DNA of 64,000 bases, from positions 6,634,001 through 6,698,000 of the forward strand of contig NW_025964383.1 of the NCBI RefSeq assembly GCF_023055435.1. The letters are read 5' to 3'. The first letter of the stretch is position 1; every line of letters begins with the position of its first letter. Below, piece after piece: positions 1 to 64,000 of this stretch. Position numbers and translations under genes: made by a program. The notes under the pieces were generated by a model that was not told the DNA's origin, ran no database searches, and was given only the letters and a program-made list of their open reading frames with translations. The stretch comes from Haliotis rufescens. Its lineage: Eukaryota.

Positions 1-1740
1 GTCACACAGATGCTGTAGGACACAAGCAAGAACATGTATACAGAGTGACACAGGTGCTGTAGGACACAAGCAAGAACATGTATACAGAGTGACACAGGTG
101 CTGTAGGACAGAAGCAGGAACATGCATACAGAGTGACACAGGTGCTGTGGGGCAGAAGCAAGAACATGTATACAGAGTGACACAGGTGCTGTAGGACAGA
201 AGCAGGAACATGTATACAGAGTCACACAGGTGCTGTAGGACAAAAGCAAGAACATGTATACAGAGTGACACAGGTGCTGTGGGGCAGAAGCAAGAACATG
301 TATACAGAGTCACACAGGTGCTGTAGGACAGAAGCAAGAACATGTATACAGAGTCACACAGGTGCTGTAGGACAAAAGCAAGAACATGCATACAGAGTGA
401 CACAGGTGCTGTGGGGCAGAAGCAAGAACATGCATACAGAGTGACACAGGTGCTGTGGGGCAGAAGCAAGAACATGTATACAGAGTGACACAGGTGCTGT
501 AGGACAGAAGCAAGAACATGTATACAGAGTCACACAGGTGCTGTAGGACAGAAGCAAGAACATGTATACATACAGAGTGACACAGGCACTGTGGGACAAA
601 AGCAAGAACATGTATACAGAGTCACACAGGTGCTGTAGGACAAAAGCAAGAACATGCATACAGTGAGTGAGTATGGTTTTACGCCGCTTTTAGCAATATT
701 CAAGCAATATCACGGCGGGGGACACCAGAAATGGGCTTCACACATTGTACCCATGTCGGGAATCGAACCCGGGTCTTCGGCGTGACGAGCAAACGCTTTA
801 ACCACTAGGCTACCCGACCGCCCAACATGCATACAGAGTGACACAGGTGCTGTGGGGCAGAAGCAAGAACATGTATACAGAGTGACACAGGTGCTGAAGG
901 ACAGAAGCAAGAACATGTATACAGAGTCACACAGGTGCTGTAGGACAGAAGCAAGAACATGTATACAGAGTCACACAGGTGCTGTGGGGCAGAAGCAAGA
1001 ACCTGTATACAGAGTGACACATGTGCTGTGGGGCAGAAGCAAGAACATGTATACAGAGTCACACAGGTGCTGTAGGACAGAAGCAAGAACATGTATACAG
1101 AGTCACACAGGTGCTGTAGGACAGAAGCAAGAACATGTATACAGAGTCACACAGGTGCTGTAGGACAGAAGCAGGAACATGTTTACAGAGTCACACAGGT
1201 GCTGTAGGACAGAAGCAAGAACATGTATACAGAGTCACACAGGTGCTGTAGGACAGAAGCAAGAACATGTATACAGAGTCACACAGGTGCTGTAGGACAG
1301 AAGCAGGAACATGTATACAGAGTCACACAGGTGCTGTAGGACAGAAGCAAGAACATGTATACAGAGTCACACAGGTGCTGTAGGACAGAAGCAAGAACAT
1401 GTATACAGAGTCACACAGGTGCTGTAGGACAGAAGCAGGAACATGCATACAGAGTCACACAGGTGCTGTAGGACAGAAGCAGGAACATGTATACAGAGTC
1501 ACACAGGTGCTGTAGGACAGAAGCAGGAACATGTATACAGAGTCACACAGGTGCTGTAGGACAGAAGCAAGAACATGTATACAGAGTCACACAGGTGCTG
1601 TGGGGCAGAAGCAAGAACATGTATACAGAGTCACACAGGTGCTGTAGGACAGAAGCAGGAACATGTATACAGAGTCACACAGGTGCTGTAGGACAGAAGC
1701 AGGAACATGCATACAGAGTCACACAGGTGCTGTAGGACAG
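1..1740 (-). repeat. 44-bp minisatellite (~36 copies) in INTS4 intron 3; unit is a splice acceptor plus the first exon codons
   Basis: Minus-strand unit TCTGTATACATGTTCTTGCTTCTGTCCTACAG|CACCTGTGTGAC; interrupted by a SINE at 664-823. Confidence 0.97.
664..823 (-). mobile_element. tRNA-derived SINE, full length, with 13-bp TSD
   Basis: Reverse complement begins GGGCGGTCGGGTAGCCTAGTGGTTAAAGCG (A box) and contains GGTTCGATTCCC (B box), with an ACTC-repeat tail. TSD aacatgcatacag at 651-663 and 824-836. Confidence 0.92.
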
Positions 1741-2279
1741 ATACACTACTTGTAAAAGATTTTTGGGCATTTCACAAAGTACACCTAATGTAATGGCGAA
1801 TGTGGAAGGTATCCATTATTAAATGATTCTTTACTAAATCGTATTAAGTATTGGTTAACACTTATTCACATACTTCCTAAAAAAGCCGATGACATGCTAT
1901 ACCTTTAAGATGTGAAAACCAGATATCCTTAGGCAGCACGGGTCAAACAGTCATTATATAAACTTCTGTTCGGTTATGTTTAGATCTACCAAAATGTAGG
2001 ACTCAAAGCGTGCTTTAGAAATGAAATAAAAATACAACTTTGTAGCTGTGGTCATAGCGTGGGAGGTCATACATGGACCCAGAGTCCACCATTACCGCGA
2101 GAGATGACTGTACATGTAATTGTCGCAACAGGAAGCCACTTTATTACCGATGCTAAGCATCCATTGAGACCACTCGATTCCCATACTCACAAACATGAAC
2201 TAGTAACTGGGACAAAAACTGCTGAATCTCAAAATATTTGTTCATGTTGTTACAGATAAGAAGGTTTAAGAACACTTAC

Positions 2280-4461
2280 AGATTTAGCAGCCTGGAGTAT
2301 CTGCACTTTGTAGCCGGCACAGCTGTTGGGGAGCTGCCGCCCCACTGATGACAGTGATTGAAGGATCTCGCGCAATGCTTTGTGGGATTCTGTAACATGA
2401 AGGTATAAAGGGTAGGAGGGCAAGAAGAGAGAAGAGGTGCAATGATTACTGGATGCAACATAGTAAGAGGATCAGGATGCACACTACTATCAAGCAGAAT
2501 AATGGCATGGTCAAAATAGGTTTTCAGTGCTGGAAGGGCACACTTACAAATCATTTTGAATAACAAAAATAGCTTATGACACTGCTTATAATATGAAATC
2601 TGCGTAGATTACAACACTTAGATTTTGTATCAGCTGATTGCCAAATTCACTTCCAGACAGTTATATTTGGAAAAATTTGCGTCACATACAAATTCCAATT
2701 GAAAAGCACATCATGCCTAGTCTTCAACAGTCGCTCACTGTCCATTTAAAAAAAGCGCCTTTCTTACAAACAAGCAGATGCAGATAAGTATACTACTTTT
2801 CATTTAGTTTAATATGATTTACAGGGATTGTTACAAAACAGGTTTCCAATTTAAAATACCCAAATGTCAAGAAACAGGTTGGTATTAAAAATGTGAATAT
2901 ACCCTCTAAAAATTGTTGATACCCAATCAGACTCAAACCCCTTGTTAAAATACCCAAACAACCAAAGCTTACCTAGACCTCTATCAATGATGAGGGTATG
3001 GGCAATCTTTCTCAATTACCAATGCTATTTAAACTGCCTGAAAGATGGATTCTAGGGCTGGGACAGGTAACTTGGGTACCCGGGTCGGGTGGGAACTGAG
3101 TAGGACCCGGGTACCTACATGACTACCCGTACCCGTGGTTAGTCATCTGATATATAGTTTAATGACAAAAATTATCTGGAACTCTATGGTTACACTACAA
3201 GTCACTAATGTTCGCATTTCTTCTGACTATGCAACCATTCCTTCTGACTTTTCATATGGAATCCATTGCCAAAACTGTTTCATTTTCTGTGAGTCTACCT
3301 TTTGTCACTTGTCACCATTGTGACATCCCATGGAAACACCTCATGTAGAATGTAACTAGATACCTGAAAAATCTGGCTATGAGGGCTTACTTTCTGTGCT
3401 GAGTATGGCCAGGAGGTGATCAATGACGTTGTCTGGTGAGAAGCCAGGCAGTCGACACAGGTGCCCCAACATCTGTGCTATCTTGCTCCTCACTACTGCC
3501 TCTTTCTCACGGTGGTAGTGGTCCATCAGCTCCCCGACTACATCCATAGCAGCTTCACCAGACACTGACTGCAGGCCTGCCTCAAAGTCCAGGAGCACCT
3601 GCAGGGCATCGTGGGAAGTGCTTGTATTCTGCAGATCAAGATGAAGGTCGGCTGCAGGAGGCTTGTGCTGGAGGCGGAGCTTCTTCACAGGCTTTGGCTC
3701 TTCCTGTATACCAGTAGATTGAGATTAAAGGCATATCTATGTTTTTGATGAAATTCTGACATGTTTAGCTTTCAAAATATAAAGTTCACCATGGTCAATA
3801 TGAACCATAAATACAGTGAATGAGTTGGGTTTGACGTTGCTTGGAACAGTATTCCAGTTATAGCTTAATGTGATTATGACAAACCTAGAAACATAATCTA
3901 GGCGAACTAGTATTCAATCCCACTATCATATCTATTCTGGCATGCCCATGGGACGCAACTCTGGACAGCAACTTGCGGCATATTAAAAACTAGCGCCCCT
4001 AAATAGACAATTAAATCACACTTCTCATAACCATGACAACTGCCCCCCCCCCAAAAAAAAACCCAAAGACATTTTCCTTTGTTGACTTGATTTTGTTGAC
4101 GCCTTGACTACAAAGGCGCTCAGATTGTTTCACCACTCCGTCATAAACACTTTTGAGTGGTTGACCTCAGTGAAAGTAAGGAAAACTGTTAAATGTAATC
4201 ATAGTGGTCTGGCAAAGTGTAATATTGTGCCACTTGATGGAGAAGTGTTTCTGTATCAATTGGTCCTGTCAGGTACATAAAAAACGAATTTGAACCCTAT
4301 TTGAGAAGGATTATTGTTTACAGAAACGCATTGTCACTCTCAACCGGTACCCCCGGGCTTCACTGCTGCAAATAGCAAGCCTGTCACCTGTGTTACGCAG
4401 TGTGTACCTGAATCACTTGGCTGTACTCCGCAAGAGCTCTCTTCTTTAAGAGGGCAGCCAT
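2280..4461 (-). CDS. INTS4: Integrator complex subunit 4, 5' part (coding exons 1-3; gene continues off the left edge)
   Basis: Exons 4461-4408 (MAALLKKRALAEYSQVIQ), 3703-3391 (EEPKPVKKLRLQHKPPAADLHLDL...HYHREKEAVVRSKIAQMLGHLCRLPGFSPDNVID...) and 2389-2280 (KSHKALREILQSLSSVGRQLPNS...QAAKS). All are GT-AG with consistent phases 0/1/0. Matches the recalled vertebrate INTS4 N-terminus (MAAHLKKR..., KKLRL, GFSPD, EKSHQVL). Confidence 0.93.
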
Positions 4462-4900
4462 CTTCTTCTGCCACAGATGGAACAAGTCTAACTCAACCTA
4501 GCCCTCAACCCACAAGCAAAGTACCATACACTTTTCTTTTCTATTAGTATATTTTCAACAACGTGAGATTGATCTTATAATAAGCTTGTCGGAATCCATT
4601 CCAGTAGCAAACTCATGGTTTGACTGGTTCTTGTTATTTAAAGTCTTATTTGCTCGTGCGCAAGATGGAATCCAGTTCCTGTTTTTTCACTCAAACCGCA
4701 GTATGGTCAATGGGCAAATGCCAAAATCTTCCATTTAATTTTTAGGTGACTTTCAAATAAATATGTACAAAAGACAAGCAAAATATCCTTCATTTGGGAA
4801 ATTGTCTTCATTTGGCTCCAATTCGTCCTGCTAAAACAACACCCAAGAACGACATGTTATAAACTTGGCTCAGACTCTACACAATTTCAACACGGTAAGC
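4462..4900. promoter_or_regulatory. Probable bidirectional promoter between INTS4 and the plus-strand gene
   Basis: INTS4 ATG at 4461 (minus). A strong plus-strand donor ACG|GTAAGC near 4894 suggests a non-coding first exon. YY1-like AAGATGG motifs occur on both strands (4458-4464, 4662-4668). Inference only. Confidence 0.45.
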
Positions 4901-5486
4901 GCAAAGAGGGCAGTCGGCTAGTTTAGAGCGGGCTTTACACACCAAGAGAAGATAACTCCTGTGTACTTCCTTGAGCAGCCACCACGATTGTTGTTGTGTC
5001 AAGTAGCCGTACCGTTACATAAACAGATTGGCAGAACTTAATGATGAAGGCGACATCGGTAAAATTAATAATGATTGCAATAGATTTGTTTGCGCCTTTG
5101 GTGCTAACAGGTCCTTCATCAGATATCGGTCTGCGCTAATGTGAAAGAGGTGAAACGTAAGACAACCAGAGTCCGAACGTAACTTGAAATGGAGAATGTT
5201 ACTACATACTAGACCTCACTGTTAGTCTGCACTACGAACTATTGGTAACAACGCAGTTTAGCTCAGCTTACTCTAGCGCTAATGTGGCTCTTTCTGCCGA
5301 CTGTGGCTCACGCTTCACGGATTTCGCGTGCCTCCGTTTCTACGGGTTGTGTAAGGGTAGGATAAAATTACCCCCAACGCTATATTCTTAGGCCTTTTAT
5401 GCCCTTTACAATCATAAGGGGTAGGTACCTCATCAGCAAAAGGTAACCTTATGAGAGTAAAGGGAATCCAAGTGTAAAGTCTATAA

Positions 5487-5718
5487 GTCATACCTGTGGT
5501 ACCTGATGACTCACCTATAGTCATACCTGTGGTACCTGATGACTCACCTATAGTCATACCTGTGGTACCTGATGACTCACCTATAGTCATACCTGTGGTA
5601 CCTGATGACTCACCTGTAGTCATACCTGTGGTACCTGATGACCCACCTATAGTCATACCTGTGGTACCTGATGACTCACCTGTAGTCATACCTGTGGTAC
5701 CTGATGACTCACCTATAG
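5487..5718. repeat. 33-bp minisatellite, 7 copies
   Basis: Unit gtcatacctgtggtacctgatgactcacctata; explains the ORFs 5315-5785 and 5496-5756. Confidence 0.95.
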
Positions 5719-5759
5719 CGACATCTGTATGCAAGCAAACGACCTCATCAATTTGACCT

Positions 5760-6730
5760 GGCAAAACATCATTGCCAACTTCCAATTCACCTGATGAATT
5801 GATTATCCGCTCACCTGTGTGTACACCTGCCTGTTAACATCTACTATCATCCATGGATTCACCTGACACATCACCTGTCAAGTCTGTCCCATGTACACCT
5901 ACCACACCTATCTCACTACCTATGGGACCATCCCCAGGTAAGGTGTGAGTGAGCATGTCACTAGACCATCTCAAGTTGACACCTTCACCATCATCAACAT
6001 GCATCAACATGCACTGAAGGGCTATCAACAGGTGAGCAACCCTGTGACCTGTGTACTGACATCTAAACAAGACTCCATGGTATCACCTTGTATACCTGTG
6101 TGTATATCAGAACCTATACATGTCATATCATCCTTGACACCTGCAAGTGTATAGACATCCTTGTCATCTAACTCCTGAGTCCTGTCAATGTCAAGATGGT
6201 TGAATGGTTTGTCACCTGCGGTATTATCAAATGTATGAGTGGCATCCCCATTACCTAACTCCCCATACACTTTGGCAACATCAACCTCTTCAATGACACC
6301 TATCGCTACTTGCGCAGGTAATTTAATCTCTAAGCTGGTAGGGTTCATCATTCTAAACAAGGCTATCTGATTGACAGGTGACGTGAGACATCTAGCACCG
6401 TACACATGTAATGACTCTGCAACAGACTCAGTTGGCTCCACGATGCCTAACTTTATATCTGGGTCATAAACATATACAGGTAACAAAGTCCCGGTGTGAG
6501 GTGAAAGCACCGCATCCCCTTGGAGCATAGCATTCTGACTCAGAGCAACAATCCTGCAAGCACACTAGCACGCAGGATCAGATCCTCCTCATACACATAT
6601 TCCTCACAGAGTCACTGCCCTAGAATCTCCACTGTCAACCAAGGGTCCACTGTCAGCTGTTCAGTGAGATTATTTTGATGAATGGACAGCACCCTGGTCA
6701 ACTGTTATCCCAGGGGTACCTTGGTGAAGG
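5760..6730 (-). mobile_element. Decayed LTR-retrotransposon (Gypsy-like) pol fragment, protease-to-RT linker region
   Basis: ORF 6025-6528 (GIVEPTESVAESLHVYGARCLTSPVNQIALFRMMNPTSLEIKLPAQVAIG) resembles the beta-rich linker after the protease in invertebrate Gypsy elements. No RT or LTR seen. Confidence 0.5.
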
Positions 6731-6741
6731 ATGTTACATCG

Positions 6742-7606
6742 TATTCTACCATGAATTTGGAATTTACTCGATTCTGATTGGTCAATCAGAGGCTATTAAA
6801 TCACAATAAACCCCCTCTGATTGAAACAGCTGGTTTGATGGCAGCATCACCGTGGAAGCTAATATTCATAGAATAGTACTATTTTCAGTCATTGTAGGTA
6901 GGCATATATAAATAATTATATCTACAATTACAGGTTACAAAATGCACAGATGCGGTTACTACAATATTCAAAGGATGTGTGGCAATACATTTCGTGCAGA
7001 AAAACACGAAATCAACAAAGAGAATGTATTTATGTTTTGGAGACAACAGAGAGCTTGTAATTTTGGCGCTTTTCTATATACGACTGAGACGTCATATCTT
7101 TTGCGTCACAATGCGCGATATGACGTCAAAATGGTGACGTGCGATGTAGAGCGAAAGCCTTTCAAAGCTTGCTTTGTTTTCTTTAGGGATGCCCACCTCA
7201 TGTTAGCTTACCAAGTTGCCGTGCTTATATGCTTTCAATGCTTGTCATATGTTTGAGTGAAGTATTACAGTGTAAACAAACTGCTTGAGTTTATACAGCA
7301 CCATATTTTGTTCGGTGATTCCGTAATTCAGATTGATAACCCACTCAAAACACTGAACTCAACCCATGCCGCTTCACTCAGTATATTTGCTAACACCAAA
7401 GAGTTCACGTTTTATTTAGTCATGGTAGAATGATGGAGATAAACATACTGTGTTTTCAATGTAGAGCTAGGTTACCTGTAGATTTAACCGCGCTAAATTT
7501 AACATTTGAAACCTCACGCTGCGCGTTCGGTTCCAAATTCAATTTAGCGGGGTTAAATCTACAGGTAACCTAGCTCTACATTGAAAACACAGTATGTTTA
7601 TCTCCT
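6742..7606 (+). mobile_element. Non-autonomous element with a long terminal hairpin (Crypton-like architecture)
   Basis: attctaccatga near 6743 is inverted at about 7420-7431 (tcatggtagaat). It is followed by a ~65-bp-arm near-perfect inverted repeat at 7435-7605. No ORF. Confidence 0.6.
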
Positions 7607-7957
7607 AATTGCCACAGTAGTTGACTGTTCTGCATCATGTATCGCCAATGTGCTCATTCTCAGACTATGTTTTATTGGGTGAGTAAAGATGTGTCAACAA
7701 CACTCTAGATGTATTGGTGAGCTGTGTTTGAGATACAGTACGACTTGAGACTGCAACTACAACAATCCTCAATGCTTTCACATTGAAACATTCAGATCCT
7801 CATTACAAGCTACTGCAGTCGGTTTACAAAATATTTCTTAGTGTCACATCAGATATTCTGAGGGTTTGCTGTGCTCTTGTTGCTATTTGCTGCAACTTGA
7901 GTTTCCGGTCAACAGGGCATCGTATGTCTTTTGGCGTGTTAGGATGTCACAACAAAA

Positions 7958-9444
7958 ATGAAACAGGTACTGAAATAACAAATGTATCATCAGTAGCATA
8001 AACTAATGTTTGTGAAACAGTGGGCCGCTGCCACCATAGGCTATTTCAAGTAACATAGTATTGTTTTGTTGATGTATGTTGCAACCTAATTTTAAAAATT
8101 ATGTCATAGGTTATTGTCAAATGCTCCGACTTTGTGGTGTTACTGTTTGGCTGTTTGTTTAGTATTTCCGGTGGATGTTTAATTACCCTCCGTGATTGAT
8201 TGTAAATGCACGAGCAAGACAGCTTGCAGGTTGAGCTTTGGTTCTTTTGAAATTCAATCAGGATTGATTTAAGACATTTCGAGGCAATATTCGCAAATTT
8301 AATATTTGACAATCAGAAAGTTTGTTGTCCGTCATTACAAATGTGAACTTCCTTTAAGGTGGCACTTCCCACGAACCATGTGACTGTAAACATGAAGGTT
8401 TGTGTAAAATAAAGGAGATGTGTCATTTGTCCAGTATACACGTGTCCTACCTTTGACTTCACTTCATGGATGTAAAGGAAAGCTCAAACAGACAAGACCC
8501 TTCTTCCAAACTGCAGCTCAGTTGAGATTCTTTAGTGGGATTCACTATTGAGCCAGGGCCTTGAACTGTGATCTGGCTAATACGGCCCTATCTCAAAGAG
8601 GCTCTGACCCGTGGAGGTCCAGACTAGAACAGGTCTTCAGCAAGCCTTGCTTGCCATAAAAGGCGACTGTGCTTGTTGTAAGAGGCAACTAACGGGATCA
8701 GGTGGTCAGGCTCACTGACTTGGTTGATGCATGTCATCATATCCCAGTTGTGTGGATCGATGCTTGTGATATTAATCGCTGGATTGTCTGGTTGACTCAA
8801 TTATTTACAGACCGCCTCCATATAGCTGGAATATTGCTGAGTGCGGTGATAAACAACTAACCATCCAACAACCAAATCAAAATGGCTCCATCATAGCTCT
8901 TCATTCAGGAAAACAAATCTTTCCATCAGAAATATCTTGAGTCTCATTCAGAAACATTTTCATGATTCCTGTAGCCTAAATCTGGACAACAGAACTTCTC
9001 ATTTCATGTGTTCGGTTGTGTATCCAGTAACGTTCACTATATATCTTCTGACCGGTGACCAGTTATCACATGTGTGTTATTTCTTACATAGATGAAAATA
9101 AAGGTACCACAAACTGCCATGTCCGTAGAATTTAGAGCAAAATCACACATTTTAGAATATACAGTCAAACTCTTTTAGACAGTGATATAAAGGAATGAAA
9201 GAGGTGGCAATTCAACTTTCTCGTCGACTTAAAATACAGCTTATCATCATCAAGACACATGCATTGGATCAAGTGCATGTCTTCAGTTGTATAAATTGTT
9301 GCATGCTGTTATAAGCTGTTGGTGTAAGAAAGTGCAAATAAGGGTTTGGCTAGTGCTTGAAGATGTGCTCTACGATTGCTACAGTATTAGGTGGTTGGGT
9401 TATATATTGGATGTGAGGCAGTAAGCATGGTCAACATTGACTGA

Positions 9445-9514
<70 letters not shown>

Positions 9515-12500
9515 TTTGCCACTTCTATCAATGAGTTGATATATTTGATATCAAAAGACACGAGGGTGAGATTTTATTTATCATCCAACTTCATTCTTCC
9601 AACTTCTTCAATTTGTAGACAATAATTAGCAGTGTCTTCAGTGTAAAAAGTACTGCTAACAGCTTCAGTAGCAGAGCCATTAGTGATGTCATTTGATTGT
9701 GACGTCATGGTAACGTCACAATCTGCATGGTCTGCAAAGCATTGTGATGTAATTTCATTGCAGCGTCATCTACAGTGTAGATATCGCTTGATCTCATCCA
9801 AGCGATATCTCCTGTGAGAGCCAGTTTTGGATGATATATATATATATATTATTATTATTATTATTATTGTTATAACATCTTGCAGGAGGAGACGCATTTG
9901 AAGAAGAGACTGCAGGTGTTTCTTGCGGAGATGCTGAAGCTGGGCACAGTCAAGGGCTTCAAGTACTTCGCTTCATACATGAGAGGGCGTGAGGAGATGG
10001 TCATCAGTGTCGTCAATGAACCACAGGTTGCAATCACCTTCCGTGCTGCTTCAGCCTTGACTGACCAACCTTTATCACTGGCAGAATATTGCAGCATGTC
10101 CTGTTGTATCAGATGGAAGGGCATTGGACCTCCATTTTGTGATTAAATCTTCAGGAATGGCTTTTTGTATTCCGCACTTGATTCTCTCGCTCTATATTCC
10201 TGTAACTAGCTCTAAGTGTGAGGGGATGCTGAGGGTGGTCTCACAAAGTGTTTTCTAGCCAGCTCCAAGTGTAGTCAAAGGTCTTAGGTCAATGAACATG
10301 GTGTCTACCGCAGATGAAAAGTTTCATTGTCCAAATCCCAGATATTGCATGTGTGTGTGTATGTGTGATTGCAGACCCCCAACAACAGCTACAGCAGCGA
10401 GCCAGGCACTCCCCTGCACAACACAGAGTTTGCAGCAGGCTCCAGCTTCACCTCCAACAACCTCCCCTATGACAAGTAAGTGTGGTGCACTCAAAACAGC
10501 ATGTATGTGTGTAGAACCCAACAGTTATCATATAGTTGTTGATTAGACCACAGTCAATAGGGAAATTTGATTAAACTTTCGTCTAAAGATATTTTGATCT
10601 TTCATACATATCAGGTCATCTAGTTCCAGTATGTTGTGTGTTGACCTTTCATGCATATCCAGTCATCTTGTACCAGTATGTTGTGTGTTGACCTTTCATG
10701 CATATCCAGTCATCTAGTACTTGTATGTTGTGTGTTGACCTGGCATGCATATCCAGTCATCTTGTACCGGTATGTTGTGTGCTGACCTGGCATGCATATC
10801 CAGTCATCTAGTACTTGTATGTTGTGTGTTGACCTGGCATGCATATCCAGTCATCTTGTACCGGTATGTTGTGTGTTGACCTTTCATGCATATCCAGTCA
10901 TCTAGTACCGGTATGTTGTGTGCTGACCTTTCATGCATATCCAGTCATCTTGTACCAGTTTGTTGTGTGTTGACCTTTCATGCATATCCAGTCATCTAGT
11001 ACCGGTATGTTGTGTGTTTACCTTTCATGCATATCCAGTCATCTAGTACCGGTATGTTGTGTGCTGACCTGGCATGCATATCCAGTCATCTTGTACCAGT
11101 ATGTTGTGTGTTGACCTTTCATGCATATCCAGTCATCTTGTACCGGTATGTTGTGTGTTGACCTTTCATGCATATCCAGTCATCTAGTACCAGTATGTTG
11201 TGTGCTGACCTGGTAGCATATCCAGTCATCTTGTACCGGTATGTTGTGTGTTGACCTTTCATGCATATCCAGTCATCTAGTACCAGTATGTTGTGTGCTG
11301 ACCTTTCATGCATATCCAGTCATCTAGTACCGGTATGTTGTGTGCTGACCTGGCATGCATATCCAGTCATCTAGTACCGGTATGTTGTGTGTTGACCTTT
11401 CATGCATATCCAGGCATCTAGTACCAGTATGTTGTGTGTTGACCTTTCATGCATATCCAGTCATCTTGTACCAGTATGTTGTGTGTTGACCTGGCATGCA
11501 TATCCAGTCATCTAGTACCGGTATGTTGTGTGTTGACCTTTCATGCATATCCAGTCATCTTGTACCAGTATGTTGTGTGCTGACCTTTCATGCATATCCA
11601 GTCATCTAGTACCGGTATGTTGTGTGTTGACCTGGCATGCATATCCAGTCATCTAGTACCGGTATGTTGTGTGTTGACCTTTCATGCATATCCAGGCATC
11701 TAGTACCAGTATGTTGTGTGTTGACCTTTCATGCATATCCAGTCATCTTGTACCAGTATGTTGTGTGTTGACCTGGCATGCATATCCAGTCATCTAGTAC
11801 CGGTATGTTGTGTGTTGACCTTTCATGCATATCCAGTCATCTAGTACCGGTATGTTGTGTGCTGACCTTTCATGCATATCCAGTCATCTTGTACCAGTTT
11901 GTTGTGTGTTGACCTGGCATGCATATCCAGTCATCTAGTACCAGTATGTTGTGTGTTTACCTTTCATGCATATCCAGTCATCTAGTACCGGTATGTTGTG
12001 TGCTGACCTTTCATGCATATCCAGTCATCTAGTACCGGTATGTTGTGTGTTGACCTTTCATGCATATCCAGGCATCTAGTACCAGTATGTTGTGTGTTGA
12101 CCTTTCATGCATATCCAGTCATCTTGTACCGGTATGTTGTGTGCTGACCTTTCATGCATATCCAGTCATCTAGTACCGGTATGTTGTGTGCTGACCTTTC
12201 ATGCATATCCAGTCATCTAGTACTGGTATGTTGTGTGTTGACCTTTCATGCATATCCAGGCATCTAGTACCAGTATGTTGTGTGTTGACCTTTCATGCAT
12301 ATCCAGTCATCTTGTACCGGTATGTTGTGTGTTGACCTGGCATGCATATCCAGTCATCTAGTACTGGTATGTTGTGTGTTGACCTTTCATGCATATCCAG
12401 TCATCTAGTACCGGTATGTTGTGTGCTGACCTTTCATGCATATCCAGTCATCTTGTACCAGTATGTTGTGTGTTGACCTGGCATGCATATCCAGTCATCT

Positions 12501-15500
12501 AGTACCGGTATGTTGTGTGCTGACCTTTCATGCATATCCAGGCATCTAGTACCAGTATGTTGTGTGTTGACCTTTCATGCATATCCAGTCATCTTGTACC
12601 AGTATGTTGTGTGTTGACCTAGCATGCATATCCAGTCATCTAGTACTGGTATGTTATGTGTTGACCTTTCATGCATATCCAGTCATCTTGTACCGGTATG
12701 TTGTGTGTTGACCTTTCATGCATATCCAGTCATCTAGTACCGGTATGTTGTGTGTTGACCTTTCATGCATATCCAGTCATCTTGTACCAGTATGTTGTGT
12801 GTTGACCTGGCATGCATATCCAGTCATCTTGTACCGGTATGTTGTGTGTTGACCTTTCATGCATATCCAGTCATCTAGTACCAGTATGTTGTGTGCTGAC
12901 CTTTCATGCATATCCAGTCATCTAGTACCAGTATGTTGTGTGCTGACCTTTCATGCATATCCAGTCATCTTGTACGGGTATGTTGTGTGCTGACTTGACA
13001 TGCATATCCAGTCATCTAGCACCAGTATGTTGTGTGTTGACCTTTCATGCATATCCAGTCATCTAGTACCGGTATGTTGTGTGCTGACCTTTCATGCATA
13101 TCCAGTCATCTTGTACCAGTATGTTGTGTGTTGACCTGGCATGCATATCCAGTCATCTAGTACTGGTATGTTGTGTGTTTACCTTTCATGCATATCAAGT
13201 CATCTAGTACCAGTATGTTGTGTGTTGACCTTTCATGCATATCCAGTCATCTAGTACCAGTATGTTGTGTGTTGACCTTTCATGCATATCCAGTCATCTT
13301 GTACCGGTATGTTGTGTGCTGACCTTTCATGCATATCCAGTCATCTAGTACCGGTATGTTGTGTGTTGACCTTTCATGCATATCCAGTCATCTAGTACCG
13401 GTATGTTGTGTGTTGACCTGGCATGCATATCCAGTCATCTTGTACCGGTATGTTGTGTGTTGACCTGGCATGCATATCCAGTCATCTAGTACTGGTATGT
13501 TGTGTGTTGACCTTTCATGCATATCCAGTCATCTAGTACTGGTATGTTGTGTGTTGACCTGGCATGCATATCCAGTCATCTAGTACCAGTATTTTTTGTG
13601 TTGGCCGTACATGCACCTTAATCATCATGAGTACTGGTGTCTTGTGTGTTGACTTGAAATGCATGTCTAATCATCATGAATATATATTGTGTGTTGACTT
13701 GAAATGCATGTCTAATCATCATGAATATATTGTGTGTTGACTTGAAATGCATGTCTAATCATCATGAATATATTGTGTGTTGACTTGAAATGCATGTCTA
13801 ATCATCATGAATATATTGTTTGTTGACTTGAAATGCATGTCTAATCATCATGAATATATTGTGTGTTGACTTGAAATGCATGTCTAATCATCATGAATAT
13901 ATTGTGTGTTGACTTCAGGAGGTCACTGATGCTGTCTCAGCGGACGCAGATGTCTCTGAGCGGCCTCGGGGACAAGGGTGTAGGTTTGCCTCCAGCCTCC
14001 CCAAGTGATGATGAGACACAGGCCATGGTATGTATCCATTATCACATTGTACTTGGATATAGCACAGATTATGATGCTGCTTACATTCACTGGGAACAAT
14101 TATTTCCAGATGTGTGGGTCACATGTTGATATCCACTTCCTAGATTTAGGACTCTGGGTTGGAGTAGACGCAGCAGATACTCTTCAGTCACTGTCACGCC
14201 CCACACTGGTCAGGGATTAACAGCCGTATTACAAGAGGATGTTCTCATCTGCCAGAGAAACTATGCTGCCTGGTCTCACAGCCATTGCAAGTATAGGTGT
14301 AGACTCTACTGATCTGTGTCAAACAAGTTGACGGTTGGACTCTCCACTACTTTGACATACAAGAAAAATACCATGATACAGACTTCGATTTATTAGCAAG
14401 CGTGGCAACATATTTTGGGCAGAAAACCTCACTTAAAACAAAGATTAACTGAACCGTGAAATTTAGTAACATCAACAGGATGGACAATTGGTGCCACACA
14501 GACTGTACTGTTATGTCTACCGCGTCACGATGCCTGAACTTTCTGTTTGTGGAACATTATGTTTTTAACTTACCCTGCTTTACTCCTTAATGCATTTACT
14601 GCTTGTTCTTGACAGAACAAAGAGCTGTTTGAGGTCTTTCTGAATAAGAAGTTGTTAGAACTAGTTGTGTGGCTAATCCCATGACACAGCTCCTATGTGA
14701 CCATGGAAGTGATGACATCACTTATCATCACATTACTGCTGTCACTCAGAGAGAATGGTCACCTATTTTGAGCTCTCAGCTTTATCCATTACAATCCTTT
14801 GCATGTTATTACAACCCTATTGTTTTATGTGAATTATATCCTTCCTATGGTTTGTGTCTTCATACTTTACATATGATTTTTACTATTGCATTAATATTGT
14901 TCTTCCATTTAGCCAATTTGAATTCACTTTGTAGTCACGTTTTTTCTTGTGATGCGTTTTGTATTCTTTGTGTTGCTTGGTTCTTCTTATGCATTGTTGT
15001 ACCTATGCTTCCCTATGGTTATTAAAGTGTTTATTCACTTTTCTTTGCGTAATCTTATCCCTTAACCTCCATGTTCTGGGATTTAGAATGTTACATACAC
15101 ACACAGTCATGGTGATTACACCTTCTGCTTCATTGCAGACTTATGTCCCGTTGTACTCAGTGCCACAGTAACAAGGCTTATGAAACTGCTGGATTGGATC
15201 CCTAGAGCCAACAACGCTCATGAGATCAGAGCAGTTACTGGACACGCAATTGGCTTTCAGACAACGGAGGTCCAATGTTTTCCTCAAGCCCTTGGCTGCG
15301 CCTGGCCTCTTGATGAGGGTTCTGTGAATGTTCCTGCCATTTCTCCCTGTCTAATCAGTGCCCGTTCAACTTTGGTTGAACGCTTCCTTGCAGAGGCCGA
15401 TAGTACTCTCGTAGAATTGTTTTCATGTGACTTCTGGTAGACATGATCTGAACCAAATGTTGAAGGCCATCACAAATTCACGACTGATTAGACGTTTGAC

Positions 15501-18500
15501 AGAATCTTACCTTGTCTTCGCAAGTCAATACCTGAGTATCATGGCCTTGGAAGATGTCGAAGGCATTCATAGTTTTGGCATTCTGGTCATAGCACTACAG
15601 GTCACCAGTCCTTGTTGCGACTAAGAAGCTCCTAAGATCAAGCCTTACCCGACTTGCGCAGTGTTAGCATGCCTGACATGGGGGTTACTCTGCTAACCAG
15701 CTGTTTGGCTTGGTAAATCAGTTTCTAGACTTTAGCACATGCTAATTTGCTTTTTGCTGGGACATCCACATAGTCTCGTAGCATCCATAGACAAGATTGG
15801 TCGAAGCAGGTAAAGATTTGCACAAGTGTGCTCAACGACTGTCATGAACTACTGCAGAGTTTATGTCCCTGAGGACCACATCTGAAAGTATGCCCTCCAC
15901 CGTACCGTCCGATAAAGATGCATTAAGGAGTAATGCAGGATAAGTTAAAATATCTAGTAAAATCTAGATATTTTGTTATAGTTGTGTACTTATCCTGCAT
16001 TACTTTGACTAAAGTAGCCCACCTGTCTCAGAGCTGCCTATCCCACAATGTCTTCAGATGTTACGATCTAGCTGTAATGTGATGATACGTGACGTCATCA
16101 CTTCAATGGTCATGTGGGAGCTGTGTGATGGGATTTGCCACACAACCAGTTGGAACAACTTCTTCTTCAAAAAGACCTCACACAGCTCTTCTTTCTGTCA
16201 GAACAAGCAGTAAATGCATTAAGGAGTAAAGCAGGATAAGTATACAAATATAAAACAACATCTAGATTTTACTAGTATTTGAATGTGCCTACCACTGCTC
16301 TGTCATGAAGAAAATAAAGATCTAATCAGATTCTATACTACTGGTAGAATAGCTGTTTGAGTGACCAGGACGTTGTTGTTTGCCTGGCAGGATGAGTCGT
16401 CCACCGTGTTCCTGATCGCTGGCTACACCCGCTACTCCTGTCCCTATGTGTGGGTGCGCTCCAACCATGAACGCCTGGTCAGGCTAACTGGGGGAGACAC
16501 TCAGGAGAAAGACAACCCTCTCAGACTCAAGTCCACATACAAGTGGAAGGATAATGGTGAGTGTGAAAATGATAGATAGCACCCAGGCTAAGTGTCTGTT
16601 CCCGCCATATTCAATGAGTCTGATCATCATGGCGTTGATAATTGTAAGAAGGAAAACCTGTCACAGATGTATCAACCAAATAGTGACCATTGCCTTGTCA
16701 AAGTTGAAACCACTGTGCACGTGCCACACCATCCACCAAGTTGTCCGTGGCGAGCGTTGGTGCACTAGGATTTCTATCTGTCACTGGACACTGCAATGGG
16801 CAATGCCTGAATGCGCTGATGCTCTTCCTGTGACATGTTCCTTCCACAGCGACATCATTTCATGTCAGGTCATGTATCCTATAGCGCCACTATCTCTATG
16901 AGCTGTCCATTTCATGGCTTGCAGTTACTGCAGTCGTGTACGACTAAAATCACCTCTACTCACAATCATCAGCAGGACTATGTTTGTGTTTACATGTGTT
17001 AGCTTTGCCCTATAATGTACTTGTGGATGGTTTAGAGCCCTTGATTAAACTGGAACCACTCTATATATAAAGACATCACTTTAGATCCTGTTTCTTGGTG
17101 TAAAAAACTATATTTTTGTCCTGAACTATTACAAACATCATTATCCTTATCCCATCAAAATTCAGAGCTAACATATACTTTTTTACACTACACATGGAGG
17201 TAGTTCATAGCTAAACTATACTTTATTCCACTACACATGGGGGTAGTTCAGGGCTAAACTACACTTTATTCCACTACACATGGAGGTAGTTCAAGGCTAA
17301 ACTACACTTTATTACACTACACATGGAGGTAGTTCAAGGCTAAACTATACTTTATTACACTACACATGGGGGTAGTTCAAGGCTCAACTATACTTTATTG
17401 CACTAAACAAGGAGGTAGTTCAAGGCTAAACTATACTTAATTACACTGCACATGGAGGTAGTTCCAGGCTAAACTATACTTTATTTCACTACACATGGAG
17501 GTAGTTCAAGGCTAAACTATACTTAATTACACTGCACATGGAGGTAGTTCCAGGCTAAACTATACTTTATTACACTACACATGGAGGTAGTTCAAGGCTA
17601 AACTATACTTTATTACACTACATATGGAGGTAGTTCCAGGCTGAACAATACTTTATTACACTACATATGGAGGTAGTTCCAGGCTAAACTATACTTTATT
17701 ACACTACACATGGAGGTAGTTCAAGGCTAAACATTACTTTATTACACTACACATGGAGGTAGTTCCAGGCTAAACTGTGCTTTATTACACTACATATTGG
17801 GATAGTTCAAGGCTAAACTATACTTTATTACACTACACATGGGGGTAGTTCAGGGCTAAACTATACTTTATTCCACTACACATGGAGGTAGTTCAAGGCT
17901 AAACTACACTTTATTACACTACACATGGAGGTACTTCAAGGATAAACTATACTTTATTACACTACAGATGGAGGTAGTTCAAGGCTAAACTATACTTTAT
18001 TACACTACACATGGGGGTAGTTCAAGGCTCAACTATACTTTATTGCACTAAACATGGAGGTAGTTCAAGGCTAAACTATACTTAATTACACTGCACATGG
18101 AGGTAGTTCCAGGCTAAACTATACTTTATTTCACTACACATGGAGGTAGTTCAAGGCTAAACTATACTTAATTACACTGCACATGGAGGTAGTTCCAGGC
18201 TAAACTATACTTTATTACACTACACATGGAGGTAGTTCAAGGCTAAACTATACTTTATTACACTACATATGGAGGTAGTTCCAGGCTGAACAATACTTTA
18301 TTACACTACATATGGAGGTAGTTCAAGGCTAAACTATACTTTATTACACTACACATGGAGGTAGTTCAAGGCTAAACATTACTTTATTACACTACACATG
18401 GAGGTAGTTCCAGGCTAAACTGTGCTTTATTACACTACATATTGGGATAGTTCAAGGCTAAACTATACTTTATTACACTACACATGGAGGTAGTTCCAGG

Positions 18501-21500
18501 CTAAACTATACTTTATTACACTGCACATGGAGGTAGTTCCAGGCTAAACTATACTTTATTTCACTACACATGGGGGTAGTTCCAGGCTAAACTATCCTTT
18601 ATTACACTACACATGGAGGTAGTTCAGGTCTAAACTATACTTTATTACACTACATATGGGGATAGTTCAAGGCTAAACTATACTTTATTACACTACACAT
18701 GGAGGTAGTTCAAGGCTAAACTATACTTTATTCCACTACACATGGAGGTAGTTCAAGGCTGAACTATACTTTATTACACTAAACATGGAGGTAGTTCAAG
18801 GCTAAACTATACTTTATTACACTTCACGTGGAGGTAGTTCAAGGCTAAACTATACTTTATTACACTAAACATGGAGGTAGTTCAAGGCTAAACTATACTT
18901 TATTACACTTCACGTGGAAGTAGTTTAGGGCTAAACTATACTTTATTGCACTAAACATGGGGGTAGTTCAAGGCTAAACTATAGGTTATTACACTACACA
19001 TGGGGTAGTTCAAGGCTAAACTATACTTTATTACACTACACATGGAGGTAGTTCCAGGCTAAACTATACTTTATTACACTACACATGGAGGTAGTTCAAG
19101 GCTAAACTATACTTTATTACACTACACATGGAGGTAGTTCAAGGCTAAACTATACTTTATTACACTACACATGGAGGTAGTTCAAGGCTAAACTATACTT
19201 TATTCCACTACACATGGAGGTAGTTCAAGGCTAACCTATACTTTATTACACTACACATGGAGGTAGTTCAGGGCTAAGCTATACTTTATTACACTAAACA
19301 TGGAGGTAGTTCAAGGCTGCACTATACTTTATTACACTACACATGGAGGTAGTTCAAGGCTAAACTATACTTTATTACACTACACATGGAGGTTGTTCAA
19401 GGCTAAACTATACTTTATTACACTTCACGTGGAGGTAGTTCAAGGCTAAACTATACTTTTTTACATTTCACGTTGAGGTAGTTCAAGGCTAAACTATACT
19501 TTATTACACTATATATTGGTGTAGTTCAAGGCTAAACTATACTTTATTACACTACATATGGGGATAGTTCAAGGCTAAACTATACTTTATTACATAACAC
19601 ATTGAGGTAGTTCAAGGCTAAACTATACTTTATTACACTACATCATGGGATATGGTTCAAACAGTATTTCTTAAATGAGAATATTTTTTTTCTTATCGTG
19701 CATTACGCCTGGATGATTCACTGCTTACCTTACTTCAGCAAAAGACAGTGCTCAGCGATGTTCTCAGGTAAAAACAAATGTTTCTGTTTTCAGCGGACCA
19801 TTGCCGCTATCACGTGACCTTGATGACAAGTCACCTTCCTCTCATCACTGCCTGTCACATAACAGCAAGGATGTCTCTCAGCTGAGCTCTTCAAATTGGA
19901 TATTTCAGACCCTTAGGTTAGGCTATTACCCTAAATTATGTCTGCCACGTGGCTCGTTGTTTCCCGCCATTTTTAATTTCTGGTCCATCTAAGGACATAC
20001 CTTAGTTGGTGGATGATAGAGTGGAATGTCTGTTTGTAGACACCTCCCTTCAGGGTTGGGGCACTCATCTGCAAGGCCAGACAGCTGCAGGGCTGTGGTC
20101 CGGTGCTCATCAAAAGTGGCACATAAACAATTTGGAGTTGGAAGCGTTGATTCTCGCCATCTCACATTGGCAGAATCAACTACAGTCCGCCCAACTCGCA
20201 ATATCCACAGACAATCAGGGGACAATGCACTCCCATTCCCTTCTTCAACAGACATTCAGGTTCTTTCATCTAGCGGAATGGCTGGAACTACAATTCATAG
20301 TTCAGCACATCCCCAGATGTCAGAACATATTGGCCGATGCCTTATCCCGACCAGACAGGGTGGCACCCACCGAGTGGAAACTTCACACAGAGGCATTTCA
20401 ATTGCTGTTTCAGAGGTTCGGGCAACCAAACATTTAACTGTTTGCAACTTGCCAAATCCATCAACTTGTAACATATGTCTCCCTGTTACCGTATCCACAG
20501 GCTTTGGCGGCGGGTGCATTCAGCATCCCTTGGGAAGGGCTAAAAGCGTACGCTTTTCCGCCACCTGTTCTACCTCCCAAGGTGATACAAAAGATCAAAG
20601 AGACAAGAAATCTTGCTCTGACTTTGGTTGTGCCCTGGTGGCCATCAAGGGCTGGTCGTTGAGCTCAGAAATCTGGCAGAAACGGATCCTCCCACACTGG
20701 TCAAACCTACTCATCCACCCTCACAGCAAATTGCCTCACCAAATGCCAGACAGGTTTCGCCTGCCACGTGTAGTTCATCTTAAAAAGGCGTTAAGTGCAA
20801 AGGGTTTTTCGGCACGGGCAGATAAGGCTATCACTTTAGCTCATTGTCCCTCTACTAGAGGGTTATACAATGATAAGTGAGGATCATTTGAAACATTTGA
20901 TCATTGAGACATCACCCGGATCCGTTTTGAGCATGGTACGCACAGAGCGGTACATCTCGGGTGATGTTGGAATTTTATAGCAAAAAATCCACCACTAGGC
21001 CAAACTGATTGTTCCTTCACTATCCCACAAATATCTATGATTGTGGGAGTTAAAGATGGGGGTGAACTCCTCTTGTGCCCGGTGCAAGCACTACGAGTTT
21101 TCATCTGCGCTCCAAAACTTAGATCACCAAACTTGATCCACTGAGAGCGAATAATTCTCACGAGATCAGGGCATTAGTCTCTTCCATGGAGTTATAAAGA
21201 AACTGTTCTATTAAAATGATCATTGAAAGATGTTTTTGGAGATCAGACACTGTTTTCGCTAGTCATTATCTTAGCGATGTGGCTCTTCAGGATGTCGAAG
21301 GCATGCACAGTTTTGGCCCTCTGGTAGTAGCCCCGCAGGTAACCAACCTTCAACGCAAATAATGAACTTGCCCCATATGGAGCCAGTCTACTTCCCACAC
21401 AGGTCGTAATAGACACACCCAGTGGAAGAAATGAAGACAAGCTTTCTAATCAAGCTTTGGCTCGGTGACACAGTAGGTAAAGATTTTAGCTTTCGCTATC

Positions 21501-24500
21501 ATCCATTATTACCATGTGTGTACAGGGTGTTACCCTTTAATTCTTATGTTAACCCAAAAGTTAGGGCATTTTTTCTGTGCCTTTTCCGCCTCATGGATTA
21601 TTGACAAAAATGTGTTGTTTTGGGAGTTTGAATTATTGAGGTTTTGAACATCTGAAGGTATATGCGCCTTTAATCCGTCCGATATAGATGCATTATGGAG
21701 TAATGCAGGATAAGTAAAAAATGTGGTAAAATCTAAATATTTTTTACATTTGTATACTTATCCTGCATTACTAGCCATCCGTCGCAGACTTGCCTACCCA
21801 CTTTGGCTTCAGAAACCTCAAAAGATTGTTTTTTAAGCTTGGGCGACAGACAGTGATGTGAGGTGACTTGTCATCAAGGTCACATGACAGCAGCGATGGT
21901 CCATGCAAAAACAGGTATTGAAATCTGAACATCTTTTTTATCCCCCGCCCCAACGAAGTTGGCCGGGAATATAGAAATGGGTTCCGTCCTTGTGTGTGTG
22001 TGTGCGTGTGTGTGTGTGCGTGCGTGTGTGTGTGTGTGTGCGTGTGTGTGTGCGTCCCGAAATCGTTTCCGGAGCATAACTCAGAAACCATTAAATATTT
22101 CTCTACGAAACTTTGCATGTCTATCAGACTCATGCTGAACTGGTGCCTTTTGCTACTAAGGAATTTTATAAATTTTTATTTTTTACGTTTCCATGGCAAC
22201 AAGTTGGACTTAGGTTCTATAAGAGTGGTGTTAGTTTCCGGAGCGTAACTCAAAAACCGTTAAATCCTTTCTTACAAAACTTTGCATGTTAACCAGACAA
22301 ATACTGAACTGGTGCCTTTTGCTATTTAGGAGTTTTATAAATTTTTATTTTTTACGTTTCCATGGCAACAAGTTGGACTTAGGTTCTGTAAGGGTGGTGT
22401 TCGTTTCCGGAGCATAACTCAAAAACTGTTAAATCCTTTCTTACAAAACTTTGCATGTCTACTAGGCACATACTGAACTGGTGCCTTTTGATATATAGCA
22501 CTTTTAGAAATTTTTATTGTTTATGTTTCCATGACAACAAGTTGGATTTAGGTTCTGTGAGGGTAGGGTTCGTTTCCGGAGCATAACTCATAAACCGTTC
22601 AATATTTTTTCATCAAACTTTTTTTCATCATAGTATAACAAATAAACTGTTAAATATTTCCTTGCATGTCTATATATAAAGCACATACTGAACTAGTGCC
22701 ATTTGATATTAAGGAGTTTTAGAAATGTTTATTTTAGAATTTCCATTTCAGCTATTTGACATGGGCTAAGAGAAATGTTGGGTCAGTTACCTGGTTTGGG
22801 ACCATAACGTGTTAAAATAGGCGGGGGATATAGATGACTTTGTCAACTATACGCTTGTTTACCCAAGACCATTGCTGAGCGCTGTCTTTTGTTATCATAA
22901 GGTATGCAGTGAATGCGTTAAGGAGTAATGCAAGATAAGCATACAAATGTAAAAAAAATTTAGATTTTACTAACCTGTCTCAAGTTTTACTACCAGACCA
23001 ACATTTCCTCGCTGTTACAGACGTTTGTATATGGGACATCATTGCCGAGTTAGTCAAGCTATGCACGTATCCAGCTCCCCGCAACCCATTTGCCGTGGAC
23101 ATTCCATTCTTCTCAACTCTGCCACTCTCAGAGCAGGTGTTGTCAACAGCAGCCATGGTGTCCTTCTTGCAGAAAGTGTTGATACACACACCTGATGACA
23201 GACCTTATGCTGCTAAAGGTAGGAGAAAGAGTTGATGCACACACTTGATGACAGACCTTATGCTGCTAAAGGTAGGAGAAAGAGTTGATACACACACTTG
23301 ATGACAGACCTTATGCTGCTAAAGGTAGGAGAAAGAGTTGATGCACACACCTGATGACAGACCTTATGCTGCTAAAGGTAGGAGAAAGAGTTGATGCACA
23401 CACTTGATGACAGACCTTATGCTGCTAAAGGTAGGAGAAAGAGTTGATACACACACCTGATGACAGACTTTATGCTGCTAAAGGTAGGAGAAAGAGTTGA
23501 TACACACACCTGATGACATACCTTATACTGCTAAAGGTAGGAGAAAGAGTTGATACACACACCTGATGACAGACTTTATGCTGCTAAAGGTAGGAGAAAG
23601 AGTTGATACACACACTTGATGACAGACCTTATGCTGCTAAAGGTAGGAGAAAGAGTTGATACACACACCTGATGACAGACTTTATGCTGCTAAAGGTAGG
23701 AGAAAGAGTTGATACACACACTTGATGACAGACCTTATGCTGCTAAAGGTAGGAGAAAGAGTTGATACACACACCTGATGACAGACCTTATGCTGCTAAA
23801 GGTAGGAGAAAGAGTTGATACACACACTTGATGACAGACTTTATGCTGCTAAAGGTAGGAGAAAGAGTTGATACACACACTTGATGACAGACCTTATGCT
23901 GCTAAAGGTAGGAGAAAGAGTTGATACACACACCTGATGACAGACCTTATGCTGCTAAAGGTAGGAGAAAGAGTTGATACACACACTTGATGACAGACTT
24001 TATGCTGCTAAAGGTAGGAGAAAGAGTTGATACACACACCTGATGACAGACCTTATGCTGCTAAAGGTAGGAGAAAGAGTTGATACACACACTTGATGAC
24101 AGACTTTATGCTGCTAAAGGTAGGAGAAAGAGTTGATACACACACTTGATGACAGACTTTATGCTGCTAAAGGGTAAAAAAAAACACAAACAATGCAAAC
24201 ATAAAAATTGATTGAGTTAAAATATGTTTTTTTTCATACTTTAATAATTTTCAATTACATGTTATTTTGAAAAAGAGTGGAAAGTGAATATTGGACATTC
24301 ATCAAAAAGTAAATAAACATTTTACTCCCAAATGATCACTTTGACCCTTCTTCTCTTTGTATAAGTTTTTAAATTCCTAATGTATGTAACACTTCATTGT
24401 AACAATAATAACAGGAAGGACAATGCCATAATCAGGACAAGTTAGATTATTGTTCTATTTCCATTTCACAGTGTTGTGGATTTCTTTGCAGTGTTTGAGG

Positions 24501-24754
24501 ATCTCCAGTTAGTGACAAAATGTCACTTCTCTGCTGTTCAGAAACTGGCTAAGGAGGGAGGGTTGCCCATTCTGCATCCACAGCAGCAGCAACAACAGCA
24601 GCAGCAGCGCAGGAAGATGAGTGGCGGTCAGTCTCAGTTGTCATCACGGAAACGGTATCCAAGCAGCGGCAGTCAGTACCCGGCCCAGTATGGGCAGTAC
24701 CAGCAGCCCACAGCAGGCTACAGCTACGGCAGTCACAATACTTCCAGCTACTGA
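7958..24754 (+). CDS. Conserved uncharacterised protein, about 328 aa, 7 coding exons, C-terminal polyQ
   Basis: Exons: 7958-7966 (MKQ, tentative), 9886-10026 (EETHLKKRLQVFL...YMRGREEMVISVVNEPQ), 10375-10475, 13919-14027, 16391-16556 (FLIAGYTRYSCPYVWVRSNH...DNPLRLKSTYKW), 23021-23218 (IWDIIAELV...NPFAVD...), 24492-24754 (stop). All GT-AG, phases compatible, no internal stops. Confidence 0.88.
8607..8880 (+). mobile_element. 5'-truncated SINE with Nin-like central domain
   Basis: cttgccataaaaggcgact...gtaagaggcaactaa motif and 3' end atatagctggaatattgctgagtgcgg followed by an aac-rich tail. Confidence 0.75.
9448..9511. repeat. (TA)n microsatellite
   Basis: About 32 TA units. Confidence 0.98.
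10600..13620. repeat. 46/47-bp minisatellite, about 64 copies, intron 3 of the plus-strand gene
   Basis: Unit gtatgttgtgtgttgacctttcatgcatatccagtcatctagtacca, with recurring binary variants (ttt/tgg, ctag/cttg, cca/ccg). Confidence 0.97.
13621..13918. repeat. 43-bp sub-array (6-7 copies) ending at the exon-4 acceptor
   Basis: Unit atcatcatgaatatattgtgtgttgacttgaaatgcatgtcta; the last copy ends tgtgtgttgacttcAG at 13918. Related to the 47-bp unit. Confidence 0.93.
14568..16275 (+). mobile_element. Internally deleted DIRS-type (tyrosine recombinase) retrotransposon
   Basis: ~165-bp inverted terminal repeats (about 14570-14737 vs 16033-16240). Internal complementary region at about 15918-16005 matches both termini. 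YR C-terminal remnants AHEIRA and FASQYLSIMALEDVEGIHSFG. Confidence 0.8.
17165..19645. repeat. 43-bp minisatellite, about 57 copies, with a 645-bp higher-order duplication
   Basis: Unit tatactttattacactacacatggaggtagttcaaggctaaac. Confidence 0.97.
19690..22972 (+). mobile_element. Decayed DIRS-type retrotransposon (RNase H, methyltransferase and YR remnants); right ITR split by an insertion
   Basis: RNase H remnant 20006-20437 (VDTSLQGWG, HINNLELEA, TDN, NILADALSR). Methyltransferase-like AFSIPW...YAFPP...PWWP at about 20515-20645. YR remnants LCPVQAL and FASHYLSDVALQDVEG. Left ITR ~19693-19835 is inverted at 21860-21930 plus 22855-22940; internal complementary region 21688-21772. Confidence 0.88.
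21934..22859 (+). mobile_element. Non-autonomous Helentron-type (HINE/DINE-like) element
   Basis: T-run start, subterminal inverted repeat tatcccccgcc (21939) / ggcgggggata (22820), (GT)n microsatellite, 169-bp core repeats at 22065/22234/22403/22572, short 3' hairpin and cttgtt end. Confidence 0.85.
23171..24175 (+). repeat. 53-bp minisatellite, 19 copies; unit is the last 48 nt of coding exon 6 plus the donor GTAGG
   Basis: Unit agaaagagttgatacacacacctgatgacagaccttatgctgctaaag|gtagg; the first copy is the exon end itself (donor at 23219). Confidence 0.97.
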
Positions 24755-24822
24755 CTCACTCACTCACACACACACACACACGCACGCACACACGCACGCA
24801 CGCACGCACGCACGCACGCACA
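24755..24822. repeat. Compound (CTCA)/(CA)/(CGCA) microsatellite directly after the stop codon
   Basis: Direct reading. Confidence 0.9.
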
Positions 24823-26670
24823 GGGGGCATTGACAAGGAGGGCTGTCCTAGGGTCTAGTCACAGAACTGACCTTCAAGGAGGACATAGGACAATGCTCCT
24901 GGGGATCTTTGAAGACTATGTTGTCCTTTGTATGGACACAACTAGGCAGAGATTACAGTATATATGTAATAGACATTATATAACAGATCTGTTTTGCTCT
25001 TCTAGTTGCCATAATATGTATTGTCATGATCTGTGCTGCATTAGTGAAGAGTATATTGTCGAAGATGTCAAATGCAAGGAACAGCTGTGTGTGAACTTGA
25101 TTCATTTTATTGATGACATGACATGATTAAACATAAAACAAGAAGAAAGAATAAACAATTTAATAGGAATCTTTCATACAGCAAATGATGCTTCGTTCTA
25201 CTAAAAAACTGCTTCAAATTTGGTATTATTTATGAGGAATCCTTGTGTTGACCTCAAATACTACCAGAATATATTGTATGTCAAATGTGGGCAGGTAGAC
25301 ATTCCACACATAGTGTAATGTAGCCACACCAGCCACCACTCACCTCTACACCTGTAGAGGTAATGGATGATGTATGGTCGGTGGAAGTATTGGGTAATCA
25401 CCGTGTGTGATGGTTAGAGAAAATAGGGTAAACTACTTCATGTCATGTTAACCATGGATTTAGATGAATAATGTTTGTCTTGTTTATTGTTTTTCTTTCG
25501 TCATTATAAAAAAATGTCACCAAGCGACAGTTGCCAGTGTGTGTAAGATGGTAGTCAGTTGCAGGCGTTGTGTAAGCGGAGACATGAGAGATCTGTTTCA
25601 TAAACTCATTGTGGGGTTTGGATCTCTTGGGTCTGTTCCCCAAAGGGACCTTATTCGATCTTATCCTTCTTTCCAACTTCTAACATAGACCCACACCTGT
25701 AGCAGTGCTACGGTGGCTTATTGGACAGAACCCAGGTCATCTGGCAGCAGTTGGCCACACTGTTGATCTGCATACACATCCGTGACACACTTGCTGTATT
25801 CCCTCTGTTGATGTTCTGGTATGGAGCCTACTAATTATAGTTGTATATATTTGAAAAGTAATAAATGTATCATCACCCACATATCATCACCCATATTTGT
25901 CATCTCATTACTGTATTCATCCCTCCGAGGGTTGTACTGTATATGTCCCATGTTTTAGTTGCATGTATGTAGAAGACTGATAGGAGTAAGTATGAAGAAT
26001 ATATTAGATAGCAGAATCATGTCCAGAGACTAGTGTCACCAGATGCTAACATGGTGTTGGTGATGGTACTGAGACTGTTCTGTGACATCTGAACTGGAGG
26101 ATGAAGAGGACACCAACATCTTGTCCAATGTCAGCTGATCAATCTGCAAATGACTGAGATATTGTATGGTACACTCACTATATCTTATCTGTCTCTCTAT
26201 GTCTGTCACTACATCCTGTTGGAATAATGGGTTCGCCTTGCTTGTAGCACAATCCGATGAACATAGAGTACAGTGGACAGTTTGTGTACTCTTCATGTCA
26301 TCTACCACACTACTTGAAATTAGTGATACTCTTGTGAAGCCCTCATATGTCCTGCCTAGACTCAATTACTTACATGCAACCGTGAACCAATCGTAAAAAT
26401 ACAGGTAGCGGTAAACACCTTGAATTGTTAACGAGTCAATCATGCACTTTTTAGCTCCCACGTAAAATATAATTCCCACATGTGCATGTCAGCCAGCCAG
26501 AACACTGATTCAGTATTTTCAGAGGATAACCACAGCAATAAAGCCAAAGAAGGCACTGCATATGTGCAGTAGTTGTTTGTCCCACTCCAAAAAGTCACTC
26601 CAACAGGGATGAGTGAGCTATGTTTGGATTGACCTCTGCCCTGCCAACTTAATGCTGTCAATGGTGTCGG

Positions 26671-29600
26671 CTATGAAGGACGTGCTGTGAGCGTCCACAC
26701 CTGGGACGTCTCCCCTGAACAAGGTTGTATGGTGAGAGTCTTCTTGCCTGCCTGGAGACATAGTCCACTGATTTTTTCATGTAAATATCTGTCCTGAAAC
26801 AAGTCGAAGAAGATTATTTCAATCTGTGGCAATTGGAAACAAATATTAAAGGTTATTGACAAATGTGCTGTCACTTTTTCAATATTCGTTCTTGTGCTAG
26901 TTACACCGGAACACTGTCTGTGGCAAGTGTCTACCTGAGTGTATGTCCAGCTTGATCCCTGCCGAAGGTTTAGCCAGATATTTCCGTCCTTGACGTAAGT
27001 GTCGACTCTCTTGGAAGACATTGAGTTCAAATTTCACTGATAATTTCATTATTTTAATCTGTGGCAAAAAATGTAACGTAATTGACAAATGTGTTATCAC
27101 TCTTTCAATATTCGCTCGTGCTCGTTACATATAAAAGAGTGTGTTTGACAAGTGTCTACCTGAGTATATGTCCAGCTTGATCCCTGTCGAAGGTTTAGTG
27201 AGACATTACCGTCCTTGACGTATAGGTGTTGATGGTAGTTCCAGATCTGCCCATTGTCACGCATGCACCAAAACTGAAGGTAGAGACAGATGCAGAGGGT
27301 GTTGTTTACTTTGCTTTAAAGCAATATTCCAGTTATAAGACGGCAGCCTGTATGTGATTGAGTGTGGACCAGGAATCCAGTTATTGATGTTATGAGCAAC
27401 CATCCAGGGCTGTCGGGATGAGTTGACAAATGCCATCAATCAAGTCATGGAGCCGGTTCCCTGTTGGTTTCTAGGGACCAATCCTAACCGGGAATCCCTA
27501 AAGCTTCCGAATCTTACCACTAGCAATGGGGTGGTGCTGACACATTCGACCCCTGGTCACCACGGTTTACAGTATGAAAACAGTGTAAGAGTTTGGGCAG
27601 GACAGAACCACTTCGTGGGTTATATTTGTTAAGCTATAGTAAGAGTAACCTTGAACTAGGTCATGATAATATACTATTAAAAAAAAGTAGGGGATATTTC
27701 ATTTTGCGATCATACTTGTAACAAATGCAAATGAATACGAGACAAAGTAATATAGATCCTTACAGAGGAAACATTTCCAGTGAAATTCGGCCCCCAAACA
27801 CAATGGCAACCCCAGGATCTGCACGTGATGCTAGTGATGATCATGGGGGCTGAACACCAGATTTGCACGACTTTGAATTTGAAGGTTATACCCACTGTGG
27901 AAGGAAATTTGAAGGTGGAAACAGTTTAATTGTTTTGGAACTCAGTTACCAAACGGGTGACATGCGCCGACTTACACAAAATGAAAGGTTACGTGCCCTT
28001 GGCATGCTACAGGTTGGCACAACACAGACCGTTGTTGCACGGACGATGAACGTTTCACAGTCTGTCATAAGCAGATTATGGTCCAGATATCGTGCTACAC
28101 ATTCTGTTAATGATAGACGACGCTCGGGTCGACCAAGGGCGACAACTCATGCACAGGATCGATTTATCCGTACTTTAGCCTTGAGAAATCGTGTCATAAC
28201 GGCTAATCAGATTAGAGCTCGACTACTAGCAGACACTGGTGTGAGAGTGAGTGCCCAGACGATCAGAAATGGACTGCACAGAGGTCATTTACACGCGCGA
28301 CGTCCTCGCGTCATTCCATGTTTGAGAGATCATCACATAAGGGCAAGACGCCGTTTGTGTCGGGATCGTCAACACTGGGATAATCGACGTTGGAACAATG
28401 GAATGTTTTCAGATGAGTCGAGGTTCACTGTGGACTTCCTGGACAGGCGTAGGAGGGTGTGGCGTCGACGAAACGAACGTTTCCATGATGTTAACGTCAT
28501 TAGACATGATCAATTTGGGGATGGATCTGTAAAGGTGTGGGGAGGCATCATTGCTGCTGGAAGAACGGACTTACATGTTGTTGCCGGACGTGTCACAGGC
28601 CAGTACTACCGGGACAACATCCTGGCAGCCCATGTTGTGCCGTTTGCACGTCGTCATGGCCGCCGTTTCATCTTCCAGGATGACAATGCAAGATGTCACA
28701 GGGACAGGATTGTTACAGATTACCTCCAACAGCAATATATCACCACATTACCATGGCCAGCGCTGAGTCCGGACCTGTCGCCCGGCGAGCATGTCTGGGA
28801 CATGCTTGGACAGCAGTTACGTCAACGTCAACAACGTCCTACCACTATCCAAGAACTTGCTGCTGCGTTGCAACAGGAGTGGAATAACCTTGACAAAAAT
28901 GACTTGGGACGCCTCGTAAGGACTATGCCACGTCGTATCCGTGCCTGTCTAGCCAACAGAGGGGGGTTTACCCGTTATTGACTTTGCTTTCATGTCATGG
29001 CAACTTTGCTGTTTGACCCTGGGTTTGGTTTTGCCCTTTGTATGGAAAATCTGTGCTTCACCGGCAGTACCAAAGGTGTTGAATAAATTGACAAATGTTC
29101 CCTTAATGTCTTTTCGTCATTTGTTTCCTCTTTGGGTTCACAATTTCCGTGTCATAAATCTTGTAAATCCAATATCCAATATTTTTTTTAATAGTATACT
29201 TTACTTCCAGTTACACCCCGACTAAGTGTGTTCTGTAAAGGCATATGGTGCATAATGATCCTACCTGATTGTAACCCTTGCCCCCGCATGTGTACATATA
29301 CGGCAGCAGGGAGTGCCGCCCCATCGAGTCTATACAGTTATTGTAGGCAGCGTTCCGAATCTGAAAATGAAAACAACCTGGAATAACACAGCTTCCTCTT
29401 CAATGGTAAACAGCCATTATAGTAAGCATCCGGAGTTGGTCACGGTGTTTGATGGTAAATAGATTCGTTAATAAAAATAATATATTGCAAATGAACTCCC
29501 AAAGCTTGTTCATTTGTCCACCTCCCATTTTGTCCATCAGCATTTTCAAGCTTTAACCACGTCTGTGTTGTCCGACCGCCTGCAGAGCGGAATGAGACTT

Positions 29601-32600
29601 ACATTCACTGGCCAGCTACAGTGAGAATACAGATGGTGAACACTCATACCTCTCCTACAGTCAGACAGTCTGTGGGCACTGGTAGTTCCGGGAGCACGTT
29701 CTTCAAGTACCACTCAAAGTTATGGCAGTTTAGGCTCCGCCGCAATTCTTGTCTTTCCGAGATATCTCCAACAACAACCTAAAGCGAAATGATATGATGA
29801 CATAAGAAAAGCCCGAGTAACTTGAGCAGATTCTGGCCAACGGGATATGTACCCTTTCCCCAAATGTAACAGATGTAATCCAAGAATGTGTGATATACAC
29901 CTGTCTCTGACTTCACTATTTCTACCAATTACAACCTTCCCAATATTTCAACCTGTCACCAACCTTCTCAGTATTTCTACCAATCACCGACCTTCTCAGT
30001 ATTTCTACCTGTCTCCAGTCTTCTCAGTATTTCAACCTGTCACCAACTTTCTCAGTACTTCAACCTGTCACCAACCTTCTCAGTATTTCTACCTATCACC
30101 AACCTTCTCAGTATTTCAACCTGTCATCAGTCTTCTCAGTATTTCAATCTGTCACCAACCTTCTAAGTATTTCAACCTGTCACCAACCTTCTCAGTATTT
30201 CAACCTGTCACCAACCTTCTCAGTATTTCTACCTATCACCTACCTTCTCAGTATTTCAACCTGTCACCTACCTTCTCAGTATTTCAACCTGTCACCAACC
30301 TTCTCAGTATTTCTACCTGTCACCAACCTTCTCAGTATTTCAACCTGTCACCAACCTTCTCAGTATTTCAACCTGTCACCAACCTTCTCAGTATTTCTAC
30401 CTGTCACCAACCTTCTCAGTATTTCAACCTGTCACCTACCTTCTCAGTATTTCTACCTGTCACCAACCTTCTCAGTATTTCTACCTGTCACCAACCTTCT
30501 CAGTATTTCAACCTGTCACCAACCTTCTCAGTATTTCTACCTGTCACCTACCTTCTCAGTATTTCTACCTGTCACCAACCTTCTCAGTATTTCAACCTGT
30601 CACCAACCTTCTCAGTATTTCAACCTGTCACCAACCATCTCAGTATTTCTACCTGTCACCAACCTTCTCAGTATTTCAACCTGTCACCTACCTTCTCAGT
30701 ATTTCTACCTGTCACCAACCTTCTCAGTATTTCTACCTGTCACCAACCTTCTCAGTATTTCTACCTGTCACCAACCTTCTCAGTATTTCTACCTGTCACC
30801 AACCTTCTCAGTATTTCTACCTGTTACCTACCTTCTCAGTAATCTACCTGTCACCAACCTTCTAAGTATTTCTACCTATCACCACCCTTCTCAGTATTTC
30901 AACCTGTCACCAACCTTCTCAGCATTTCTACCTGTCACCAACCTTCTCAGTATTTCAACCTGTCACCAACTTTCTCAGTATTTCAACCTGTCACCTACCT
31001 TCTCAGTATTTCAACCTGTCATCAGTCTTCTCAGTATTTCAACCTGTCACCAACCTTCTCAGTATATCAACCTGTCACCTACCTTCTCAGTATTTCAACC
31101 TGTCACCAACCTTCTCAGTATTTCAACCTGTCACCAACCTTCTCAGTATTTCTACCTATCACCTACCTTCTCAGTATTTCAACCTGTCACCAACCTTCTC
31201 AGTATTTCAACCTGTCACCAACCTTCTCAGTATTTCTACCTGTCACCAACCTTCTCAGTATTTCTACCTATCACCAACCTTCTCAGTATTTCTACCTGTC
31301 ACCTACCTTCTCAGTATTTCAACCTGTCACCAACCTTCTCAGTATTTCTACCTATCACCTACCTTCTCAGTATTTCAACCTGTCACCTACCTTCTCAGTA
31401 TTTCTACCTATCACCTACCTTCTCAGTATTTCTACCTGTCACCAACCTTCTCAGTATTTCTACCTATCACCACCCTTCTCAGTATTTCAACCTGTCACCA
31501 ACCTTCTCAGCATTTCAACCTGTCACCAACCTTCTCAGTATTTCTACCTGTCACCAACTTTCTCAGTATTTCAACCTGTCAGCAACCTTCTCAGTATTTC
31601 AACCTGTCACCTACCTTCTCAGTATTTCAACCTGTCATCAGTCTTCTCAGTATTTCAACCTGTCACCAACCTTCTCAGTATATCAACCTGTCACCTACCT
31701 TCTCAGTATTTCAACCTGTCACCAACCTTCTCAGTATTTCAACCTGTCACCAACCTTCTCAGTATTTCTATTTTCTCAGCATTTTTACCAGTCACTTACC
31801 TTGTCAGATCCAGTAGTCTGATAGAAGAACTTCTTGTAGTCATCCATCCACACCTCGGCTACGCGAGCAGCGTTCCTCCTTACACTGCCGGGGGTGGGCC
31901 AGTGGATGGGGTTGTTGTGGTGGAAGATGTGACCGACATGTGAGCAGGGCAGCAGCTCCACGCTGCCGTTACACATCCACACCTGCACCACAGACAGAGA
32001 GCAAGAACATACATGACGCAATGGATGCAGCCTCTGGCTAACTTGTTGAAACATTTATTGTATGTGACACAGCTCTACTACAGAGTTATTGCCATCTATG
32101 TGATCTTGTGCACTGTGGTATTAAGGGTGATGTGAGCTCGTCTTTACAGTATGCATGCATACCAGAATTTACCACGTTGGACTAAAGTGATTTGAAATCA
32201 CACCTGCATGTATTTAGGTCAATATTTCTTTTAACCGTTACGCAAAACTGATGGGTACTCCTTAAGCCAAACCTTGAAAGACAGTTCGATGTTCTCCCCT
32301 CCCCAATAGTCAAGCCCTGGGTCGTAGGCTCCCAGCAGAGTGAAATAGGCCCGGGATATCGCGAACAACCCACCAGGCATTGTGGCGGATCTGAAAATAC
32401 ACACGGACACAAGTTTTGGTTGGAACCCTCTGAACATCCTGTAACAAAGACACATCGAACCATGTTAGTGACCGGTGCCGACTGTAGCCATGTTGACCTA
32501 CTTGATGGGTGCAGTTTGGGGACGGGCGGGTTTGCTGTGCAGTTCATGGATGCCTATCCATCTGAAGATGAGATTTGTCCAGGAGAATGTCCCAACGCTG

Positions 32601-35019
32601 AGGGGAACATGGGGTTTGACAGACAACGTGTCCGGCTTGATAGACTCTATTGTTGGATATGGGACGGCATGAGGGTTCTCAGCAATCCGGTCCAGCAGGG
32701 GTTCGAGCCAACCTTACAAGAGATACCAAACCATTCACGATTGTCATGTTATCTTGCATTATGGTATCTTTCCTTCATATGTAAATACAGAGACAGGTTA
32801 CAACAACCACTATGATGATGCAACAATCCGAGCCTACCTGGGAAACACTCGATGTGTGAGTCGAGGAAGACGAGGACGGAGGCGGTGGCGTGTTTGTAGC
32901 CAAATAGCCTTGCTCTTGTCAGCCCCTCACGCTGACCTGTCCGCAGTATCTTCACTATGCTCAGCCCAGACATGTACTTCTCCAGGGCTGCGCCAAGATG
33001 GTCTGGACAAATATGAAACACGGTTAATGTAAACCTGCGTCAAGCTATCTTGATCGGTTGCTCATAGTCGTTAATTCTTTCCACAAAGAGAAGTGTTGTC
33101 ATATGAAGTAATTGGAGTCCGCGGTCGACGAGGTCGCATGAGCCAAGGTGTGAGTGACAGTGGTAGGCGAGGTCGCGCATACCAAGGTGAGATAGGCAGT
33201 GGTAGACGAGGTTGTATGTACCTAGGTGTGAGTGACAGTGGTAGGCGAGGTCGCGCATACCAAGGTGAGATAGGCAGTGGTAGACGAGGTTGTATGTACC
33301 TAGGTGTGAGTGACAGTGGTAGGCGAGGTCGCGCATACCAAGGTGAGATAGGCAGTGGTAGACGAGGTTGTATGTACCTAGGTGTGAGTGACAGTGGTAG
33401 GCGAGGTCGCGCATACCAAGGTGAGATAGGCAGTGGTAGACGAGGTTGTATGTACCTAGGTGTGAGTGACAGTGGTAGGCGAGGTCGCGCATACCAAGGT
33501 GAGATAGGCAGTGGTAGACGAGGTTGTATGTACCTAGGTGTGAGTGACAGTGGTAGGCGAGGTCGCGCATACCAAGGTGAGATAGGCAGTGGTAGACGAG
33601 GTTGTATGTACCTAGGTGTGAGTGACAGTGGTAGGCGAGGTCGCGCATACCAAGGTGAGATAGGCAGTGGTAGACGAGGTTGTATGTACCTAGGTGTGAG
33701 TGACAGTGGTAGGCGAGGTCGCGCATACCAAGGTGAGATAGGCAGTGGTAGACGAGGTTGTATGTACCTAGGTGTGAGTGACAGTGGTAGGCGAGGTCGC
33801 GCATACCAAGGTGAGATAGGCAGTGGTAGACGAGGTTGTATGTACCTAGGTGTGAGTGACAGTGGTAGGCGAGGTCGCGCATACCAAGGTGAGATAGGCA
33901 GTGGTAGACGAGGTTGTATGTACCTAGGTGTGAGTGACAGTGGTAGGCGAGGTCGCGCATACCAAGGTGAGATAGGCAGTGGTAGACGAGGTTGTATGTA
34001 CCTAGGTGTGAGTGACAGTGGTAGGCGGTTTTGCTCATACCTATGTGTGCGTGGTTGGTGGTAGACGAGGTTTCACGTACCTAGGTCGGAGGCGTCGTCA
34101 ACGAGGATAATCTCCTGGAGGAGGTGTGGTGGCGAGCGGTTGATGATACTGTGCACAGAGCGCAATAGGGTAGACCATGCCTCGTTGTGGAAACACATGA
34201 TGACACTCGCCCTATGCCTGCTCTGATGACTCAATGACCGACATCTGCAACAGAGTATAAGCTATGGGCTGATTCACAGTGGAGGTCTTGTTTCAATATA
34301 TTCCCCACTGCTCATGAAACCGTGACACACGTCTTGGTTTCCTGGGTTCATGGAAACACAACCTGCAACACTTACTGTGGTGGACCTGGATCCGGAAGTC
34401 GGCGGGTCACGGAAACGATGTCACTTACAAACTGGTTGAAGCTGTTTTTCTTGAAGCCCTCATCAAACGTCTGCTTCGCTTCAGCAGAAAGGTGGCTTGG
34501 TAAGACAATCACTGGGCGCCCATACTCACCTAGAGAATACAGATTCTATCTGAGAACAGCCAGCGAAAGACAAAAAGGTAGTCGACACATGTGATGTATC
34601 CGAGCTTAGTTAACGTCAAAGGTGAAAAGATTCGTTATGGTTAATGATGAGCTACACGTCTGGTAAACGTTTGTCAATAACCATATCTGTTTCTGAAGAT
34701 TGAAGAATGTTTAACATTTCAAGGGACCCTATCTGTCTCAGATGTCAACAGCCAAAAAAACCATACCTCTTCCATAAGGGGGACTTTCAGCAACAAATGG
34801 AGGATACATGACGTCATCTGGATCATTAGACCACTTTCCCGTGTTCTTTAAGGGTTGATGCAGACCGCCAACACCCACCCCGTGAGGCCTTGTGACCGGG
34901 GACGCCGTCAAGTAGATAATCCCGAAACACAGACCACACACGAACATCATTGGTCTCACCAGTCGACGTGGCCGGGGGAAGCGCAGCAGCGACATGTCAA
35001 ATTTCCGTATCTTCATCAT
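26671..35019 (-). CDS. GALNT: Polypeptide N-acetylgalactosaminyltransferase (GT27), paralogue A, 11 exons, 569 aa
   Basis: Exons 35019-34767, 34529-34376, 34244-34081, 33002-32838, 32712-32502, 32390-32273, 31982-31800, 29778-29650, 29360-29265, 27273-27160, 26793-26671 (total 1710 nt, open). N-terminal [34 protein letters not shown] (DxH), [19 protein letters not shown], ricin-type lectin tail. Isoform number not assignable. Confidence 0.95.
27300..27567 (-). mobile_element. Decayed SINE fragment in GALNT-A intron 9 (paralogous copy at about 47060-47340)
   Basis: agcaatattccagttata is the reverse complement of the SINE 3' end seen at 8820-8840. Confidence 0.55.
27672..29196 (+). mobile_element. 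Tc1-family DNA transposon, 1525 bp, TA TSD
   Basis: Imperfect TIRs tactattaaaaaaaagtaggggatatt / aatatccaatattttttttaatagta; TA at 27670-71 and 29197-98. The empty site catgataaTActttac is visible in paralogue B at about 47771-47786. Confidence 0.95.
27962..28981 (+). CDS. Tc1 transposase, DD34E, 339 aa, uninterrupted
   Basis: Paired [33 protein letters not shown] with 34 residues between the second D and E. ATG at 27962 preferred over the TTG start of the ORF track. Confidence 0.93.
   Translation: MRRLTQNERLRALGMLQVGTTQTVVARTMNVSQSVISRLWSRYRATHSVNDRRRSGRPRATTHAQDRFIRTLALRNRVITANQIRARLLADTGVRVSAQTIRNGLHRGHLHARRPRVIPCLRDHHIRARRRLCRDRQHWDNRRWNNGMFSDESRFTVDFLDRRRRVWRRRNERFHDVNVIRHDQFGDGSVKVWGGIIAAGRTDLHVVAGRVTGQYYRDNILAAHVVPFARRHGRRFIFQDDNARCHRDRIVTDYLQQQYITTLPWPALSPDLSPGEHVWDMLGQQLRQRQQRPTTIQELAAALQQEWNNLDKNDLGRLVRTMPRRIRACLANRGGFTRY
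29915..31797. repeat. 28-bp minisatellite (~65 copies) in GALNT-A intron 7, abutting the donor
   Basis: Plus-strand unit caccaaccttctcagtatttc(a/t)acctgt. Confidence 0.97.
33120..34086. repeat. 78-bp (2 x 39) near-perfect array in GALNT-A intron 3, in register with the donor
   Basis: About 11 identical dimers; minus-strand subunits carry ACCTAG|GTAC and ACCTTG|GTAT. Confidence 0.97.
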
Positions 35020-36033
35020 TCAACAGCCGGATCAACAACCACACAAACTGGGAATGAAGACATAGATTACTAATAATAATTCATTTTAAAGTAAAAACGT
35101 TACACGCACAGACTAAAATCTTTATATGTGCATCTTGTGAAAGTTTCTTGCTACCACTCTTTTACCCCAAGATAATTGTATCTGGTCCTAAACGGAAATA
35201 ACTAAACAGTTTCAGTTCAAACTACGGCATTTGAACAGTGTGGCCATAGAGAGGAATAGGTTTTTTTTCAATTGAAAGCAGTTTAATATATCAGAAGAAT
35301 GAAGCTACATTGTCCAGATCTCTCGTCTAAGTCTTTCTTGCACACTAACTCACCACGTTGGTATATCAGAATGAAGCTACATAGTCCAGATCTCTCGTCT
35401 GACCCCTTCGTTGCACACTAACCTACCGCACTGTTGATCACCAGGAGTAGGCATTCTGTGGTCAGCTACCTCCGGTGTAATGTCCACTCACACAGGCGCG
35501 CCACTGGCCATAACACGTACATAAAACCACACTTATTTGACTGCAGTGTGTGTGTACTGCCCTCAAGTCTGATAAGAACTCTTAACGGAGGTGTTTCTGC
35601 ATGTGGTGTTAGTTTATAACAGTTTGTGTAAATGCAGACAAACAAAACGTGTCGTAACTCACGCCTTTATATACCTTTATAGGCCTACTATACCTTTACT
35701 AATGTTCAATTAAATATTTCATATATTATTTAATGCTGATAAAATGACGTAAGAGAGTGGCTGTGTTTGCCATCAATAATAAGACATTGCCTGACTCTGT
35801 GTGTGCTCTCTGTGCACAGTGTTCCGAACATCTCCGCATTCAATTTGAGAGTGTCATTCTTCAATGGGATTTCAAAGTTTTGGCCTGGTCGCTATTCGTC
35901 AATTTTCGCGTTGCTTGCATTTACGCTGTAAAACTACAAATCCGAAATGGCGGTCTCCACTATTCGTGACGTTTCGTGCTGCTTGAAATTTAGCCGTAAA
36001 AATACAAATCGTGGAACAAGTTCAAAAGTGGGA

Positions 36034-36268
36034 GTTGCTTCCCTTGGGCACGCCAGAAACCTATGATTGTGGGTTTGAATCCCGGTTCGCCCCGATTATG
36101 TTTCTAGGTTTGTCAGCACCATACCCGTGCTCGTGGATTTTACTGAAGTGGTAAACGCCTGAGACCTGTATCACGTCGGGCTTTCCTCCCACATTAAGCT
36201 GACACACCGTGATATAACTGGAATACTACTGTTAAAAGCGGCGTTAAACCAAATTCACTCACTCACTC
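36034..36268 (+). mobile_element. SINE (second family) with TSD caaaagtggga
   Basis: B-box-like gggtttgaatccc, ggctttcctcccac domain, shared 3' end and ctca tail. The empty site is at about 54452-54463 in the paralogous unit. Confidence 0.85.
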
Positions 36269-36304
36269 AAAAGTGGGAAACACCGTAATTAGGTAAAGCA
36301 TATT

Positions 36305-36677
36305 TTATATCTATATACGGACATCTCACCTGTACCAGCATGTGTGTGAGACAACGGTGATATGTTTATCATATGTAATGTCTATATACGGACATCTCAC
36401 CTGTACCAGCATGTGTGTGAGACAACGGTGATATGTTTATCGTATGTAATATCTATATACGGACATCTCACCTGTACCAGCATGTGTGTGAGACAACGGT
36501 GATATGTTTATCATATGTAATGTCTATATACGGACATCTCACCTGTACCAGCATGTGTGTGAGACAACGGTGATATGTTTATCGTATGTAATATCTATAT
36601 ACGGACATCTCACCTGTACCAGCATGTGTGTGAGACAACGGTGATATGTTTATCGTATGTAATGTCTATATACGGAC
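36305..36677. repeat. 71-bp tandem repeat, 5 copies
   Basis: Unit ctatatacggacatctcacctgtaccagcatgtgtgtgagacaacggtgatatgtttatc(a/g)tatgtaat(g/a)t. Confidence 0.95.
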
Positions 36678-37400
36678 AGACGGGGACCTGTCATGTGAAC
36701 GCGCACAAGGTGAATGTCTCTGTCACACTTAAGATCGTGCTTTACAAACTTCTGAATTACATCAGGGGGATCTTCTCCTGGCATTTCAGGGATTCCATGA
36801 AAGAGTAAATTGTCCCTCATTGTGCGTACCTTAAGGTCAAGCACAGCTTCTTTTATGTCTCTCTGGTCTACTTGAATAGAGTCAGTTTCGTAGTACATAT
36901 CCTCCATGTCTCTTGAGTGCCTGTCTCTTTCCTCACCACTATAGTTTTCAAAGTTTCTGAGGCGTTGTTTTAGGTTCTGTTTTCCTTTATAATCTCATCA
37001 CATGTTTCACTATTACTTCTGACACGTACATCAATTTTATCTACACGTTGAATCGTCCCTTTGATTGTCACTTCGAGTGTAGTGAGCTTATTGGCAATGC
37101 TAGTTAGTTTTGTGTCCAGCTTTCAACATGTTTTATCTGTTCCTGTACAGCGTGAACCATGCCCAAGTCCTAATCCAGCTAGTGTTGATGTTAGTAGGGT
37201 CTAAACAACTGACCTGGCCTTGTGATCCATGGGCTTGTGCTGGTTTCGTCTGTCCGGTGTTTGGTATATTTTGAAACGGATCCTGTCCATGCTAAGGTTG
37301 GGGTCACCGGGTGTAAAATCCTGTTGCATTGCATACTATTTCGGGGTGCTCAATTAACTGTTAAAGTTTTTTTGAGAGCGAGAGACAATACACACACGGG
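36678..37400 (-). mobile_element. LINE ORF1 remnant (coiled coil plus RRM-type start), 3'-truncated
   Basis: DLKVRTMRDNLLFHGIPE...IQKFVKHDLK...IHLVRVH is typical of non-LTR ORF1 proteins; the frame is broken upstream. Confidence 0.7.
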
Positions 37401-38769
37401 AATTCGAAAAATAAAGAATTAGGAAGACCGAATACATAAAGGCGCATTGACAAAGATAAACTGATAGTTTAAGGATTTATTGACACTAAACAATAACAAC
37501 CAAGCTTGTATACACAGCGAGTGTACACAAGTTAGCAGCACTAATAGTAACTTGTCAGTTCTAAAACAAAGCTGACCCCATCTATTGCTTGCAAAGAGGG
37601 TATTACAAATCTACCGGGGTCAATATTGCCACGATGCCAGTCTAAACACATCAACATATATCAGATCAAATCACCATTACGCAATCTGTATGCACACCTG
37701 GACAGCCAATCAGGTCCTTGAACTTTCGTCGGGGCACGACATTTCTATACGAACTGACGTTCGGGAGTATCTCTCAGAGGCTAATGATAATGGTGATGAC
37801 GATGTTTTAAGGGCTATACACCTTTAAGCTTATACACGTAAGGGGCGACAAAACGCGGAGGTCGGATTAGGAAACACCCGCTCGGGTTCCCCAAGCGAAA
37901 AACCAAGGCTATTGAGTGTGCTTAATAACAAACTTTAATATGATACTTGGGATGAGCATTTTAACTAACATAGATAATAAGACCATCATCACAAGGTGTA
38001 GCGTTTGTACTTGAAGATGATATTTTATATACACTAAAGGCCAATGTGGTGTATTACTTACTGCTGAAAAGAGTACCCGAGGGAAATAAAGATTTAATAT
38101 ACATAAGCAATAAAAATACAACGGGCGGTCCCTCAATCTGGATCTGCGACACATCGCTAGATTGAAGTTGAACACCAAATGTTTGGTAGCACCCAGGTTA
38201 AGTGTCTGTTCCCGCCATATTCAATGAGTCTGATCATCATGGCGTCGATAATTGTAAGAAGGAAAACCTGTCACAGATGTATGAACCAAATAGTGACCAT
38301 TGCCTTGTCAAAGTTGAAACCACTGTGCACGTGCCACACCATCCACTAAGTTGTCCGTGGCGAGGGTTGGTGCACTAGGATTTCTATCGTCACTGGACAC
38401 TGCAATGGGCAATCCCTGAATGCGCTGATGCTCTTCCTGTGACATGTTCCTTCCACAGCGACATCATTTCATGTCAGGTCATGTATCCTATAGCGCCACT
38501 ATCTCTATGAGCTGTCCATTTCATGGCTTGCAGTTACTGCAGTCGTGTACGACTAAAATCACCTCTACTCACAATCATCAGCAGGACTATGTTTGTGTTT
38601 ACATGTGTTAGCTTTGCCCTATAATGTACTTGTGGATTGTTTAGAGCCCATGATTAAACTGGAACCACTCTATATAAATACATCACTTTAGATCCTGTTT
38701 CTTGGTGTAAAAAACTATATTTTTGTCCTCAACTATTACAAACATCATTATTCTTATGCCATCAAAATT

Positions 38770-40717
38770 CAGAGCTAACATATACTTTATTACACTTAAC
38801 ATGGAGGTAGTTCAAAGCTAAACTATACTTTATGAAACGAAACATGGAGGTAGTTCAGGGCTAAACTATACTTTATTACATTACACATGGACGTAGCTCA
38901 AGGCTAAATTATACTTTATTACGCTTCACGTGGGGGTAGTTCAAGGCTAACCTATACTTTATTACACTAAACATGGAGATAGTTCAAGGCTAAACTATAC
39001 TTTATTACACTACACATTGGGGTAGTTCAGGGCTAAACTATACTTTATTACTCTACACATGGAGGTAGTTCAAGGCTAAACTATACTTTATTACACTAAA
39101 CATGGAGGTAGTTCAAGGCTAACTTATACTTTTTAACATTACACATGGAGGTAGTTCAAGGCTAAACTGTACTTTATTACACTACATGTGGGGATAGCTC
39201 AAGGCTAAACTATACTTTATTACTCTAAACATGGAGGTAGTTCAAGGCTAAACTATACTTTATTACACTAAACATGGAGGTAGTTCAAGGCTAAACTATA
39301 CTTTATTACACTAAACATGGAGGTAGTTCAAGGCTAACCTATACTTTATTACACTACACATGGAGGTAGTTCAGGGCTAAACTATACTTTATTACACTAC
39401 ACATGGAGGTAGTTCAAGGCTAAACTATACTTTATTACACTACACATGGAGGTAGTTCAAGGCTAAACTATACTTCATGACACTACACATGGAGGTAGTT
39501 CAAGGCTAAACTATACTTTATTACACTAAACATGGAGGTAGTTCAAGGCTAAACTATACTTTATTTCACTACACATGGAGGTAGTTCAAGTCTAAACTAT
39601 ACTTTATTACACTACACATGGAGGTAGTTGAAGGCTAAACTATACTTTATTACACTAAACATGGAGGTAGTTCAAGGCTAAACTATACCTTATTACACTG
39701 AACATGGAGGTAGTTCAAGGCTAAACTATACTTTATTACACTAAACATAGAGGTAGTTGAAGGCTAAACTATACTTTATTACACTACATATGGAGGTAGT
39801 TCAAGGCTAAACTATACCTGATTACACTAAACATGGAGGTAGTTCAAGGCTAAACTATACTTTATTACACTATACATGGAGGTAGTTCCAGGCTAACCTA
39901 TACTTTATTACACTAAACATGGAGATAGTTCAAGGGTAAACTATACTTTATTCCACTACACATGGAGGTAGTTCCAGGCTAAACTATATTTTATTCCACT
40001 ACACATGGAGGTAGTTCAAGGCTTAACTATACTTAGTTACTCTACACATTGGGGTAGTTCAAGGCTAAACTATACTTTATTACACTACATATGGAGGTAG
40101 TTGAAGGCTAAACTATACTTTATTACACTACATATGGAGGTAGTTCAAGGCTAAACTATACTTTATTACACTACATATGGAGGTAGTTCAAGGCTAAACT
40201 ATACTTTATTACACTAAACATGGAGGTAGTTCAAGGCTAAACTATACTTTATTCCACTACACATGGAGGTAGTTCAAGGCTAAACTATACTTTATTACAC
40301 TACACATGGAGGTAGTTCAAGGCTAAACTATACTTAATTACTCTACACAGGGGGGTAGTTCAAGGCTAAACTATACTTTATTACACTACACATGGGGGTA
40401 GTTTAAGTCTTAACTATATTATTTTACACTACATATGGAGGTAGTTCAAGGCTAAACTATACTTTATTACACTACATATGGAGGTAGTTCAATGCTAAAC
40501 TATACTTTATTACACTACATATGGAGGTAGTTCAAGGCTTAACTATACTTTATTACACTAAACATGGAGGTAGTTCAAGGCTAAACTATACCTTATTCCA
40601 CTACACATGGAGGTAGTTCAAGGCTAAACTGTACTATGTTACACTTCACATGGAGGTAGTTCAAGGCTAAACTGTACTATGCTACACTACAGATGGTGAT
40701 AGTTCAAGGCTAAACTG
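38770..40717. repeat. 43-bp minisatellite, paralogous array (~45 copies)
   Basis: Same unit as 17165-19645. Confidence 0.96.
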
Positions 40718-41141
40718 ACATTAGTGGTGGTGGCGTACGTTTTAACGTGTACGACTGAAATCATCTAAACTCACAATCATCAGCAGAACTTCAATTGTGT
40801 TTACACGTGTTAGCTTTGCCCTTTTAATGTTCTTGTGGAATGATTAAACTGTAACATTTATATAGAGACATACATTTCAATCCTGTTTCTTGCTGCACTG
40901 GAATTAGAATAATCATACTGTGTGCAGATAATGAAATGTGACACATAACCCTATACTATCCACTTCCTGTTTTTTTTATTATGTTTAAAACAAAGTTTGT
41001 CTCGTAACGCAAGGGAGCAGGCAAACTTGGTCGAACAACCTATCAGTAAGCCCTGTTTGAGGATTTTAAATTCACAGCGCCGCTTATAACATGTTTGATC
41101 TAAAAGTTCATCTCATTTAGAACGCGCTGTTAAACATAGTA

Positions 41142-41929
41142 GATGACATACCCTATGCAGCTAAAGGGTAGGAGAAAGTGTTCATATGCACAGCCGATGA
41201 CATACCCTATGCAGCTAAAGGGTAGGAGAAAGTGTTCATATGCACAGCCGATGACATACCCTATGCAGCTAAAGGGAAGGAGAAAGTGTTCATATGCACA
41301 GCCGATGACATACCCTATGCAGCTAAAGGGTAGGAGAAAGTGTTGATATGCACAGTCGATGACTTACCCTATGCAGCTAAAGGGTAGGAGAAAGTGTTCA
41401 TAAGCACAGCCAATGACATACCCTATGCAGCTAAAGGGTAGGAGAAAGTGTTGATATGCACAGCCGATGACATACCCTATGCAGCTAAAGGGTAGGAGAA
41501 AGTGTTCATATGCACAGCCGATGACATACCCTATGCAGCTGGAGGTAGGAGAAAGTGTTGATATGCACAGCCGATGACATACCCTATGCAGCTGGAGGTA
41601 GGAGAAAGTGTTGATATGCACAGCCGATGACATACCCTATGCAGCTAAGGGGTAGGAGAAAGTGTTGATATGCACAGCCGATGACATACCCTATGCAGCT
41701 AAAGGGTAGGAGAAAGTGTTGATATGCACAGCCGATGACATACCCTATGCAGCTAAAGGGTAGGAGAAAGTGTTGATATGCACAGCCGATGACATACCCT
41801 ATGCAGCTAAAGGGTAGGAGAAAGTGTTGATATGCACAGCCGATGACATACCCTATGCAGCTGGAGGTAGGAGAAAGTGTTCATATGCACAGTCGATGAC
41901 ATACCCTATGCAGCTGGAGGTAGGAGAAA
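41142..41929 (+). repeat. 54-bp minisatellite (~14.5 copies) homologous to the exon-6/donor repeat
   Basis: Unit gatgacataccctatgcagctaaagggtaggagaaagtgttgatatgcacagcc. Confidence 0.95.
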
Positions 41930-42610
41930 ATTCACACGATTGGAATTTATTTCATCTTGATACCATTCAAATATTTTCCATGAGTACATAATGAATTTTA
42001 TTGTAACAGTATATATATATGATTTAAGAAGTAAAAAGATCTATGTTTCTCATAAACACAAAATTAAAAATGATTAAGTAAAAATATATTTTTCATACTT
42101 AAATAGTTATTTTCAATCATGCAATATATATTTCTTTGACAAAAAGTGGAACATTAAAGAAATGGATATTGAACATTTATCATACACAAGTCAAAATTTT
42201 ACTCGCAAATGATCACAAGGACCCTTCTTTTCTTTGCATCATTTTTGAAATTCCAAATGAATGTAACATTCATTGTAACAATAATAACAGGAAGGACAAT
42301 GCCATATTCAGGACAGGTTAGATTATTGTTCTATTTCCATCTCAATGCCACATACATCCATTTCACAGTGTTGTGGATTTCTTTGCAGTGTTTGAGGATC
42401 TCCAGTTAGTACAAAATGTCACTTGTCTGCAGTTCAGAAACTGGCTAAGGAGGGAGGGTTGCCCATTCTGCATCAGCAGCATCAGCAACAGCGCAGGAAG
42501 ATGAGTGGCGGTCAGTCTCAGTTGCCATTGGCATCACGGAAACGGTATCCAAGCAGCGGTAATCAGTACCCTCTCCAGCATTCCACAGCAGGCTACAGCT
42601 ACGGCAGTTA

Positions 42611-42761
42611 NNNNNNNNNNNNNNNNNNNNNNNNNNNNNNNNNNNNNNNNNNNNNNNNNNNNNNNNNNNNNNNNNNNNNNNNNNNNNNNNNNNNNNNNNN
42701 NNNNNNNNNNNNNNNNNNNNNNNNNNNNNNNNNNNNNNNNNNNNNNNNNNNNNNNNNNNNN
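42611..42761. other. Assembly gap (151 N)
   Basis: N run at the position corresponding to the microsatellite 24755-24822 of the parent copy. Confidence 0.99.
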
Positions 42762-45700
42762 TGTCCGAGGGGCCACAGGAAACTACTGTCCTTGAAGGAG
42801 GACATAGGACAATACTCATGGGGATGTTTCAAGACGCCGTTGTCCTTTGTATGGACACAACTAGGCAGAGATTACAGTATATGTATAATAGACATTATAT
42901 AACAGATCTGCTTTGCTCTTCTAGTTGCCATGATATGTATTGTCATGATCTGTGCTGCATTAGCGAAGAGTTTATTGTCGAAGATGTCAAATACAAGGAA
43001 CAGCTGTGTGTGAACTTGATTCATTTTATTGATGACATGACATGATAAAACATAAAACAAGAAGAAAGAATAAACAATTTAATAGGAATCTTTCATGCAG
43101 CAGATCATGCTTCGTTCTACAAAAAAACTGCTTCAAATTTGGTATGATTTATGATAAATCCTAGTGTTGACCTCAAATACTACAAGCATATATTGTATGT
43201 CAAATGTGGGCAGGTACACATTCCACACATAGTGTAATGTAGCCACAACAGCCACCACTCACCTCTACACCTGTAGAGGTAATGGATGATGTATGGTCGG
43301 TGGAAGTATTGGGTAATCACCGTATGTGATGGCAAGAGATAATAGGGTAAACTACTTCATGTCATGTTTAACATGGATTTAGCTGATTAATGTTTGTCTT
43401 GTTCATTGTTTTGCTTTCAAAATGTCATCATAAAAAAACATATTCGTATCTTATCCTTTATTCCAACTTCTAACATAGACCCACGCCTGTAGTAGTGCTG
43501 CGGTGGCTTATTGGACAGAACCCAGGTCATCTGGCAGCAGTTGGCCACACTGTTGATCTGCATACACATCCGTGACACCCTCTGTTGATGTTCTTGGATG
43601 GAACCTACTATTATTCTTGAAATATATTTGAAAAGGAATAAATGCAACTTTTTACCCATAGGGGAAGCCGTAAGTATGTATTATAGGATATTAAGTATTC
43701 TCTGCCCTTGGGAACAGAATGCGACGTCACATAATTCTGGATTGTGATTCCGAATAAATAACTGCAACTTTATAAATACTCTATATCCATCCATTGTGGT
43801 ATGCATATCGAGCATCAATTTGTTCATGTTTGAAAACATTAAAATTGGCTTTCTGTGCCGCTCCAACGTTACATCAACATGTGTGTCCCACGTCAACTGA
43901 CTTTCCTACACTCGCCGATGTTGACTTATGATTGTTGACATGCATTTGTTAAAGTTGATGAATTAAAATTCAAAAACACGTTTCTGTCATTTTGTATGTT
44001 GTTTTTGTACAAGTGTAAGTGATACAAATATGCTACATTTGAATGGCAATAGCGAGCTATGTCACACAATCCGACATGAAAAGGTTTCTTGTTTACTGCT
44101 GCATAGGGATACATTTATTTTGGGTTGCAGCCGCTAGCTGGTTAGAGATGGTATCTAGAGACGTTTGCAGGAAATTTGATTATGGGAAAGAAATATTATA
44201 ACCAACTTGGAACCCGGAATTACGGTTTATCTTTCCCTCACTCGCTTACTCGGTGTCTATAACATTAATTTCCACAGGAAAAATAAACTGTAGTTCGTCG
44301 TAGCTCGTTCCTTATTCTCAAAATATCTCGTATTTTTCTTGGTAGAGTCATGTTGTTTTTCTTCACTTTTGTTTTGTGTACAAGAGAGATAAAATTTCTA
44401 TTTACGTGTCATTTAAAATTCAACCTATGGAAAGAAGGTTATAATTTTCGCACCGTTTACTAAAAGATGATAGCTGTACAGATGTAGGTGATTTTTAAGA
44501 GTGAATTATGGAAATGACAGTTTAATAAAGCATTTTAACTGATAAAAGACCAATGAGAACAACAGAGAGAACATGCCGTTATTTTGACACACCAAGGGAC
44601 AACGCATGACCACGTCTCCAGGAGTTTGGGCTGTAGCCGAATGACATTCACTGGACGGATTGCTTGTTACATGCAGACTTAGCAAACGAGAGACAAGCCT
44701 AGGAGGGCAGACCTCCTGTCCTTACGACTACCCGGGAAAACCTTACATACGTATCTTCAGTCTGAGGAATCGTTTTATCGCGGTCCAGAAGACTGCGTTT
44801 GTATAATATCAGAGCTGACAACCGAACACTGCAACGATGCTGGCACAGAAACTGTTGACATGTTCACGGGAGAGGACAGATTCAAGCTTTTCAGAGTAAA
44901 TGGAAGAGTTTGTGTCTACTGCCGACGAGTACGAAGGTCACGTTGTTGCGTTCAAGATGTCGAGGGCATTTCAGCTGACAACTGACATTGTTTATATTGT
45001 ATTTTCTTATGTTATATTACTTCCCAAGTATGTGATGTTTCCTGGGCATTTCACATACAGTCAACAACTGTTTCAGTCATGTCACAGCTGGACAAGTGGA
45101 GTCAATAACCTGTCCGAGTGATACAACCCAGTGACTTGCATGATATGGCTTCTTGAAATGGAAGATGAAATGAGTATTTTTCAATAAGTGTCAATAAGCT
45201 CATGTCTCTATGTCAAAGATAATGGTTCATCAACTGTTCTGTATTGATGAGGATGGCTATATTGCGATCGTGACCTTTTATCGAGGCTGATTTTATGTCA
45301 ACCACATTGAGACTGAATGTTTTTTATTTAAAGAATATTGAGATGTGTTTTATCTCTCCGCAGGGTACAGTATGTGTACTCTTCCTAATCATGTCATCTT
45401 ATCTCATCCAGCCTTCCTTCAATGATACAAGGGGCAATTAACCTCTCGGTCCCGCCATGAATTGAACAGAACGTTCAGCAGCATTCTGCAAAATGTGGCC
45501 TGAACTCTCAATCATACTCCTTCCAAAGCTTTAAGAAGGGTGGTGCTTCACTGGCTGCTGTGACATTTGCTCAATTGGCTTTTGGTCGTCCTCGTCTTTT
45601 AAGGACTATATTAAACTCTCGCCACACACTCTGGACAGTTGGCAGAATGGCAAAAGCATATAAATAACGTTGTCAGTGTTACAATATTTTATCAAGTTGT

Positions 45701-46023
45701 CACTGGGATATGTTTTATAACTCAGATTTTCATGACTGTTTGAACCATATATTTTCTTAACAATACCAATCACAAGTGTGTGCTCAACTTGATTTTCGTT
45801 GAACATAGCTTCAGGTCAGCCTACTTGTAATCATGTCCTCCCTGGTGACACTAGACTATTACGACCATTTTTTTCATTTCTAATTCAGTTATAACTTAAG
45901 TTGACTTTGTGTTTTCAAATTACGCATTTCTTCCCTCAGAGTCCACAATTACGGACAGCATTGCAACAGCTGCAGCTTGTGTTACCATATTGTGTTACTT
46001 TTTCTATTTGTGGATTCTATTTG

Positions 46024-46246
46024 TAGAATAGGTCAGCAATCCATGCTTGCCGTAAAAGGCGACTATGCTTTTGGTCGATGCATGTCATCGATCTCAATTG
46101 CGTGGATCAATTTTCATGACGTCAATCACTGGATTGCCTGGTCCATACTAGTATATTTACAGACCGCCGTCATATAGCTGGAATATTGCTGAGTGCGGCG
46201 GTTAACAACAACAACAACGACAACAACTACAAACAAACAAACAAAC
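46024..46246 (+). mobile_element. Truncated Nin-like SINE
   Basis: ccatgcttgccgtaaaaggcgact, same 3' end as the 8607 copy, aac/aaac tail. Confidence 0.75.
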
Positions 46247-46545
46247 CTCAACCGCCACACAGGTGTTTGTAATTTTGATCACTTATTGCTATATCAACAT
46301 AATTGTGGAAGATTTGCAAATTAACAAATCAACCATGTACTATGTATCTCTTACGTAAATATAAATCCCACTTTTAGTGTATGTCAACAGCTAGCCACAA
46401 CACTGCACCACAGGACTGAATTCGAAGCTGAAGAAGTCAGTGAATGTAATTTTGCAGTAGTTGTTTGTCTCACTCCCAAAAGTCACTCCAGCAGGGATGA
46501 GTGAGCTATGTTTGGATTGACCTCTGCCCTGCCAACTTAATGTTG

Positions 46546-49500
46546 TCAATGGCGTTGGTTAGGAGGACGTGCTGTGAGCGTCCACACCTGGGACGTCTCC
46601 CCTGAACAAGGTTGTATGGTGAGAGTCTTCTTGCCTGCCTGGAGACATAGTCCACTGATTTTTTCATGTAACTGTCCGTTCTGAAACACGTCGAAGAAGG
46701 AATGAGTGTCGACTCTCTAGGAAAAGTGTGATTTCATTTCAATCTGTGGCAATTAGAAACAAATACAAGGTTATTGACAAATGTGCTATCAATCTTTCAA
46801 TATTCGCTCGTGCTCGTTACATATAAACGACTGTCTGTGGCAAGTGTCTACCTGAGTGTAGGTCCAGCTTGATCCCTGTCGAAGGTTTAATGAGACATTA
46901 CCGTCCTTGACGTATAGGTGTTGATGGTAGTTCCAGATCTGCCCATTGTCACGCATGCACCAAAACTGAAGGTAGTGACAGATGCAGATAATATTATTAT
47001 TATTGAAATGTTCAGGTGTGATAATTGTGTGTGTGTGACCATGTGTGTTAATTTCGCAGTCAAGCAATATTCAATATAAAACTATATGAAGGTGGCCTTT
47101 AAATGATGGAGTGTAAACCAGACAATCCAGTTATTGATATTACTGAGCAATGATACTTGTCGTTGTGATACGTTGACACAATCAACCATGTCACCGAACC
47201 TAACCACCTGATGTTGCCTCTTGGTTTCTTTCTACGGACCAGTTCTAACACGGAATCCTCATGGCTGCCCAATTGTAGTCGCATCTTAAGCCTAGGAATG
47301 GGGTGCTGGGGATACATTCTAGCCCTGGTCACCATGGGTTTAGGTGTGATAGCAAAGGGTTATAATAAGCTAATTAAATAATATTTAGTTTGATGGAATG
47401 TGTTTCTGGACAAAGCTACAACACAGAGTCAAAGGAATACATAGTGACGGGCTACAGTCATTATATACCAACCTATGTAGACACATAGTAAATCAATGCC
47501 ATTTCGCATACACAAACAATATATAGTCAGTACACGACAACCAAATGGAATGGTAACCATGTAGATGTATCATTGAATAAGCTGCCTAGAGTAAGAAAGT
47601 GAACAGAAGCATCAGTTGTCTTATTGATTGGACACATCCATCTGACGGGAAGAACTGACCACCACCTGCCAGCATCCACCACGCCGAACTCTACTGATGA
47701 ACATCGCAGGACAGAACCACCTCACGGGTTATCGTTGTTAAGCTACAGTAAGAGTAACCTTGAACTAAGTCATGATAATACTTTACTCCCAGTTACACCC
47801 CGACTAAGTGTGTACTGTAAAGGCATATGGTGCATAATGATCCTACCTGATTGTAACCCTTGCCCGTGCATGTAAACATGTCCGGCAGCAGGGAGTGCCG
47901 CCCCATCGAGTCTATACAGTTATTGTAGGCAGCGTTCCGAATCTAAAAATTAAAATAACCTGGAATAACACAGCTTCTTATTCAATGCTGAACAGCCATT
48001 ACAGTAAGCGCCCGGTGTTGGTCACAGTGTTTGACAATAAATAATGTCAGTAATGAAAATGATATCATGCAAATGAACTCTCGTAGCTTGCTCGTTTGTC
48101 CACTTGGATCATTAGAAAAGGAGCACCTCCCATTTTGTCCACCACCATTTTCAAGCTTCAACCACGTCTGTGCAGCCCCACCGGCTGCAGAACGGACTGA
48201 AACTTACTTCACTGGCCAACTACAGCGAGAATACAGATGGACACTCGTACCTCTCCTACAGTCAGACAGTCTGTGGGCACTGGTAGTTCCGGCAGCACAT
48301 TATTTAAGTACCACTCAAAGTCTTGGCAGTTTAGGCTCCGCCGCAATTCTTGTCTTTCCGAGATATCTCCAACAACAACCTAAAGAGAAATGATATAATG
48401 ACATAAGAAAAGCCCGAGTAACTTGAACAGATTCTGGCAAACAGAAATGTGCAACCTGCCTGGTACCGGTGAATTATAGTTTATGGAACCACCAGGAGTT
48501 GGTCCCAGCCTGTACCCGTTGCAACGGGATATGTACCCTTTCCCCATATGTAACAGATGTAATCCAAGAATGTATACCATACACCTGTCTCTGACTTCAC
48601 TATTTCTACCTATCACCGACCTCTTCAGTATTTCTACACATGACCAACCTTATCATTATTTTTACCTATCGCCAGCCTTCAGTATTTCTACCTGTCACCA
48701 ACCTTATCAGTATTTCTACCTGTCACCAACCTTTCTCAGTATTTCTACCTGTCAGTGACCTTCTCGGTATTTCTACCTGTCACCAACCTTCTCAGTATTT
48801 CTACCTGTCAGTAACCTTCTCAGTATTTCTACCTGTCGTCGACCTTCTCCGTATTTCTACCTGTCACTGACATTCTCGATATTTCTACCTGTCACCAACC
48901 TTCTCAGTATTTCTACATGTCGTCGACCTTCTCAGTATTTAAACCTGTCAGTGACCTTCTCGGTATTTCTACCTGTCAATTACATTCTCGGTTTTTCTAC
49001 CCGTCGCTTACATTCTCGGTATTTCTACCTGTCACTAACCTTCTCAGTATTTAATCCTGTCAGTGACCTTCTCGGTATTTCTACCTGTCACTCACATTCT
49101 CGGTATTTCTACCTTTAGTTACATTCTCGGTATTTCTACCTGTCACTGACATTCTCGGGTGTTTCTACCTATCACCAACCTTCTCAGTATTTCTACCTGT
49201 CACCAACCTTCTCAGTATTTCTACCTGTCAGTGACCTTCTCAGTATTTCTACCTGTCAGTGACCTTCTCAGTATTTCTACCTGTCACTTACATTCTCAGT
49301 ATTTAAACCTGTCGTCGACCTTCTCAGTATTTCTACCTGTCACCAACCTTCTCAGTATTTAAACCTGTCAGTGACATTCTCGGTATTTCTACCTGTCAAT
49401 TACATTCTCGGTATTTCTACCCGTCGCTTACATTCTCGGTATTTCTACCTGTCACTTACATTCTCGGTATTTCTACCTGTCACTTACATTCTCAGTATTT

Positions 49501-52500
49501 AAACCTGTCAGTGACATTCTCGATATTTCTACCTGTCACTTACATTCTCAGTATTTAATCCTGCCAGTGACCTTCTCGGTATTTCTACCTGTCACTGACA
49601 TTCTCGGTATTTCTACATGTGACTGACATTCTCGGTATTTCTACCTGTCACTGACATTCTCGGTATTTCTACCTGTCACTTACATTCTCGGTATTTCTAC
49701 CTGTCACTTACATTCTCGGTATTTCTACCTGTCACTGACATTCTCGGTATTTCTACCTGTCACTGACATTCTCGGTATTTCTACCTGTCAATTACATTCT
49801 CGGTATTTCTACCCGTCGCTTACATTCTCGGTATTTCTACCTGTCACTTACATTCTCGATATTTCTATCTGTCAGTCACATTCTCGGTATTTCTACCTGT
49901 CACCAACCTTCTCAGTATTTCTCCCTGTCACTTACATTCTCGGTATTTCTACCTGTCACTTACATTCTCGGTATTTCTACCTGTCACTGACATTCTCGGT
50001 ATTTCTACCTGTCACTGACATTCTCGGTATTTCTACCTGTCACTTACATTCTCAGGATTTCAACCTGTCAGCGACATTCTCGGTATTTCTACCTGTCACT
50101 GACATTCTCGGGTATTTCTACCTCTCACTGACATTCTCGGGTATTTCTACCTATTACCAACCTTCTCAGTATTTCTACCTGTCCCCAACCTTCTCAGTAT
50201 TTCTACCTGTCACCAACCTTCTCAGTATTTCTACCTGTCACTGACCTTCTCGGTATTTCTACCTGTCACCAACCTTCTCAGTATTTCTACCTGTCACTGA
50301 CTTTCTCGGTATTTCTACATGTCACTGACATTCTCGGTATTTCTACCTGTCACTGACATTGGTATTTCCACCTGCAATTGATCTTCGCAGTATTTCCACT
50401 GAACCTCACTTATCTAACCATCACCCTTCTCAGTATTTCTACCTGTCACTTACCTTGTCAGATCCAGTAGTCTCATAGAAGAAACTCTTGTAGTCATCCA
50501 TCCACACCTCGGCTACGCGAGCAGCGTTCCTCCTTACACTGCCGGGGGTGGGCCAGTGGATGGGGTTGTTGTGGTGGAAGATGTGACCGACATGTGAGCA
50601 GGGCAGCAGCTCCACGCTACCGTTACACATCCACACCTGCACCACAGACAGAGAGCAAGAACATACATGACGCAATGGATGCAGCCTCTGGCTAACTTGT
50701 TGAAACATTTATTGTATGTGACACAGCTCTACTACAGAGTTATTGCCATCTATGTGATCTTGTGAACTGTGATATTAAGGGTGATGTGAGCTCGTCTTTA
50801 CAGTATGCATGCATACTATGGAGAATTTACCACGTTGGACTAAAGTGATTTGAAATCACACCTGCATGTATTTAGGTCAACATTTCTTTTAACCGTTACC
50901 CATAACTGATGGGTACTCCTTCAGCCAAACCTTGAAAGACAGTTCGATGTTCTCCCCTCCCCAATAGTCCAGCCCTGGGTCGTAGGCTCCCAGCAGAGTG
51001 AAATAGGCCCGGGATATCGCGAACAGCCCACCAGGCATTGTGGCGGATCTGAAAATACACACGGACACAAGTTTTGGTTGGAACCCTCTGAACATCCTGT
51101 AACAAAGACACATCGAACCATGTTAGTAATGACTGTAGCCATGTTGACCTACTTGATGGGTGCAGTTTGGGAACGGGCGGGTTTGGTGCGCAGTTCATGG
51201 ATGCCTATCCATCTGAAGATGAGATTTGCCCAGGAGAATGTTCCAACGCTGAGGGGAACATGGGGCTCGACAGACAACGTGTCCGGCTTGATAGACTCTA
51301 TTTTTGGATATGGGACGGCATGAGGGTTCTCAGCAATCCGGTCCAGCAGGGGTTCGAGCCAACCTTACAAGAGATACCAAACCATTCACGATTGTCATGT
51401 TATCTTGCATTATGGTATCTTTCCTTCATATGTAAATACAGAGACAGGTTACAACAACCACTATGATGATGCAACAATCCGAGCCTACCTGGGAAACACT
51501 CGATGTGTGAGTCGAGGAAGACGAGGACGGAGGCGGTCGCGTGTTTGTAGCCTAATAGCCTTGCTCTTGTCAGCCCCTCACGCTGACCTGTCCGCAGTAT
51601 CTTCACTATGCTCAGCCCAGACATGTACTTCTCCAGGGCTGCGCCAAGATGGTCTGGACAAATATGATACACGGTTAATGTAAATCTGCTTCAAGCTGCG
51701 TCAAGCTGCGCCAAGCTGTCTAGATCGTTAATTCTTTACACAAAGTGTGTTCGAATTACAGTGGTAGGCGAGGTTGCACGTACCTAGTTCTGAGTAGCAG
51801 TAGAAGACGAGGTTGCACATTCCAAGTTCTGACTGGCAGCGGTTGACAGTTTTGCACGTACCTTGGTGTGCGTGGCAGTGTTAATGGAAGTGCTAAACGC
51901 GGTAACACGTACCTAGGTCGGAGGCGTCGTCAACGAGGATGATCTCCTGGAGGAGGTGTGGTGGCGAGCGGTTGATGATACTGTGCACAGAGCGCAGTAG
52001 GGTAGACCATGCCTCGTTGTGGAAACACATGATGACACTCGCCCTATGCCTGCTCTGATGACTCAATGACCGACATCTGCAACAGAGTATAAGCTATGGG
52101 CTGATTCACAGTGGAGGTCCTGTTTCAATATATTCCCCACTGCTCGTGAAACCGTGGCACACTTCTTGGTTTCCTGGGTTCCTGGAAACACAACCTGCAA
52201 CACTTACTGTGGTGGACCTGGATCCGGAAGTCGGCGGGTCACGGAAACGATGTCACCAACAAACTGGTTGAAGTTGTTTTTCTTGAGGCCTTCATCAAAC
52301 GACTGGTTTGTTTTAGCTGAAAGGTGGTTTGGGAAGACGGTCACTGGGAGCCCATACTCACCTAGTAAAGACAGATTACAATGAGTCAGTGCAAACGCCC
52401 GCGAGTATAGACAGCGAGTACAAAAGGTTCGTTTTCATAGTTACTAGTATACATGATATACATGTGATATATATCTGAATATCGTCAGTGATAAAAGTGA

Positions 52501-52989
52501 AAAGGTTCGTTAGCGCATTTTTCTAATTAATCCTTCACCAAACATGACATGCATGATGAACTGGAAGTCTTGTAAACGTTTGTCATTAAAGAAATCTAGA
52601 TGTGTGTTTTTTCGTAAAATAAAAGAACAGCTTCTGTCTAAGATGTCAACGGTCTATTAAAACATACCTCTTCCATGAGGGGGACTTTCAGCAACAAATT
52701 GAGGATACATGACGTCATCTGGATCATTAGACCAGTTTCCAATGTTCTTCAAGGGTTGATGCAGACCGCCCATGTGTTGGTCAAACACGTCTTTGGTTGA
52801 CGGCCTCACATTCTCCCCCACCCTCGCCGTCAGGCCGGGCCCCTGAGTTGGAGTGTGGGGCCATGGCACTTGGGACGCCGTCAAGTAGATGACCCCGACA
52901 CACAGACCACACACGAACATCATCGGTCTCACCAGCCGACGTGGTCGAAGGAACCGCAGCAGCACCATGTCAAACTTGTGTATCTTCAT
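46546..52989 (-). CDS. GALNT: Polypeptide N-acetylgalactosaminyltransferase, paralogue B, 11 exons, 596 aa
   Basis: Exons 52989-52668, 52361-52208, 52076-51913, 51653-51489, 51363-51153, 51048-50931, 50636-50454, 48379-48251, 47942-47847, 46965-46852, 46680-46546 (1791 nt, open). Internal exon sizes are identical to paralogue A. Confidence 0.95.
48600..50451. repeat. 28-bp minisatellite in GALNT-B intron 7
   Basis: Dominant unit cact(g/t)acattctcggtatttctacctgt; the donor-proximal copy is the donor itself (AAG|GTAAGTGACAGGTAGAAATACTGAG). Confidence 0.96.
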
Positions 52990-54852
52990 CAGTTAACGGC
53001 CGAATCAGCAACCATACAAACTGGGAATGAAGACATATATGACCAATTATGCTTCAAAACACTAATTCAACCGTTACTCGGAACTATGAGTAAATTAACA
53101 ACATATCAATAAACGCAAGTCTGATGTATTCGTTTAAATATGATTCTTCACCGTTTTCTTCTATTGGTCCAAAAACTTCCCACAAAGTGGTTGACCATAT
53201 TTTACATTGTGTTTAACATATAAACTAAGGAAATCCGTTAAATAAACTCTATTAAACGTCAACACCAGAGAACAACCAGTCTCGATTAAACAGATTTCAT
53301 TGACATAAGAGGTAGAGTAGCGGTGATATTATTCTCCATTAAAGATAAAGGTAGTGCATTGCAGACATTCACAGCCAATATTTCCGAGGTGAAATACAGT
53401 TACCTACAACTTGGCCATTATATCCGTATCAAACATCTGTTTCTTCTCAAACTCCAGTATGCAATTACTGATGAGATCGAACTGGGAGTGTAAGTGAGCA
53501 CCTGGTTACCCGAGCAACCTATAGCAGTTAGTATCAAGAGTCGGCGACAAGTATAAACGCGCCAACTTTGGGGCTGTTCTATGTTCATACTTTGGTTTAC
53601 ATGACTGCTAACAAGCATTTCACCTACAAATAAATAATTCACATTTAAATACAATTGTTTCATACAAAGACTGTACTCTTTACACGCCCAATATTTGAAT
53701 GTTTCTTATTACCACTCTTGTACCCTACAAACTTCATTTTGATCACTGTTGAAAGCAGTGTGATATATCAGAATGAAGCTACATGGTCCAGATCTCTCAT
53801 CTAAGCCTTTCTTGCACACTTACTCACCGCCTGTTGACCACTGCAGCTCCCACCCGGAGTAGGCCGGAGTAATGTCCACTCACACAGTGGCGCCACTGAC
53901 CATAGCCACTACATAAAATCATACTAATTTGACTTAAATAGACGTTATGTCTGATAAGAATTCCTCACGCAGGTGTCTCTTCGTGTGGTGTTTGTTAATA
54001 ACAGTTTATGTTATTGCAGACGAACAGAACGTGTCGTAACTAACGCATGTATATACCTTTATATATACCTACCATATCTTTACTGTCGCCACAAATATTG
54101 AATATCTATTTCATATATCATTAAATGCTGATACAACAGTGAGACTATGGTTGCCATCAATCATGAGACATTGCCCACCCTGACTATGTGTGTGCTGTCT
54201 ACGTGTACAGTGTTCGGTACATCTCTACATTCAGCCTGAGAGTGTTATCCATCGATCAGATTACAATGAGTTGTGTCCAAGGCCATGTTCCTCTAAGCGA
54301 TCTTAGTGCTACGTTGATCGTAGGCCTATGATGAAGTATGGGAGTTACGACCAACTTAGCACTAAGATCGCTTTGTGGAACAGGTTCCTGGTCGCTATTC
54401 GTCAAGTGTTGCTTGCATTTTAGCTGTAAAACTACAAACTGTGCAACCAGTTCAAAAGTGGGAAACATCACCTGTACCAGCATGTGTGTGAGAGTACTAG
54501 CTCACCTGGATGAGGAGAATCAGACATGAGAGTGATATAGATCAATGAGATTTCAGAGTTGTGGCCTGGTTTCGGGTATTAGTACAAGGCGTTACATCCA
54601 TTCCTCACTTTATAGGTAAAACAACAAATCGTGGAACAAGTCTAGTTTCGACTCAATTGATGTGTGACAGTTTCATTAAGGCTGATAGCTGGCTACATAG
54701 AAAGGCCACGGAGGAACATTGTCAGGAACCCATCTGTATAGAAGCATCTGACTGCAACACACTATGGACTCTCCACTACCTTGACATGCACTAAAATAAT
54801 GTTCCACAAACAGGACGTTCAAGCATCTGATGTGATAGATATGACAGTACAG

Positions 54853-56016
54853 TTATCGGCCTTGGTCATTCAGCCGTCTTTGAATCTCATCCCACAGGTG
54901 CTCAATGGGATTTAAATCGGGACTGAGGGCAGGCAGCTGCATGGTTCTGATGCCATTATGTTGAAGGAAATCTATTGTTGCTCTCGCAGTGAGGACACGG
55001 GCGATATCAAGCTGAAACTCGTGGTTGCGGCGACGCGCCAAATGAGGTATGCCGTGTGGTCCCAAGACTTGATCAATGTACCGAGCTGCTGTGACACCAT
55101 TGCCTCTCCCTAGACCAATGTTCTGGAACACCACAGGGCCGACCCTCTGTGCAAGACCAATTCCGACCCACACCACGATGCTCGGACCACCCCACGAGTC
55201 TCTCTCAAAAACACAAGCATCCGAATAACGTTCCCCATGGCGTCGCCAGACTCTCCCACTGCCATCTGCTGTTGAGATACAGTAACGGCTCTCGTCTAAG
55301 AAGAGTACTCTTCTCCACTGCTGGTGGCACCAATGCTGGTGCTGTGTTGCCCACTGAAGGTGTTCCGGCGATGACGTGGTGTCAGAATGGGTCCTCGGTG
55401 TGGCCTGTGACAGTGGAGGTGTCTCATCGTCCATCGTTGACGCACGGTGTTCGCACTAATGTGTCGCTGGTGTGTCCCCATGGTCTGTCGAGCAGATTCC
55501 GCAGCAGTTACAAAGCGATCTTAAAGATGCTGTCGCACAATCTGACGATCCTGTGGTCTTCCACTATATGGTCGGTCATCTGTAGTGTTGGTGGTCTGGT
55601 ACCGTTGCTGGAGCCTGTATATGGTCCTCACATGGACTTGAAATGCATTGGCTACTCTTGCCGGGCGGTTTGACCAGCTTGCAATCGTCCAAGGGCTTGG
55701 TGTCGCTGATTTCTTGTCAATCTTGGCACGTGGTAGCAATTCTATAACGAATGAATGTTATCCGATCTGGGTGCATTTGTATAGGGCAAGAAATGGGGGA
55801 ACGCATCTGCATTTCAATTTGCACGGAACTCACGTGCATCGGGTTACCATGGCTGTATTTTCTTGTCATCTGCTTTGTTCTTTTCATCATCAAATTTCAT
55901 TTTTCCGGACAAGGTAATGTTAAATTTTAGAAACTTTGACAAAAATTACCGAGATATTTAAATGACATCTTTTCATGCAATTATACTTGGGATGACGTTT
56001 CTTTTGCGGTTCAGTA
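54853..56016 (-). mobile_element. Decayed Tc1 element, frameshifted and 3'-truncated
   Basis: VLFLDESRY, WGGPSIVVW, LPALSPDLNPIEHLWD; HTH and SGRP in another frame (55521-55739). 5' terminus TACTGAACCGCAAAAGAAACG next to TA at 56017-18. Confidence 0.88.
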
Positions 56017-57403
56017 TATTAACAGAAATCCGATCAAATCACACATTACGTAAGCAGCCTCGGTGTGCACAGCTTGACAACCACTTAGGTCCTTGAACTT
56101 TTGTCAGGCACCGACGCTTCTATACAAACTAACGTTCGGGAATAGGTCTTAGAGGCTGCTACTGCTGTAGAGGCTGCTGCTGATGATGATGTCTTTGTAG
56201 CTTTAGGTTTATATACTTGAGGGGCGACAAGGCGCGGACGTCGGACTAGGAAATCCCTTGAGCTTTGTTACAAACTTTAGTCCAATACCACGTGGCAGCA
56301 TTTTAACTAACATCAATAATAAGACCATCATTATAAGGTGCAATGTTTGCACTTTAAGAAGATGTTTTATATATGTAACCAGCTTCTGTATACAGTAAAG
56401 GCCCAAGTAGTGTAAGAGTTACCACCAACAAGGGAAGTAAAACCCGGTTATGCCTAGGCTGCAGTATACTCCCTTTGGTTGTGGAAACGTATGTTTAAAC
56501 TTTGCTTCTGAAATCACCTCAACTCGAAATCAGTTGCGGCACACTTCGGCTGTGTTTCTACATGTTAGCTATGCCCTACAATGTACTTATGGAATGTTTA
56601 GAGCCAGAGGTTATACTGTAACAACTTTCTATGGAGACACGCATTTCCATCATGTTTCTTGCGGCATGCGATTTGAGATAACCATACCATGTACGGATAA
56701 TCAAATGTGACTTATTTAACCCACTACTATCCACGTTGTGTTGTTTTTTTATGTTTTAAACAAAGAGTGTCTCTTAATGGAGCAGGCAAATTATCATGCA
56801 GCAAATCATGCTTTGTTCATCTAAAATATCTGCTCAAAATGTGTTATGATTTATGATAAATCCTTGTGTTGACTTGATTAAACATAAAACAAGAAGAAAG
56901 AACAAACAATTTAATAGGAATCTTTCATGCAGCAGATCATGCTTCGTTCTACAAAAAAAACTGCTTCAAATTTAATATGATTTTTGAGGAATCCTTGTGT
57001 TGACCTCAAATACTACCAGTATATATTGTATGTCAGATGTGGGCAGGTACACATTCCACACATAGTGTAATGTAGCCACAACAGCCACCACTCACCTGTA
57101 CACCTGTAGAGGTAATGGATGATGCATGGTAGGTGGAAGTATTGGGTAATCACCGTATGTGATGGCAAGAGATAAAAGGGTAAACTACTTCATGTCATGT
57201 TAACCATGGATTTAGCTGATTAATGTTTGTCTTGTTCATTTTTTTGCTTTCAAAATGTCACCAAGCGACACTTGCCAGTGTGTGTAAGATTGTAGTCAGT
57301 TGCAGGCGTTGTGTAGTGAGTCAGTATGGTTTTACGCCGCTTTAAGTGGGGGACACCAGAAATGGGCTTCACACATTGTGCCCATGTCGGGAATCGAACC
57401 CGG

Positions 57404-60273
57404 TGTTAAGTCTGAAAGTATACCCCCCCTTCAAAGTATACCCGGGTAGATTCTGGGGCCTTCCAGAATCTACCCCGGGGTTTGATTTTGGGAGCTCCCA
57501 GAATCTACCCCCCTTTCCCAGAATCAACCCCCGGGGGTATACTCTGGGAGTTCTTTTGGGGGATGCATCTAACTCAGTCTTGATCTCTCCTGGTCAATTG
57601 CTGTAAAAACATTGTCATCTGATTAAGTTTACATAAATGCCCATTCAATACACATCTAATTAGTTTTAAAACATGCATTTCCTGTTATTTATATTAAGAA
57701 CACAAAGGTGGGAGCACCAGTTTTTCCAAACAGTATACATTATAATTAAAGAAATATCACGTGTTAGATGATAAATGTACATGATTGTACAGATGCGTAT
57801 CCTGATAAGTCTGCAGATTCTGTGGCTGAACTCCTGTACAAGACCGTGTGCAGACTTCATCAACACTATAATTGACAATCTTATGACCAAGCTGGGAACT
57901 GAGCACAGAGTCAGTTCACCATACCATCCTCAGACCAATGGACAACGAGAGCGAGACAACAGGACCCTTAAGAATGCCCTCTCAAAGCTTGTCAACGACC
58001 GTGGAGACAACTGGGATGTTTTTATACCTGGAGATCTGTTTGCCCACCATACATCTGTACATGCATCAACCAAGATGACACCATTTGAATGCATGTACAT
58101 CAGAAAGGCAAAACTACAGATGGACATTAAGGACTCTCCAAAGCCAAAAGAAGATGTGATCAGGCAGAACCTGCGACAAAACATCACATCAAAAGTCAGC
58201 AACAATATTACAAAGGCCAAGAAGATTCAGAAGGAACAACATGACAAGCTCACCAACAGTCATCATGAGTTGGAGCTAGGGACAAGCGTCTACCTGAAGA
58301 ATTCACGTCGAATCAACAGAATTGGAGCTAAGCTTGAGCCAAGGTTCCTTGGACCATATTAAGTTCATCAAGTGCTTGGCAAGGGACGTGTTAAGTTGAA
58401 GAGTTTGAAGAGTGGCCAAGTGCTTCACAACGCATACCATGGATCAAATTTGAAAAGACACATGACGTCTTCCCCACCAACCATACCAGTCCTGCTAGTC
58501 GCTCCAGCTACACCAGGCCTACCACCAGATCTACCAAGACTACCAGTTCAACCAGTCCTAGCTGTCGCACCAGCCACACCAGTTCAAAACGCTCTGTCAG
58601 CCCTACTGTACAACACCACACCAGGTTTATGAGTTCTACCAGCTGTACCAGTCCAATCAAGTCCAAGAACCCTAGCACCACAACCAGCAACACCCCCGAG
58701 AGGCCACATTACAGCTTCTAGCCAATGACCATTCAAAGAAGAAGAGAACTTTCTAAACAGTTACATTTACCTTCATTTAAGTCTGTTTATTTTGGAAGAG
58801 AGAAAGAATTTGAGGCACCAAAAAGACAACACAAGACCAAGGGTGATGGCAACTGCTTCTTCCGTGCTATTAGTTATTTTCTAAGTGGTCAGGAGACGTC
58901 CCACTTACGCCTGAGAGATGCTGTTGTACAACACATGAGTGAGAAAGGGGAAAAGCTGGAAAACTACCTTCAGCAGAATGTGACGAAATACTTAAATTCG
59001 TCAAGAATGGCTGAAAATGGTGTCTGGGCAACGGATGCAGAGATTATGGCCACTGCTTCTCTTCTGCAAACTGACATTGTTGTCTATACCCATTATGGAA
59101 AGGAGCTGAAATGACTATGCTACCCAGCATCATTCACGCTTGAGAAACTGTCCATTGGTGCAGTGTATCTGACCAACCTCCATGAACACTTTGACGTTGT
59201 AATAAATGTCCAGTGACATTGAAATAATTCAAGGAATCAATGGATATTGGTTTTCAGAATAAATTGCTCTCATATTTTATGTTAGTTTTCTCTATTTGTT
59301 ATTGATAATAATATGAAACTCTGACTAAGACAATGACAATTGCTTCGTGAAATTTATTACACCCATCTGACTATATTTAGAAGAATTAGAATGTAAATGG
59401 ACAAATAATTAGATGGTTTTAATGATGTGATGTCTTCTATAGTCAGAATATATTCTTGATACTGTGATACATACCTCCCCAAATAAAGGTACTTACAGAC
59501 ACAAGTGCATACTTATAATTGGTTTCAAAATGATTTTATATGCAATCAAAAGTAGGTAGGTCTATTCACAAAGCATATTAAAGCTTATTCAATAACATAA
59601 GTGTAAGACATTTCCTCACACAATTCTCAACACCAACTTTCGAACTTACAAATTGATGATGACTACAATGAGTTAAAGTCAATGTGATTTGTAAGATATT
59701 TTTTATTAGTTTAAACTATATTTATTTCTTCTTTGCATGTATAAAACAACATTTTGAATTTTTGGATTTGACAACAATTTATTACCGGTATTATCTACAC
59801 CAGGATAGATTTTGGGAACTCCCAGATTGTACTCCCTGGGGGTAGATTCTGGGATATGAATGTTTTAAAACTAATTAGATGTGTACTGAATAGGCATTTA
59901 TGTAAACTTAATCAGATGACAATGTTTTTACAGCAATTGACAAGGAGAGATCAAGACTGAGTTAGATGCATCCCCCAAAAGAAAACTTCAAGTACATTCA
60001 TGAAATAAAAATGCTTAAATCAAACAGGGCTGCAGTAGATTCTTGGAGATCCTAGATTATAGCTATAACCCGGGGTAGATTCTGGGAGGAGCTCCCAGAT
60101 TATACCCCGGGGTAGATTCTGGGAGCTCCCAGATTATACCCCCCTGGGGGTAGATTCTGAAAAAGGGGGGTAGATTCTGGGAAGTCTCCAAAATCTACCC
60201 CGGGGTAGATTCTGGGAGCTCCAAGAATCTACCCGGGTATACTCTGAAGGGGGGTTGATTTTGGCACCTTACA
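57404..60273 (+). mobile_element. Ginger1-type DNA transposon (Gypsy-like integrase plus OTU domain), defective
   Basis: TGT...ACA ends and 4-bp TSD CCGG (57400-57403, 60274-60277). Long imperfect TIRs built from agaatctacccc palindromic units, plus an inner ~120-bp inverted repeat (57553-57673 vs 59860-59981). Confidence 0.92.
57775..59216 (+). pseudogene. Ginger transposase remnant: integrase core C-half, GPY motif, Pro-rich linker, OTU cysteine-protease domain
   Basis: SSPYHPQTNGQRERDNRTLK, HASTKMTPF, KLEPRFLGPY then stop 58360-62. After a frameshift: GDGNCFFRAIS...WATDAEI...K*LCYP...YLTNLHEHFDVV, ending 59216. Confidence 0.88.
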
Positions 60274-61496
60274 CCGGGTCTTCGGCGTGACGAGCGACCG
60301 CTTTAACCACTAGGCTACCCGACCGCCCAGGCGTTGTGTAAGCGGAGACATGAGAGATCTGTTTCGTAAACTCATTGTGGGGTTTGGATCTCTTGGGTCT
60401 GTTCCCCAAAGGGACCATATTGGATCTTATCTTAACTTCTAACATAGACCCACACCTGTAGTAGTGCTACGGTGGCTTATTGGACAGAACCCAGGTCATC
60501 TGGCAGCAGTTGGCCACACTGTTGATCTGCATACACATCCGTGACACACTTGCTGCATTCCCTCTGTTGATGTTCTGGGATTGAACCTACTATTTATAGT
60601 TGTATATATTTGAAAAGTAATAAATGCAATAGTCGGATAGAGGGTGTTAAGTGTTCTGTAACTTCGTTTGTTATTTCAGCCTAACATCAATTGCTGGTAT
60701 AAAATGAGACGTCACATAATTCTTGATTCTGGTTCCAAAAAAATAACTGGAAGTTGGTAAATATTCCTTATCCCTCAATCCATCAATCATATAGCGTTAC
60801 GCATGTCTGGCATCAACTTGCTTACGTTCGAAAACTTGACTGGCTCACTGAGCCGCTGCACCGTTACGTTCTCACGACGTGTGACCCACTTGTAGTGACA
60901 GTCTCGTTCTCGACTCATGAAATTGCATTTGTTAACGTCCATGAATAAATGTAACATCACGTTTCTTTCATTTTGCATGTTGTTTTTGTATACGTGTAAG
61001 TGATATACATACACCACATTTGAACGGTAATAGCAAGCTGTTTTATACAATCCGATGTGACATGAAATGTTCACTTGGTAACAGTTACGTTGGTTTATCT
61101 TTCACTCGGCATCTATGACATTAATTCCTGAGTGAAGATAGATTGTAATTTCGAGTTTCAAGTTGGTTATTGTCATAGCATTTCGGTTTCTTATGGGTAG
61201 AGTCATATTTTGTTATTCATTTTAGAGGCTGAGATTTTCTTTGTCTTCATAAAACAGAGCTGAGATGAATATTTACCAATGAACAGAATCTTAAAAAAAT
61301 CTTACTGTTTGCTGTTTACTGAGACTTTTTCCTAATAAAAGAAAGATGATATTTCTATTTACGTGTCATTTGAAATTCAACCTATGGAAAGAAGGTTATA
61401 ATTTTCTGACTGTTCATTAAAAACATGACAACTGTGCAGATGTAGGTGATTTTAAAAGAGAACAATGAAAAGAACCATTATAATAAAGCATTTTAT

Positions 61497-61870
61497 ACGG
61501 TAAAATACCAATGTTTACAACACCAACTCAAGGCGCATTTGTAGCCAAGCGAAGACAGATCTGGCGAGTTTGGAAGGACACAACATTGAACAGTGTTACA
61601 CTGATCATTCCTCAACTCCACCGTACTTGCAACAGAATCCCCTGAACTTGTTTCAGCAAGAAAACACAAAAGCCCATAAATGTCTTGGCCAACAAATTCA
61701 CCCGACTCATCACCGATACAACACATATGGGATCCTCTTGACTGTAGAATTAGAGCACAACCAGGTCGCCCTATGACAGAGATCAGGAGTCGAATCTCAT
61801 TTCTTGTCACGAGACTTCTCACATCTTCTGCCTGTCGTCGAGTTGAGGCGAGCACTGATAATACATAATA
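61497..61870 (+). mobile_element. Highly decayed Tc1 transposase fragment
   Basis: FQQENTKAH and WPTNSPDSSPIQHIWDPL correspond to the FQQDNA.H and WP..SPDL.PIEH.WD motifs. Confidence 0.65.
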
Positions 61871-64000
61871 TTGACTTAAACATATGACATTCTGAATGAT
61901 TAAAGGGAGTTTCTTGTGCTGATTTCAGCCTTGATAGCTGATCTATTACTGAACAACTGACGCCAGCCTTCATACTGTGGACACAATACCTTCATTCTTG
62001 TAATCATTTATGGTATAAATTGTAATGATGGTGATAATCCATGTCTTTGGACAAGACAAGCCTCTTCCTTGACATTGTTCCTGTTCTGTTTTAAAGAACA
62101 AACAATGTTGATTGGTAACCTTCCTTTTGCTTGTATTTTTATCAAAATAAATTACTTGCATGATATGGCTTCCTGAAATTATTATCAATAAATAATAATA
62201 AAGTGTGAAAGCCATACCATCTAATGCTCATGTCTCAATGTCAACGATTATGCATTTGCTCACGAACTACTCCGTATTGATGAGCATAGCTATATTTGTT
62301 GAAGCCTAATATTTTTTCAAGCAGATGGAGGCTGAGATTTTTATTATTAGCCTCTGTTACCTACCGACACCCTCTATAAACAAATAGTCTGTAAGATACA
62401 AGACAAGATTAGTACAGTAACTGTCACTGGACAAAATATCATCCATTCCAAAAAATCCCAAACTTGGAAATACCACCATTCCAATTGGAAATATGACCAT
62501 TCCAATATTTGGAAAGGTCATATTTCCAAGCTTGGATTTGTTTGGATTTGTTTGGAAATGTTTGGAAATGTTTGGATACAACATGTCATAATCATATCTG
62601 TTAAAAGTTGTACAACTTTTGACCTTATGTGAGTTAAGTAATGACATGAAAGTAAATAATTAAGAGTATTTTGGCACTATGTACCACGAAAAGACCATAT
62701 CATGAGCAAATTTAACTAAAAGAAATTCTGTCATTTAAAGTGGCTACTCTTTATATTTAATTTCTTATCTTCCTTGTCTATAATCATATGACATTGACTT
62801 TGTACTTTGAACAATTAAACAAATATTTTGTTTTCCCATACCGCCTTACGGTTGTCGTAGAACAAAGACCGTTTCGAGAATATAGAGGGCCTCATTATTA
62901 TAATTTGAACTAATATACATATGTACATAATAGTACTAGGTATAAATGAATTTTGATAAGTGTTCGTACAAGAATATGAACTTCGAATTATCTCGGAATT
63001 ATGCGCAACACATAGGGCTGAAAATTTTATAATTGTTCTGGAACTATCTGACGGTAATTCAAAACAGGGAACAAGATTTCGTCAAATGAATCATCTAGCC
63101 AGGAAAGCAACGATTTAAATGCTGACGAAATGAATAAACATATCTGGAACAGAGTAGACTGTTCATGTGGACAATTATATGCTACGTCTATTGCCAATGA
63201 AGTTTATCACCCCATGTTATAGCATTTGTTTCATATAAAAGATAGAAACCAAATAAATGGGACAATTAGTTGTTATGAATTAGCTTTACCTCTGTGACAT
63301 ATCACACAACTAAATGTGAATATGTTTATCAAATAATCAATTACAGTTATCAACCTAGTGTCCTTATTTATACACAATTTTATTTCGTATTGGGGTACAA
63401 TATATAATACACATATACACGGAATGATTTCTTATTTTGTCAATTTAATCATAACCCAAATCATACAAATCAAAGTGTGAAAGTAGTGACTAACGTTATG
63501 ATCAAGGGTATAAATACTCAATTGTATCTATTAATCCTAATAGCATAACAATCAACCCTGTGTATATACTGAGCATATTTAGATACATCCGGATCTACGA
63601 CCGCAGCCATATAATCAATCAAGGAAAGTATATTAGATTGAATTACAAATGTGCTATCACTTAAACAAAATTTTCCGTTATCCACGTAAGCCTAAACCTG
63701 GGAGAAATAAAGTTCTGTTCTGTTCTGAAGACGCCGTCATGATTAGTTGGCGCCAGTCTAGACTGTCCAATCAACGTGAATATACAAACCGTGATGTTAC
63801 TTGACCAGTTGATGACACCTGTCAAACTCAAAGTGCCCCTGGTCCTCCACCCACCATGTGTAATACTTTGGCGCACTTGATTGTTTAATTTGCAGTTATA
63901 TCACTGTTAGGCTGAGTGATCCATGTTGTTCACGCTCCGCTGATCACGGGGCCTCATTTGTCTGTATTCTGCTTATGAGCCGGGATGCGCATGAAACACG

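What the first reader, a model, noticed from the sequence alone, without database searches (positions are those of the whole stretch)
23171..24175. Coding exon end plus donor repeated 19 times, with a built-in stop
Seen: copy 1 is the real exon end (KVLIHTPDDRPYAAK|gtagga), and 18 more copies differ from it at only a few sites, each with an AAAG|GT donor. Reading through the first donor gives G-R-R-K-S-stop, so any downstream donor truncates the protein. Inference: the array may evolve in concert with coding sequence, and could act as an NMD-coupled dosage control or a conversion template for the exon.
Basis: partly seen in the sequence, partly recalled or inferred. Interest (0 to 1): 0.7.

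Follow-up and report, generated by a model that had tools for sequence, protein, structure and literature searches.

The report
Splice-donor minisatellite in abalone DUF7886 gene
In an abalone gene of unknown function, the last 48 bases of an exon plus its splice signal are copied 18 more times into the next intron; assembled RNA from two studies joins at the first signal, so this is likely a tolerated repeat of a kind already known from human and lancelet genes, with weak hints that it trades sequence with the exon.

Summary
In detail: 19 head-to-tail 53-bp units at 23171-24173. Unit 1 is the end of the second-last coding exon of an abalone (Haliotis) DUF7886 gene; 18 of 19 units carry the identical AAG|GTAGGA donor, and read-through gives GRRKS-stop. 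RNA contigs from 2 of 2 studies laid join donor 1 to the last exon, as do all four Haliotis protein records. The stop is the exon's own sequence read out of frame, and it lies 36 nt before donor 2, too close for the 50-55-nt NMD rule, so dosage control is unsupported. The arrangement is described in print (human F7, 6-16, CBS, LMNB2, PDGF; lancelet 'mirages'; chicken 'exon stuttering'). It is common here: 6 of 17 introns of the neighbouring INTS4 gene carry junction repeats, and this scan noted such arrays before in this genome and others. The part worth keeping is exchange with the exon. An orphan sister array 18 kb away, in a duplicate without the exon, differs from the exon at 8 sites versus 1 fixed site for this array, and one related organism's exon carries a variant common in this array. 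Both are hints, not proof.

The parts
23171..24173 (+). 53-bp minisatellite, 18.9 units; unit = last 48 nt of the exon + first 5 nt of the intron (GTAGG)
23021..23218 (+). second-last coding exon of the DUF7886 (PF25377) gene; its last 48 nt are unit 1
   Evidence: covered by RNA contigs with 0 differences
23216..23224 (+). donor 1, AAG|GTAGGA, the one seen used
   Evidence: loose ends of RNA contigs X15 and X17 at 23218 continue into the last exon
23233..23235 (+). TGA met on reading through donor 1 (after G-R-R-K-S); the exon's own TTG-ATA out of frame; 36 nt before donor 2, 89 nt before donor 3
23269..24125 (+). 17 further identical donor 9-mers (last exon-like base at 23271 ... 24119), none seen used
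24125..24173 (+). terminal unit 19, ending AAAGG|GTAAAA; about 100-130 bp of intron found behind the sister array is missing here
24492..24754 (+). last coding exon; its acceptor lies in unique sequence
9886..16556 (+). four upstream coding exons (9886-10026, 10375-10475, 13919-14027, 16391-16556); the exon for residues 1-6 was not located
41142..41929 (+). orphan sister array (54 bp x 14.7, same unit phase) in a partial duplicate with no recognisable upstream part of the exon; its 3' end keeps an intron start GTAGGAGAAA that repeats the AGAAA at the unit's start
   Evidence: its flank and unit also appear in organisms B and C
42389..42610 (+). broken duplicate of the last exon (frameshift), 5% divergent

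Best explanation
This is a junction-spanning intronic minisatellite whose first unit is the coding exon end; it likely arose by local duplication between two short AGAAA repeats and is likely tolerated because the spliceosome takes the first of the identical donors. Shown: the anatomy, the use of donor 1 in assembled RNA, the array's presence at this place in organisms B and C, and unit turnover (a T>A change at unit position 7 is in 18 of 18 intronic copies here, while organism C's array shows T). Inferred: birth by slippage or unequal exchange at the AGAAA microhomology, which survives behind the sister array; first-donor choice by upstream-first selection as shown for human F7; and, as a side effect, unequal exchange that lets the fixed exon unit re-seed the array while selection keeps harmful array variants such as V231E out of the exon. 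No regulatory function is needed.
For: Donor 1 is joined to the last exon in one contig in each of 2 RNA studies, 0 differences over 23020-23218, and no other joint or loose end into the last exon was listed. All 4 Haliotis proteins of the cluster read through this junction as donor 1 gives it. The only RNA contig of the array itself is an 83-nt collapsed unit at depth 4.5 and 4.8 against 24.3 and 26.6 for the spliced contig; spread over about 17 copies that is roughly 1%, a rough figure since contig depth is a poor measure. All 6 array variants would be missense in the exon, so the copies show no sign of coding constraint. 6 of 17 introns of neighbouring INTS4 carry junction repeats (2 donor, 4 acceptor; 0 of 34 reverse-strand controls reach 5 copies). 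Precedents with the first donor used: F7, LMNB2, PDGF (PMC1557585); lancelet mirages do not disturb splicing (PMC3087553). No unusual RNA fold over three units, z -0.29.
Against: Contigs drop rare forms and NMD would deplete products of donors 3-18, so low-level use of later donors is not excluded. In human 6-16 and CBS two further donors are used (PMC1557585 introduction). The array persists at this site in organisms A, B and C, and a sister array of the same phase lies in a duplicate 6-12% diverged, so it is not fleeting. All 17 later donors are intact. Upstream-first selection was shown in mammalian cells, not molluscs.
Confidence: 0.8

Rival explanations
1. Two-way exchange that matters for the protein: the array acts as a pool of variants, and unequal crossover or conversion now and then writes them into the last 16 codons of the exon, filtered by selection. 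This adds to the best explanation rather than replacing it.
For: Organism B's single-copy contig (depth 8.07) has T at 23204 in the exon copy (Pro240>Leu), the variant found in 7 of 18 intronic copies here. Position 240 is variable among 118 homologous rows. The exon sides with this array against the sister array at 7 substitutions plus 1 insertion, and with the sister array at only 1 fixed site (P about 0.035 for <=1 of 8 under an even split, and by hand about 0.09 if the majority variant at position 22 is counted). The sister unit reads T-A-D-D like H. rubra (P0017) while the exon and this array read T-P-D-D. Fixed exon-array differences sit at the unit's 5' end (position 7 here, position 8 in organism C), where exchange has least room. 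V231E, fixed in the array, is absent from the listed residues of 118 rows (I, V, L, M, T, gap).
Against: 5 of 5 organism-A runs show no exon difference as far as their contigs reach. Organism C's exon change (23178 G>A) is not listed in its array. Of 2 exon-end substitutions seen in other organisms 1 matches an array variant, about a 1-in-10 chance by my arithmetic. T34 was not listed in organism B's main array contig. Pro is the commonest residue at 236 (27 of 118 rows; Ala 5), so the H. rubra match may be coincidence. A fresh re-expansion from the exon end would give the same asymmetry with no flow into the exon.
Confidence: 0.3
2. NMD-coupled dosage control: a share of transcripts uses later donors, meets the stop and is destroyed, and copy number tunes the level.
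For: Every later donor lies behind the stop; donors 3-18 are 89-884 nt behind it; all 17 are intact; steady-state RNA cannot show NMD targets.
Against: No later join in 2 RNA studies. Donor 2 falls under the 50-55-nt distance (36 nt), so it would be predicted to give a truncated 249-residue protein rather than decay. The stop is the exon's own sequence out of frame, and 53 is not a multiple of 3. The same architecture sits on many unrelated junctions nearby, and the sister array persists with no exon to regulate.
Confidence: 0.05
3. Assembly artefact (expanded repeat or uncollapsed haplotype).
For: The exact copy number rests on one assembly and was not checked.
Against: Array units, the exon-to-array join and the array-to-flank join appear in contigs of independent DNA runs of organisms A, B and C; the copies carry a patterned set of variants; the sister locus is 6-12% diverged and structurally different.
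Confidence: 0.02

Closest known systems
Human F7 intron 7 37-bp VNTR, with 6-16 (intron 2), CBS intron 13, lamin B2 and PDGF intron 4 minisatellites (Borensztajn et al. 2006, PMC1557585; read: abstract, introduction passages, discussion)
   Same: First unit spans the exon-intron boundary; identical donors repeated down the intron; the first donor is the one used (F7, LMNB2, PDGF). Copy number is in the same range (5-26).
   Different: Here the unit is mostly exon (48 of 53 nt, 16 codons) against 4 of 37 nt in F7; mollusc rather than mammal; length polymorphism not shown here; an exon-less sister array gives a natural control.
Lancelet 'mirages' (Adh3, globins BflGb6 and BflGb9; Ebner et al. 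2010, PMC3087553; read: passages)
   Same: Minisatellite-like duplication of an exon boundary in an invertebrate; normal splicing kept; concerted evolution inside the cluster with edge units set apart; both donor and acceptor types occur (also in INTS4 here).
   Different: The passages read do not report exchange with the coding unit; no sign here of the proposed route to intron gain, since the acceptor used lies in unique sequence.
Chicken dot-chromosome 'exon stuttering' (Hron et al. 2026, PMC12954441; read: abstract, passages, first part of discussion; supplements not seen)
   Same: Exon edge with its splice site copied into the adjoining intron, in a region where introns are full of local tandem repeats.
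   Different: There GC-rich and imperfect (<20% edit distance), in 3.4% of dot-chromosome introns; here about 40% GC, 96% matches, and 7 of 22 introns in the two genes examined.

Membership tests
Junction-spanning splice-donor minisatellite (F7 IVS7 type / mirage / exon stuttering) | Tandem array whose first unit spans a real exon-intron boundary | tested here: met
Junction-spanning splice-donor minisatellite (F7 IVS7 type / mirage / exon stuttering) | Later units repeat the donor sequence | tested here: met
   18 of 19 units carry the identical donor
Junction-spanning splice-donor minisatellite (F7 IVS7 type / mirage / exon stuttering) | Mature RNA uses the first (or first few) donors | tested here: met
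   2 of 2 RNA contig sets join at 23218; 4 of 4 Haliotis proteins agree; rare forms are not visible in contigs
Junction-spanning splice-donor minisatellite (F7 IVS7 type / mirage / exon stuttering) | Homogenisation among internal units, edge units set apart | tested here: met
   A at position 7 in 18 of 18 intronic units but not in the exon unit or in organism C's array contigs; unit 19 ends differently
Junction-spanning splice-donor minisatellite (F7 IVS7 type / mirage / exon stuttering) | Copy-number polymorphism between individuals | not testable with these tools
   only short-read contigs were available and contig depth is not a copy number
Regulated unproductive splicing (AS-NMD, poison donor) | Measurable use of the unproductive site | tested here: inconclusive
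   none seen in 2 RNA contig sets; contigs drop rare forms and no NMD-inhibited RNA was available
Regulated unproductive splicing (AS-NMD, poison donor) | Stop more than 50-55 nt upstream of the last junction | tested here: inconclusive
   donor 2: 36 nt, not met; donors 3-18: 89-884 nt, met; rule from PMC8339359 passages; introns in the 3' UTR and the mollusc rule were not checked
Regulated unproductive splicing (AS-NMD, poison donor) | Element conserved in sequence beyond neutral expectation | tested here: not met
   units turn over between close organisms; all 6 variants would be missense; the stop is exon sequence out of frame
Intron gain by tandem duplication of an AG|GT site (Rogers model, as cited in PMC3087553) | Acceptor supplied by a duplicated unit | tested here: not met
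   the acceptor used is at 24491, in unique sequence about 320 bp behind the array
DUF7886 protein family (PF25377) | Pfam match above the curated cut-off | tested here: met
   78.8 bits for the exon alone and 203 bits for P0003, cut-off 27

The most novel reading that the evidence does not exclude
A coding exon end is the anchored first unit of a minisatellite and trades sequence with it both ways: the exon re-seeds the array, the array now and then writes amino-acid changes (such as Pro240>Leu in organism B) into the protein, and selection blocks the harmful ones (V231E). With such arrays on perhaps a third of introns in parts of the abalone genome, this would be a widespread local mutational force on exon ends, and the exon-less sister array would be a ready-made control.
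Probability: 0.3. Interest if true: 0.5.

Novelty: new member of a known kind. Interest (0 to 1): 0.2.

Why it matters
As a single case it adds little: the architecture is in print for human, lancelet and chicken genes. It confirms that a mollusc spliceosome copes with 18 identical donors 53 nt apart. The useful feature is the pair of arrays, one attached to a working exon and one orphaned, which makes directly testable whether such repeats and coding exon ends exchange sequence. If they do, junction repeats would shape protein evolution at exon ends and could mislead SNP calling and gene annotation in repeat-rich genomes.

Tried and rejected
No listed holder run was on record as RNA; X15 and X17 were guesses by the tool, and their exon-to-exon joins show they are RNA. 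The whole array was never laid, so joins from later donors could be seen only as loose ends within units 1-3. Contig depth as copy number: not used. RNA structure masking later donors: no support, z -0.29. The 33-bp array at 5481-5718 looked like a second donor array on the minus strand; rejected, it lies inside an open frame in a repeat-like region with no Pfam match. A first automatic junction screen (3 of 32 INTS4 sites) left out one exon and mis-picked several junctions; it was replaced by protein-guided junctions (6 of 34 sites). The 25-bp array in INTS4 intron 9 starts at the donor GT but lacks exon bases and was not counted. No other copy of the unit was found in the genome beyond the two arrays (lower bound) and only one match for the exon's protein. 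Literature: no held paper names DUF7886; no paper on abalone junction repeats among 25 of 704 listed, nor on exon-array conversion among 20 of 79 listed; these listings are not exhaustive. Turri et al. 1995 (6-16) is not held and is cited only through PMC1557585. A microhomology origin of minisatellites is from my own knowledge; one search gave listings only.

Full report
Observation. Tandem Repeats Finder reports period 53, 18.9 copies, 96% matches and no indels at 23171-24173. A script found 19 unit starts exactly 53 bp apart. Units 2-18 differ from unit 1 at 1-3 bases, and unit 19 leaves the repeat after 49 bases. The donor 9-mer AAG|GTAGGA occurs 18 times; unit 19 ends AAAGG|GTAAAA. Reading through the first donor gives K-G-R-R-K-S-stop.

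The gene. The exon 23021-23218 matches Pfam DUF7886 at 78.8 bits, cut-off 27, and is identical in protein to Haliotis records. A six-exon model translates without internal stop and equals H. rufescens protein P0015 from residue 7 to the end, so the window is abalone, most likely H. rufescens. The family runs from molluscs to cnidarians, sponges, choanoflagellates, some fungi, fish and frogs (114 proteins at E <= 1e-20). No held paper names it. The array starts in the second-last coding exon: each unit is 48 nt of exon plus GTAGG.

Which donor is used. Eight coded runs were laid, on stretches holding the exon and units 1-3 only. In 2 of 2 RNA contig sets (X15, X17; different studies) one contig covers 23020-23218 with no difference and continues into the upstream exon on one side and the last exon on the other, which is donor 1. 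No joint and no other loose end into the last exon was listed. Each set also holds an 83-nt contig of the collapsed unit at depth 4.5 and 4.8, against 24.3 and 26.6 for the spliced contig. Spread over some 17 copies this is about 1% and fits unspliced RNA or DNA, but contig depth is a poor measure. All 4 Haliotis proteins in the cluster, including two H. rufescens isoforms, carry the donor-1 junction. Limits: contigs drop rare forms, and NMD would remove its own targets.

The stop. It is the exon's own TTG-ATA read in another frame (shown by the sequence), and a 53-nt unit shifts the frame anyway, so it needs no selection. It ends 36 nt before donor 2 and 89 nt before donor 3. By the 50-55-nt rule (PMC8339359, passages seen) donor 2 would be predicted to escape junction-dependent NMD and give a 249-residue truncated protein; only donors 3-18 would be NMD targets. 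The rule was not tested in molluscs, and 3' UTR introns were not checked. Three units fold no better than shuffles (z -0.29).

How ordinary it is. In 264 kb (window plus 100 kb on each side), 48 arrays cover 39% of the DNA. In the neighbouring INTS4 gene (named by P0018), with junctions placed by the protein, 6 of 17 introns repeat their own junction 10-mer 11-37 times within 1 kb: 2 donors and 4 acceptors; none of 34 reverse-strand controls exceeds 1. An earlier, cruder pass gave 3 of 32 sites. The DUF7886 gene has 1 of 10 sites. This is one repeat-rich region, not a genome-wide rate. Unchecked notes of this scan report the same kind of array elsewhere in this genome and in at least 44 genomes; they are leads, not support.

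Origin. A sister array of the same phase lies at 41142-41929 (54 bp, 14.7 copies), in a partial duplicate that holds the rest of the intron and a frameshifted last exon but no recognisable upstream part of the exon. Its 3' end reads GTAGGAGAAA before unique sequence, repeating the AGAAA that opens the unit inside the exon. I infer that this short repeat seeded the first duplication; the general mechanism is from my own knowledge. The duplicate differs by 11.9% in the non-repeat intron (35 of 295 aligned bases), 5.1% in the last exon and 6.2% in the 3' flank. Both arrays appear in organisms B and C.

Does the array evolve with the exon? For: the commonest sister unit differs from the exon at 7 substitutions and 1 insertion, and this array sides with the exon at all of them, apart from T31 in 1 of 18 copies and an extra G at the end of unit 19. 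The exon sides with the sister at only one fixed site, position 7. Under an even split of changes between the two arrays, 1 or fewer of 8 has P = 0.035; by hand it is about 0.09 if the majority variant at position 22 (10 of 18) is counted. The sister unit encodes T-A-D-D like H. rubra, while the exon and this array encode T-P-D-D. Fixed exon-array differences lie at the unit's 5' end: position 7 here, position 8 in both runs of organism C. The position-7 change would give V231E, a residue not seen there in 118 aligned rows. Organism B's single-copy contig has T at 23204 in the exon (Pro240>Leu), the variant in 7 of 18 intronic copies here, at a variable residue. Against: 5 of 5 organism-A runs show no exon difference as far as their contigs reach; organism C's exon change is not listed in its array; T34 is not listed in B's main array contig; 1 match in 2 substitutions is roughly a 1-in-10 chance; Pro is the commonest residue at 236 (27 of 118, Ala 5); and a fresh expansion from the exon end would give the same asymmetry. 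Flow from exon to array is fairly likely; flow from array to exon is a hint.

Comparison. PMC1557585 (abstract, introduction passages and discussion read) describes the F7 intron-7 minisatellite and lists 6-16, CBS, lamin B2 and PDGF. Only the first donor is used in F7, lamin B2 and PDGF, two more in 6-16 and CBS, and the mechanism is upstream-first selection. PMC3087553 (passages) names lancelet 'mirages', which leave splicing intact and show concerted evolution with edge units excluded. PMC12954441 (abstract, passages, first part of discussion; supplements not seen) describes chicken 'exon stuttering'. The array meets every defining feature that I could test; copy-number polymorphism could not be tested.

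Verdict. A real, ordinary member of a known kind, most likely a tolerated passenger (0.8). NMD dosage control is unlikely (0.05). Exchange that reaches the protein is possible (0.3) and is the only part worth a follow-up. Interest 0.2.

Noticed in passing
window 4461 to about 87 kb before the window start (G000:C605, loci L012-L020), minus strand: INTS4 gene (match to P0018): 6 of 17 introns repeat their own splice junction (2 donors, 4 acceptors), among them the 44-bp array at window 4-1741; a 25-bp array of about 660 copies fills intron 9 from its donor GT onward.
   Followed up: partly
window 16567-35885 versus 38177-54463: Patchwork tandem duplication carrying the 3' end of the DUF7886 gene and a glycosyltransferase gene; the 16567-17165 part is only 2.5% diverged from its copy, while the part behind the sister array is 5-12% diverged, which suggests a later re-duplication or conversion.
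   Followed up: partly
window 26000-35000, minus strand: Glycosyltransferase family 2 exons (PF00535); the motifs look like a polypeptide GalNAc transferase (recalled, not from a call). A 28-bp array (29932-31768) starts about 35 bp behind one of its donors and resembles that intron's start.
   Followed up: partly
window 27854-28981, plus strand: Uninterrupted 375-residue frame with Tc1/mariner-type transposase domains (PF01498, PF13358), present in the first duplicate only.
   Followed up: no
window 10594-13915: Two adjacent related arrays (47 bp x 65 and 43 bp x 6) fill intron 2 of the DUF7886 gene and end three bases before the acceptor at 13918 without repeating the AG.
   Followed up: no
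window 5315-6564, minus strand: Open frames of 172 and 179 residues, the first with an 11-residue repeat from the 33-bp array at 5481-5718; no Pfam match; perhaps a decayed mobile element (guess).
   Followed up: partly
window 24580-24610: CAG/CAA-rich stretch coding a glutamine run in the last exon; its length differs among Haliotis proteins and the duplicate.
   Followed up: no
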